From assembly GCA_048013815.1 (NCBI GenBank), contig CM106586.1:11408001-11472000 (forward strand): a stretch of 64,000 bases of DNA. Direction: 5' to 3'. The DNA comes from Setoptus koraiensis. Its lineage: Eukaryota > Animalia > Arthropoda. Positions 1 through 64,000 of this stretch are shown here, one piece after another. A program made the translations under genes and the position numbers. The notes beneath the pieces were generated by a model. That model was not told the origin of the DNA, ran no database searches, and worked only from the letters and a program-made list of their open reading frames with translations. Position 1 is the first letter of the stretch. Each line of letters starts with the position of its first letter.

Positions 1-146
1 TATGTTGTTTCCAAAACATAGTATTATCAATATTATTTAATTAATAAATATATTTATGTACAATTTATTCTGGTGTATCGAAGGCACAGTTTCAAGTAGC
101 TACTGGAACTAATATATGGCTGGGGAGCTTCCTTGATTTAGAAAGC

Positions 147-965
<819 letters not shown>

Positions 966-1459
966 TGCTCTAGATTAGGTAGGAAAAAGAGTAAAATTCT
1001 TACTTATTTTGAATGTTAAAGACAATCTACCATAGGATCTCAATTTACTGTTCATAGTTTATTCAGAGGCGTAATCAATATCCCGATATACTGAACAACT
1101 TGTTACAAAGCGATGGTAACCATCCGTAGCTGGTCTCTAGCAAGCCAAAAACATGTTGCAAGCGTCAACACAACACAAAAGCAGGAGAATCAACTGTATA
1201 ATTCATGAAGAAATCTATAGCAGTAGCACACTGTGAAGCCAAGCTATACTACAGCTGTTTATCAATTTAACAAATAAATGTTGTGTCAAATGAAGTTGTT
1301 TGTGGCAGTGCAAATCAGAAAAAAAAACTAGCGCAAAACAATCTAATCTGAGATCCGGTGTCTAATGATCAGAGACTACACTCAGATGCTACTCTACTTA
1401 TAATTAAATTCATAACGATTTCTCGAATATTATTATTAAAATAGTATTATTGACTTACA

Positions 1460-3059
1460 ATGCCTCACTTTATTGTAGCGTCAACTAGCCGAAATCTAGT
1501 TAACAGCAAAAATCATCTATGCAAAACCTTGTCAATTATTAATCGAAGAGACCTATTTACTTACTGCAATGAGCCCGCCCATCCAACCGATAAGGTGCCT
1601 CGTTTCATGTCCGCCGAAGAGGCATTGAAGGTGGTGAAATCAGGTATTTATAATCTCTGATAGTTATACTGATCAATATGACCTCTATTGTTTAATGCAT
1701 AACAAATGGGAATTTGTGGTGGCTATCTATTCCTATTTCATGCCAGAACAGACAGTGACCTAACATCTAGCCCTCTAAAATTCTATAATGTTTTTCTACT
1801 ATCTAGGAGATCACGTTTTCGTTCAAGGAGCTGCGGCAACTCCGCGAGTATTAGTGCCCGCTTTGGCAGAGCATGGCAAAAAAGCTGGACTGAAAAACGT
1901 AAGAGTTCACCATATCCATACAGATGGTGAAGGCGAGTACTTAGCACCCGAGTTGGCGGGTGTCTTTAGAAGCAACTCACTGTTTACTGGCAAAAATTGT
2001 CGAATACCCATCAACGAGGGTAGAGCCGATTTCACGCCAATATTTCTCGGCGACATACCACAATTATTCTTCCGTGGTATTATCAAACCCAATGTCAGTC
2101 TTGTGCAGGTGACACCTGCAGACAACCACGGTTATCATTCACTTGGAACATCAGTGGACGTTGTTCGATCCGCCCTACAGCACTCAGATTACATAATAGG
2201 TCAGGTAAATTCGAGATTACCACGCACTCAAGGTGACGCTCTTGTTCATACCTCTCACTTTGATGCACTTGTCAAAGGGGAGAAAGAGCTTCCCGAGCAC
2301 AAACCAGCTGTTCTGACCGACGTTGAGAAAGCCATCGGCAAGCATATAGCTGAGAATTTGGTCGAAGATGGTGCCACCCTGCAAATGGGTATTGGCGCCA
2401 TACCAGACGCAGTATTGGCCCAACTTACAAATCACAAAGACCTTGGTGTTCACTCAGAAATGTTTAGTGACGGTCTAGTTGATCTAGTCAAGACTGGTGC
2501 GGTCACCAATCGACTTAAGAAAATTTGCCCAGGTCGTATACTGGCCTCGTTTGCCATAGGGACTCGAAGCCTCTTTGATTTCATGGATGACAATCCTTTT
2601 CTGGTTATGAAGACAATCGACTACGTTAACAAAGAATTTAATATTGCTCAAAATCCTAAAGTAACTGCCATCAATTCATGTATAGAAGTTGATCTTGTGG
2701 GACAAGTCTGTTCTGACTCGATAGGAACTAGGGTCTATTCAGGTTTTGGGGGCCAGGTTGACTTCATTCGAGGAGCTGCCTTGAGTACAGACGGTAAAGG
2801 AAAACCCATCCTCGCTATGCCATCCACAACGAAAAAGGGCGAGTCTAAAATTGTTCCATTTCTGAAAGAAGGAGCTGGTGTTGTCACCACAAGAGCTCAT
2901 GCTCATTACATCGTAACTGAATATGGTATTGCTTCGTTGTTTGGCAGGAACTACCGGCAGAGAGCGCATGCTTTGATAGCTATCGCTCATCCGGATCACC
3001 GCGAAAAACTAGAGAAGGCCGCCTTTGAGCGATTGAAATGTATGCCTTCAGCCGATTAG
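1460..3059 (+). CDS. Acetyl-CoA hydrolase/transferase family protein (4-hydroxybutyrate / acetate:succinate CoA-transferase-like); 2 exons (1460-1643, 1807-3059)
   Basis: Motifs VFVQGAAATP, DGATLQMGIGAIPDAV, LGVHSEMFSDG, SGFGGQVDFIRGA and VVTTRAHAHYIVTEYG. The intron 1644-1806 (GTATTT...ATCTAG) joins VVKSG/DHV in frame. The N-terminus is basic and Ser/Thr-rich, like a mitochondrial presequence (inference). Confidence 0.9.
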
Positions 3060-3084
3060 TATAACTTAATTACACCCACTGTTA

Positions 3085-3417
3085 TCATTTATTTTCAGGT
3101 ATGTAGCCTGATGGACCCAGTCTGGTATAGGGTGATCTCTCGGCAACTCCAGTTTCACGGAATTTTTTTCTTTTGTCCAAATATTCTTGGCGACACTCTT
3201 CCCGGAATTTGGCATCTCTAAACCATTTGTTAGAGCACTCAGCAAATAAATTTAGCTCCTCCTTGCACTTAAAAGCGACAAAGAGTCCATTTTTCTTAGC
3301 GCAATCAGCGAAACACTTCTGTTCCTCTCGGCATAATTGGCTTGTTATCTTATATTCAACAAGCCGTGGTATAAGTACATCCTCTTCAACCTTTCTCAGC
3401 TTTTCATCCGACTTCAT
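3085..3417 (-). CDS. CMC1: COX assembly mitochondrial protein, twin Cx9C
   Basis: LRKVEEDVLIPR, C-x9-C...C-x9-C, and FREECRQEYLDKRKKFRETGV match the recalled CMC1 pattern. Single exon. Confidence 0.85.
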   Translation of the reverse strand: MKSDEKLRKVEEDVLIPRLVEYKITSQLCREEQKCFADCAKKNGLFVAFKCKEELNLFAECSNKWFRDAKFREECRQEYLDKRKKFRETGVAERSPYTRLGPSGYIPENK

Positions 3418-5563
3418 AATTGTACTCTTGATATGTGAAGGGCACGCGTTTAGCTGGTAAGATTAACCTCTACTTATGGTAATGATAAATTAAATGGGAA
3501 ATGATAAATACAATATATGGTGTCGGGCGTAGATGTCGGTCGTAATATCAGATGGATTGGATAAATGAGAGCATCTCACGATGTTACTGACAACATGTGA
3601 CTGGTGATTTTGTGCTTTTGGATGGTTCGTGAATCGAGCAAACCTACATTGAATAGAGCACAGCTTTAATATTGTATACCGTATATTTCAAAAGGCTTTT
3701 GCGCCGCACATGGCACAGAGTTGGCGTCGCTCACGGCTACTGGTTTTTGTTTTTATTTACTGTTACATAATCAGATGTTATGAAATATTCATCGCATGCT
3801 GCAACATCAAATGTCAATGTGTCGTGTTGCAGACCAATCGGCGGCTGGCGTGAGTGACCACAGATGTAATGTTTAAAAGCTGATCACAAAGTACCGACAA
3901 GTTTTTTCGGCGACTACCGTGATTTAAGTCAATTTTAATTTATTTATAATGTTCGAATTGCGCGCTCCATGTGTAAATATCAAAGCGGACTGTCGAGGCG
4001 TACCATTGTTTAGTTGTCATGACTTGTGCTAAAGTGCTGGACAAGCTACGGTCGTGGCCGCTCGAGACACGAATGAGGAAATCTCGTTTGCCATGGCACA
4101 TTGCATATCTCGGGCCATTCGAGAAGAATGAGTTTTCTATGAGACTGAAAAGACTATATATCAAGATCACGCGATTAGTCATTAGGATTAGGTGGAAGGC
4201 TTTTCTTTCATTTACATTTATCTAAAATCAGATATTTAGGGATACAAATAGAAGGAGGAGGATCTAAATCACATGCTAGACTAAAATAACACTGATTATA
4301 TGAACCAGTCGCCATGATCATTGATCGAGAACTAACAAACCACTTCAACTCACAACCTTAGCCTTGCTCAACAATCTAAGAATTATTCGTTAACAAGGGA
4401 GCGTGTGTGCTGTTATATTCTAGCGTAGCTCTGATAAACTCTGCTTGCTGGTGCAACAACAACTACAACATCAGGGTCTTGCTTGCTAGATACGAGCAAC
4501 TTGTATGCAACAACATCAGCGGTGCTAGCACTGCCACAGCAGAAACAAGACAAGTATCAGTCTAGATCTTCATCGCCCACACGTCATCATTCATTGATTG
4601 GCTCTATCTGCAGACTAGGGCGAGCTAGTGGCACAACTCGTCATTCAAGGTACATCAACCTTTTGCAGATGATACGGCGAGAGTCATTGAATTCTATTTA
4701 ACCCTATCATACAGTTTGATGAACCTTGTTATATACCCTTTAGCTACTGCCATCATAATATTATATCAATATGTATATATGTATATTCTAGTTCACACAT
4801 TATTTAGACACTAGGAATTACTGTACGATCAACTATAAGAGATAGGCCCTTCGCATGAGATAGCTATACTCATACTATTTAGTTATTCTAGCAAACATCA
4901 TATTCCTAGTTTTGTCCCTCCCCCCTGCCTGCAGACTGCACTATTATATCTACAACACATTGTTGATGACCGTTGAACTTTATCGCAATAACGTGCCTAT
5001 ACTGGCAAGACAAAAGAGGAAGAGAAGCGAGTTAGACAGGCATAGGGAAAGAGACACAAAGAGAGGGAGAGAGAGAGAGAGAAATATAGTTATAGAAGAA
5101 CACCCATAGATTAAACAAATACAACACAATTTTTATATATCAGCATTCCATAATATGCGAAACACACTACAATATCAATAATAACAGTCTAACCATCAAC
5201 AATCCATTGTTGCTGGCATGTGCTAAAATCCTTAGAGACTGTGCAAAATACAAGAGATTTTATTTTTTATTCAAAGCCCCTTCCAACATATATCTATCTG
5301 GTCATCTTTCATCAGTAGAATGATTATGGATCAATCCACAATGGCCAACTATAATAAATTATCAAGCTACAAAAATCTAAATCATCAAAAATTAAAGCCC
5401 TAGTGTGCAGGCCTTGACCATTCAAAATATAGATTTCGATCTATTACTATTATTATTTGACAAGAGTTATAGACAGATAAAAGGTAGTCAATAAACACTC
5501 TTCATCTACTGTCACTAACAGGTCATACATTTTTGATCACCATTCATCTTATTGAACGTCGAT

Positions 5564-7556
5564 ATGGGTGCCTGTCTATGCAAAACAAAGAAGCGACACT
5601 GCGACCGTCAATATGATTCCGGTCATTTCGACTTTGATGAATCATCTTCCACAACAGTGTCTAGCAATAGATCAAGAAGAGGCCTCCTACATTCAATTAC
5701 CTCACTTGCCTCTCAATCAGCAATTCAAACAGCAATAATTAAGCCTGCAGGCTCTTCGGCATCTCCCATACCGGGAGGCTTCAGATCAAAGACGCATAAA
5801 CTAATCAACCAAGTAGATAATTTAGTCACTGAAACACTAGCCTCGATCAGAAGTATAGCCGAAACAGACCAGGAACCGCCAAATACAATGCATAAACTTC
5901 ACATCATAGCAGAAAATGAGTTAGGCTGGTTCGTTGTAATTAATTCCCTCATCAGCAAAGTTGATATAGACCACCCATTAGGGCCCGCCTTGATATTACT
6001 TGTATTGGAAGATGCCCCATTGCCTAGCAAAAATGCTGTGTCAAAACTAGATCATATAATACGATTATCTCTTGGAGGAGATCAACTTGTTACAAGACAT
6101 AGAAATACATGCATTGTACTCTGCTGTCTTGCAGAAAAATTGGCAGGCACTCTAAGCTCAGCATTATTCACAACAAGTATTCAAGACTTTCTCATGGGCA
6201 AGTTAAACCCCACATGCAATCCAACTGTAATATTATTCTCACTAATAGCATTGGAGAAGTTCGCCCAAACAAGTAAGTGACAACTATAAAAGTAACATTT
6301 CAATCTATGCAATATCCAACCATCTTATTTACCTATATTATACTATTTACCTATCGTTCAAATTCTTTTCAGTCGACAACAAAATTATGATCATTGATAA
6401 GTTGAAAAAGTTGGAGCGAAACAATCCTTACATTGAGCTAGAGAAATGGATCGATAGTGCAGATTACGTGAAACAACAAGTCGGATTCTGCTCCAAATGG
6501 GATCTGGACAATTATTTTCCCTACCCAGAGCGACCATATTCATATGAGACAATAGAAACGAAGAATGTAAACGCCGTCCTAAATGCTAAAGATGCTAGCG
6601 AATATATAAAAATATCCGCCGATGGCCTTGTCGCTCGAAACGACACTTCCTCTTTTGAGAGCGTCAGGTGTACTTATGCCATAAAATCCGGAGTGTTTTA
6701 CTACGAAGTCAAGTTGATTACAACTGGTGTGATGCAAATAGGCTTTTCTACTAAAGAGAGTAAATTTTTAAATTATGATGGCTTCGGTATAGGTGACGAT
6801 GATCAGTCACTGGCCTATGATGGCTGCAGGCAGCTTATATGGTACAACGCGCGCAGCATAGCTGTAAATCAACCTAGATGGAAACCTGGTGATATTGTTG
6901 GTTGTCTGATCAATTTGGACAAGAAACATATTAGGTTCTCTTTAAATGGACATGACATGCCAGCATGCTCTGGATTGTTCTGGAATAAGCAAGACGGCAT
7001 AGATTACTTCGCAGCGGCCTCATTCATGTCTTTCCAACAATGTGAATTCAATTTTGGATCCAAACCATTCTATCATCCTCCAAAGAAAATCGCGTTCAAG
7101 ACTTTCAATGAGGTTGCCACTCTTAAAGAAGAGGATAAGATAATCATACCAAGGTAAGATAACGAAACGAATTGACAAGTCTTCTATATTAATCACCTGA
7201 AACTAATGCTCAAACGAATTATTGTTTCTCTCGTTTCATCGATGAATAGACATTTATCAATGAAAAGAGTCTGCGCAAGTGCTATCAGGTTAGACTCCTG
7301 CACGATATGTTGTAGTGAAAAAGCTACGGTTAGCTTAGAGCCATGCAAACATGGGTGAGTCCTTTACTTTGATCTTAACTTGTCACGATAAATATGTATA
7401 ATCTATTCTAATATCCAATATTTTCCTCTTGTAAACAGAGGTTTCTGTGAAAATTGCGCCGATTATATGAAGAATTGTCCATTATGCCGGACGAGTATAT
7501 CATCCAAAAGAGCGGTGGACGAAGTGATTGAAAATATAATCACAGATAATGATTGA
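5564..7556 (+). CDS. RSPRY1: RING finger and SPRY domain-containing protein 1; 4 exons (5564-6272, 6373-7153, 7250-7354, 7439-7556)
   Basis: MGACLCK start; HPLGPALILLVLEDAPLP; LEKFAQT; SPRY core ARNDTSSFESVRCT...YYEVKLITTGVMQIGF...GIGDDDQSLAYDGCRQLIW. Two short downstream exons, translated by hand, give a C-terminal RING (CTICC...LEPCKHGGFCENC...CPLCR). All introns are GT-AG and frame-compatible. Confidence 0.9.
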
Positions 7557-7731
7557 CATCCATAATTTATAGATTACACAACAATGATTAAATTAGTATG
7601 TTTAGTAATACTGCAACTTGCTTCACATAGCGTGCAAGATACCTAAATCTAGACCTATCGAGTCCATTTAATATTACAAGTTTGTTGCTACCGTACCATT
7701 GAACTTACAATTACTTTTAGGGCATTTGGGT

Positions 7732-8526
7732 CTAGCTGGCCTCTGTTACCGAGGTAAGAGAGCAGGACTGTACAGGGTTTGCAGTTGAGGTATCAATCAC
7801 TGATGAGGCTGACGGGTTTATTAGGTGATTATCCTTCTGCAAGAGCGTTTTAACATAATTGCATTGTGTAGGTTTGTGAATTGAAAGCTCTGCGATCGCA
7901 TCTTTAAGTTGAAACCATTTCCTTTGCCGACCTGAAGTGGTACATCGTATAATTAGTATCTAAGTTGAAACTAACTAGGTACTTCGATGTTGCATTTTAA
8001 CTTACTTTTACAATCTTCCCACTCTTTGAGCTCTTCGGTGACGAAGAGTACATACACAAAAGTCCTGTGTCTCCTTTCGAGGTGCTATTTGTTTCAAAAT
8101 ATTGATAAACAATTGTTGCGAACACTTAACTGAGTTGAAATAGATTTGTAGAATTTATTAAACTGAAGATTAAAAGTTTACCTCAAAAGAGCCAAGGCAT
8201 CTTGTAATGTTCCCCTTTACACCTGCTTCTTCCATGACCTCCCGAACGGCTGCCGAGCTATAGTCTTCATCAGGCTCCAATCCGCCGCCGGGAACAATCC
8301 ATCTCTCACGATTACCACTGGAGGTAACGAGTAGTATCTGTGATCAACCAAAAAGTGAGTATTGATAATCAATCGTAATGAATGGACTAGGGAAATATCA
8401 TAAAATAGAATGCGAAGAGTAATTTACCTCATCTTCCAAATCATTTCGGACGCACAAACATGCAGCTCTCTTTCGAAATCCATCTTCATCGTACGTCCTG
8501 ATGGAGTTTGGTTTATATTTGACCAT
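7732..8526 (-). CDS. NUDT3: Diphosphoinositol polyphosphate phosphohydrolase (Nudix, NUDT3/4-Aps family); 4 exons (8526-8428, 8337-8182, 8084-8006, 7931-7732); missed by the ORF track
   Basis: Manual translation: MVKYKPNSIRTYDEDGFRKRAACLCVRNDLEDE / ILLVTSSGNRERWIVPGGGLEPDEDYSSAAVREVMEEAGVKG (Nudix box) / HLERRHRTFVYVLFVTEELKEWEDCK / SRQRKWFQLKDAIAELSIHKPTQCNYV. Three GT-AG introns preserve the frame. Confidence 0.92.
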
Positions 8527-11038
8527 GTCTATAATATATTCTTGAGCAGCTCATATAAGTAACTAGGTATCCTTACACTTCTCAGAGGAAAGTTGTGCTT
8601 ATATTATATAAGAAATACGTTGATCCTCAACGAAATAATCACAACACGATTATTAAGGTCCTAGAAATTTGAGAACGATAAGAAAGCTCCTCTAGTGATG
8701 CCTAATAGTATCTATCTTATGGTCGGAATTAATTACGGCTCTAGTAGTTGTGTTTACTAGATTTTCTTCGATCCTCATCTAAAGCGTAAGGTTTAGGAGG
8801 AGAATTATCGATTGTGTATGATAACTGAATGCGATTATTTTTATCTTTCAATAATTTTGTGTCTGCTGTACATCTTGAGTTATTTTTTTAGATGATTGAT
8901 TACGATTAGTGTCGACGAATAGTATCAATAGATAAAATATGAACGCATGTATATATATACACATCTAAGATATATGTATACAGTCAATCATATTTACAAT
9001 TATACATAAATACATGAAATATAAATCAATGACAGATCTATATTTAGATGTAGATATATACGTGATGGTGGTATTGGTGACTGAAACCTCTTGCGAGGTT
9101 GTTGGCGCTATTGGAGGCGTCCAATAATTATGTGATAAAATGTATCCTCATACGTCCTAATAGTCAACATTGTCTGTAGTTTTATTGATAGACTCCTATC
9201 TCTCGAATGTACATTTTTGTCTTCACAATATATTGCGAAATGAAGTACACACGTACTACACCAATAACCTGTATTCGTTTAAGTTTTTGAACACGTGATG
9301 GCGTTGAGGGCGCCTTTGTGAAAGTCAAGGTTCTCTTAGGGCGGCGCTTAAGTCGATTCTAATGATAACATAGAGATACATTAATATAATTATCAGTACT
9401 ATAGTGTATCATCAACTTATGAGACTGTTGTGAGATGTCTAATATTTTGTAATAGTTTGTTAGATGTTTGTTTTACAATGCTAAGATCTTCGAAAGATTG
9501 CCACTGCTACTGAATTGTGAATCTCGATTGTAGCATGGAAGTTCATGCGATCATCTTGTAGTCCCACGCACTCGACAGTTCACATCAACAAATTCTATCC
9601 TCTGTTATTGTTGTTGTTTTTGCCTCTTCGAATGCGGTGGATTTTTTCACCATTGGCCAATAGTATAATATCTAGATGAGTTTTTTTTCATCATAATCGA
9701 TTGTAATCATAGATAGTAATATTGTGGGCTATGTGACAATTGTATCAATATCAATGATTGAATCTACGATATCAACATTGGAAGTATCTCGAAGAAAGAG
9801 TGAAAAAAGGGGCATTAGAGTTGGGCGCCAGTTTCAAATCACAATATTGCGTCACTGGTGGATTATGGCATTCGCTTTGGGGCGCCAAAAGAATTTCGTC
9901 TTCACACGGCCAGCGGCCCCGCAGAGGTATTTCGAGATTTGCAGATTTACAGTGCAGAGATCAAACTTCATCGAGATGATGACACGTTGATCCAAGCCGG
10001 CGATTGGTGAGATATCCAAAATGTAGAGTGACAGCAGCTTATCGCTAGTTCAACTCGACAGTATTCTAAACTCTTCCATTTGGCAGTGCGCCTAGCAACC
10101 GAACATCAACTCACAATTGTCAGATGCAAAGGTCTAGATTAATTCGACAATTGGACGGCGGCAGGCAGCATCTCAGCTGTGGTCTAGTGTGGAAAAATTG
10201 TTTTTATGCGACCAAGTTTTATGGATATAGAGCGACTTCTTTTGTAGCATGCATAAAAAATTCTATTGTCTTTCTGTGTGATACATAAAACTCGACCAAC
10301 CTGAATAAAGTTGCATCAATTCAGTTATCGCAGTGCTAGTGTGCGGTATTACAAAGTTACTTATGGAGGATCAAAGTTGACCTATGAAAAGTTACAATCA
10401 CTCAACGACTTTTTCCATTCATCAATTTACTGTCAAAAGAATTTTCAGAATTTCACAGTGTGGCATATATAACATCGTTATAACGTTACGACGATGGGTT
10501 CAACTTGTGCGCACTTTAGAGTTGTTTTTTGATCCTAGATCATAATAATTGTTTTGCCTCTTATATAGGAATATTGGACTAACTTTTGAAACTAAATAGT
10601 TTTATTTTTAGTTGGAAAGGTTCGGAAGGGTCAGTGAACATTGTGCGCGAATAACGAGAACTACCCGATTGTTCGTTCGTTGTTGACTGATTACAGTTGT
10701 ACAGTAGAAAAGTTGTGTTGCCAAAAATTCAAAGCCAGTTAGGACAAGTTGGCCGGCTGGCTAAAATCGGACGCTGATCATGGCAACAACGAGTTATGAT
10801 AGGCTGAAATAAAAACACTTTTTTTACGTAATTAGCGACACGATCTATAACAAGCATACCGTTGAACTTGAAAGTTCTCGTCTGCCTATATCGAGGTGAG
10901 CAGTGGGCGCTGAGTAACAGTCGCCTATTAACATCATGTCAGCCAGTGTGTCGACTGGAATGAGTGAGTAATGGGAGATGTTCCACTGTAAAGTTGCACC
11001 ACCAAGTTCGACGTGAGCCTCATTTTTTCAACAGCAAC

Positions 11039-11069
<31 letters not shown>

Positions 11070-12517
11070 TGTCTAATGATGATTTCTTGCGCAGCATAAC
11101 GCAATAATTAACGTCGAGTTGCATTTCCACAAACTGAAACGAATCTTGGAGCTTTCATCCGCTCGCATAATCACTGCGTGTGTCGCGATGGAGAACTTTT
11201 GTCTAGTTCGTTCTATATGGGAGGTGCGCGCAACAGCGTGCGCTTCATTTTGATTGACACTCCCCCCTTTGTAGGCTCGGCGTAAATTCGATTCTAGAGT
11301 CGCTCCAATCAAACACTGCATGTGTGTGCGTTCAAAGTTCGATTTTCAAAGTTCTATTAGTTCGATCCATGAGCCGTCTCACACACGGACTCCATAGCTG
11401 TGGTACAGGATAGATTTGTTGGAGCTATAGCACTGGCACAGTGGTGAGTCACAGCAACAATCGATGCCGTGTAACCGCATCATGTGGCAATAGTATAGAA
11501 CTGCAACGATTGACATGCACAGATGGTGCTCCAAAGGGGAATCATTATTGTGTGTAATGTCGATCGACGCACATAGTGTCCACACGATAGTGGAGCACCG
11601 CTTATGCCAGCCACAAGTACAACAGTGACTCGAGTTGCGTTTGCACCAGCAGCAGCAATTGCAAGTTGCAAATTAACAACAACAACAACAACAACAACAG
11701 CATCGGCATTGGCAACGTCGACGCCATCTTCTTGGCCAACGATAGATACAGACAGACACACAGACGAACGAACAGACACATTTGGAGCGGCTTGTGAGAT
11801 ATATTATTATTGTTGATGTTGTTGTTGTTGCTGCAAAAAGTAACCATACTAATGGTATAGATACACCTTAAGCCTGTAAGTATTGTACGCCTCTCTCTCC
11901 AGCATCCATGATTCACCTCTTCTGCTATACCACGACAACGACAACAACTAACTCCAGTGACAATTTATATTGTATATTATATATATATATATATATATTT
12001 AGACTGTAATTGCTATCAGCCAGTTATATAGTAATACTTATAAGCTAGCTAGAATACGTTGTAAGGCTGTGTGTAAGAGCCAACATCCAAGACATTTAAG
12101 CGTCATCCCATCATATGCCATCAGCAGTCAGTGGGCCAATGTCAATGGGCTTCCTAATGATACTAGCATCTCTACTCTAATAATAAATTGGCAGCATTGC
12201 GTATTTTATTAACTAAGACATTCACTACATACATTGCGCACAGTCTCGGCCCAACAGTAGTGGCTTGACAACACCAACAAGAGGATTTATTTTTTATTTG
12301 TATCGCCAATCGAATATCTAGATAGCGTCACACAATAACTGGATGTTTGTACCAACCATCAACAACAAAGGATACACAACACACCATAAAGAACAAATAA
12401 GAAAAACGATAATAACACAGTTGAAACATCTCGTCCACACACTTGCGTCCAGCTCAAAGCTCACAATTGATTTTAACTGAAAAATTGATTATAATTCATC
12501 CATCCTATCATTATCAG

Positions 12518-13817
12518 GAACACATTATTTATACGCGATTATCACGCTACTATCACCATGCAGGAAGTACAAGAAAGCTTTAATCAATATCTCAGCATTA
12601 GCAAAATGCTAGGGGGCTTAGTCGAGCAACAATCGGTACTCGTTAACAAGGCCCTACAATCGCATTGGACCCTGGTGAGTGTCGCCGCTCAGTCCAAACA
12701 ACCTGCTATGAAGGATCTGATAACACTACTTGAGCCAACCAGTCAATTAGTTAGACAAATACAAGAATTTACGACAACAAATCGTAGAACCGAGGTCTTC
12801 AATCATTTGTCCGCTATCAGTGAGTCCATTCCCGCTTTGGGATGGCTAACCATCTCACCAGCGCCAGGACCATTTGTCAAAGAAATGATAGACGCCTCTC
12901 AGTTTTATTCAAACAAAGTATTAGTAGCCTACAAGGATAAAGATAAACGTCACGTAGATTGGGTAAAAGCTTGGGTCCAATTTTTACAAAACTTACGCGA
13001 TTATATCAAACAACACCACACTACTGGACTCACATGGAATCCAAGAGGCAATGTGGCCACCGTCGCAGATCTAGGCAAGGGCTCTATACCTCCTCCACCT
13101 GCTCCAATGATGCCACCACCGCCACCTCCCAGCATGGGCAACATGCCAGCCATGGGACTGGGCCAAGCTCAAGACGATACTAGATCGGCTCTGCTTAAGC
13201 AACTAAATCAGGGTACTGATATCACTAAGAATCTAAGAAAGGTCAACAAGGATGATAGATCTCTACGCACTCCTATATCAGATAGGTCGTCTCGTTCAAA
13301 GACACCAGATCCTCGTTCTACTCCTGCTCAGAAACGTCCACCAAAGTTTGAATTCGAAGGTAAAAAATGGGTACTCGAGTATCATGATGGTACTCTCCAG
13401 GAACAATTCGATATCAAAGCAGCAGAAATGAATCAATCCGTCAATATCTACAGATGCGAGCGTATCATGGTTGTTGTGAGTGGTAAAATTAACTCAATCA
13501 CAGTAGACAGTTGTAAAAAATTATCGCTTGTATTCGACGATATAGTTTCTCTGGTTGAATTTATCAATTGTCAAGGCATTCAAGCGCAGCCAATGGGAAA
13601 AATACCAACGATAACAGTCGACAAGACTGACGGTATCCAGCTGTTTTTGAGAAAGGACTCACTGGCGGTGGAGTTAGTTAGTGCAAAATCGGCAGAGATA
13701 AATGTTTGTATAGTCGACGAGAAGACTGGCGACTACAAAGAATATGCTATACCAGAACAGTTGAAAACTCGATGGACTGGTAAACAGTTCAAGACTGAGG
13801 CCCTGGATAAGGCATAA
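12518..13817 (+). CDS. CAP1: Adenylyl cyclase-associated protein (CAP/Srv2); main exon, upstream exon not located
   Basis: Helical folded domain (FNHLSAISESIPALGWLTISPAPGPFVKEM...FYSNKVL...HVDWVKAW...HHTTGLTW), polyproline, WH2 (RSALLKQLNQGTDITKNLRKV) and C-terminal CARP domain (GKKWVLEY...KINSITVDSCKK...SAKSAEINV...EYAIPEQLKT). The frame is open upstream of ATG 12558 to an acceptor TTATCAG at 12517. Confidence 0.93.
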
Positions 13818-13845
13818 TTTTACTAATGTATTCAATAAATTGTAA

Positions 13846-14229
13846 TCATCCTGAGTTCTGCAAGAAATTTTCCAAGAAGTCCTTAGGTTTACTATCTGTT
13901 CTCTTGCGTTTGTCAAAGATTTTCATCACATGACAAGCCTCCTTCTGATGATTGACGCATTCGTTTAATTCTATCTGACCTTTGATGATCATTTGGTCTA
14001 TCACTCTCAGGTCCGATAATCGTGAGTTCTCCACAAAGGTTTCACGGAGCCTCGATCTGGTTTCCTGAACAGGGATTTGCAAATTGTAGTCATACAGAAT
14101 AACAGGCAGTTGTCTGTACCAGGCTTTGTACAAGTTAAGTACCCTTCTTCTTACAGTTTGTTGGTCTAACTTCAGTCCGACTCTGATAGGGGTATGAAGA
14201 GCGAAGGTTAAATCCTTTATTGCAGGCAT
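13846..14229 (-). CDS. NDUFA6: NADH dehydrogenase 1 alpha subcomplex subunit 6 (LYR motif)
   Basis: VRRRVLNLYKAWYRQLP (LYR-type motif), RVIDQMIIKGQIEL and HVMKIF match the recalled NDUFA6 pattern. Confidence 0.88.
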   Translation of the reverse strand: MPAIKDLTFALHTPIRVGLKLDQQTVRRRVLNLYKAWYRQLPVILYDYNLQIPVQETRSRLRETFVENSRLSDLRVIDQMIIKGQIELNECVNHQKEACHVMKIFDKRKRTDSKPKDFLENFLQNSG

Positions 14230-14489
14230 GATTGTACGATGAGGATCTTACCAAGCTTAGATTGAATATTTATCGAATAATATCAAATGAACTAGGCTCC
14301 TGAATAATTATAGGATATCGGAGTGCCACCTCAACTGGAGGCGATGCAAATGCTTCGTCTAATTTAGTAAACAGACTGTCTGAATGTCATTCCATTAGAG
14401 TAGTATTATGTGCGCGAAATTCAACTAGTATATCCGAATTATGGATTCCAAAATACTAACAGTTCAAGCAAATAAAGCATGGATAGGAT

Positions 14490-14930
14490 CTATTATGCAA
14501 GATCAAATCATGATGTTCGCTTGGAGCTCCATCTACAAAATCTCGTCCACAAAATTTGCCTGTGAACCATGGATGCTGACGACCTTGTTACTAGCGCTAA
14601 AAGGACAAGCCAGATAGCACGCTATGTTTGTGCGGAATATTCTGTATGATGCTGGAAGCCAAGTTTTGTCCCATTGCGAATTGTCCTCGCCTGAAATGAA
14701 TTTGGCGAGTTTAGCATAATCTCGCAGAGAATTTCTGTATCATTGAAAATGTTCTCACCATCTCTTATAAGGAAAGGAATTTCATTGTTCCATTGCAGTT
14801 CGAAACTGGCAACGAAACGGACAACTTTTCAATGATTCGTATCTATTTTATTCGAGCTGCAAGTTCGGACAATCTTGTGCTGAAAGGTAGCACAATCGGA
14901 AGCGAGAATAGATCGAAACATCATGGATCC
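14490..14930 (-). pseudogene. Possible decayed coding remnant with several in-frame stops
   Basis: One frame reads ...CQFRTAMEQ*...W*EHFQ*YRNSLRDYAKLAKFISGEDNSQWDKTWLPASYRIFRTNIACYLACPF..., which has protein-like composition and only faint resemblance to the N-terminal part of the 16315-17820 orphan. Confidence 0.2.
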
Positions 14931-15084
14931 GCTACGGCCATAGAAACCATGTCGTCGAGGTGAGCTAACCTGAGATCACGCTACTCTGACATAGTTGTTG
15001 TTGGCAAACGCTTTCAGGTAGAGGCGCACAGGGACATTTTCTGAAACCAAGCAACCAAATCTCGACGAACTCAGTTTGATAATT

Positions 15085-15615
15085 TCACTCTTGTTGTCCA
15101 GGCCCGCCATCCTCTCCTGGCGCGGGCCGCCTTCCTTTGTAAGCACCATAGAGAACTGCAGCACCTAGGACTGCTGCTCCTATTCCTAGGTATGTCCACG
15201 CAGAACTTGACGATTGTTGTTGTTCTTCTTCTGTCTGGTCACAGACTGGAGATCTTGGCTCCCTTGGCACTCTCGGTTCCCTCGGATCCCTCGGATCTCT
15301 CGGATCGCGCGGCTCTCTCGGAAATCTTGGCGTGCGCGCCGGGTCTCTCGGATCTCTGGGGTCCCTTGGATCTCTGGGATCTCTGGGATCTCTGGGATCT
15401 CTGGGATCGCGCGCTTCTCTTGGTTCCCTGGGAAATCTCGGAGTTCGCGCTGGATCGCGTGGGTCCCTGGGATCTCTGGGATCTCGCGGGTCCCTCGGAT
15501 CGCGTGGCTCTCTTGGTTCTCTCGGATACCTGGGGTCCCTTGGATCTCTAGGTTCCCTGGGAGTCCTGGGTTCACGATAAAACTCGGACTCTTCAGAATC
15601 AGAATGGTACAACAT
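15085..15615 (-). CDS. Orphan 176-aa protein: more than 30 R-x-P tripeptides (mostly RDP/REP) followed by one C-terminal transmembrane helix
   Basis: ATG at 15615, stop at 15085-15087. A unique acidic N-terminus, then the repeat, then [21 protein letters not shown] followed by basic KGRR. The coherent TM segment plus basic flank favours this frame over the other open frames. Confidence 0.6.
15255..15575. repeat. 9-bp minisatellite (GATCCCAGA-type on the minus strand) with a duplicated higher-order block
   Basis: Tandem TCTGGGATC / TCTCGGATC units are directly visible. The block encoding [16 protein letters not shown] occurs twice. Confidence 0.95.
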
Positions 15616-16314
15616 TATCCAAGCGGGCGTTCCAATGTAATTGGTCGCGTGCAGATATATACCCTATGTGTATGTTGCTGATTGAGGGCTGCACTTGATG
15701 ATGAATTTTTACTTTTTTGGAACAATTTCAACTAGTGTTACGTTTTCTCTTTTGTGAGATTTGAGTTAAATAGATTGGAGCCAATAACTATCCAATAGGT
15801 ATGCCAAATATTAATTGTTTGAATCAGTCATAGGGCAAAATGCAAACTGCAATTAACTCAATAAGCACTGCAATTAACTCATTCAGTGGATAAAAATTGT
15901 TGTCAACAACAGATATGAGTTTGTCTTTCTGAAAATAGATCATATTACAGCACCATCATCAACGCTTGCAGTTAATGTCAATGTAGTTAACAGGGGTGTG
16001 TTATCGCTAACTTATAACTTTGTAAGTGCTGAGTCAGACCTGAAATTTGACATAATATTGTCCCATCAAAGATATGTTGAGCTACGCGTGATCGTTGCCA
16101 TACCAGAAGCTGCTTACTGTGTACTTTTTATCAAATACATGTGATACTAAACAATTGTGGATGATATACTATCAAGTTGTTTATGATTCCTATGGTGCAA
16201 TAAACTCGTTGCAACTCACACTTATCACATCAACTCCCAGCTACTGGGAAAGACCGAAAACGAAGTGAATTCATTTGCACTGCATTTATTGTTAAAACGA
16301 ATTGTTATGTGCAA

Positions 16315-17820
16315 TCATTGGTTGACCTTCATTGGCACTTTTGGGTGCCCTCTAGCTCTTGAAATTGGGCCCTTTAAATCCAAGAACAATAGCAATGCCA
16401 CAACGGCCACGCAACCTATCATGATTAGTGCAGCTTCCCATGTTGGCACGTGGTGTCCAAAAAGCACAAAATGAAAATGAGAACCTGACGCTGCATGATG
16501 GGCATGAGAGCCAAATTGAACTTCTCCTTCGGATGTTCCAAAATCTCTCTCCATTGATCGCTTGAAAGACTCGCCAGAATATCTCAATTGAAGAAATTTT
16601 GCTGACATCGCTTCATTTTTTCCAAAACTTTTCGCTAGCCAACCCGCGAAGCCTGCCTTGAACGTGTAACATTTTAGATTCTCACTGAACTCTTCAAATG
16701 TGTCCCTCACTGCAGAAAATCTATGCCACTCTGTCTCAACTGGCTCACATCCGGATCTTATCTCATTGTCATGTGTGATGGACCTGGAACGGGTCTCGTG
16801 ACATTCTTCACGCTCGCCAATATGTAAAGTCAGCATTTTCTCACCCTCCTCTGGCTTCACCGGAACCTCTTGTTGTGTATCCAGATGAACTTTGATAATG
16901 AGCAAACCCTGACAATGTTGTACCAATTTTGTCCATCTCTTCACTTGTTCATTGTCTCTCAATTTTGCATCAATAGACTCGTCATTGTCTGCCATATAGC
17001 CCTTCCATGCCAGTCTTACCACCGGATATATAGAACTGCGCGCGTATGATTCTATTAATCGGCATGCCTTTCTGGCCCGAATGTAATCCTGGAATAAATC
17101 ATCATTATCGCATGTGACCCCGATAGATATTTGAGTGTCTCTGCGCAATTTAAACAAATCGTTTATAACAAGGCTCTCCAAATGATTCGAGTTGCGCGGT
17201 GAAGCCAGCTTGACGGCTACTGACACCAAATCGAATAATGCTGGCTGTCGCTGATTGTCAGTTGACTTTGCTTCATTTATACTTTCAATATTTTCCACTT
17301 TCTCCTCTATCAATCTTAGACTTTCAGCTAATTCCTTGTTTTCGTTTTCTGCTAAAAGTAATTTTTTCACTAGCGACTCTTTGCAAGTCAGAACAACTTG
17401 GCCAGCGAATGTTCTGAAAAACGGAAGTAGCCTATTTTCTTTTTTTATCTTAAATATCTTAGAATAAACAACATGCTCTCTCAGTTGATGGTCAAACTCT
17501 ATCAATTGATCAATAAAATCTGGCTCACAAACCGAGTGGACAGATTTTATTTGGTCTACAATTCTGTTGAGTGCCCGGATGTCGGCCAACCCCTCTGAGC
17601 TTCTCAAACACCTGTTGACGTCTTCTTCGAATAGTCTACCATGTTCCCAAAATGTTTGCTTCACCAATGTACGGAATGCCTCTACCGTTTCAATATGTTT
17701 GACAGCATTTTTACAATCTTTGAGAGCGGTTGAAGAACTACTATTTGCGCCAGAATATGACACTAGATCTAAACAGACTACACTGAACAGAACTAGCAAT
17801 ATCGACAAATGAGATTGCAT
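16315..17820 (-). CDS. Orphan ~500-aa predicted type-I membrane / secreted protein, intronless
   Basis: Long, high-complexity ORF in AT-rich DNA. The first ATG (17820) is followed by signal-peptide-like MQSHLSILLVLFSVVCLDLVSYSGA; C-terminal TM WEAALIMIGCVAVVALLLFLDL then a short basic tail. No family recognised. Confidence 0.75.
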   Translation of the reverse strand: MQSHLSILLVLFSVVCLDLVSYSGANSSSSTALKDCKNAVKHIETVEAFRTLVKQTFWEHGRLFEEDVNRCLRSSEGLADIRALNRIVDQIKSVHSVCEPDFIDQLIEFDHQLREHVVYSKIFKIKKENRLLPFFRTFAGQVVLTCKESLVKKLLLAENENKELAESLRLIEEKVENIESINEAKSTDNQRQPALFDLVSVAVKLASPRNSNHLESLVINDLFKLRRDTQISIGVTCDNDDLFQDYIRARKACRLIESYARSSIYPVVRLAWKGYMADNDESIDAKLRDNEQVKRWTKLVQHCQGLLIIKVHLDTQQEVPVKPEEGEKMLTLHIGEREECHETRSRSITHDNEIRSGCEPVETEWHRFSAVRDTFEEFSENLKCYTFKAGFAGWLAKSFGKNEAMSAKFLQLRYSGESFKRSMERDFGTSEGEVQFGSHAHHAASGSHFHFVLFGHHVPTWEAALIMIGCVAVVALLLFLDLKGPISRARGHPKVPMKVNQ

Positions 17821-18059
17821 ATTTTTTGACTTATTTCTCCAAACTTTCGGTCCTAGAATATTCCACAACACGTATGTCGGTTAGCTGAATCGATACTTTG
17901 CACTTGTCGAAAATTCTACCCACCGAGTCTAAACATTTCGATGGAATGTGCTATAAAAACTTATCAATAACTAGTTATTTATAGAACAAGATTCACAAAA
18001 AAGCCATGCACAATCTGTTGGAACTCATTGTGTGCCTGAGGCACTTATTAGGTTGACTC

Positions 18060-18400
18060 TATTTGCTCTTGTAATCTGGATAGCGCCGAGAAAATTGAAA
18101 GAAATGTCAACATCTTCCGCTAAACTAGAAGAACAAATTCCTGAGTATGGTCGACAATAGACAGATTTATTAAATATCAGCAACTCGACGCATGAATGTT
18201 GCGATAGATGTTTTGTTCATTTGGTTTATCTACACATTTATCTGCTGAAGATACTCTACGTCGATCGTTACAGAATCGATACGGATTGCTAATAGTAAAT
18301 GTTGGTTCGGGGAATTGAGCAGAAGTAGATGGCTCAGAAGTTGACGGAATCATTACGAAGCGGTTCAAATCTCCTGTTCATGTTTTCGAAAATCTTACTC
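18060..18400 (+). pseudogene. Possible older, stop-riddled paralogue remnant of the 16315-17820 orphan
   Basis: The frame reads NIFR*TRRTNS*VWSTIDRFIKYQQL...RYGLLIVNVGSGN*AEV, versus DLFKLRRDTQISIGVTCDNDDLFQDY...CQGLLIIKVHLDTQQEV in the intact gene. Eye alignment only. Confidence 0.25.
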
Positions 18401-18410
18401 GATCTTTTGT

Positions 18411-20236
18411 CTATTTCATACGCTGACTTAGTAGATTTAGTATTGGTATATTCATCTGAACATCAATATCCTCGGCTAGGATGTAGTCTAAGTGATTCCA
18501 GTTGGGTATCACCGAGTACACAATGGGTGGAACTGAATTCGATAATTGATGCATGGTAATGAAAAAGATGGAACTTGATTAGTCTGGTTGTACCTGTCAA
18601 GAGAGGCTGAGGGGTTTTATTGTTAGATGATTATGCAATACTTTACATTGAAGCGAGTTGATCCAAACTGAATTATCCTCCGGCGAGGACAGAATGTCTT
18701 TCGAACCAACATATACCGCAATACCGTCAAGCTCTATGGCCGACGTGTTGTAAATAGCCGGCTTGGGCTAAATGATGGTAAGTATATAGAGAGAAGGAGA
18801 AGGATGAGTAGAAGCCAATAATTCCAACGCAGCCAACACAATCATGATTATGGTATACTTACTGATCCAAAAAGCTGTATGTTGCCTGCTATTCCATGGT
18901 CAAAGAATGACATGCGATCCTCAAATTGGTTTTGAAGAAAATGAAGGAGGCCCCTGAAACTCGTCGGGAATCTCAAAAGACGACCCAAAAATAGTAAGCC
19001 CTGCGAATTGTATTTGCATTTTGAAAAAGATCGTTGTTAGTGACAACTGATTGCTCTCAGGTCAAAGTGAATGGATAAACTAAAGAATGCTTTGAACGAT
19101 ACTGACATCGTAAGCTTTGAGTCCGTTGAAACCAAATACCAAATTGAAACCTATTCTTATCAACAACAAAACAAGATCTGGCTTTATCATGTATATTGCC
19201 AGTACTATCTTGGTAAGTACTCTGCCAAGTTTTGGTGGAACAAATGGGAAATCGTCGAAAATGTCAGGTATATTTTTGAGGATGGCACCGATTGGTCTCA
19301 GCAGTCCACCGTCGTGTCTCAAGGTAGTTATTGGTGCTATGCACAAGAAAGTGTGTATCTTTTTAGCAAAGCTCGGATCAATAGCCAATTTGGCTATCAT
19401 TGTGAACGTTGATTGGGAATATCCAGCAAAAACAACCTTGCTTTTGCCAGTTAAATTTCTCACCGCGTCCACCATACATGGTATGTCATATTTGGCCTGT
19501 TCATCTAGAGAGAAGCGCCAAAACTGTGAATCTTTTGTTGAATACTTGGTGTGTAGCTTCAGTTGAGGCTTCGAGTTGGCCAAGCTGCCTCTGCTGGTGG
19601 GCAGCCAAACATCGAAACCATTGTTGGCCAACAGTATCGCCAGATTACGAGCGCTTGATTTTTGTTTCGTGTCGGACGATTGGCGGGGCCACTTGAGTGC
19701 TCTAGATTCATTGATCGATTGACAAACAAAATTGTACGAGGCTTGAATGTGACCGTGGCTCAACAAAACAGGAATCTCTCTCAGCTTGGATCTGTTGGCC
19801 AACGGATTGATTACATGTATCAACTCTATGGTATAGCCATCTTCCGTTACAAAATAATGTGTCTTGTATCTGAAGCCGGTCTTCTTCAAGATGGCCTCCT
19901 GAGCATTTTTGTGTTTTGCATTGAATTAGATAAGTCGTAGGGGAGAAAATGGACTCGTGTTGTCGATGTCAATGTTGTTGTGTCATATGTATCGTGGTAT
20001 ATGAGTAATGATTGCGCTCAAGCGAAGGGACTTTTCGAAAGACTTACTGTAGGCGCAAAGTTATAACCAAACTCTCCATAATCTTTATAGTTCACATCCT
20101 CATCGCCCAATGAGAATAGTCGCACAAGTAGGCTGTCTTCAGTTGCGCTGGGAACCAGTTGATGTTCCGCTAGCCTGCTTAAAGAGACCACTAATAATAC
20201 TGCAGACAACGACTTGAAAAATATTGATTTTTGCAT
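18411..20236 (-). CDS. Acid lipase family protein (lysosomal/gastric/lipase 1-3-like alpha-beta hydrolase); 5 exons (20236-20048, 19898-19107, 19000-18863, 18767-18647, 18532-18411)
   Basis: Signal peptide MQKSIFFKSLSAVLLVVSLS; VTEDGYTIEL; VLLSHG; LANNGFDVWL; FWRFSLDEQAKYDIP; elbow GYSQS; hand-translated downstream exons PTSFRGLLHFLQ...FDHG, PAIYNTSAI...VGSKDILSSPED (catalytic Asp) and IPNWNHLDYIL (catalytic His). The last junction is the least certain. Confidence 0.88.
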
Positions 20237-20583
20237 CGTGCTATCTCGCCAATGTTTAACGATGATCCTCCTAAGATCTAGATTTAACGGATTTTGTCTG
20301 CAGGAACACAAGATGGCTTCACTCAATGAATTTCAGAGGCCAAATAGAATAGCGACGATTTTATTGGCCAATGGCCTATTTTACATGGTCTTTGTCACAA
20401 AATTGCCATCCTTAATTGATCCGACAGACGGTGGTACGACTTTCACCACCTCCAGTGTCTTAACATAGTTAATCTTTTGAACAACTGTAACATCTGCAAA
20501 ATCAATGTAGGTGCAACTCTACTGAACAGAGGTGTCTCGCTGAATGATATCGGTCTTGCCCGTAACGCTAGTCACAAAGTACA

Positions 20584-21128
20584 ATGCTCGAGAATTTTTC
20601 GTTATCACTAGCGATTTGTGTTGTTGCTTCTTTCAAATTTTTCGAGCACAATCTGGATAACAAAAACAAATGCAACGTAGCTCTGACAGTTCAAAATCAC
20701 GCTCTGAATGAGGTATCCCATGAAGTGAATCAAATGTGTGTAAATCAAAGCAATTCAGGCACACAGCGGTTTCTCGAATCATTTGGAGACTTATGTCATG
20801 AATGATTTGTTCGAATCAAACAAAGAAACTGAAATATTCACCGGGGCGCATGCGACAATGATGATTTATTACACGATTACATTCGGGCCAGAGAGGCGTG
20901 TCGATTAATCGAATCATACGCGCGCAGTTCTATATATCCGGTGGTAAGACTGGCATGGAAGGGCTATATGGCAGACAATGACGAGCCTATTGATGCGAAA
21001 TTGAGACAACGAACAAGTGGAGAGATGGACAAAATTGGTGCAACATTGCCAGCGTCATTATCAAGCTAGCTTCCGGTGAAGCCAGAGAAGGACGAGAAAA
21101 TGCCGACTCAAAATATTGATGAGCGTGA
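20584..21128 (+). pseudogene. Frameshifted, truncated inverted copy of the 16315-17820 orphan gene
   Basis: 20773-21128 aligns to the reverse complement of 16808-17191 (SNHLETYVMNDLF vs SNHLESLVINDLF; DYIRAREACRLIESYARSSIYPVVRLAWKGYMADNDEPIDAKLR almost identical), with several frame-disrupting deletions. 20584-20770 is included only tentatively. Confidence 0.85.
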
Positions 21129-21158
21129 TCTATGCAATATAGTGGAAAAGAAAAACTT

Positions 21159-21701
21159 TTATGTTAGGGTATCTTCATTTCTAAGGTATTCTCCTACGTC
21201 GGCCTGATGAAAACAAACAATACTCAGTGGATCCGATGTTTGACATTCTAGAGTGGATTTTGCGGTCGCTCCGAAACCTATTGGTGTGTCATTCAATGAG
21301 TATACCACCACTCCTTGGTATTTAGGCGTATTTTCTGTGATTCTCGCCAGTCCAGATTTCAAAGCATGATTACCATACATAAACTGCAACTCTGCTTGTG
21401 GTTTGAGCCAGATTTTGTGCTTGGCATATGGGGCCAGATAATTGAGTGCAGTTATGTGTAACCTGAAGGACTTTGATTTTGTGAATTTGCCCATGCATGT
21501 GCCAAAACTAATTAACTCATCTCTTGATATGCTAGCAGCAAGCTTAACGATGGTCTCATTACAGTAGAAGACTCTATCTCTGTGATACATGAAACAGTAT
21601 TTTCCATCCGTGCGTTCCAATAATAATTTGATGCTATCACCAATATATTTGGATATTTTCTCATGGACTGCCTTGGTTTCGTCTGGCTTGAGTTCTCTCA
21701 T
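21159..21701 (-). CDS. NIP7: 60S ribosome subunit biogenesis protein NIP7
   Basis: [21 protein letters not shown]...RDRVFYC...[37 protein letters not shown]...[27 protein letters not shown]...[15 protein letters not shown]; 180 aa, intronless. Confidence 0.97.
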
Positions 21702-21875
21702 GATTAGGTTATAATTTATTTTTGATTTTAATGAAATCTAGTGGAATAATAATATGGCGTGTTCATGTGGAGTCGACTTTTCCAGAGAGCCAATTCTTTA
21801 AAAATACTAATCTACACGTGCTTCAGCAGAGCACTAAAGCCGGGAGATTTAAACATACAAAACAAGAAATTGGGC

Positions 21876-21880
21876 AAAAA
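21876..21880 (-). terminator. Pol III oligo-T terminator of the tRNA
   Basis: TTTTT on the minus strand 6 nt after the tRNA 3' end. Confidence 0.65.
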
Positions 21881-21886
21881 GTAATG

Positions 21887-21959
21887 CGCCCGAGCAGGGG
21901 CTCGAACCCTGGACCCTTAGGTTAAAAGCCTAATGCTCTACCGACTGAGCTACCCGGGC
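21887..21959 (-). tRNA. trnK-UUU: tRNA-Lys, anticodon UUU
   Basis: The reverse complement GCCCGGG TA GCTC AGTCGGTA GAGC A TTAGG CTTTTAA CCTAA GGGTC CAGGG TTCGAGC CCCTG CTCGGGC G folds into a complete 73-nt cloverleaf. Confidence 0.98.
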
Positions 21960-22229
21960 TTGCTTATACTCTTTATGATCACATTGCCATATGATTAGTG
22001 TGACTAGTGTGATGCCTGTGCCTGTGGCTTTGTCCTCTTCTTCCATGTGACTTGTTTTTGATAATATCATCACATTCCAACGTGCGCGATTGCATTCGTG
22101 TTGCCATTACACATTCATCTTTGTGGTAATCCTCATACTGCTGGATATATTCTACCTTACTCCTCTTCAATAAGAAATATTGAGCAGCCTTAAACAATCG
22201 ATCATATATCGTTTCATTGAAGCATAAAG

Positions 22230-23624
22230 ATGAGCTCGAACAAGAAATTCCCCAAGAAGAAAGTGGTCAAATTTCGATTGGTATCCAGAAGTCAAAAGGA
22301 TCCACTGGCGGCCGACGACGACGCACCACAAAATGTTCTAGTGCCGACAGAGGGAGACGAAGATGTCATACGAAGCCTCAATCTTGCTCCCGATGTTTTC
22401 CCCTCTGAACGAGAAGAAAAGATCGGTATGCTTGAACGAGCTCACAATGCCGACGGTCTAACGTTAGACGAGGATATTGTGGCCGCTATGGGGCCAGATT
22501 TCAAGTACGATCTGGAGGAGAATATAATAGATGATGATTTCTTTCAGCAAGCTGGAGGTTTAATTGAGGGAGAAGACGATGGAGAGTTAGTTGGTGATGA
22601 GCTCAGCGAACTGAGCAAACAACTCTTGGAAAGTGAAGCTGAGATTATACAGTTTGGCCCATCACGTGGCAAACACAGCAGCCGGCCCAACATAGATGAT
22701 GATGGCGAAGAGGATGATGATGACGACGATGAGGACGATTACGATTCTGATGACTATAATGTAGATGTTGATGACGGCAACTCCTCTCCAGATTGGATGG
22801 ATGATGCACCGGATAATTGTGATGATCTGGGTCGCAGACTGATTTCATTCAAGCAAGGCCAGCAAAATAATAAGAAGCGCAACTCAGATGATACAAAATC
22901 AGTATTTACTGAGTACTCGATGACATCATCTATCCTGCGAGTGAACAACGAGGGACTTCAAAAGGTTGATGATCATTTTGAGAAGTTATATGAGCGTGTC
23001 TATGCTAACGACTCGGAAATAGGCCCCGGCGAATCGGATGTGCAAGTTGGCTTTCGTTTAAAGGATCCAAAAGAGATCAAGAGCCTAATAAATGAAGTCA
23101 AAAGAGTTAGAAAGAAAAATCATGGCGATGATTATAAACCTGAAATCGTTTCTGATCATCACAAACTTGCAATCATTGGAGAGGACGTCGATGAAGAAGA
23201 GGATTTAGTGGAGACCGAGATACGTCAGAGAGAAAACAGAGTAGATTGTGAGTCTATTTTGTCTTATAATTCCACACTATTTAACCACCCTAGATTGATT
23301 GTTGAACCAAAAAGGAGAAAAAGGAAAGATTGTGCTTCCATCTCTAGCACAGATCAAGATATGAAATCGGTGGAGGACGACGATGACGTGCAATCCAAAA
23401 CTGATCGACAATCTGTTGCTTCATCCCGCTTATCAATATTATCAAAATTATCTGTTAGACCCACTAATGAGACCAACGAAGAGAAGAGGTCTCGTAAGAA
23501 GGCACTTAAACAATTTAGACACGAAAGAAGACAGGAAAGGAAGGCCAACCAGAAAATATTCAAATTAGAGGAGAAGAATGTTTTAAATCAGCAATTCAAA
23601 GTACCAGCAATGCGACTCGCATGA
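22230..23624 (+). CDS. LTV1: Protein LTV1 homolog (40S biogenesis)
   Basis: KFRLVSRSQKDPLAADDDAPQNVLVP, SVFTEYSMTSSILR, VDCESILSYNSTLFNHPRLI and a C-terminal basic ETNEEKRSRKKALKQFRHERRQERKAN match LTV1. Confidence 0.92.
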   Translation: MSSNKKFPKKKVVKFRLVSRSQKDPLAADDDAPQNVLVPTEGDEDVIRSLNLAPDVFPSEREEKIGMLERAHNADGLTLDEDIVAAMGPDFKYDLEENIIDDDFFQQAGGLIEGEDDGELVGDELSELSKQLLESEAEIIQFGPSRGKHSSRPNIDDDGEEDDDDDDEDDYDSDDYNVDVDDGNSSPDWMDDAPDNCDDLGRRLISFKQGQQNNKKRNSDDTKSVFTEYSMTSSILRVNNEGLQKVDDHFEKLYERVYANDSEIGPGESDVQVGFRLKDPKEIKSLINEVKRVRKKNHGDDYKPEIVSDHHKLAIIGEDVDEEEDLVETEIRQRENRVDCESILSYNSTLFNHPRLIVEPKRRKRKDCASISSTDQDMKSVEDDDDVQSKTDRQSVASSRLSILSKLSVRPTNETNEEKRSRKKALKQFRHERRQERKANQKIFKLEEKNVLNQQFKVPAMRLA

Positions 23625-23687
23625 TGCAATGTAAGAATGACGGCAGCAGCTTATATTATCATTGGTTCGCATAAATAGTTATCTAAA

Positions 23688-24229
23688 TTAAACAATAGAT
23701 CTTGCATCCTGATTGTTGACTGATTCTCCGTTGGCAGTGGCGATGGCAGCAGTTTGTTGAGCTGTGATTCTCTCTTGACGTTTAGCCACAAGTTTGAACT
23801 TGTGATCGAGCAAGGCTATGCTCCTGGCGCACATTACATCACAGAATTGAGCAATTGTGAGATCACCCTCCTCTTTGGCCAGTTGGGCAAACAAGCAATT
23901 GGGCGACAACTCACGGTGGCGCGTCTTGGGGTCCTCGTCCTTTTCCCAACCTCCGATTTTGACAAAACAACAGAAGCAAGCGACGAAGTCTTCCTTCCTA
24001 AGATAATGAAAGCCCGCTCGAGCCATCTGTTGATGGATATGAGATTTCAAAGATGGCATCAGTATTAGGAAGGATATAGGAGGGCAAAGTTTGTTTAGTT
24101 GTTTATACTTACGCTTTCGGCGCTCAGGCTTCCATCTCTATGGGGCCAGTCGCCGTCAAACGAGCTGAGTCGCACATCCTCGAGACAGTGACCGTTAGTT
24201 TCTGTGATGTTCAGTATGGAAGAAGACAT
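23688..24229 (-). CDS. BIRC5: Survivin / Deterin-like single-BIR protein; 2 exons (24229-24113, 24026-23688)
   Basis: Exon 1 ends RLSSFDGDWP...LSAES. An 86-nt GTAAGT...CAG intron leads to MARAGFHY...VACFCCFVKIGGWEKDEDPKTRHRELSPNC (BIR C-C-H-C zinc ligands) and a C-terminal helix. No RING. Confidence 0.88.
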
Positions 24230-24420
24230 GGCTGTTACGTGATCAAATAATATGAATAACAGTAAGTAATATGAATGAGTAGTGTAATATATAATTAAAA
24301 TAAAATTGCAAGACACAAATGGGCTTTGGCTGGTACGTGTGATTCTCCTTCTGAAAGAACGTGTTGATATCAACTGAACACGAGCGAATCATTTTCGCTC
24401 AGCGAGATTCGCTGCTCTGC

Positions 24421-24435
24421 TTCAAATACGGCGCC
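24421..24435 (-). promoter_or_regulatory. Candidate CDE/CHR cell-cycle element upstream of survivin
   Basis: The minus strand reads GGCGC-CGTA-TTTGAA: a GC-rich CDE-like pentamer, a 4-nt spacer and a perfect CHR hexamer, about 190 nt upstream of the ATG. Confidence 0.5.
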
Positions 24436-24873
24436 TGTACAGGCTGTATCTGTCGATAATTTTCACTGGTAGCAGCACTGTCAAGTTCACACTGTGAACT
24501 GTCACTGAATACAGCCATTTCTGTGCATTGTGCGGCTCACCAGCAAATTTTGCCGTTCAAAAGTAACGTAAACGTTGTGCTGCTATTGTCAAAGTGCACA
24601 GGCGCTTCACTGTACTATTCACAATTTATTCATCGACAGTATTATTCATGAATTTCTCAGCCATTGAGTTGTGTGTAAACTTGATGACATTGGTGCGGCA
24701 CAGTTCACGGCACAGTATTATAGACGTTTATAGGCAGTTTACTGTATGATTATTTTTGTTTTGTTGTTGCACTAATTTTAACCATTGGACTGTGTTGTTG
24801 CTTGTGTATATTTATACTATTATTATGATAGATGTAAGCAAATAATAATTATTATCATCATCATTAGATATTC

Positions 24874-25595
24874 ATGAATGATCTACAGGATACCGACTGG
24901 AAGGACAAAGAGTCCAACGAGGATCTTAATATACCTCGTGCAGCTATAAATAAATTCATGAAGGAGATCATACCAGATGTGAGAGTTTCAAATGAAACGC
25001 GTGAAATCATTTTACAATGTTGCAATGAATTTATTCACATAGTTACCAGTCAGGCTAACACCATTTGCGATGAGCAACAAAAGAAGACACTCTCTAGCGA
25101 ACACATCCTAGCCGTTTTCGACAAGCTCGGTTGGAGCGAATATAAGGAGGCCGCCGAAATAGTGGAGAGCGATTGCAAAGGTAGGTGCACTCGCAGTGTC
25201 ACACAGTTTTTATATTTGACAGGCTTCGATATTGCATCACTCGCTTATATCTACATCAATGTTGATAGTAATTAAATCATCGATCACTAATCGCAATGCA
25301 ATATTGTTCTTTATTTTCATTATGATTCAAACAAAACATCAACACAACTACAACAACAACAACAACAACAACAACAACAGAAAAAAGGCGGCGGCAGAGT
25401 ACCAAATTAGAGCACACTGGTATACCCGAAGAAGAGCTTCTTAAGCAACAGCAAGAACTCATTAATCAGGCTAAAATGGAACAAGCCAAGAGGGAACAAG
25501 AAGAATGGTCTCAGATGCAGATTGCTATCAACTTTCAATTTTATACTCCACAACAACAGCCACAACCACCGCCACCGCAGCAGCAACCGCAATAA
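24874..25595 (+). CDS. DR1: Negative cofactor 2 beta / Dr1; 2 exons (24874-25180, 25381-25595)
   Basis: Histone fold EDLNIPRAAINKFMKEIIPDVRVSNETREIILQCCNEFIHIVTSQANTIC...KKTLSSEH. The second exon, translated by hand, gives KRRRQSTKLEHTGIPEEELLKQQQELINQA...EEWSQMQ, the conserved Dr1 QA-rich tail. Confidence 0.92.
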
Positions 25596-25645
25596 CACAC
25601 ACATACACATTTTAATTTCAAAAACAACAACATTAATTATTATTA

Positions 25646-28090
25646 TTACCTCATAAGGAAAAATATTATCGCAACTGCTATAGTAGTTGCAATAACACCC
25701 ATCAAAGAGACAATCAATATAAATTTCCTCAATGAATCCGCCTGAACTTTGACATTTTCCTCAATTTGCTCATGATCCTTATTGATCTGTGCCACTACGT
25801 CCCTGTATGAGGCTGCAATGTGTCTACCATCGTCTTCCTTTGGATCATGGATATGGTTTGGCGCTCTAATGCTGGCATCGCGACCAATATTGACCTTCGG
25901 ATTATTATTCGAAGTATTATTTCGTTGGTGTCCCAAAGCAGACCCGCCAAATTTAGAATGTATGGTATGATGATGCAAACTATCGTTGTTGTTTTGTGGT
26001 AACAACGCAGGCAAAACAGTCGGACTGATTTGTTTGGCTGAATGGGCCATCTTTGATTCGTCGTGGTCAGTATGATGATCATTCGCTGTTGTTGTTGTTG
26101 TTGTTGTTGTTGTCGGCCTGTTGGTTGTACTACTCGTGGCAGTGGTGGTAGTAGTTGTAGCGGGAGTTGTTGTATTGGCGTCTTGATTAGTTTTTATGGT
26201 TGTTGTTGTATGGTCATTGGCTTCCATAGTAACATTGGTTGTGTGTTGAGTTTCATTGGGGTGGGTGCCACTGGGGGGATGTTCTAGAGATGTTTTGTTG
26301 GTTGCTTCGGTGGTGTTTGTGTTATTATTAGAGACAATAACTGGCGACGTTGGACTAACTATGGGAGTTCTTATTATTTGACAACTTAGCCTGATTGTTT
26401 CACCTGGAAACGGCTGAAGTTTGTTCGTCAAACTCGTGGTGATATTTTGATCTTTACTTACATCGTCGGAAACCAGTGTGTCTATATTGCTGGTGGCTTT
26501 GATATTGGTGCCAACAGTGTTTGTGTCATTGGAGGTCGTCTGATTGACAGATTTGTGATCTGCGGTAGGGTTGACTGTGGTACTTGTTTGAATCGCAGCT
26601 AATTGTTTGCCACTTGAAAGAGCAGAAGCAGTAGGAGTAGCGGTTGTAGTTGTTGTAGTAGGGGCAGTGGTTGTTGTGGTTGTTGGTGGGGTAGCGGCGG
26701 TGCCAACTTTTGGATGACTAATTTCTGGACGTTTGCTTGTTGTTGTTGGCGCGGTGGTTGTGCTGTTGCGCCCTTTCTTGTGCCGAACCAAACCTAATGC
26801 CGATTTGGCCTCATGACCCAAATGGCTAGCAGCGGAATGTATAGTATCGATTACCTGGTGAGCTTTACCCAATATATTACCCAGATGATCTGGCGACGCT
26901 CTGGTGTGACTGCTAATCAGTGTTTTTGCTGGGGGCAAAGTCGTTGTTGGTGGTGGTGAGGTTGTTGTTGTTGTCGTTGGCGCTTCATCACCAGCAAGAT
27001 GATCATCTTGCTCCACATGTTCGTCATTCACATCTGAAGGCTGATGCCTAGCGCGATGAGCTTCACCTGATTTGATATTGCGTTTGACATCGGCACCGAT
27101 GGGTGCTTTAGTGGTCGTTGTTGTGGTTGTAGTAGTAGTTGTTGTTGTTGTTGCATGCACTTGTGAGGTCTTTTTATTTCTTGCTCTCTTTACTACTCCA
27201 ACGGGCTGCCCGGTTGTAGTAGTTGGTGTAGTGGTAGTAGTAGTGGTGGTTGTACTGCTAGTTGGTTGTGTGACATATGCGGATGGTTCCTCGATGATTT
27301 CTGTCTCTCTATCATGTGATTTGGCAGCCGATTGTGGCAAATTTGTTGTTATTTTTTCGTCATTGCTCAATATTTGCTGGTTGTCATCCTGCAACATGGT
27401 GATTGCTTCATCCGATTGTGTCAATGACGCAACTGTATTTGTCAATGGGGTTGTATCCATAAAATAATCACTGGACAATACTGACGATGACAGTATCTGC
27501 TTATCGTCAGCTACAGGTGACACAACAGCCCTTATAGTAGAGGTAGGATCTGAGTTGAGCAATGCTACTGGGGCCGGCGCCTCTTTGTTTTGCACAATAG
27601 TTTGTTGATGAGCAGCAGCACCACTATTTTGTGCTTTATCTCTATTTAGCGAAGAATTATTTGCAGCTATCGAGCCAGTAGAACGCGGCCTACTAATTAA
27701 GACACCTTGGTCAGTTTGAGGCCCTGCCAATGGCTGCTGTTGCACGGATTGGCGCGACAATTTTGTCGCTAATGAGTTGTTGGTGTGGACATAACCAGCA
27801 ACAGCGCCGCTGTGGTCGCCTGTTGGCATTAGTTTAGTGGATATGGTGGTGGTATTCTGCGTTGTTTGGCCCGCTTGTTGTTGTGGTTGTTGTTGTTGTT
27901 GTTGTACCTGTCCATTGGAGGAAATTGCCGCTGGTGATTTACGATCAATTGGCAGTTGCTCACTGGCAGTGGCTTGCTGACGTGCTTCGGCCTGTATGGG
28001 GCCCGTGTTTAGATTTGCATCAAAATTAAAGACTGACGTTAATAGAACTATCACAAGACAGCAGTGTGTGGACAGCCAAAAAGTGGCCAT
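25646..28090 (-). CDS. Mucin-like Thr-rich single-pass membrane protein (~814 aa from the first ATG)
   Basis: Signal-like MATFWLSTHCCLVIVLLTSVFNFDA; multiple poly-Thr/Pro tracts and N-x-T sequons; C-terminal TM FILIVSLMGVIATTIAVAIIFFL followed only by MR-stop. Confidence 0.75.
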   Translation of the reverse strand: MATFWLSTHCCLVIVLLTSVFNFDANLNTGPIQAEARQQATASEQLPIDRKSPAAISSNGQVQQQQQQPQQQAGQTTQNTTTISTKLMPTGDHSGAVAGYVHTNNSLATKLSRQSVQQQPLAGPQTDQGVLISRPRSTGSIAANNSSLNRDKAQNSGAAAHQQTIVQNKEAPAPVALLNSDPTSTIRAVVSPVADDKQILSSSVLSSDYFMDTTPLTNTVASLTQSDEAITMLQDDNQQILSNDEKITTNLPQSAAKSHDRETEIIEEPSAYVTQPTSSTTTTTTTTTPTTTTGQPVGVVKRARNKKTSQVHATTTTTTTTTTTTTTKAPIGADVKRNIKSGEAHRARHQPSDVNDEHVEQDDHLAGDEAPTTTTTTSPPPTTTLPPAKTLISSHTRASPDHLGNILGKAHQVIDTIHSAASHLGHEAKSALGLVRHKKGRNSTTTAPTTTSKRPEISHPKVGTAATPPTTTTTTAPTTTTTTATPTASALSSGKQLAAIQTSTTVNPTADHKSVNQTTSNDTNTVGTNIKATSNIDTLVSDDVSKDQNITTSLTNKLQPFPGETIRLSCQIIRTPIVSPTSPVIVSNNNTNTTEATNKTSLEHPPSGTHPNETQHTTNVTMEANDHTTTTIKTNQDANTTTPATTTTTTATSSTTNRPTTTTTTTTTANDHHTDHDESKMAHSAKQISPTVLPALLPQNNNDSLHHHTIHSKFGGSALGHQRNNTSNNNPKVNIGRDASIRAPNHIHDPKEDDGRHIAASYRDVVAQINKDHEQIEENVKVQADSLRKFILIVSLMGVIATTIAVAIIFFLMR

Positions 28091-30197
28091 CTTATCGGCT
28101 GCACGTAATACTACTTTTGACAACTTAATTTCGCCACCAATATCGACGTATAAATTGATAATTAATGCAACAGAAAAAAAAAACAGTCACAACGAAGCAG
28201 TGTAAATGATTTAAATGATCTAGACGATCAGAGTGATCTTGCTGGTCGATCCACTCAACTGATTGGGCTACTACTAATGATACTGATAGATAACTGTAAT
28301 GAGTTTGTTTGAGCAAAAAACACCAGCCTCATCTCGATTGGTTGCGAGCAATTAGAATCGAGCGAAGCACAAAGGATTTCACAATAGAATCGAATAAAAC
28401 TAAAATTTCATTCGAAAGTGATGACGACTTTTCAGACAGTCTGTCATCAATTGACAGTACGTCATACAAATAGCGTTTTAAAATTTTATATCCGATCCAG
28501 CTAATCGTAATAGAGTAGTGAGCCACTATTATGTTATTTTGTTATGCTCCAAGTTAACTACACATCCATAGCCGGCGCCCATTGTTCTTAGTGATGAACA
28601 TTCTCGTTGCATCGGATGTTGCGCAAATCGGCTATATTAGAGCAACTCTCAATGTTTAATGTGATCAAATTAAATGGACCATGAAGATTGATGCAACAAA
28701 ACGGCAACAATATTATCATTATCACACAAAAAACCACAACTGCAACAACAGTTTGTTTCGACAATAATAACTGTCGGAAACTAATATAACTAATGGTAGA
28801 GTTTTTACCTATTTACCGGGTCTCATCCATTGCTTACACTTAGATGGACCCAGTAACTATACTAACGAGAGTTTTCTGACGGCAACTATTATTAGTTTTG
28901 CAATTAGCATTCATCTCATGCATCTGTTGGCTGCTCTAAATACTTTGAATGGCCGTCCCATCAGAAGTCATTGTTAAATCGGTGAAAAACAGTGGCTGCG
29001 AAATCAAAAATCTACCAGTTTGAATCATTCAGTGACTACTCTTTTTGCCTACCGTATGTACTTATATATGTATTCAAAATTGTTGCGATTGCCCCGCCAT
29101 TGGCTGACGATACTGTCCCGACTGATTAGTCCTCAAATTAGTCAGACGATTGTTCTACTATATTACTAGATTTTTTGTGGCCACTTGACAATGAATCTTT
29201 GTGCAGTTCCGTGTGTCGAACAAGCTAATGTGGAATTTTGGAGAAGAGACGGGGCAAAAAGACTTCAAAATAATCCAGACAATTCAAATGGGATAGAACG
29301 GATTGCAAAAATGAGTAACTGGGCAGGTAGGCAAGCTTGTTTGCAAGAGACGAACAGGAGGGCCCCATCTCCTGTCGGCCGGGCTTGTCGGATGTTGGCT
29401 GTAATTGGATCAGTGTTGGTGGACTTGGTGCGCCGGGGGGTCATAGTATTTGCGACATAATACTGGGTCAGTTTCGAATGAGCGACTACGCGTCAAGCTG
29501 GCCCACTTTTTCTTTGATAAATGGGATATATGGGATGCATGGGATGCATGGGATGTATGGGATATATGAGATAGCCCGAGTGTACAATATAGAGTGCATA
29601 GCAGCGCGAGACAACAGTTTGGCTGTGGCGATATATAGCTAAATGGTAAGATGTATTGTTTCTTTATAAACTCTATCTAATCATGAAAAGACTAAAAGCG
29701 AGCGAGCGAGCGAGCGAGCGATAGAGGGAGAAAGAAATCTTATCTCATTGGATTGGCATGGAGACGGCGATGACGCTCAGCGTCTGGTCAAGTGAACACA
29801 ATAAGCTGGCCCCATGCACTAAAAATAGCGATGCCACTGGCTTAAACAAACACATACACTCAGATAATAGTAAATAATAATGGATCCGCTTCCTTTTGCA
29901 CTGAGCCTCAGACCAGTTACAGTTGAGAAGTGCATCATCTATCGATGAGATTGGAATATATGGAATATAATCGAAATTCGAATTGCATTTGCAATTGGAA
30001 TCGCATCGCATCGCATTGCATCGGATAAAGCATCTGTCTTTGTACGATTTGACTCTAACAGTTATAAACAACAACAATGATCTATTTGTGCGCACTTTTA
30101 GACAACATTTGTTCCGTCGGGTCCCCATTGGGCCCCCGTCGGATCAGTGCTGCTGGGGCTATCGGGCGAGCGTGTGTGCACAACAGCGCGCACACTC

Positions 30198-30258
30198 TAG
30201 TTGCTAGAGTCCAGTTGCCAGAGTCCAGTTGCTAGAGTCTAGTTACTGCAGTCCAGTG
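30198..30258. repeat. 14-bp tandem repeat (AGTTGCTAGAGTCC-type), about 4 copies
   Basis: Directly visible, with substitutions. Confidence 0.85.
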
Positions 30259-30809
30259 GACACCGGCACATTGAGGCCAAGATAAAGAAATTTCTTTGTA
30301 TAATATAACTTTGGTGGATATTGAGGGGGTAGAGAGAGAGAGAGAGAGAGCGAGGCTTCCTTTTGGCGTTGGCGTTCTTTGAAAGGGGACCCGATGATGA
30401 CTATAATGCCCATGATGGTGACATAAAACACACACTCACTCACATACAGACAGTGGTGTTTTGTGTTGGCGCGGACATTGAAGAATGGCCAAGAAACAAT
30501 AAAGGAAACTGAGTTATGGAGCTTGAATTAAATCAAATCTGGACCCCATCAGAGCCGATTCGTTACGACTCGTTCGACTCAATTCGATTCGATCCGATTC
30601 GATCCGATCCGTTTGCTTTGGTTTCGTTTCGTTCCGTCGTTTCGATCTGATCTGATTTGCCAACAACTATCGGCTTAATGGTTTATCATTGAATGGCCAT
30701 CAACTGACGGCGACTCTGATGAGCGGGCCCGAGCTCGTTGAGTCAGTGACACTGAGCGACTAAAAAGAGTCGACAATTGTTGAGTCGGCCCCAGCCGAGA
30801 GCAGCCAAA

Positions 30810-30880
30810 GGGACCGAAAAGGGGCCGAAAGGGGCCGATAGGAGCCGAGAGGGGCCGAAAGGGGCCGAAAGGGGCCGAAA
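30810..30880. repeat. 10-bp tandem repeat GGGGCCGAAA, 6-7 copies
   Basis: Directly visible, in register from 30821 to 30880. Confidence 0.9.
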
Positions 30881-31150
30881 AGAGCAAAGGCAGCAATGCA
30901 AAGAGGTGCCCGCCGGCCAGATAATGTCCCATCGGACAGCCAAAGCAATGCGATGTCGGATTGGTGGCGTTTTAGACTGGCGGGCAGCGGGCGCCAGTTG
31001 GCAGCGCGTACGTATCGCAAAATAAAACGATAATCATTGAAAGAATGGCTCTCTCTTTATGATTTCTTTTCACTTGGGCCCCTTCGCGCTGTCTGGCCGG
31101 CCGGCTGGCGTGTTGTTTCTTTCGCGAGCTGTTAACTGGCAAGCCGGCCA

Positions 31151-31224
31151 CCGAGAAGCTGGCAACCGAGAAGCTGGCAACCGAGAAGCTGGCAACCGAG
31201 AGGCGACTGAGAAGCTGGCGACTG
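31151..31224. repeat. 15-bp tandem repeat CCGAGAAGCTGGCAA, 3 exact copies plus a degenerate tail
   Basis: Directly visible. Confidence 0.9.
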
Positions 31225-33608
31225 CGAGAACAACAAGCCAGTGCAAACAATCGAAGCGTTAAAAGACAACAAATGAGTTTGCAGACAACTCGACGGTGTG
31301 TTTGTTTACAAAAGGGGGCCCCTCCATTGTTTTGTACACACGCACACATATCAATGGGTGTGCTCATACATGCAATATCGGCGCCGATCGGTCAGCGGCG
31401 ACCATCCAATTGAGAGCGGCCCAGTTTGAGCGCGCTTCGGGGGCCCCGTTCGGCGCGCGCCGATCCAATCGAATTCGAGTTCGAATTCGATTGGAAAAAA
31501 AAGATGACACCAGCAGCGTCTTTTTCGCATCTCGAGCCCGAGGCCGCCGCTCGAGCCGGCCTCAGCGCCGCTCGCATTGAGGCCCATTGTCTTTGGCCGG
31601 CGCGCTGGCTGGTCGAGCCGAGCGTGCCCAGAAGTGGCTCCTCCCTCCTCCCTGCGAGCCCCACTGGCCGACGCCGCCCGACGCTGCCCAGTTCCGGCGC
31701 CCACTGCAATCCGATGCAATCCGACGCAATCCGACGCACATCAGTGCAATCCGAGGCGCGGCCGTCGATGCTTTTCATTGCGCGCCCAAGATAAGCCAAA
31801 GATTGCACTCCAATTGCAATTGTTGGCGCGACTTCTTGTATTTCCATTTCGATGTAATTTGGAGTTTTGGGGCGCTAGCGCTGCCGCCAGTTTCATTCAT
31901 CGTCCGCGAGCCAGTTCTTTATCTGTGCGATCTAACAAACACACACACGCGAGCACACAAACAAACGGGGCCCCATTCTAATGCAAGCTCATTGTTGTAT
32001 AATGCCCGTCGGATGACGTCGATTGGAATGAGGTGGCGACATTGTTTTTGCGACAAATCAATTCTTTATATTCGCGCTGGCGTCGATGCGCGGCGCTCAC
32101 ACTGCGGCCACCGTCCATCGATTGTTTTCACGCGCAGTGTGGGGCCCACATTGAATTGAAGGCGCCAGATTGAATATCGTGTGCCGTATCGTCATCTCAT
32201 GCTAGGTTGCATCGCTAGTCGCCATTCTCGAGGCGCATTCAGATCGAGATTCACATTCATTTAATTCAGTGCAAATAGATTGATTTTGAATACACACACA
32301 AACACACACACACTGACTTTGGTTGTTGATGCTGTTTTGAGCTGGACAGCGCCAGCGCCAACGCGGACATTAATGCGCAAAAGAATGGATTGGAGTGGGG
32401 CGCGGGCCCCACTCCAACTCTGGCCAGTGGCACGGAGTGGCGGACGGAACTGCAAAGAGTAGAAATTTGAGATGATGAATTCTTTTTTCTTTGGCTGGCT
32501 CGTCGCGACTGTCGGTGGCCACTCTCTGGCTGGCGCGTGCTTTTTATCTAAGCCTGGCTCAAGTCAACTCAGCGCCATTGTTCTTATCTGGTTGCTCTCA
32601 TCCGATTTCGGGGGTCCCGTTGTTGGCTTGGTTGTTGTTTCGGCACTATAATGCACCTACAAACGCCAGCCAGTAAGCCGGCCGGCCAAGGCAATAAGCC
32701 AAGGGGCCCCTGTGAGGCTGAGAAATCAATGCGAGCTAGCGCAAACCGGCGCCGGCCAGCGAAACTCGATACTGGCGCCCCTCTCCAATCCACTATCTGC
32801 CCTTCTAATATATCCCCCCCGCTCCTTCTTATATATAAATTTATATATAAATCCTCGCCACTCAGTGTGTGTGTGTGTGTGTGTTTGGTGGGCCGCTAAA
32901 GTGGTGCAACTATTATTTTTCTGGCCCCTTTCTGTCGCTGGCTCGTTCTTAAAATTCATGAGCGCAAGTTATTCGCCTTTTCTCTGCTGGCAACTCCTAA
33001 AACGGGCGCCCTTGTAGTGCCGCAGTTGTATGCTTACACTGGGCCCAGTTGATATTCAATTGCAATTGGAGCCGGCCAGACCAATGGTCAGTGAAGCGGG
33101 CGACTGGAGCGCTTTGAGCGGAAAAAATACTGATACATTTGCAGTTGGCTTTGGCCAGTGTGACGCGCAAGCCCAAGTTGCAAGTTTAATCTAGATTAAA
33201 CTCGTTCCCCACTGGCCCCTTTTTGTGTATTTTTGCATCTTGGCCGCCAGCGGGCTGCTGACTCAGTTTAACTGTCTCTATTCTGTATCTGTCATCATAT
33301 TTGTTTGCGCGTGTTTGTGTGTAAATCATCACTGGACGTCGTTTTGTTTGCCCACTAGCCGGCCTACAATTTTGCCTCAGCGCCCCATTGTGTGTGGGCC
33401 TCATAAAGGCGCGCCAACACGGCGCACAATCGGGCGCCCATTTCGCTGGCTGGCAATTAGTGGGCCAAGTAACGAGTTTGCACCCATTGGAGAGTAATTA
33501 TCAAATTACTGGCTCGCGTTCGTTACACAAACGCTCTCTCTCTCTCTCTCTCTCACTCTCTCGATGGAAATTATCGCTGGCGCTGTCGTAATCGAAACCG
33601 CCGCCATT

Positions 33609-33696
33609 GATACCCTTGCGCTGGATACCCTTGCGCTGGATACCGTTTCGCTGGATACCGTTTCGCTGGATACCGTTACGGCTGGATACAGTTTCG
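33609..33696. repeat. 15-bp tandem repeat GATACC(C/G)TT(G/T)CGCTG, about 6 copies
   Basis: Directly visible; variants change progressively along the array. Confidence 0.9.
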
Positions 33697-36600
33697 AGCG
33701 TTGGCGCGAACCTTTTAACGGGTGCACACCAGACACACCGGGCCGTTGCGGCCCATTATACTGACAGCTAAACCGTTAGTGAGTTGGGGCCGGCGACGCG
33801 CGCCACAACAAAGGAATAATCTTGTAACGATTGTTGTCGGTGTTGCATTATGGATATTATATAACATCATGCGACATTATATAACATTATGTAACATTGT
33901 CGCTGGCGACGGCCCCATTCTGCGCCACGCACAGTCGTTCTAGGAGCAATTGGGCGCCTCGTGTTGCCGGCAACCGGCCAATCGGTGCCAATAAGCGCCG
34001 CTTCGGTCGGTCGCAATCGACATCGTTACACGTGTTATTTGGCACGCGAATTATGCAAAGACCCGTTGAGGCGACGCGATTTAAAACTGCCAGACTCTGG
34101 CGATTCGCAGCCAATCGCAAACGGTTGCCACTTGCACACGGGATAATTTGTCATTCGGGCATGTCAATGTTTTGGCGCTTTTGCTCTCGCGTTTGTGCGA
34201 TTGTTACCATCAACTTGATGACATCAAGTGCTCAGATTGGCCGCTCGATGCAAAATAAATCCAGTCGCCCAAGTGGCGCTGACAAATGGAGGCCCGACGA
34301 GCTTTTAATTTTGTGCCCAATCGATGCCGCGAGTCGCAAAGGGCGCGTCGGCGGCCCGTCTGCGCCGGGCCCCGATTCGGTGCGCTGCCGGCGAGGCGGT
34401 TCCCGCCGCGACCGCCGGTCACTTGTTTTGCCAAAACAGAGCAGAAAACAGAGGCCACGAAAGCGCACGTCCGCTGCCGCTATTGCGCCATTAATTGGCG
34501 CTCGCCGGCGTCAATTTACAGCCGTCTAATTGGCGTAATCAATCCGATTAGATCACTGTGGCCTCGATAATCGGCTCACTGCGGCTCTCGAAGATGTTGT
34601 TTAAAGCCGCTGCCAGTTCGGCCAGCGGGGCCCCAAGCGCGAGCGCTGTAGCAACGGCGAGCTAATTTCATAATAATAAGTCGCATAATTAGCATATCTG
34701 CAAAATCTAGTTAATGGGCGCGCCGGGCGCGATTGCGCCCCTATCGCGCGCGTAATAGAATTGGGGCCGGCACAAACATGGCAAATGTCACATGCACACA
34801 CTAGCGAGGGCGAGGGCGATATTTTTGTTTGTTCCGACAAGCAGTTACAAGCAGTTGAGGGCAAGGTGAGAGGGAAGTGAGTTTTTCTAATCAATCTTTC
34901 TTGGCTCGGTCGGTCAGTCTCTCGAGATTGCAACAACAATTTGCCTTTCATTTACCATTCCATTTCTGATTCCGGCGAAAGGGGCGCCCCAGCCGATGAT
35001 GATGCCCTTATGGGTGCCAGCGCCAGACAGCCCGGCCGGCCGGCTTATTGGTGGCCCCCCGTTTGGGCCAGAATGGGGCCACTTAGTTGTTGTGTGTGGA
35101 CGTGTGTGTGCAGCGTGTGACAGGGCGCCCGCCGACACTGGGGCGCCGGCCCGGCCAGTTTCTTCAATTTGGGCCGCGGCGCGATATCGGAGCCGCCGGT
35201 ATGAGAGCGGCGGCCGACGCCAACGATGACGCGTCCACCCAAGAGAATGAGCTCAGGAATGCGCTTTCATCCAGCGGGCCCCATTGGATGAAAGGATCTA
35301 AATTAGACATTTGCATAATATATATTAATGTCGATGCAACTGCAAACACACACACACACACACACACACACTCGCTACACACACACGCACGCTACATGTA
35401 CGCCGGCTAGCCAAATTATTTATGCTTATTTACTTCTTTGCCGTGGCCCTAATGCCGTCACTATTTCTTCTTTTTTCTTTATTATTATTCCTTTAACAAA
35501 TACAAATCCAAATAAATTTGCCTGGCCGGCGCCCATTCTCGCACCTCGCGCACTGAGCCGCCGCTCGCAGGCTGGGCCGCCAGCGCGTCGGGCCCCAGCC
35601 AGCCCGAGATGAGAGCTCTAATGGAACGGAATGCACCGAGATGAAACGGAACGAGCCCAGATATAGTTGCCGCGAAAATGCCAGCCAGCCAGCCAGCCGC
35701 CCGGCCAGTCAGCCGGCCAGACGACGCGAGAGCGAGCGCGCAAAAATCTAATTAATTGATCAAAAGTGACCAATTCGAGTATTTGGGGGGCGCCAGCATT
35801 TCTTCCATTTGTGCTGGCCATCTTTTTGCAAAAGATTAAGTCGGCCACTCGCCGATAATGCGCCCACGCCGTCTGGCCGGCCGGCGCTTGCAAAAGGGCG
35901 ACTTGCCCTTTTGCAAGTTGCCCGAGCCAGCCCAGGGGCGACTGGCGGCCCGCTCGGACGGGGCGGCCCGGCCCGTGATGAGATATTTAATAGTTGTGAG
36001 TTTTAGTCGGCCCCCACTACTGACCAGCGCCGCAACAGCGACAGCGGCCCAAAAGAGCAAATTTGAATAAGCACAAACACTGGCCAGTGGGCAGTGCGCG
36101 TGTCCAGCCATTTCCATGAACTTTCTTCCCCTTGTTGTGTCCGTTATTTTCAATTTGGGCCCCACTGGCCGGCTTCAATTTTTTGCCCACCCCTCGGGCC
36201 AATAACAGGACACGCGCACGCTCCCCAGCTCAATCAATTTCCTCTGGCCGGCTGGCCCCCGCCCGCCCGGCGCCCGTTCGAACGCCAGCGCACACAATGC
36301 ATTTGTTAATATATTTTCCGTCTGTCTCGTTCGTCTGGGGCCCGGTCGGTGGGTTGTCGCGCCAGCGTTGAGCACACTTTATGGCGAGTGGACGGCGCGA
36401 GCGAGCCAGTTTGCGCCAGTTTGCAGCGCCAGCGCGGGCCGGATCGCCGGCCAGGGGGCGCCAAAAGGCGAGCCAAACAGAGGGGCCAAAGAGAGGGGGC
36501 GCCAACCGGCCTCACAGTCGACGGCCCCCGAAAAATGCCCCAGCCAGCAGTTATTATATCCGCGGGTATGGACTGTTTATCAGTGCGTGTGTCATTGTTG

Positions 36601-39106
36601 TTCGCGAGCATGAATATCACTACTCGATAGGAAATAATATTACGTCAAGTCGATATAGACGCAACGGCCGCTCGGCTCGAAATAACCTGCCCGAAATGAC
36701 AGATGCGAGCGGCTGTCAGCAACTCTGACAAGTTGTTTTGCAAGCGGCCGCGCAAGTGTCACAGGGGCCCCTGCGCTGCGCGTCCGCAGCCCGGGGGCCC
36801 CGTCGTCGCTGAACAGTCTTGACACAAATACAAACACAGCCACGGACATATCACGATGCTAGTTGCAAAGTTGTTTGCATCTGGCCAATCTTGGCCACTT
36901 AAAAGGCACCCACTGACTCCGCTAATCAGTCAGCTGAGCCCGGCCCGGTCGCTAATTTGTGACCTTTTTTTATTATTGTTATTGGGGCCGGCGTCGTTGT
37001 TGTTCTGGGGCCAGCGAATTGGGGCTAATTCCTTTGTCGGGCGACAATTCGAGCCGCACAGACTGGCCGAACGGAGGGCACAGATTGGCCAAACGGAGAG
37101 CAGAGCAAAATGCGCCCCCGAAAGGGCAAGCGAAAATTGATAAAGAATCAAAGAAGCGAAGACAGGTGAAAAAGAAACGGTCCAACAGTGGCAATCAAAT
37201 TCAATTTGAATCAATTTGCTCGCTGCTGGGGCCCCGCTGAACGGGCGCCCCCATTCAGTTGCATGCTATATTGAGGCTATATTGAGGTCTGTGTAATTGT
37301 TTGTGCCTCCGACAGTCGCTGCCCATCGCCAGCCATTTCTTAATGTGTTAATACGAACGTATGCGTGTGTGTGTGTGTGTTGACGTAGCCAGCGATTGGG
37401 GCCCCAAATTAGCGTGCATCTATACGTATGCGGCTGTGACTGGCATCATCAGGCATCGCGCACGCCAGCCAATAACGCAGCGCCAGATAACAATGCAAAT
37501 TATCGGCACGCCGGGCCCTCGTTTGCACTGATTTGCGCGCCACAGCACTGACCAATGGTCAGTTCTCTGGCAACAGCAACTAGCTATTATAATCATTATT
37601 ATATAGGGCCACTAGTTGGGGGCCCAATATGCGCTGCCCACTGGTTGTGTGTTTGTCCAACTCAACATCTGACATGAGGTATATTTATGCAATTTATCGC
37701 GTGGCGTTTATTTGCAGCTGGCGCTACTTGAGACGACGACGACGACGACTACGACGCCTTCTTCAAGCGCTTTATCAGGCCATCTCGGCTAGAATTATCT
37801 CATTTGCACAATGCCAATTGGGGCCCAGTTGAGGCGAACGGGGGGACGCCGATTGAGTTTTGCTGTTTTTTACTGCTGCCTGCGCGACCCCGGCCCCACG
37901 CAGGTCCGCACAGTGTGCGGCACGGAGAGGCCCACGGGCAGGCAAAAGGGTCCACAAAGGGACCCACAAACAGACAAATCTACAACCAGATCCAATTGGC
38001 AATAAATCGAACTAGGTTACCCAACGCTGGCAACGAGAATTTTCCGGATCCAACCAAATAAAATCGCGCCCGCGCTTGAATCGCTATCGAATGGCATTCG
38101 AATGGCGAATAATAATTGGCGAATAATAATAAAATTGGGGCCCGAATCTTGTTAGCAGGCAGCTGATTGAGAGTCGCTCCTGATTTGACCACCGCAACGC
38201 ACATGCACACGCGCCGCCGGTGCCGGTGCCTGTAATGAAAACCCACCTCGAATAGAATGAAAATTGAATTATCCAAGCAACAACAACAACGGCGGCTAAT
38301 TCAACTAGAGCCACTTGGCGCGACCCGCCACTTAAAGCGCCGGCCGGGCCGGGCCGGGCCCCACTGGCCGCTTGCGGCGGCTTCTTCGGCTGCAGCAAAC
38401 GCGCGGCCACTCAACTTGACTGGAAACTCGCCAGCAACTCAACAAGAGAGCCCACGTCAATTGATTTATCATTTGGGCCACATATCGGGCAACGTTCGGT
38501 TTTGTTGGTTTGGTTTGTGTGTTTGAGCAATATCTAAAAAACGCACTCTCGTCAGGCTGGCGCGCACAACCGTCAGGCCAGTGACGTCATCGGGTGCCCT
38601 CTTGCTGATGCAAACACTCGGTAAACACAAGCGACACGAGCAACAAGCCGTCGCACTAATAATAGTGCACACCAACCTGGGCCCCGGGGCCCCATCGCGA
38701 GCCATCACAACAGTGGGCTGGCAACTTGTCAGCAACTTATGCATTCATAATTTGGCTGCAAGAAAGACAAACAACAGCCAGCGAGCCTCTAACTGAGCTG
38801 ATCACAATCACAACAGCGCCCACTAAACTAACTAAAGTGCCAATTAACAGATAAGTGACGCTCGCCGGCGAGCGCCACTTATCAATGTCGATATTGGGGC
38901 CGATATTGAGCGGAGAGCCCCCTTAATTTTCTCAGGGCTGGCCGGTTGCGGTGAGTTGTGGCTGTAGCGCCCCATCCTCGGATTGCACCGGACACGGCGT
39001 TGTTAACTTGAGGGCATCCCGCATCCCCAAGTGACACCCTGAGTGAGACCCCGAAATTCGGGACCCGGAATGCGAGATTTCGCTGCATCGGGTTTGGCCC
39101 CACCTT

Positions 39107-39160
39107 ACAAGTTGTAAGTCACAAGTTGTAAGTTACGAGTTGTAAGTTACGAGCTGTAAG
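39107..39160. repeat. 14-bp tandem repeat AC(A/G)AGTTGTAAGT(C/T), 4 copies
   Basis: Directly visible. Confidence 0.9.
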
Positions 39161-40558
39161 CCCGAAAGGGCCCCACGTTGACACTGGCATCGGTGGTTTG
39201 GTCACGTGGGTTTCATCATACCGAGATTTTGCACTCTTTCGTTGCACGACGCGTTTCGGCCCTCCGACGATAAGATGATCGAACGATCAGCTGATCCGAT
39301 TGCGAGGATCCGATTGCGATGATCCGATTGCGACGATTCGAACTGGGCACCCGGAACGGGGACACTGACCGATGCGTCTGGCAGCAGCGTTGAATGTATG
39401 TTTTTACATTGTATGTGGCCGGTTGATTGCAATTTGCAACAACTGCAAGCATTACAAGTGTAGTTGTTGTTAGTTTGCGGCGCTAATTCTCTGCTGCTAA
39501 TGTGACGCACAGATTGCTGCGTGGGGCGCCCCCAACAGGGCGAACACAGCGCCAAAAGAGCGCGAAATGGGCGCAACAGCCCGTAGAGTTGCTGTCAGCC
39601 GATGGAGCGGGCCCCATAAATTATTGTGATCGCTTGTGTCAAACGCAAGCTACCGAATGTCAGCCAGTGTCAGGCGATAATAATAATAATAATAATGTTC
39701 GTAAAACTGTCGGCTGTTGTTGAGTGAGCAAGTCAACAGCTGAGCAAAGCTGTTGCTCGAGCCTCGAGTATGATACCGGCTCACTGGCCGCAAATCCGTG
39801 TAACCGCGTACGCCCACGCGAACAGCTTGTTTATCTAGCAACCGGTGGCGCCCCTTCCGGCTGCCAGATTACACATACATGCACAGATTATAGACGGAGC
39901 CGGTGCCGGTCAGCGCAGTTTGCGACAACTTGTGCGCCCAAACTGAGGCACGCTGTCGGATCGTTGCCCGTAATGGGGCGCAGCAATCATCACTATTCAG
40001 CCTGAATATTATTCAGGCTGTGATTGGGCCACGCGAAACGGCACGGGCCAACCTGAAGAAATCATCTCATCAGCCGGGCCCCATTACAAAAGCTTCATTA
40101 GGCAGTTGTGATTTAAAGCACAAACCGGGCCCGACGCGAACACACAATGGCCGCGGCCCACTCACAGCCACTGACCATTTTTGCTGGCGGGCCCCTCGGT
40201 GTTTGTTGCCGGCCCCCACTGGTCGACAAAAGCAGGTTCTTTGTCGTTGTTGGGCGCCTGGCAGCATTTGAGAGTTGCAACTGTCGCGGCGCTGTCGTCG
40301 GCAAACAATCACGCCGGCCCGCAACAGTGACATCCCGCAACGAGCGCGCACACCGCCGAAAACGGAACGCTGAAAACGGAACGCTGAAAACACAACGCGG
40401 GCCCTAATGGGTGATTTATGCGCCCTCATTAATTATCATTATACAATTGGAGGCACGAGATAACTGAGTGCGTTGCGCATTTTGTGCGCGTCGGGCGCGC
40501 TGTCGGGCAGCACGATGACGCGCGTGCGGTTTGCCCATCGCGCGGGCCCCATTTCGTT

Positions 40559-40616
40559 GGCCGGCAATTTTCATCGGGCCGGCAATTTTCATCGGGCCGG
40601 CGATTTTCATCGGGCC
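40559..40616. repeat. 18-bp tandem repeat GGCCGGCAATTTTCATCG, 3 copies
   Basis: Directly visible. Confidence 0.9.
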
Positions 40617-41299
40617 GCAATCGGGCTCTTTGTTTGGTTTGTTTCTTTTGTGCTGGTCGATATTTTGTCGCAAAACACAATGTGCAAAATGCAGCATGTT
40701 GGCGCATATTGCGTCTCGGCTCGTTGTGCGTGGGCGTGCGCCCCCATCGCTGACACACAACCGCGTATGTTGACGTAATGACTGCGTGTATTGACGCTGG
40801 CAAACGCTGGCGGGCCATTAGGGCCGACTGGACATTTTTCATCGGCCCCATCGGCGCCGCCATTGTTTGCGCTATATTTAACAACAACTAAAAAACAAAA
40901 CATTGTGTGCATCGCTTGTCATTTATACATTGACACATCGAGCACACAGCGCGCCGCACACGTACGCTGTAAATCAATCTCGGGCCCCATTGATGCATCA
41001 GCACCGCGCACCGGATTCTTTGCACGGTGCACGGTGCACAGTCACCGCGGGCCGCCAAAATGACGGGCCGGCCGGCAGTGACGTAATTCCATTTAGAGGC
41101 TTCGAAACGCGCACCGCCAACCACCGGTTGCTGGCCGCAATCAGCTGTCGGGCAATCGGGGTACTCGTGTCCTAACGCCGTCCAGCTCTGGCCAGTATGT
41201 GCCACTGATGCAAGGTGCATGCAATCTCGCCATTACAACAATGGCTGCACCCTTGTGCAGGCCCCTTGCGACACAAGCTCGTTAGCGGCGCTGGCGCCC

Positions 41300-41367
41300 G
41301 TTACGTCACTTGCAAAGTTACGTCACTTGCACAGTTACGTCATTTGCACAGTTACGTCACTTGCACA
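41300..41367. repeat. 17-bp tandem repeat GTTACGTCACTTGCACA, 4 copies, each with a TTACGTCA bZIP-type site
   Basis: Directly visible: units at 41300, 41317, 41334 and 41351. Confidence 0.92.
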
Positions 41368-44300
41368 GGTGAGCCTCGGTGGGGCGCGTTCATTAACGGC
41401 GCCTTCTCGGGTGTTACGTAACACCAAACACGCAACACAATGGCGTCCGCAAATGTAAAGATGTAAATGATGCAGCTCATGTGCATGACACCCTCGGCCC
41501 CTTTACTGGGCGCACCGAGCCAGCGTTTTACTCGGCACTCTACGCCCATGTTGCACAGGGCACCCAATCGAGAGAGATTGTCCACTAGAGGGCCGCCGAA
41601 AGGATGTGTGCATTTCTTGAAAGTTGTCGCCTCTTTGGGGCGCGCTTCGCTCGTTTTCTACACTGGGCACTCGATTGTGTATCGCTGAATAGTATTATTG
41701 TTGCACTTATTTTGCATTGCGGCTGCATCCGATGCAAAATAATGGCGCTTGTGGGCAGCGTTTAACGCCGTCGAAGTCGTCCAGTCGAACGACACACCAG
41801 CCAGCGACTTCTTTGTTGCGTAATGAGCCGTTTGTTTCTTTTGAGGGGCCGTTTTCTTCACTTTCGAGCGGCCGTTGTCACTTGGCTTGGCTGGCTCGCT
41901 GCAAAACCGCTTGCCGGGGGATTAGGCAAAGCCAGCCGACAGCCAGCGAGCGTCTCTTTGTGTTGGCGGGCGTGCAATTATATGCCAACTGTCGCTCTAT
42001 TGTAATCATTTTCACGTGTTGTGGTTGCGCGTTGCATCAGCGGCAGCAGCAGCACTGGCGAGCGTGGCACCACGTGTTGTGTCGTCGTTGTTGTTGTTGC
42101 TGTTGTTGTTGTCGTTTTCATTGTCATCGTCGGCGCCTAAGCTGGCGCCGCTGCTGTCTGGCTGGCCAACAACTCGTGCAACTGGCGAGTCAAGTCGCTA
42201 ACGGCGCTATAGCCCCTATGTGTTGTGGCGACCGCGTCGCCATATCGCACCGCTGCCAACTGCCAGTTGTGGCGGGTCCCGAACAACAGTGTTTAATGTG
42301 CGCGCCACACAATGGGCCCCAATTCTCGGCTCGGCCCACAACTCGGGGGCCCTGAGCGACTTGACACACACACACACACATTGGCCGGTTGGCGCGTTGC
42401 GTTGAGATGCAACTTTATTCCGATATTCGCTCCATTTGTTTGGCACCGTTTGGTCGGGCTGGGGCCCCGCTCACACTGTGCGAGTGGCTACTGCGAGTCG
42501 CGCTGGCGACCAGGTGAGATATGGCCAGCCGAGAGATATGACAATTGCGCAAGAGTGAGTGCAACAGAGATAACAACACATTTGGCGCAAATTAATGAAT
42601 TTTTTTTCTCTACTTTTTTCTTTCTTGCTCGCTGTTGGCGGTGGCGCCGTTCGCCCGGGCGCCCCCACCAGCCGCTCGGCACAGCGTGGGCACCCGGCCG
42701 CTGGGCACCTATAATGGCGTCGCGCTGGCGTGCTTGTTTGCTTTTTTCTTTTCTTTTGGCGCCCCCGTTTGTTTGTTTGTGTCTACCTGTTTGTGATTTG
42801 CATCAGACACGCAACTTGTCGCAGCGGCGCCTCGCCAGTCGCCAGTCGCCACTAGGCCCGCTCTGGCCAGCCAACTAGTTAGCATATTGCAAACAATCTA
42901 TATTCTGGGGCCCCGTTCGGCAATGTCAACCCATTGTGCCGTTACTTATTATTGCAATTGGGCGAGCTTGAGGTCCGCGTGCGCGGGCTAATTGAGCGGC
43001 GCTCGCGTTCGCCCTCTGACGCGCTACCTGGCGGCATCTGGCCAGCGAAAGGCGCCCAGTGTGGCGACATTCGCGGGCCGGACACGGTCACCGCTGGACA
43101 GCTAGCGAATGTCGCCCGAAACGGCGCGCCGATCCGACGATCCGAGTCGCAACGCGAGGCAACGCGGCAACTGCCAAAACTTGTCCAACTTGGACAGTCC
43201 AAGTCGCCCCTGCCGCAAACCGAAGCTGCCCAGCGAGTAGATCATTTTTATGCTCGTGCGCTGCTCGTGTTTTATCTTGTTTTTCGCGCGGGCCGGCTGG
43301 CCTCATTTGCATAAATGATTGGCCGGCGGCAGCACTAACACGGGCTTAATTTTGGAAATCGGCCAGCGCGCGCGGGCCGGTATTACGGTTGTGATATTAT
43401 CGCAGCAGGCCAAATGGAGTGTATGACATGGAAACGAGCAATCGATTTGCATTGTCTCCGCTTTGGCGCGCTCGGGCGTCATTGGGCCATTACCGTTAAT
43501 AGAGGGTGTCGTATAGAGGGCGTTTATCTCAGCATGTCGGTAGCGTTTGGTCGGGCGCTGCAAATAACGCGCAATTGAGATGAAATCAAAGAAGGGGATC
43601 TAATTTTTATTCGCAATTGTTTTCGGCTCGCCTGGCAATTCGGCCGGGCCGGGCCGGGCCGGCCCGCTCGGCCCGCAGACAAGTGAGGCGATTTTGTCGC
43701 TTGTGTCGCCTGTGTCGCCCCAGAAGGCGGGCGCTCGGTGCGCCGATTCAGTGAAACGGAAACGGTCAAGCTGGACGGTGGGTGCAGCGTGGCGCCATTT
43801 GATCGCGCCCGACTCAGCCGGCCCGATCGAGACACATAATTTGCGTAAACAGAGGGGCCCCCAAAGTGCGCGCTTTGCCTTTTTTGGGCCACCAATTCCA
43901 ATAGGTTGCACACCTTAAATTTGTTCCATCATTTAACCGGTCGCACCGGCGGCGGCGCCGCGGCGTGTGTGTGTGTGTGTGTGTAAGTCATTAATGCAAA
44001 GAACAGGATTATTCATTCATGTTTTGTTTGCTTGCTCGATCATGCATACTGCATTCATTAGGCTCTCATTAGTTAATTTCGAACGGGCGCCGGGCGGCGA
44101 TTTCGGGGCCCGGCGCCTCAGTGTCGCCGCTGCGAGGCACGCAACGCTGGCCACTGCCGGCCACTGTTGCGAATTGGGGCCCGCGAGTCGCGGCTCGGAG
44201 CCGGTCGCGAGTCGCAAATCGGGGCCAGTCGCAAGTCGCAAGTCGCGAATCGGAGCTGGCTGCGGGCCGCCATCTTGCGAGCTGGGGCCCCGCTGGACAA

Positions 44301-47300
44301 CAATCCAAAGAAGCGTCTTGGTGCGCGCAACGCACTGCAGACCATGCACTGCAGAGGGCGCACTATAGGCCCCTCTGCAGTGCATAGTCTGGGGCGGCCA
44401 ATATCGCGCTCAGTCGGGTCGATATCGGGCCGATATCGGCGATATTTGCGTTATAATTGCGATGCTCGCAACACTCAATTCCGGTATATAAATTATACAA
44501 TATGCTGCAAGTTGGGGCGCCTGGCCACGCGCCCTTGCCGGCGCCACCGGTCATCATTAGTTTTTTTCTTTTATCTTGGGGGCACCATCTACAGACAATG
44601 CACGCTCAGTTTATCTGACCGGCCGGCCGTCTGTCTGGCCGGCGAGGCGCGGCATTAGTGGCGGCGGCGCTGCGCGGGGGCCCCGACTAATGCGCTCGCT
44701 TTATTAATATTAATACGTATGCGGTGGTGCGTATATTGAGAGCATGCACTCATTGTAGACCGATGGCTACAATGATGCCCAGTGTGCTTGTTGTGTATTG
44801 AAAATGATGGCAAACATTTCGTCGGCGTCAAATTTGAATATGCTAATTGATGGGGCCCCGACGACGGCCGAACACGTCGGGTTGACAAGCAATAACAAGC
44901 TACTGCAGTTGTGTATAATGCCGGTATTTGTGCGATACTCGTGTCTCTACGTTACCGGTATTTGTATGATACCTGTATACAAATGTATGATACCGGTATT
45001 TGTATTATGCAGCAAAATATTGCGTCGGCCGAGACGGAGGCCAGCCAGCCATCAATTCAGCGAGCAAACGAATGAAGCGTGAAATAATAATCTCAACTTT
45101 TATCTCGTTGGCGCTTTGTTTACACGACACGAGTCAACTGTTCGGTGGCAATTCTATTTATACGAAACAGCCGACATGTCGGGCCAATATCGCCGAATAT
45201 CGCAATATTGCTGGCAATATTGCTGGCGCTATTCATACCTGTCCGTAATATGCTGGCCAGTATTATAATCTGGCAGTATAATAAAATGAAAGGGGCCCAG
45301 CCAGCAATGCAGCACACTGGCCGGCCGCTTCTCGGTAGCCCGAGAGCAATGAGTTTGGCTTTAGATTGATGGCCTCTAATGACAAATTCACTCTAATGAC
45401 ACACGTCCGATTCGGACGGTTCGAATGAGCCGACGCGAATTAGCCGCTCGCAAATCCGACGCGCTCAATCTCGCTTGTTAAATCGGCGGATCAGTGGGCA
45501 TGATTGTCGATTGTTGGGCCCTTTTGTGACACAATTTGCTTTGTTGGCGTCGCATGGCGTCGTAATTGAAAGGCACGATAATTGTTGCTGCTGCTGCTGT
45601 TTACCTGTAAACATGCGCGCCGGTCAGACGTGCATTGCGTAACAGGCAAATGAGGGCATCATTGCAATGGAAATACCCCGGCAATGCCTCGTCATGTAGC
45701 ACAATGAGAAGCATCGAGAAGCATAATGAAGTGTATGATACATGCATAATATGCACGGCCAGCGATAAACATCGTCTCTAAAATCAATTCAACGAGAGAG
45801 GATTCACGAGAAAACAGCGAAACAGATACTACACACGCCAGTACGACAACAAATAATAAATAAATTAAGATTGATTATTCGACAATATAAAATGGTGACA
45901 CTCACAGAGAGCAGCATAATGATGCTGTTATGTAACTGATTAATGATTTTAGCTGCTGCTGCATTGCATAATCACTGTAATGATAATTGTCATTGGTGTG
46001 TGTGTGTGTGTGTGCATTGGACATTAAACATTTAATAATGTCAAACGGACAAACGACCAACTGACTACTATTGCAGCGTCTGGCTCAATTATACTGCAGA
46101 TATTGCCCAGATATTACAGTTTCAGGCTTGGATAAGTTGGGGAAATTGCAGTGCAGTTTTGGAGATCATTGGACAGGTATGTCGCAAATGCACTGAGGCA
46201 GTGTGGTGATAATATATTGTATTGAAATGCAAATCGAAGTGAAAAGAAGCGATCCAACGCAAGTGATATCATCATTCATTATATAGGTCACGTAACGTAA
46301 ATCCCGTCTCGGGCGCTGCCGATCGCCCCCTGTGCCCGTGCCCAAAATAGGCGAGCCAATTTTAGGTTGCAAACTATCAGCAGCAGCGTCATTTTTATTA
46401 CTATACCATTGTACAATCGGTGGGTATCGGTCATTACGTAAGCAGCGAGCATGTTCATCATTATTATTATTATTGGTCTTATCTCATTGGTCATAACGCC
46501 AATGCTCATAGTGCACCTGAGTCTCGTTTGGACCAAACAGCACCAACAGCGACGGGCGAAATTTTATCAGCCGACGCGCAGCAATCAATTGGGGCCAGTG
46601 TCAATTGACAATCGACAACCCACCAGCTCACTGGCTAACTAGCCAACTCAAATGACCATTTCTTTTCGGAAACAATCAAATCTCGATCGCGTTGTGTGCG
46701 TCGCACATGATAAACTGAGTGAAAATCGCCAATGCTCCTCTCGCCAGTGCCAAATAAAATATCTGGACCAGATGAGATAAGAGGCTTACAGCAGATAATG
46801 ATCGTTGTGGTGGCCACTGTCGATGACCGCTCCGAATCACCCGGCGACTAAATCAAAGATAACACACACACACACGCACACAATTGAACGCAACGGAATC
46901 AAATGGAATTGGAAATAGAAATTTATGAATATATAATGCGGGCCGCCGTCATCAGTATCGCCCCCATGTACAGCCAGTGGCCATAATGCGCCCAATGGTC
47001 GGCTTGTGGGGGGGCCCATTATTAACGAGCTGGCCGGTGGCGGGATACGCCAATAGATTGCGGGATGCACAACCAGATAACGACATCGAGCGTCAGATAA
47101 AATGGGCTTCGCCCAGATAATATCATTACGATTATTATGATTATTATTGTTGTTGTTGTTGTTATTATTGGTATCATTATTATTATTGATATTATTACAA
47201 GTTGAGTTTGAGTGTACTTTTTTGGTGCTGGTCGCAGCGTCTGCTGCGTCAATTGTTTGCTTGTACACCCGCGATATGCATCTATTCAATGGTGGATAGA

Positions 47301-47824
47301 TAACATACATATAGTTGTTGTTGTGGTTGTTGTATAATTTAATTGACTATTTATCATTTTGATTTAAAGCTCTTTAGGCCTGTATAGTTTGGTGTGCGCT
47401 CGGCAATTGGGCCGGCCACACACTCGTCTACCTGTTTGCTCTAATTTAGCAATTAATGAATCAGAGCAAACAGCATTTCGGAATATACATTTCATGTGAA
47501 CATTACATATGAACATTTGTGTGAGATATACGTAATCATATAGATATATATATTACTTGTTGCAAACATTTGTTGTATTATCATTAATACTTGTCTAGTG
47601 GTTGTGTCCATTGTTGTGGATACAATTTTGATTTTAAGTTTCCCTTTGTGTCCGTGCAATACGCTGACTATTTAACTATTTAGTTACTGCAACGACACTG
47701 CAATTGCCACTATCAGTTGACCAGTCAACTATGTTGTGATCGATTACGATCGAGCTGGCTCACTCAATAGCATTGCAATAATTTGTTTTTAGATCGTATT
47801 TAGTTTGTTTCTTAGTTTGGGCGC

Positions 47825-49328
47825 TCACATACAGGTGGCCTGAGAGTTTGTGTTTTGGCTCAAATACAATAGTTGCATAATGAGATTTACCGAATTTGAT
47901 ATCTCGGCCTTGTGATCGTTCATCATGTGCGAATTGAGCCATTTAATTGATTTAAAGCGCCTATCACAAATGGGACAAGCCTCCGTATAATGACTATAGT
48001 ACCTATTATTACTACTACCTGTAGTTGTGGTTGTTGTGTTGGTGGTTGTGTTGCTGTTGTTTGCGGTTGTGATAGCGGCCGCTGTTGCAATTGTCGATGG
48101 TGTTGTTGTTGGCGGCGTGTGCGCCGTGTTGCCGCTAGCCGAGCTGGAATTAGAGCTACTTCCGTTGTTGTTTGCCAGCACATTATCGACAACGTTGAGC
48201 GACAAACAACCGTTACTCGTTGTCTTTTGGCAAGTGGCGCCACTCGTGTTGGGCTGCTGCTGTTGTTGTTGTTGTTGTTGTTCGTTGTGACTATTGCTGG
48301 TGTCGATGGACAACGGCATCTGTTGATACTGATGCAATTGCTGCTGCTGGCAATGAAGTTGCTGCTGTTGTTGTTGTTGCTGTTGGTCTAATCCCGCCAG
48401 ACTCTCGACAGACGATACCGTGTTGGGCGTGTTGGGTAGCTGCTGGTGCGCCGCTTGGTTGCTGTTTCCGGTCAGCATACCCACGTCGCTCAGCAATGAG
48501 TTAGCTAACCGGGTATTTAGAGCGGCAAAGGGTGAGGCGGCCGGATTGAGGCGCGTGGATGTCACTTTTTGGTTGGCGACAGCGGCCGCAATGGACTGCA
48601 TTAGAATGTGGTGATGCTTTTGTTGTTGACTAGTCAAATTGGCAGCAGTGTTGTTGTTGTTGTTACTATTCGTATTCATGCTGCTACCCGTGGTGTTGTT
48701 GCTGACCGACACGTTGGACATTGCCGGCGACACGCACGACGCCGGACGACCCGACGACGACGAGGGTGTGTAGCCGCCGTGATTGTCGCCCGTGGAGGGA
48801 GGCCGAGTTTCGAGCGGTGAGTTGCGTTGTTGTTGCTGTTGTTGTTGTTGTTGTTGTTGTTGTTGCTGTTGTTGCTGTTGTTGGTGGTGGTGATGAAGTT
48901 GTTGTTGTTGTTGCTGTTGGAGTTGCTGATATCTCGCGTGGGCGGTCAACTGAGCGGTGGCCGCGGACAGGGCCGCCGCCGAATGAGCGGCAGCCGCCGC
49001 TGCTGCCGCCGCCGCCGCGGCGGAACCCGCGCCCACGCCCGACGAGTAATCTGTTATGCCGTGCGTGTTTGATTTGTGCACCTTGAGAAAGTATTTTGAG
49101 CACAATTCTTTTTGGCAAATATCACAAACAACGCCACCACTGTTCGAGGCCTCTTTTGGGTGTTCGTCTAGGTTGATGCCATGCATTTTGAGCATGTGGG
49201 TCTTCATAAAATACTTGTTGCACAATTCCTTATTGCATATATTACAATAATTAGTCCTATTATTGTTGATGACGTTCGCCGGAGCGGGCGCCTGACCCAT
49301 CGCCTGTTGTTGTTGTTTTTGATGCTGT

Positions 49329-49360
<32 letters not shown>

Positions 49361-51208
49361 CTGTTGTTGTTGTTGTTGTTGCTGTTGCGAAGCATAAAAT
49401 TGTTTCTGCATCTGATACATGGGATGGTCAAGCAGGCCGCTCAGACTCACGACACCGGCGCCACTTCCGGTTGAGAGGGCATTGTGGGGGTCAGTCAACG
49501 ACGACAACGCTGTTAACTGTTGGCTAGTTGAGGGTGCGCCCGTTAGGGCTATAGCGCCGGCGTTGTTATTATTGTTGCCGGCGGCGGCGGCGGCGATGGT
49601 GCTGTTGACGGGACTGGCGCTACTGGTGGGCGTGTTGAGCGCGGACGACGCCGTTGAGGTGGGTACAATCCTTTCGTTGTTGTTGTTGTTGTTGTTGTTG
49701 TTGCTATAATTGTTATTACTACTACTACTCTGGTTGTTGCTGGCGTTGTAATTAGTTGGTTCGTTTACTAATGAGGTAAGCTTGTTGTTGCCATTACTGG
49801 CAGCAGCTGACTGGCTGTTGATTGGCGTTGGTTGTTGTTGACTGTTGTTGTTGGTTGTGTTGTTGTTGTTGGTGTTGTTGGTGGTGATGTTGTTGTTGCT
49901 GCTACTGTTTGGTGTGGTGGGCGGCGACGAGGGGGGCCGCTGCAAATAGATGCTACCCGAGGTGGGCGTGGTGGCGGTGGTGTTATTGGCGCCGGCGAGC
50001 GGTTGATTGACGGGTAATGTGGGCGAGGGCGCCGACGACGACGAGTGGCTACTTCCGCTGTTGGTGTGTTGCGACACTTGAATGCCGTGCTTGTTTGCCT
50101 TGTGTGTCCTGAGAAAGTATTTATTACATAACTGTCTATTGCACAGCTCGCAGTAGGCTTCGAGATTGAACACGCCATTGTATTCGCCAGATGGGGCCAC
50201 CTGATGCGACGCACCATTTTGGGCCGACTGATTGGGGCCCGCGTTGCTGTTGCTGCCATTGCCAGTGCCAGTGCCATTGTTGTTGTTGTTGTTGCCGTTG
50301 GCCCCGTTGAGCAGCTCGCTCAAGGGCAACAGAGCCGCGCTGGGGCACCCGTTGGAATTTGCAACAATCTGTTGGTGTTGGCTGTGCGCCGAGTTGGGGC
50401 CGGCCGTTGGCGGATAATTGGCGAGGCCCGCCGCGGCAGCGGCTGACAGTTGCTGCTGCTGTTGCTGCAAGTGCCTGTGGTGTTGACTAGTGAATAGGAC
50501 GGCGGCTTGCGCCACCGCCAAGCTATTCAGGGGATGATATGCGGCTGGCGTCGCCGAGATGGCGCTGCCGAGCTGCGGCTGCTGCTGCTGGCTTAATTGT
50601 TGTCTAATTGTTGCCGCCAGCCCGGCGCCCCCCAGGCCCCTTTCGAGGGCACTCTGGGCGACGAAATTGGCCGCCAGGAGGGTGGCGTGTTGCTGTTGTT
50701 GTTGTTGTTGTTGATCGTGCAACGAGGCCGTTTGCTGCTGTCGGGCCATTTGTTCGCCGGCCGCGGCTGCCGCAACCGCGGCCGCAATGGCCGCCTTAAA
50801 CTGCAGCTCAAAGTCGGTGCGGGACAGCGCCGCGCCGCTCTGCGGGTTGGTCAGCGGGGGCGACTTGAGGCCCGACTGGTCGTCGGGATGCTGATGATAT
50901 TGCTGCTGCTGTTGTTGCTGTTGTTGTTGTTGCTGCTGTTGTTGTTGCTGTTGTCTAATCATGTATAGGTGCTGGTTGAGGTGGTCGAAATCGAGCGCGT
51001 GACTCGGGTGCTGGGGTACGCGCATATCGTCGGCCGCCAGGGGAGAATTGCTGTTTGAATTGGTGGCGCCACTGAAGGAATTTTCGCAATCGCTCACTTC
51101 GTCGTCGCCGTCGCCGTTGTCGTTGTCGTAATAATTGTCTAGACGGGCCATTTTGGGCGAGTTGCTGTCCACTCGCAACGGATTGGCTTGTTTGCGCTTG
51201 TTTGACAT
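47825..51208 (-). CDS. Large C2H2 zinc-finger transcription factor (1127 aa) with four dispersed fingers and polyQ/N/A tracts
   Basis: Fingers CELCNRQLCNKYFLRTHKANKH, CNICNKELCNKYFMKTHMLKMH, CDICQKELCSKYFLKVHKSNTH and CPICDRRFKSIKWLNSHMMNDH; N-terminal basic KRKQANP. The ORF end overlaps a GTATGT donor-like site, so further 3' exons are possible. Confidence 0.9.
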
Positions 51209-53533
51209 GTCTATATAATTGTTTATAATTATGATAATGTGACTACAATTACAATAATATAACTATAATTTATAACTTTTAATTGTTGTGTACTTCTTGC
51301 TTGCAAATTGATAAAGATAATAAAAAGAGAGGGAAAAATTTTGATTTTCGTTTCGACGGCCGGACGCTCTCGAATGGGTTGTGGCCAGAGCGAGAGAGCT
51401 TGCCCGGACCGAGTTGCTTATAAGTATAAATGTGCGATCATATATCTATGATGTGAAAACTATGTATGTATAATAACGCGCAAATCTGCATATCTGTAGA
51501 AAAATTTTGATTTTAAGCTCATAGCTTCACGATGGGGTGCCGTCTACATAATACGATAATAATCACCATCAATAATTACAACACATGTAGTAATTATCAA
51601 CGTTATTATGCAATAGCTTCAATAGGAGGCTACATATAGCGTGCGTACAGTGCGTATATGTCGCCTACTACGATGGCGATGTTTGAAATGTTGTTGTTGT
51701 CGTCGCGGTTGTCGCCGGAATCAAATCAAACCGAGTGTTCGATTGCCTTGATCCGACTTGTTGTTTTGATTTTGATTTGTTGTTTTGATTTTGATTTGTT
51801 GCTCGTGTATTTTGATTGGTTGTGATGGTTACATGGGTTGCTTGTTTTGCTTGCTGTCGCGCTGACAGTTATCACTAGTTACGGTTACCATTCATAAGTT
51901 GGCCTTTTATACGTATATATTTATATGTATCGGATATATATATATCACTGCGTGTGTTGTTGCTGTTGTTGCTGTTGGGTGAATATGATGATGATAATTT
52001 ATAATGCGACTCGATGTGCTCATTTGATTGGTATCTCGTTTCATTGGCATGAGCGCGCGTGCGTGTGTGTATTATAATTAATAATGATGATAATTTTTTT
52101 CAATTTATATTTGTATTATCTCTACAATAATTGAACGTCGCACACCAAGCCAAGATGACGATCATCTCCTTGTCTGCGACTGTGTGTGTGTGTGTGTGTG
52201 TCTTTTGAGAGCTTGCTGGTAAAAAATTTGATTAATTTGATTAGTGACAATGCTAATAATAATGTAAAATGTCGATGATGATACAAATAATGGCGCCGAT
52301 AGTGCTGACTAATCGCAACTCTCTCTCTCTCTGTCTGTGTGCGAGTGGCTGTTGTCGGTGTCGCTGTCGGTGTCGCTGTTGTGGCTGTTGTCGCTGTTGA
52401 ATTGACAGACAAAATGTAGATTGAAATGTGGAGAATGGATAATGGAGAATTGACAGCGAGCTAGCGAAGGCAGCAAATTTGAGATGGAAATGGAAAGAGA
52501 AATAAAACAATCGTTTTGTTTATCCTCTGCTCGGCGTCAGCTGCTGCCGCTGTGGTGTCGCTGTCGATGCTTCTAATCGAATCTATTAATATTTAATGCA
52601 GACGACAAAAAATGTGTAAACTCCGACGATTTTCTCTCAATGGCTCCTCTACTGGCTACAATGGAAGCTCTACAACAGGCTCTATGGCAACCGCATTAGA
52701 GCTTGCTGACAGTGACGTTGTGCATCCTCATTATTGCCAATACTAATTTACCTCTTTCTTTCATCATCATCATCATCGCCATCATCATCAGCGTATCATC
52801 ATCAGTGTGTAGTCGTCGTCATGAGCGTTGGAGTTTCATTATTTCATTATTGAATTCATTCTGTCTCGTTCTATTTCAATGGTGGTGGTGGTCGTCGTCG
52901 CTCTTTTCATTCATTATAATTAGTAATCAAGCAGCGTTGCTAATAAACAACAATGTCGCAAATTGTATATATACACTATTGGCGTGCCAATACTGCCGTG
53001 TGTGTGTGTGTGTGTACCAATAGTGTGTTTTTCATGTGTCGTTTTTTATCTATCCGTGTCTCGTATTTTGTGTGAGTGTGTGTGTGTGTGTGTATTTCTA
53101 GGTTACGACGTCGACAACAACAACAACGACACCACCACGACGCTCCACATACAAACGGCTCGTTACAGGTAGCTGACGTTGGTTTCAAAGTGAAAGTGAA
53201 AGTGAAACAGTGCTGACACACTAACTAGTTAATTATGGGCGCGCATGTTGCCCTCTATCCAAATGTTTGTTGTGTTGTAAATCGATTGATTATTGAGCTC
53301 TAATTTAACTATTATTAGCTATTTGCCATTTTTCGCTTCACGCTCATTTTTCCCTCTGTCTGTCTAGCTATTGTTGTCATGCACACACACACACACACCG
53401 ACGCCCGCTGATTATATATGCAAATAAATTAATTAATAACTTGTGTCGTGCTCGTTTCGGCAGCACTCTTTTTGCCTCCTTTATAACGGCGCGTGACACT
53501 GACTGATTGATGAGCACCCTTGTGGTGTCTCAA

Positions 53534-53608
53534 TGTTCTGGTGTTCTGGTGTTCTGGTGTTCTGGTGTTCTGGTGTTTTAGTGTTCTGGTGTTCTGGCGG
53601 TCTGGTGT
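53534..53608. repeat. 8-bp tandem repeat TGTTCTGG, about 9 copies
   Basis: Directly visible. Confidence 0.9.
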
Positions 53609-55788
53609 TTTCGGTGTCTCGGTGTTTGGGTTTTCTTGTTTGTGGGTTTTCTTGCTTGTGTTATTTGTCGGTGTTGGGGTTTTGGCGTGTGTTTTGCTAT
53701 TTCGGCGTTTCGCAAATTCGCTCTCGGGCTCTCGGGCTCTTGGGCGCTCGGGCTGTCGGGTTATTGTCGTGTGTCTGGGTTTTGTTGCACGTCGGCGTCT
53801 GGCTGGTTTTTGTACGTGTCGGGCAGCCGCGTGCAAAGGTCGCAGATGCTTGATTAACGCGCGCGCCTCATTGGCAAACTTGACTGGTGGGTGTCGCGCA
53901 CAACAAATCGCATCTACAAACAAACCAAATATCTAAATATCGGCGGGGGCCGCACAAACTCGCAAATGGCCAAGACGACAGCCACGACTAACAGTGAGCT
54001 GAGTTGCGTTTGGGGGCCACAGCGACGCGCCGACAACAACAACAACAGCAGCAGCAGCCACCCAAACAACTGGTTCCAATAGTAGACACACGCCAAGAGG
54101 GGGAAAGCAGCTGCCCAGCAAAAAAGTGCTGCTGCTTGCGCAATGTTCAACGCGTGCTATACGCGTGCTATACTCGTGCTATATGCGCTCTATGCGCTGG
54201 CAAGAAATGACGCACACGCAATGGTAATGGCTCATTTTCTAATTTTTTCATTCAAATTATTCCCTCCTTTGGCCAACTTGGTCGCGCTGCTTTCCCCCCT
54301 CCCACCGCACGAGCCACTCGCAAAGAGCTCTCACAAGAGTCGCCGTCGACATTATGTAACGCCCTTGCCTTACTTGGGACTGGCCGCACTGTGCCACGAG
54401 CACAAGTATTGAGAGACACACGCACAAACACGCACATTAAATCAACATTGTTGTTGTTGTTGTTGCTGTTGCTGTTGTTGCTGATGTTGCTGTTGCAAAC
54501 TAAAACGACGGGGGAAAGCAGCCAACGTGTGCGCCTCAATTTTGTGTACCTAGCTGTGCGCTGTGCCGCCAGCCCTGGTCAGCACTGGTCAGTGTGTGTG
54601 TGTGTGCGCGATAGAACACGCGCAAAGCGGAGTGGAATGATATAAAATGGGGGAAGCAAGTAAAATGAAATTTTTCAGTGAAGTAAAAAGGAGAAGCACT
54701 ACCACTGCCCATTCAACTTGCACAACAACTTACACACAACAACTGGCGCACACACACACACACGCACACACACACAAACACACGCACACGTACACACACA
54801 CACACACACTCACACGCACACTGTGCTGACCAGTGGTCAGCACAGTTCCTTCCCCCAAGCCCGTTGTTAGCAGTGAGAGAGGGAGAGCGAGAGTTTTAGT
54901 TTCGAAGATTAAAATGAATAGGACACACGAACGGGCCCCGCAGGGGGAAGGCAGCGGGCGCGCAACGGGGGAAAGCATTTGGGGGCCCATTGGAGAGGGA
55001 GGCAGGGAGCCCAGTAAACAAGTCGCGCGCGCCAGCGACTCGGAGGCGAGAATTGAAAAAGTGAAACTTTTCAGTACTTTAAGCTGCTGCCGCTGCCGAT
55101 GTTGGCGTTGTTGTTGGCGCTGTTGTTGGCGTTGTTGTTGGCGTTGTTGTTGACGCTGTTGTTGGCGCTGTTGTGCAACGGCCACGAGTCGTGCACGTCG
55201 CCGCTGTCAGTGGCGCATAGCGACCAGCCAATAGCGCGCAAAAGATCGCTATGCGCAGTAGTGTTTTGTTGTTGTTTATTGTTGTTGTTGTTGTTGTTGT
55301 TGTCGCTGTTGTTGTCGTTGTTGTTGCTGCTGCTGTTGTTGTTGCCCGTTTTTCTTTTCTTTGCACTCCCTCCCCCCCTCGCTCCCGACGCACACACACA
55401 CACACGCACACACACACTTTGCTGTCATTGCACGCGCACGCTTGACCACTCATATGCAACTCGATATGACGCAACGACGGCCAGTTAGTTTAATAGTGCC
55501 GGTATATCGCTCTTGTTGTTTGCGCCATTGTGGAGCATGCGCACAAGTGGCTGGCGCAAGCAAGAGTTCAGTCACTCTTTCTTTTTATCGGCCTGCGCCC
55601 CTCGGCCCCCTTTGCCCGTTAGAGTCGGACAACAGCCGCCAGCGGCAACAATGACCACGACAACACCCTCACCTCGCTGGCCGTAGTCCGAGCGCGCTCA
55701 AGGCGCCCTCTCGCCCCATCGGTTGGCGTTTGTTGCAACTTGCAAGTGCTAATTTGAATCGTTCGGCCCCCGGGCCTTGCGCCACCAC

Positions 55789-55920
55789 CGGGCACCGGGT
55801 CTCCGTCGGGCATCGGGCCTCCGTCGGGCATCAAGTCTCCGTCGGGCTTTGGGTCTCCGTCGGGCTTCGGGTGTAGGTCGGGTATCGGGTCTCCACAGGG
55901 CATCGGGTCCGCGTCGGGTA
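55789..55920. repeat. 18-bp degenerate tandem repeat CGGGCATCGGGTCTCCGT, about 7 copies
   Basis: Directly visible. Confidence 0.88.
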
Positions 55921-56303
55921 GTGGGAGGCCCCGTGTGCAACGCGGCGGGTATCTGAAGACCCGCCGCGGGTTGGATTGGTCAGCGCGGTTGCTGCGCGAC
56001 AGACACGCCCGACTCTTGAAGAATTTTTAATATTGGCGCCTCTCGCCATGGCCGCGCCAAAGCCAGCGCTGGCAACAAAGCCATTTATTAATGATGCAGC
56101 TTCGCGCCGGCCTAAAAGACTTGAGCTTGTCAAGTTGCTTTTTGCAAACTTTAGGGGCCCCCGTTTGGCCACATGGCCCTGTTTTTATGGAGGGGTCGCG
56201 CGTTTTGAGGCTCCAGCAGGGCTCATAAACTGGCCAGAGTCCCTGCGTCCCCCCCCCTAAATAGACGACGGCTAAATAGACGTGGGCTAACTAGACGCTA
56301 GGC

Positions 56304-56395
56304 GCCCCAACTGGCCATTTTTGGCAGCGCCAACTGGCCGGTTTCGGCAGTGCCAAACGGTCCGTTTCGGCAGCGCCGAACTGGCCAGTTGGGGC
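56304..56395. repeat. ~23-bp tandem array bounded by perfect 14-bp inverted repeats
   Basis: GCCCCAACTGGCCA (56304-56317) and TGGCCAGTTGGGGC (56382-56395) enclose CCAACTGGCC...GGCAG(C/T)G units. Confidence 0.8.
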
Positions 56396-58490
56396 ATCGC
56401 GTCGCATCGTCGCAGCCTGAATCCGCGGCTCGCCTAATGACATCATAACTTAGAATTTAATGGAATTTTGTTCTTTTGTCATCGCTGGCTTCTTCTTTTT
56501 GTTGTGTGTGTGTGTGTTTGTACGCGTTCGCGCTGGCCCCTGTCAGTGGCGCTGGCGCCCACTCATTTATCCGTGCGCCTGGCGGCGGCCAGCGCCAACG
56601 GCAGCGCACACCGAGTGGGGCCCACAGCAGCAGCAGCAGCAGCAGTGGCAGCAATTTTGGGATTGGCGCTGGTCAGCAGTGAGTGGTGCAAGTTCAATTT
56701 GGCGGCTGGCGATTTAGCGCTCTCTCAATGATGTCGAGCGCGACTTATTATAAATGTGCCAAGCACCGTCGGCCAGGTCCGGTTTATGGGGGCCCGGCTG
56801 TGTGGCGGCGAGCGAGGCTCACTTTTCAGTTTTGGGGCTTCCATTCTGGGCAGTCGTTTTTGGGCGCACGCTTTTTTCGCGGCGCAATCTTGCATCTCGT
56901 TAGCGCGCGCCGCATTGAGCCAACAAATTCAGCCAGCGAATTTCGCCAGTCCCGTTATGCGCCCAGCCGAAGTGGGCCAACGCGAGCGGCTCGAACAAGC
57001 GGCTCGATTGGGGCCCGTCGGTGCACAGCGCCAGCAGCAGTTAAATGGCGTGGATTGCACACAAGCACCCGCACACACACACACACACACACTCACACAC
57101 TCGCACACACACACACTCACACACACACACTCACACACACAAAGGCTGCACCATTATAAAGAAAATTAAAATTGGCCTATGGTCAAGCCGCCAGGAGGCG
57201 CCCGGCGCGCGCGGGCCCCAGCCTGGCGCGCGATTAGTTATTGCGGCGCGAAGCACCATAAAACGGGATAAGGCACACGTAGACTGTGCGCCGTAGAGCG
57301 GCGGCCAGAGCTAACGGAAACAGTGCGTTCAATGTTCAGTTTTCATTTCATCAAATCTCTTTTTCGAAGCTGCTCCGGCGCTTGTGTGCGTGTGCGTTTG
57401 TAGCTGGCACACGCACACGCACACACGTCGGCCCAAAGTAATTCAAATCGAGAGCGAGAGCCAACACGGCCAAACGGGCACTTGGAGGGGCTCTTGGGGC
57501 CCGTTTGCTAATGACCATCAAGTGAGGTGCTGGCGCTTGCAAAAAACGGGACGAAACAGCAAAAAGATTAGAGCTGGCGAGTTGTTTTCGGGGCGCCGAG
57601 AACGGGGGCCAGAGCGAAGGCGACGGCGAAAACGAAAGCGAAAACAAGCAACAAAAACGACAACAACGGCCAATATAAACTTGAGAGGAGCCCGGCGAGC
57701 AATCTTGATTATAATTTGAGAGAATGTTGTTGTCGTTGTTGTTGTTGCTGTCGTTGTTGTTGTTGCTGTTGTCGTTGTTGTTGTTGTTGCTGTCGTTGTT
57801 GTTGTTGCTGCTGCGCCCGCTCGCACTCCGCTGCTGGCATTCTCAATTTGGCCGAAATGATGGCCTGGCCCCCGTGCACTTATGCTCGAGCGAGCGGCCA
57901 GTTTGTGTAAAAAGAACAGGCAAACAGTTCGCGCTCCACCGACGGCGCCCACCGACGCCAGCTCCTCCACTGCCGACACTGTCTAACAATGTGCAAACTC
58001 GCCAGGGACGCCGCCCGTTGCAACTTGCGCCCGCTCGGACAGCCGCGCTGCCGCACTAACTGCGCTGTCCGACGATACTTATTGCGTCATAATGGTTGCA
58101 CACCATTGTATACTATTGTATACTGTTGTATACTGTTGTATTACGTAATACTGTGGCTCTGTTGTGCTGCCGTGCTTGCCGCTGTGATTGCGGCGCCAAA
58201 GGGTCGCCACGGTGCTGTGTGGCGCGCGCAAGCGGCGGGCCGCCGAAAACAAGCCGCGTGGGCGCCTCAGAGTTTAGAGTAGTAGTCCGTTTGATGGTGC
58301 GGCTCTGACCGGTGCGCGTGTTTGCCCGTCGCGGTGACCGCCGCAAACGCCGGCGCAATCGGCGAGCGAATTTAAAACGCTTTAAAACGCTCGCCGTTCG
58401 GCCGGCGGTCTTGCGAACGCGCAAATCGGACGAGTGCGGCCGAAAGTCCGCGCGCTGAACCGCTGGCCATACGGCGCGCAAGGACGCGCT

Positions 58491-58582
58491 GCGATACCGC
58501 GGATATCGCTGGTCGCGGGTATCGCTCGTTGTCGCGGATATTGCTCGTTGTCGCGGGTATCGCTCGTTGTCGCGGGTATCGC
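58491..58582. repeat. 19-bp tandem repeat CGCGGGTATCGCTCGTTGT, about 4 copies, preceded by an inverted partial unit
   Basis: Directly visible; GCGATACCGCG at 58491 resembles the reverse complement of the unit core. Confidence 0.85.
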
Positions 58583-59751
58583 CGAGCGGCGACCGAGGAG
58601 CGGCGACGCCGAGAACACGGCAGGCATCGAGCCGACAGCAAGACGAGGCGCAACTTGGAATTGGCCGCCAACAATGGCCAACTCGAACATTAAACGGCGG
58701 CTCGTCGGGAGCATCATCATGTAACAAATAAATCAACGACTGCCGACTAATTAGCACAACATACGCAACGCAGCGTGCATAGTGGCTCATATTATGTTGT
58801 TGCGGTTGTGGTTGTCGCGGTTGTTGTTGTGGTTGTCGCGGTTGTTGTCGGCGCTGTTGCGGTTGTTGCGGTTGTGTTACTGGCGCTAGATTAGGCAGCG
58901 GTATCAGCAATAATCTACGATAATGGCGCCGCCGGAGGACGCAACAATAAGCTCAAATGTTCAAATGTTCAACAGAGCGACGGCACGAACAACAACAAGT
59001 TGAAAATGAAAGATTTTTATTATGATGTTGTAAATGCAACTGCAATTGTGCAATTGTTGGCCCATTGTAGTTAATGCAAGCAGTCACTTTACAAGTGCCA
59101 TTTTTTACTTTACTTTATTTTAGTTTTGTTGTTTGTTTTTATTTTCCATTTCGTGGTTTGGACTTGGTGCGACTTCATTTTAATAGTTTGCCATAGTATC
59201 AAATGTCACACTAAGATGTCAGATAATGGTGCCCGGTTGTCGTGGCAACCACGTTATTATTATAAATAGTAAAGTAAAAAGTAAAAATAAAATTCTAAAT
59301 AAAGAGACACAGCGAGAACAAATAAAATGGACTAGTCTATTGAAAAGTTATCAAGTGCGTTTATTTGCATTGTGACACACACACTGTGTGATGAACTTTA
59401 GTAATTAGCACTCATTGCCGCTGCTTATGTCATGTCAGACATGGCAATATAAACGATTGTTGTTAATTTGCTTGATAATTTGTTTGTCGCTTGTTGTTTT
59501 TTGTCGCGGCTGGCCGACTATTACAATTAGATGCCGATAAAGTGGCTGCGAAATGGCGAAATGGCGAAATGCTCGAATGGCAAAATGGCGAAATGGCGAA
59601 ACGATAAAGAGCCTAGAAGGAACTGAGCCTGCACCAGCCTCGTTGGACCTCATGATATGATGATGATTTTAATTTTATCTAATCTCACTACCTCTATCGC
59701 TTATCGCTTATTGGTATTAATAATTAATTAATTTGTTAATTACAGCGCCTA

Positions 59752-59788
<37 letters not shown>

Positions 59789-62466
59789 AGCCAGTCGCAA
59801 GTATTGTGGAAGTTACAACAAAAGTTGCCAGTTGTAGCTGGAACTCAAGAGAGCGACAGAAGGTTATGACAACAATGCAGACATTGCAAACAGGCTAGAT
59901 ATTTATATGAGAGATCGTCGTCTATTCGCGCTGTTTAAACGGCGATATACGACGCGATCTATACGCTTTGTATCATGTTTGTGTGGTGGACTAGATAGCA
60001 GCAGCAGCAGAGAGAGCCAGTGTAAGTGTAATTGTTGTTTCAATTGGAAACTTTGTTATTATCCAATAATTTACACAAACAATATATATATCGTCAACAT
60101 TTATAGATATTTAGCACACGCACACACACACTAGTCTACACTATTCTGTTCGCCATTGTTGTTATTATCTAATACATGCCAGTTTCATAGACTAACTAAG
60201 CAAAGTATCAAAAGTTGTCAAGTTTCAGCTAGATTGGTCGCCGTCGCCTTAGTCGTCGCCATAGTGGTGCTGATGGTGGTGGTGCTGCTTGTCATTGTCG
60301 CTGGCAATCATTAGTGTAAAGAGTCATTAGTGGTAAGTCATTTAGTCATTTAGCAGTTTTACATCATGAGTGGAGCTCGTGCAAAATAATAAAATAAAAA
60401 CGAGACAACAGATTCATCAATGTTGTTGATCGCTAAGAGATGAACCACCGTTTGGTTCCCATCATGACTAAGACTAGACTGTTTGTTGTTCTATATCTAT
60501 TCATCTCAGCATATCTCAATCAGTATTGTTGTGTGTGTCTCGTCTTGTTGAGCAACTTAGGTGGTGATGATATTACTATTATTAATTGAATTTCAATTCA
60601 AAATGTATAAGTTAGATAATAATTGACACTATCTAACTACCAACTTATCTGTTGTTGTTGCTTTCTATTACGTAATAGTTATGAATTTTCAACATCCATC
60701 AAATGGCAATGCTATTGCATACAGTTTATAGTATCATAGTGCTAGTATAAGTATAAGCAGTAGTTGTAGCATTAGTAGTAGTAGTAGTATTATTATTTGG
60801 TAGTAGTAATAAGAAAACAACAAATTTGAGAGCTGAGATTCTACTTTCATCACACATCTTCTTCTTCTTTCTCTTACTTTGTCTCTGATGTGATCATGTG
60901 AACACAAGCAGATACACACACACACAAAATAGTAAAAATAGCAATGGCACTCATCTATCGCCTATCTATAAATATTATTATTATTATTATTTATATGATT
61001 TAATTTCAATACTCTAATAACACCATTGAATAGTGTCTATCCAATGCGTGTGTGTATAAACGTTTCAAGTGTTTCAAGTGTCTTGGAAGGCACATTTGAA
61101 ATATACGGCGAGTTGAGATAGTTTAATTTCAAGTATATCCTAGTGTTTGTTTGGTGCCATTGGTCACATTTTATGTGCGCTGTTGTATAATTAAACAAAC
61201 ACAACACCATGATGTAACATGACTTAACAACAACACAGCTAATGGCCTTTATTTTCACTTGGCGCTTATAACTCTCATCTCTTGAATCTCTTCATTTTGT
61301 GTCAAATCCAGCCAGTTAATTGGCCAGATCAGGCCTAACTAACTTCCTCTCTGACAGATCTCGTTATTCGTGCAAGCGCTGCCGTTGCTGCCAATGTGTC
61401 GGGCATGTTTACATCGTGATCTAGCCAGTGTGGCCAGTGTGGCTACAATTGTGCAAGTGTGTAATTATGACGAGTGTCCAACTGAGCGATGACTAATTGA
61501 TCGGATTTGATATTCTGGCGACACGCCGAACGGTTGGCGGTGCCGGTTGCGTTTTATGCAAAACTCCTGCCGACAATGACTGTCGATTGGGCGAAGGGAG
61601 CAACAGAAGTGAGCGAGCGGGGGAGAGAGAGATGATCTCACAATCACAATTCTCACAAGTCTGTCAATCAAATTCACCGGTCCAGCCGAAGATTCTCGAG
61701 TCGAGGTCGAGAATCTCGACTGGCTCGAATCGTCTGACCGCGACCGTCGGCGCCGATTCAAAGCCGCCCGCACTGAGCCAATTGGGCCAATTGCCAATTG
61801 GCCGACAACGAGAGCCTGAGAAGCCGCTGCGGGCAAAATAAATGAGATAAATAAATGAGATAAATCCGCAACAATGACAAGTGCAAAACTGATGAACGTT
61901 GTAATTTAGATCAATTGCAAACAATCAAACGGCAAGCTAGGTGACACTCCGGCAACGCCAGCGGCCCCTCTTGGGCGTGTCGCAAACTAACGTTCACGAT
62001 AAAAGTATTGTGCACTCACGATGCACCCAACTGCGTTCCTGGGAGATAACAGGAAACAGCGAGGGAGAGCGCTCCCGCGACATGGGAGACCACATGTGTG
62101 TGTGTGTGTGTGTGTGCGTGAAGACGATCGCGGCCTTTGTTGTTGTTGTTGTGCTGCAGTATGATTATTGTCCAGCAACAACAATCATACTGCTGGCTGG
62201 TCTTGCGGCTGAAATACGCACTTTTATATATTATCAACAAATTGCATCTAGCCGCAGAAAAAAAAAACCAGGAATGTCGAGATTATGACTCACACCAACA
62301 AATTGTCACCACCAACTAGTAGCCTTATTATCACGCTAGACTCACCAGAAACAGAAATTGCCATTTATTCAGTGTTACTATTACATTCTCATCTTCATTA
62401 CAGCTACAAATAGACGACAAACAGCCGTTGCATCTAAGAGAAAATTATCCTCCAGCTCCCACTGTC

Positions 62467-63876
62467 ATGGCTATTTCATCACAGAAGCGTCTGTCCTACG
62501 AAAGGAAACTGGTTGCTCTGAGGAAAGGCCCCATCAACGATCATCAATTGACTATTTGGTGCGAAAAAGCCGTCAAGAGTGTGGTGAGAATATTGGGCAA
62601 CAAGGTTAGCCAATTGAAACTTTTGGAGAGTTGCATCAATCTAAAGGATCCCCAAACGGACTGTGTACTCGTTCCAAAGCTGTTCAATTGTAGATTGAGA
62701 ATATCGCATAGACGCGGCATGGCCAATGTGGTCTATTGTCGCCTGTGGCGCTGGCCCGACATACAGTCGCACCATCAAATTGAGTCCAGTTCCACCTGCA
62801 AGAACCCGTTTGATCCTAGAACGTCCACTAGTATTTGTATAAACCCTTATCACTATGAGCGCATTCAAAAGACACAACATGTTACATTCAAGTCTCTAAT
62901 ACCGCCCGATATTTCAACATCTAACGAGGATTATGACCAATCGTCGGCGTCGCCACAACAGCAACAGTGCCAACTGTTCAAGATGGCCACTTGTGCCTCT
63001 CAACTACAAGCAAAAAGATCCAGCTCCTCAGATAAAACAAGCCCACTGCCATCTGTTTCGGGCCTTGGTAATCAACATCAACATGCCAACACTGCCAACA
63101 CTCCAAGCACTCCTGCAAAACATCAGCTGGGCATAGCAAGCCTATATGACACAAACGAGGATCCTTACGCAATACCTAATCAAAATAGTCAAAATTGTCT
63201 ATCTCATTGTGCTGAGATGGAGGAAGAAGAAGAGTCGGGATGTCAACTTTTCATTGATGTACTAAGCCAGCCTGTGTATTGTGGCGGCAAGCCATTCTAT
63301 TTTGTCGATAGTAAATATTGGTGCTATATACTATATTATGAATATTCCCATAGGGTAGGCGAAAAATTTCAAACTAGATCACCCTCACTCGTTATAGATG
63401 GACACACCGGCTCGCCAAGCTCAAAAAGATTCTGTTTGGGATCGTTCGCAAATCCAAGCCGCAAAGAAGGCGTTAGCAAGGTAATAGGTCTCATAGGCAA
63501 AGGAGTCAGGTTGAATTATGTCAACGGTGATGTTTACGCCGAATGTTTGGGTGGCTCAAGTGTGTTTGTGCAAAGTTGCAATTGTAACAGACGTTACAGA
63601 TGGCATTCAGCTACTGTCATCAAGATTGAAACTGGAAATCATTTGAAAATTTTCAACACTAGAGATTTCGCACAATTAATGGCCAAAAGCATTGCTCATG
63701 GTTATGACGCAGTTCAATGGTTGTCCAAAATGTGTACAATAAGACTCAGTTTTGTTAAAGGCTGGGGTCAAGAGTACAAGAGAACCACCATATTCTCAAC
63801 ACCTTGCTGGATTGAGATTCAATTGAATGGGCCGCTCGAATGGCTAAATAAAGTACTAAGTCAAATGAGGTGCTAG
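62467..63876 (+). CDS. Divergent Smad-family protein (MH1 + MH2, R-Smad-derived), intronless, with no C-terminal SSXS
   Basis: MH1: WCEKAVKSVV...C...RLRISHRRG...VYCRLWRWPDI...C...CINPYHYERI. MH2: WCYILYYE...RVGEKF...RFCLG...IGKGVRL...VFVQSCNCN...LKIFN...MCTIRLSFVKGWGQEYKRTTIFSTPCWIEIQLNGPLEWLNKVLSQM, then RC-stop. First in-frame ATG at 62467, downstream of an acceptor TTACAG at 62403. Confidence 0.93.
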   Translation: MAISSQKRLSYERKLVALRKGPINDHQLTIWCEKAVKSVVRILGNKVSQLKLLESCINLKDPQTDCVLVPKLFNCRLRISHRRGMANVVYCRLWRWPDIQSHHQIESSSTCKNPFDPRTSTSICINPYHYERIQKTQHVTFKSLIPPDISTSNEDYDQSSASPQQQQCQLFKMATCASQLQAKRSSSSDKTSPLPSVSGLGNQHQHANTANTPSTPAKHQLGIASLYDTNEDPYAIPNQNSQNCLSHCAEMEEEEESGCQLFIDVLSQPVYCGGKPFYFVDSKYWCYILYYEYSHRVGEKFQTRSPSLVIDGHTGSPSSKRFCLGSFANPSRKEGVSKVIGLIGKGVRLNYVNGDVYAECLGGSSVFVQSCNCNRRYRWHSATVIKIETGNHLKIFNTRDFAQLMAKSIAHGYDAVQWLSKMCTIRLSFVKGWGQEYKRTTIFSTPCWIEIQLNGPLEWLNKVLSQMRC

Positions 63877-64000
63877 CTGTGATTGGAGGAGATTTTTTCC
63901 CTCTTCTCTACCGCAGCGGATGTCATGGCGCAAGTCGCAAGAGATATCTGCATAGTTTTAATCTGTTGCTGATATCGATTTATTTATTATAATCGCATTT

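What the first reader, a model, noticed from the sequence alone, without database searches (positions are those of the whole stretch)
62467..63876. Tail-less R-Smad: no SSXS motif, a rewired DNA-recognition hairpin and no basic NLS helix
Seen: MH2 is R-Smad-like to the end (NGPLEWLNKVLSQM, unlike Smad4/Medea) but stops at RC*, with no SSXS. The MH1 hairpin reads RLRISHRR instead of RLQVSHRK; KKLKK is replaced by RILGNK; there is no PPxY in the linker; and the gene is intronless. The MH1 zinc ligands and the basic MH2 pocket (IKI, VKGWG, YKR) are kept, and the L3 loop K..T is closer to the Smad2/3 R..T type. Established: SSXS phosphorylation activates R-Smads, tail-less mutants act dominant-negatively, the hairpin Arg/Gln/Lys read the GTCT element, and L3 sets receptor specificity. 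Inference: a fast-evolving duplicate, possibly a retrocopy, acting as a receptor-independent, co-Smad-like or decoy Smad with new DNA specificity, which would be an undescribed TGF-beta pathway branch.
Basis: partly seen in the sequence, partly recalled or inferred. Interest (0 to 1): 0.72.

Follow-up and report, generated by a model that had tools for sequence, protein, structure and literature searches.

The report
Tail-less Smad2/3 of a gall mite
A tiny plant-feeding (eriophyoid) mite keeps, under purifying selection, a Smad2/3-type signalling protein that has lost the C-terminal serines through which TGF-beta/activin receptors normally switch such proteins on. Most of its other oddities are shared by all eriophyoid mites and are not signs of a stray gene copy.

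Summary
Window 62467-63876 (+) is an intact 469-codon ORF with an MH1 and an MH2 domain. It is closest to Smad2/3, ends ...LSQMRC* without SSXS, has the hairpin RLRISHRR, RILGNK in place of KKLKK, and no PPxY. Two other assemblies show the same stop codon.

The genome is an eriophyoid mite, a group in which over 80% of genes lack introns, so being intronless says nothing about retrocopying.

I found an undescribed eriophyoid-specific Smad2/3 clade of at least 10 proteins, one from Aceria tosichella. It shares most of the "odd" traits: a 4-residue insertion, the linker motif IPPDxSxSxED, L3 YKR, hairpin Gln replaced, no PPxY. Those proteins still end in ...PPxGCGSTS. The window protein is sister to that clade, as its species is in a neighbour-gene tree. 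Unique to it are the missing tail, which fits two in-frame 12-nt deletions, and 19 substitutions at otherwise fixed sites, including the trimer salt-bridge Asp to Asn.

A variant in another run differs at 9 listed positions, all synonymous.

Best reading: a functional, non-phosphorylatable Smad2/3 descendant, probably an acceptor-only, co-Smad-like factor. Not settled: expression, whether it is an orthologue or an in-lineage duplicate, and the mechanism. The scan flagged this stretch twice (overlapping windows).

The parts
62467..63876 (+). Complete coding sequence of the tail-less Smad: 469 codons plus a TAG stop, in a single exon
   Evidence: ORF list and translation. Pfam MH1 and MH2. Stop codon confirmed in runs X2 and X7. 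9 of 9 listed variants are synonymous.
62545..62556 (+). Four-residue insertion (QLTI) before Trp31. It is shared with the eriophyoid Smad2/3 clade and absent from canonical Smad2/3.
   Evidence: Alignment A2; coordinates checked.
62560..62865 (+). MH1 DNA-binding domain (aa 32-133), with zinc ligands C66, C111, C124 and H129 intact
   Evidence: Pfam 4.4e-25. Invariant columns in A1. AF2 pLDDT above 90, and TM 0.88 to Smad3 MH1 bound to DNA.
62587..62604 (+). Helix-2 segment RILGNK in place of the basic KKLKK motif
   Evidence: The motif is also degenerate in the eriophyoid clade.
62692..62715 (+). DNA-reading beta-hairpin RLRISHRR. By Smad3 numbering, Arg74 is kept, Gln76 is Arg and Lys81 is Arg.
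   Evidence: The eriophyoid clade reads RLL[VI][SA]HR[RK].
62866..63312 (+). Linker (aa 134-282), predicted disordered. It has no PPxY and four Ser/Thr-Pro sites.
   Evidence: AF2 pLDDT below 50 for aa 138-263; motif search.
62899..62937 (+). Linker motif IPPDISTSNEDYD, a shared derived mark of the eriophyoid Smad2/3 clade (IPPDLSTSFEDS)
63313..63867 (+). MH2 domain up to the end of helix 5
   Evidence: Pfam 9.4e-56. About 55% identity and E about 6e-73 to Smad2/3 MH2. Foldseek TM 0.94 to 1dev.
63757..63807 (+). L3 loop region KGWGQEYKRTTIFSTPC. Pocket residues K431, Y437 and R439 are kept; the subtype positions are K438 and T441.
   Evidence: The Smad3 equivalents K378, Y384 and R386 are assigned from my own knowledge. 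Y384 is shown to be a Smad4-interface residue in PMC3176292.
63847..63849 (+). Asn461 codon, at the position of the trimer salt-bridge Asp (Smad3 D408, Smad2 D450, Smad4 D537). It is Asp in nearly all aligned canonical Smad2/3 (at least 95%) and eriophyoid-clade (at least 90%) proteins.
   Evidence: D461N. The function of D408 is taken from PMC3176292.
63868..63876 (+). End of the gene: Arg468, Cys469, TAG. The clade's ...PPxG-C-GSTS is reduced to C, which fits two in-frame 12-nt deletions with the ancestral TAG kept.
   Evidence: DNA comparison of 3' ends; alignment A2; reads.
63870..63916 (+). Candidate 47-nt intron with a weak donor (GAG|GTGCTA) and a good acceptor (tctaccgcag|C). It is unverified. 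If used, it would replace RC* with a 25-residue tail that still lacks a terminal SxS.
   Evidence: Read from the sequence. A verified-looking intron in the window has donor GTAAGT and is 98 nt long. No RNA reads were available.

Best explanation
The ORF is a real, selectively maintained gene of an eriophyoid (gall/rust) mite.

What it is. It belongs to an eriophyoid-specific, strongly derived offshoot of the Smad2/3 (Smox, activin-branch R-Smad) lineage. That clade had already replaced the hairpin Gln, lost the PPxY, changed the L3 Arg to Lys and changed the tail from CSSMS to CGSTS. The window's species is the earliest-branching eriophyoid sampled. In it the gene, most simply the orthologue of that clade, has also lost the residues PPxG and GSTS by what look like two in-frame deletions. 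The protein therefore stops two residues after helix 5. It has no C-terminal Ser-x-Ser for a type I receptor to phosphorylate.

How it probably works (inferred). The MH1 fold, the zinc site and two of the three base-contacting residues are kept. So are the L3 loop and the phosphoserine-binding pocket (K386, K431, Y437, R439). The protein itself can offer no phospho-tail, and its trimer salt-bridge Asp is Asn. I therefore infer that it binds DNA and docks onto phosphorylated partners, meaning the pSxS tail of other R-Smads or an activated receptor, as an acceptor-only, co-Smad-like modulator and not as a receptor-activated R-Smad. The hairpin change from Gln to Arg probably shifts its DNA preference.

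Shown: identity, clade membership, tail loss, purifying selection. Inferred: orthology, the deletion history, and the whole mechanism.
For: - Domains and fold.
- Tail-less end and other motifs.
- Stop codon identical in a depth-115 contig (X2) and in X7.
- Selection: 9 of 9 listed differences in X11 are synonymous, P = 6e-7. If the 5 unlisted end-of-contig differences were all nonsynonymous, P = 5e-4.
- Taxon: the neighbouring CAP gene's best named hit is Aceria tosichella, and about 40 unnamed Logan or JGI relatives form one clade with it.
- Eriophyoid Smad clade with shared rare changes (4-aa insertion, IPPDxSxSxED, SHHQI, NPYHYER, YKR, QMR), all ending in GCGSTS or close variants (GCCSTS, GCGTTSK).
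- Careful ML tree: window protein plus clade 100/98, with the window protein sister to all 10. The CAP tree places the window species sister to all 40 other eriophyoid sequences, support 98.
- 3' DNA comparison fits in-frame deletions with the same TAG stop.
- No closer relative in an exhaustive search of 1.84 billion cluster representatives (standing for about 15 billion proteins) or in JGI metagenomes.
- Interface: D461N is one of 19 window-specific changes at otherwise fixed sites. D408 forms the Smad3-Smad4 salt bridge, and D408H abolishes Smad4 binding (PMC3176292).
- Interface residues Y238, R243, R268 and Y384 are kept (A1 invariant columns).
Against: - There is no RNA evidence. The one raw RNA run laid gave 0 reads, which is no test, and X11 is only guessed to be RNA.
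- A tail-bearing copy elsewhere in this genome cannot be excluded. An in-lineage duplicate would take the same place in the tree.
- Upstream synteny is not kept. In three other eriophyoid contigs the Smad is flanked by a 352-aa and a 102-aa ORF and followed by a MAST kinase.
- The join of two long branches could be an artefact, although the shared indel and linker motif argue otherwise.
- D461N might weaken any trimer formation, which would undercut the acceptor-only model.
- A weak 47-nt intron could change the last residues.
Confidence: 0.55

Rival explanations
1. It is a lineage-specific duplicate. A tail-bearing eriophyoid-type Smad2/3 still exists elsewhere in this genome and does the receptor-driven signalling. 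This tail-less copy has become a decoy or dominant-negative modulator.
For: - The flanking genes conserved around the Smad in three other eriophyoid contigs are absent from the 62 kb upstream.
- The linker is much shorter than in the clade: the protein is 469 aa against 561-953 aa.
- The branch is about 1.7 times longer than the CAP tree would predict.
- Another note reports further diverged R-Smads on the other piece of the genome.
Against: - No second Smox-type gene has been noted in a genome that the first stage appears to have read almost completely. This is weak evidence.
- No window-type copy turned up in any other eriophyoid sample.
- The tree position equals the species position.
- Being intronless is uninformative here.
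- No poly(A) tract is visible in the 124 nt after the stop.
Confidence: 0.25
2. The annotated end is wrong. A 47-nt intron (63870-63916) is spliced out, giving ...LSQM-SGCHGASRKRYLHSFNLLLISIYLL*, or a further exon beyond the window supplies the tail.
For: - There is an AG|GT at the right place, with a good polypyrimidine tract and CAG acceptor 47 nt downstream.
- The downstream frame reads G-C-x-G-x-S, which faintly recalls GCGSTS.
Against: - The donor GTGCTA is poor compared with the GTAAGT of a clear 98-nt intron in the same window.
- 47 nt is very short.
- The spliced product still has no C-terminal SxS.
- Every relative encodes its tail in the same exon directly after QMR.
- The simple alignment QMR[PPxG]C[GSTS]* explains the end without splicing.
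Confidence: 0.1
3. It is a decaying pseudogene, or the premature stop is an assembly artefact.
For: It has lost a motif thought essential for R-Smads. It carries many substitutions at conserved sites. No expression data exist.
Against: - The ORF is 469 codons long and uninterrupted in 41% GC DNA.
- 9 of 9 listed variants are synonymous.
- Both domains are predicted with pLDDT above 90.
- The zinc ligands and pocket residues are kept.
- The stop is identical in independent assemblies, one of them at depth 115.
Confidence: 0.04

Closest known systems
Smad2/Smad3 (Drosophila Smox): activin/TGF-beta-branch R-Smads
   Same: - MH1-linker-MH2 architecture.
- MH2 about 55% identical, E about 6e-73, TM 0.94.
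- Zinc ligands, the L3 loop with Thr at the second subtype position, and the phosphoserine pocket are kept.
- It falls inside the Smad2/3 clade, 100/100 against a Smad1/5 outgroup.
   Different: - No C-terminal SSxS.
- Hairpin Gln76 is Arg and Lys81 is Arg.
- KKLKK is lost and there is no PPxY.
- L3 Arg is Lys.
- The salt-bridge Asp (D408) is Asn.
- Overall identity is only about 40%, in a family where 117 of the 120 best word-search hits keep a canonical SSxS end and nearly all keep RLQVSHRK.
Eriophyoid-mite Smad2/3-type clade (P0250-P0252, P0261, P0391, P0393-P0397; P0396 is the Aceria tosichella UniRef entry 'Mothers against decapentaplegic homolog')
   Same: - Shared derived 4-residue insertion, ER.LLAL N-terminus, SHHQI, NPYHYER, linker motif IPPDxSxSxED, L3 YKR and QMR.
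- The hairpin Gln is replaced, there is no PPxY in the full-length members, and the gene is a single exon.
- Sister relationship with 100/98 support.
   Different: - The clade ends in PPxGCGSTS or close variants (P0396 GCCSTS; P0252 GCGTTSK), with the terminal Ser-Thr-Ser kept in all but P0252. The window protein ends RC*.
- The clade has Leu at the hairpin Gln position, not Arg.
- Clade linkers are much longer and Q-rich (proteins of 561-953 aa).
- The clade has a remodelled beta-strand region where the window protein is still canonical (CNCNRRYRWH).
- The clade keeps Asp at the D408 position.
Smad4/Medea (co-Smad)
   Same: It has no SSxS, yet keeps an MH1 and a phosphoserine-binding pocket. 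This is the functional analogy I propose: an acceptor-only subunit.
   Different: - It is not a relative in that sense. MH2 identity to Smad4 chains is about 33-40%, against about 55% to Smad2/3.
- Smad4 sequences form a separate, well-supported group.
- The Smad4 hairpin RLQVAGRK and the long Smad4 insert in MH2 are absent (A1).
Tail-less or non-phosphorylatable R-Smads made in the laboratory (Smad2/3 lacking SSxS, or 3SA mutants), and the Smad8B splice variant.
   Same: An R-Smad body without the receptor target serines. Such proteins act as dominant-negative inhibitors when over-expressed.
   Different: Those are mutants or minor isoforms beside an intact gene product. Here the tail-less form is the only product the gene can encode, and it is kept by selection.
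Inhibitory Smads (Smad6/7, Dad)
   Same: They have no SSxS, and their MH2 can dock on receptors.
   Different: I-Smads have a degenerate N-terminus without a DNA-binding MH1. Here MH1 is well conserved (Pfam 4e-25, pLDDT above 90). The Smad7 MH2 match is far weaker: 30% identity, TM 0.75, rank 44.

Membership tests
Smad family (MH1 + MH2 proteins) | An MH1 domain with the Cys3-His zinc site and a beta-hairpin | tested here: met
   Pfam PF03165 at 4.4e-25. C66, C111, C124 and H129 are invariant columns. TM 0.88 to Smad3 MH1.
Smad family (MH1 + MH2 proteins) | An MH2 domain | tested here: met
   Pfam PF03166 at 9.4e-56. PDB Smad2 MH2, E about 6e-73. TM 0.94.
Receptor-regulated Smad (R-Smad) | A C-terminal SSxS (Ser-x-Ser at the very end) that the type I receptor phosphorylates | tested here: not met
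   The protein ends ...SQMRC*. The stop is confirmed in other assemblies. No frame downstream within the window gives a terminal SxS.
Receptor-regulated Smad (R-Smad) | An L3 loop and a basic phosphoserine pocket (Smad3 K333, K378, Y384, R386) | tested here: met
   K386, K431, Y437 and R439 are present. The assignment of pocket residues is from my own knowledge.
Smad2/3 (AR-Smad) lineage | Phylogenetic placement with Smad2/3 and not with Smad1/5, Smad4 or I-Smads | tested here: met
   Careful ML tree: the Smad2/3 group including the window protein has 100/100 support against a Smad1/5 outgroup. Smad4 is separate in the quick tree. Caveat: the branch is long.
Smad2/3 (AR-Smad) lineage | L3 subtype residues Arg..Thr (Smad2 R427 and T430) | tested here: inconclusive
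   The window protein reads Lys..Thr (K438, T441). The Thr matches Smad2/3, and the Lys is neither the Smad2/3 Arg nor the Smad1 His.
Smad2/3 (AR-Smad) lineage | A linker PPxY motif for Smurf/Nedd4L WW domains | tested here: not met
   There is no PP.Y anywhere in the protein. It is also absent from the full-length eriophyoid-clade members.
Eriophyoid-type Smad2/3 clade (newly delineated here) | Shared rare changes: a 4-residue insertion before the first Trp, the linker motif IPPDxSxSxED, L3 YKR and QMR | tested here: met
   Alignment A2 and the motif table. 11 shared derived sites.
Eriophyoid-type Smad2/3 clade (newly delineated here) | The C-terminal tail PPxGCGSTS | tested here: not met
   Only the Cys remains.
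Co-Smad (Smad4/Medea) | Smad4-type sequence: hairpin RLQVAGRK, the MH2 insert/SAD, and clade membership | tested here: not met
   The hairpin is RLRISHRR and there is no insert (A1). Smad4 sequences group apart. Identity to Smad4 MH2 is about 33-40%.
Processed retrocopy | An intronless copy of an intron-bearing parent, with a poly(A) remnant and target-site duplications | tested here: inconclusive
   The gene is intronless, but so are about 84% of eriophyoid genes (PMC7738191) and all clade members. There is no poly(A) tract in the 124 nt after the stop. Whether a parent gene exists cannot be tested without the rest of the genome.

The most novel reading that the evidence does not exclude
This is the mite's only activin-branch Smad. 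In this early-branching eriophyoid lineage an R-Smad has been converted into a Smad that works without C-terminal receptor phosphorylation, either as a co-Smad-like acceptor subunit or as a ligand-independent transcription factor. An animal would then have given up the canonical activation step of the Smad2/3 branch while keeping the protein. This would be part of a wider remodelling of TGF-beta signalling in these miniaturised mites.
Probability: 0.2. Interest if true: 0.75.

Novelty: new variant of a known kind. Interest (0 to 1): 0.55.

Why it matters
Phosphorylation of the C-terminal SxS is the defining activation step of R-Smads, and the motif is almost invariant across animals: 117 of the 120 best Smad2/3 hits here end in a canonical SSxS.

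A Smad2/3 descendant that has cleanly lost the motif, yet stays under purifying selection with its DNA-binding domain and phosphoserine pocket intact, is a natural experiment. It asks what an R-Smad body can do without receptor activation.

The finding also exposes an undescribed, strongly derived Smad2/3 clade across eriophyoid mites. These animals have extreme genome and body-plan reduction, so they offer a comparative series (tail CSSMS, then CGSTS, then none) for studying how a core signalling pathway is rewired.

If a normal tail-bearing copy exists elsewhere in the genome, the case shrinks to an interesting natural dominant-negative or modulator paralogue.

Tried and rejected
- Exact-sequence look-ups of the Smad and of a neighbouring gene in public assemblies found nothing on record. 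The DNA beyond the window's end therefore could not be fetched.
- One raw oligo-dT RNA run of the species label that holds this DNA gave 0 reads on the stretch. This is no test of expression.
- X11 is only guessed to be RNA, so I did not count it as evidence of expression.
- The JGI metagenome scan gave only distant Smads, 35-47% identical.
- The text and supplements of the Aculops genome paper contain nothing on Smads or TGF-beta. Literature searches found no paper on eriophyoid Smads or on natural tail-less R-Smad genes.
- tblastn of the genes that flank the Smad in other eriophyoid contigs found no match in the window, even at E = 5.
- The bacterial-type promoter/terminator scan is irrelevant to a eukaryote and I ignored it.
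- I first took the intronless state and the long branch as signs of a retrocopy. I dropped this once the taxon was known.
- I considered that the Logan protein P0269 (Smad1/5-type, L3 YKRQDV) might be the eriophyoid Mad, but I could not tie its sample to an eriophyoid.
Full report
**1. The observation**

Window 62467-63876 (+) is an uninterrupted ORF of 469 codons ending in TAG. Pfam finds an MH1 domain (aa 32-133, 4e-25) and an MH2 domain (aa 283-454, 9e-56). The best solved relatives by sequence are Smad2 and Smad3 MH2 domains, at E about 6e-73 and about 55% identity. Smad1/Mad follow, then Smad4.

An AlphaFold2 model built on a 40-sequence alignment gives pLDDT above 90 for both domains and a disordered linker at aa 138-263. 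Foldseek superposes the MH2 on Smad2 MH2 with TM 0.94 and the MH1 on DNA-bound Smad3 MH1 with TM 0.88.

I aligned the protein with canonical Smad2/3 from mites, ticks, a spider, an insect, amphioxus, a shark and Nematostella (A1). The protein ends ...NGPLEWLNKVLSQMRC where the others continue GSPxxPCSSMS. The hairpin is RLRISHRR in place of RLQVSHRK. Helix 2 reads RILGNK in place of KKLKK. There is no PPxY.

The zinc ligands (C66, C111, C124, H129) are kept, as are the pocket residues (K386, K431, Y437, R439). The L3 subtype positions read Lys..Thr. Of the 120 best word-search hits, 117 end in a canonical SSxS and nearly all keep RLQVSHRK. The departures are therefore real and unusual.

**2. 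The stop codon and selection**

I laid four public runs on 62000-64000 (2,001 letters).
- X2, from another study, has a contig at depth 115 that covers 62128-64000 without a single difference.
- X7, from a third study, has a 300-nt contig across the stop (63631-63930), also identical.
- X11, under a different organism label, holds three short contigs inside the gene with 9 listed differences. All nine are synonymous third-position changes.

Only 20% of possible single changes in the covered codons are synonymous. That gives P = 6e-7. Even if the five unlisted end-of-contig differences were all nonsynonymous, P = 5e-4. The gene is under purifying selection and is not a pseudogene or an assembly artefact.

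The one raw RNA run gave no reads at all, which is no test. Expression remains unshown.

**3. Whose genome**

The adenylyl-cyclase-associated protein (CAP) gene at 12558-13817 has one unnamed Logan relative at 95% identity and about 40 unnamed relatives at 56-67%. Its best named hit is Aceria tosichella, an eriophyid mite.

In a tree, all of these form one clade on a long stem, well apart from other mites. The window sequence plus its 95% relative is sister to the other 40, with support 98. So the genome is that of an eriophyoid mite from a lineage that branches before all other sampled ones. This rests on a single gene.

In the sequenced eriophyoid Aculops lycopersici, 84% of genes are intronless (PMC7738191). 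The window itself is full of long single-exon genes. Being intronless therefore carries no information about retroposition.

**4. Relatives**

The word search and the exhaustive HMMER search of 1.84 billion cluster representatives both put ordinary Smad2/3 on top, at about 40% identity and 332-375 bits. No close orthologue exists in those collections or in JGI metagenomes.

Among the weaker hits, a set of unnamed Logan proteins stood out. A profile search added more, including a UniRef entry from Aceria tosichella (P0396). This identifies the set as eriophyoid. All are single ORFs of 561-953 aa on short contigs.

They share with the window protein a series of rare changes that are absent from every canonical Smad2/3 (A2):
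- a four-residue insertion before the first Trp;
- an ER.LLAL N-terminus;
- SHHQI and NPYHYER;
- the linker motif IPPD[LI]S.S.ED;
- L3 YKR;
- Gln for His in E[IV]QLNGPL;
- QMR after helix 5.

They also lack PPxY, have a weakened KKLKK, and have replaced the hairpin Gln, reading RLL[VI][SA]HR[RK]. Most of what looked unique to this gene is therefore an old, clade-wide condition of eriophyoid Smad2/3.

The clade still ends in ...RQM[RK]PPxGCGSTS or a close variant (P0396 GCCSTS; P0252 GCGTTSK). A C-terminal Ser-Thr-Ser, the two phospho-acceptor positions, is kept in all but P0252.

**5. Place in the tree**

A careful ML tree (LG+C20, 412 columns) joins the window protein to the eriophyoid clade with 100/98 support, inside Smad2/3. 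It makes the window protein sister to all ten others, whose own clade has 100/100 support.

The program warns that two long branches meet. The shared insertion and the linker motif are independent of that artefact.

The topology equals that of the CAP tree. It is what orthology predicts for an early-branching species. It is also what a duplicate confined to this lineage would show if its parent copy is not in the data.

Relative to CAP, the window branch is about 1.7 times longer than expected (1.35 against about 1.35 for the others in the Smad tree; 0.41 against about 0.7 in the CAP tree).

**6. What is unique to this gene**

(a) The tail. In DNA, the relatives read CAG ATG AGA CCN CCN NNN GGN TGT GGN TCN ACN AGY TAG. 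The window reads CAA ATG AGG TGC TAG. The simplest history is two in-frame 12-nt deletions, removing PPxG and GSTS, with the ancestral stop kept. This is a clean excision and not a nonsense or frameshift mutation.

(b) Arg at the hairpin Gln position, where the clade has Leu.

(c) Nineteen substitutions at sites fixed both in at least 95% of 90 canonical Smad2/3 and in at least 90% of the eriophyoid clade.
- Sixteen lie in MH2.
- Eight of these (L405M, V409I, F413Y, E414D, Y417Q, T420S, Q458E, D461N) fall in the segments that AF2 models as helices 398-409, 413-423 and 454-466. From my knowledge of Smad structures, this is the three-helix bundle.
- Others (N331S, E337S, R340I) lie in or next to the first MH2 helices.
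- From my own knowledge, these two surfaces pack against each other in Smad trimers.

D461 corresponds to Smad3 D408. PMC3176292 states that D408 and R268 form the salt bridges to Smad4 or to another R-Smad, and that D408H abolishes Smad4 binding and signalling. The other interface residues tested in that paper (Y238, R243, R268, Y384) are kept here, and R292 is Lys.

**7. Surroundings**

In three other eriophoid species the Smad gene sits between a 326/352-aa ORF and a 102-aa ORF upstream (seen in L002 and L009) and a MAST-type kinase downstream (L001, L002, L009).

None of the upstream neighbours is detectable in the window. The 11 kb before the gene (51.2-62.4 kb) has no credible ORF and is full of microsatellites.

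Unchecked earlier notes of this scan add three leads:
- a MAST kinase 1.09 Mb further along the same piece;
- two tandem, diverged 'Mad-type' R-Smads on the other piece;
- a BMP-family ligand with a dismantled cystine knot.

Synteny therefore does not support orthology, but it cannot refute it in so distant a lineage. I could not read the rest of the genome.

**8. The 3' end**

A donor-like GAG|GTGCTA overlaps the last codons, and a good acceptor (tctaccgcag|C) lies 47 nt downstream. Splicing there would give ...QM-SGCHGASRKRYLHSFNLLLISIYLL*, again without a terminal SxS.

The donor is poor compared with the GTAAGT of a clear 98-nt intron at 6274-6371. No relative has an intron there. I give this reading about 10%.

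**9. How it most likely works**

Shown:
- a Smad2/3-derived protein with folded MH1 and MH2 domains;
- no receptor target serines;
- purifying selection.

Inferred:
- It keeps the zinc site and the hairpin Arg and Lys/Arg that contact DNA. That argues for a DNA-binding role, so it is more than a cytoplasmic decoy.
- It keeps the L3 loop and all four pocket residues that bind phosphoserines. That argues for docking on phosphorylated partners: the pSxS tails of other R-Smads or the activated receptor.
- It cannot offer a phospho-tail itself. The best fit is an acceptor-only, co-Smad-like subunit or modulator, with altered partner preference (D461N and the other interface changes) and altered DNA preference (Gln to Arg).

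Alternatives are a ligand-independent transcription factor, controlled through its four Ser/Thr-Pro linker sites or by its expression level, or a dominant-negative brake on receptors. I put about 0.85 on the identity and history and about 0.3 on the specific mechanism.

**10. Comparison and novelty**

It is a Smad and a descendant of Smad2/3. It fails the defining R-Smad test (the terminal SxS) and the clade-specific tail test. It is not a Smad4 or an I-Smad by sequence or by tree.

Laboratory tail-less R-Smads and the Smad8B isoform (from my own knowledge) behave as dominant negatives. Here the tail-less form is the gene's only product.

I found no paper on eriophyoid Smads. I rate it a new variant of a known kind. 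The accompanying delineation of a derived eriophyoid Smad2/3 clade is also new as far as I could check.

The same stretch was flagged twice by the first stage, in overlapping windows (s1-318765, s1-303191).

Noticed in passing
L001:482-11317, L002:1558-7041, L009:8141-19193: In three other eriophyoid-mite contigs the derived Smad2/3 gene keeps the same neighbours. A MAST-type kinase (DUF1908 + Pkinase) lies 2-4.3 kb downstream on the same strand. In two of the contigs a fast-evolving 326/352-aa ORF and a 102-aa ORF lie upstream. The linkers of these Smads are huge and Q-rich, giving proteins of up to 953 aa.
   Followed up: partly
window 51200-62400: About 11 kb without any credible ORF, packed with microsatellites and short tandem repeats (CA, TGT, and 8-38-nt units). 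It lies between the polyQ zinc-finger gene and the Smad gene. That is unusually long for a genome type whose median intergenic distance is about 0.5 kb.
   Followed up: partly
window 28200-47800: About 20 kb of GC-rich DNA (53-56%, against about 40% elsewhere) whose only ORFs look like low-complexity artefacts. It could be a large intron, a regulatory desert or non-coding transcripts.
   Followed up: no
window 47825-51208 (-): A 1127-aa single-exon protein that is extremely rich in polyQ, polyN and polyA. It has several copies of a C-x2-C...LCNKYF[LM]..H....HGI zinc-finger-like unit and one Pfam C2H2 finger at the C-terminus.
   Followed up: no
window 15085-15615 (-): A 176-aa ORF made almost wholly of PRDPRE-type tripeptide repeats, followed by a hydrophobic C-terminal segment. 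The opposite strand carries a mirror ORF.
   Followed up: no
window 25646-28123 (-): An 825-aa mucin-like protein with long poly-Thr runs, an N-terminal signal-like segment and a C-terminal membrane anchor-like segment.
   Followed up: no
L003:1-7331 against window 12000-20000: A Logan contig (sample SRR33593474) from a species with 95% CAP identity is collinear with the window: CAP followed by a lipase-like gene. It is the nearest available relative, but no Smad from it is on record.
   Followed up: partly
L042:232-1728 (P0269): A single-exon Smad1/5-type protein from an unnamed Logan sample. Its L3 loop reads YKRQDV (Lys in place of the Smad1 His) and its tail is SSIS. It may be the eriophyoid Mad-type Smad, but I could not establish its origin.
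   Followed up: partly
window 21887-21959 (-): A single tRNA gene (Rfam 71 bits) sits between the NIP7-like gene and the LTV1-like gene.
   Followed up: no
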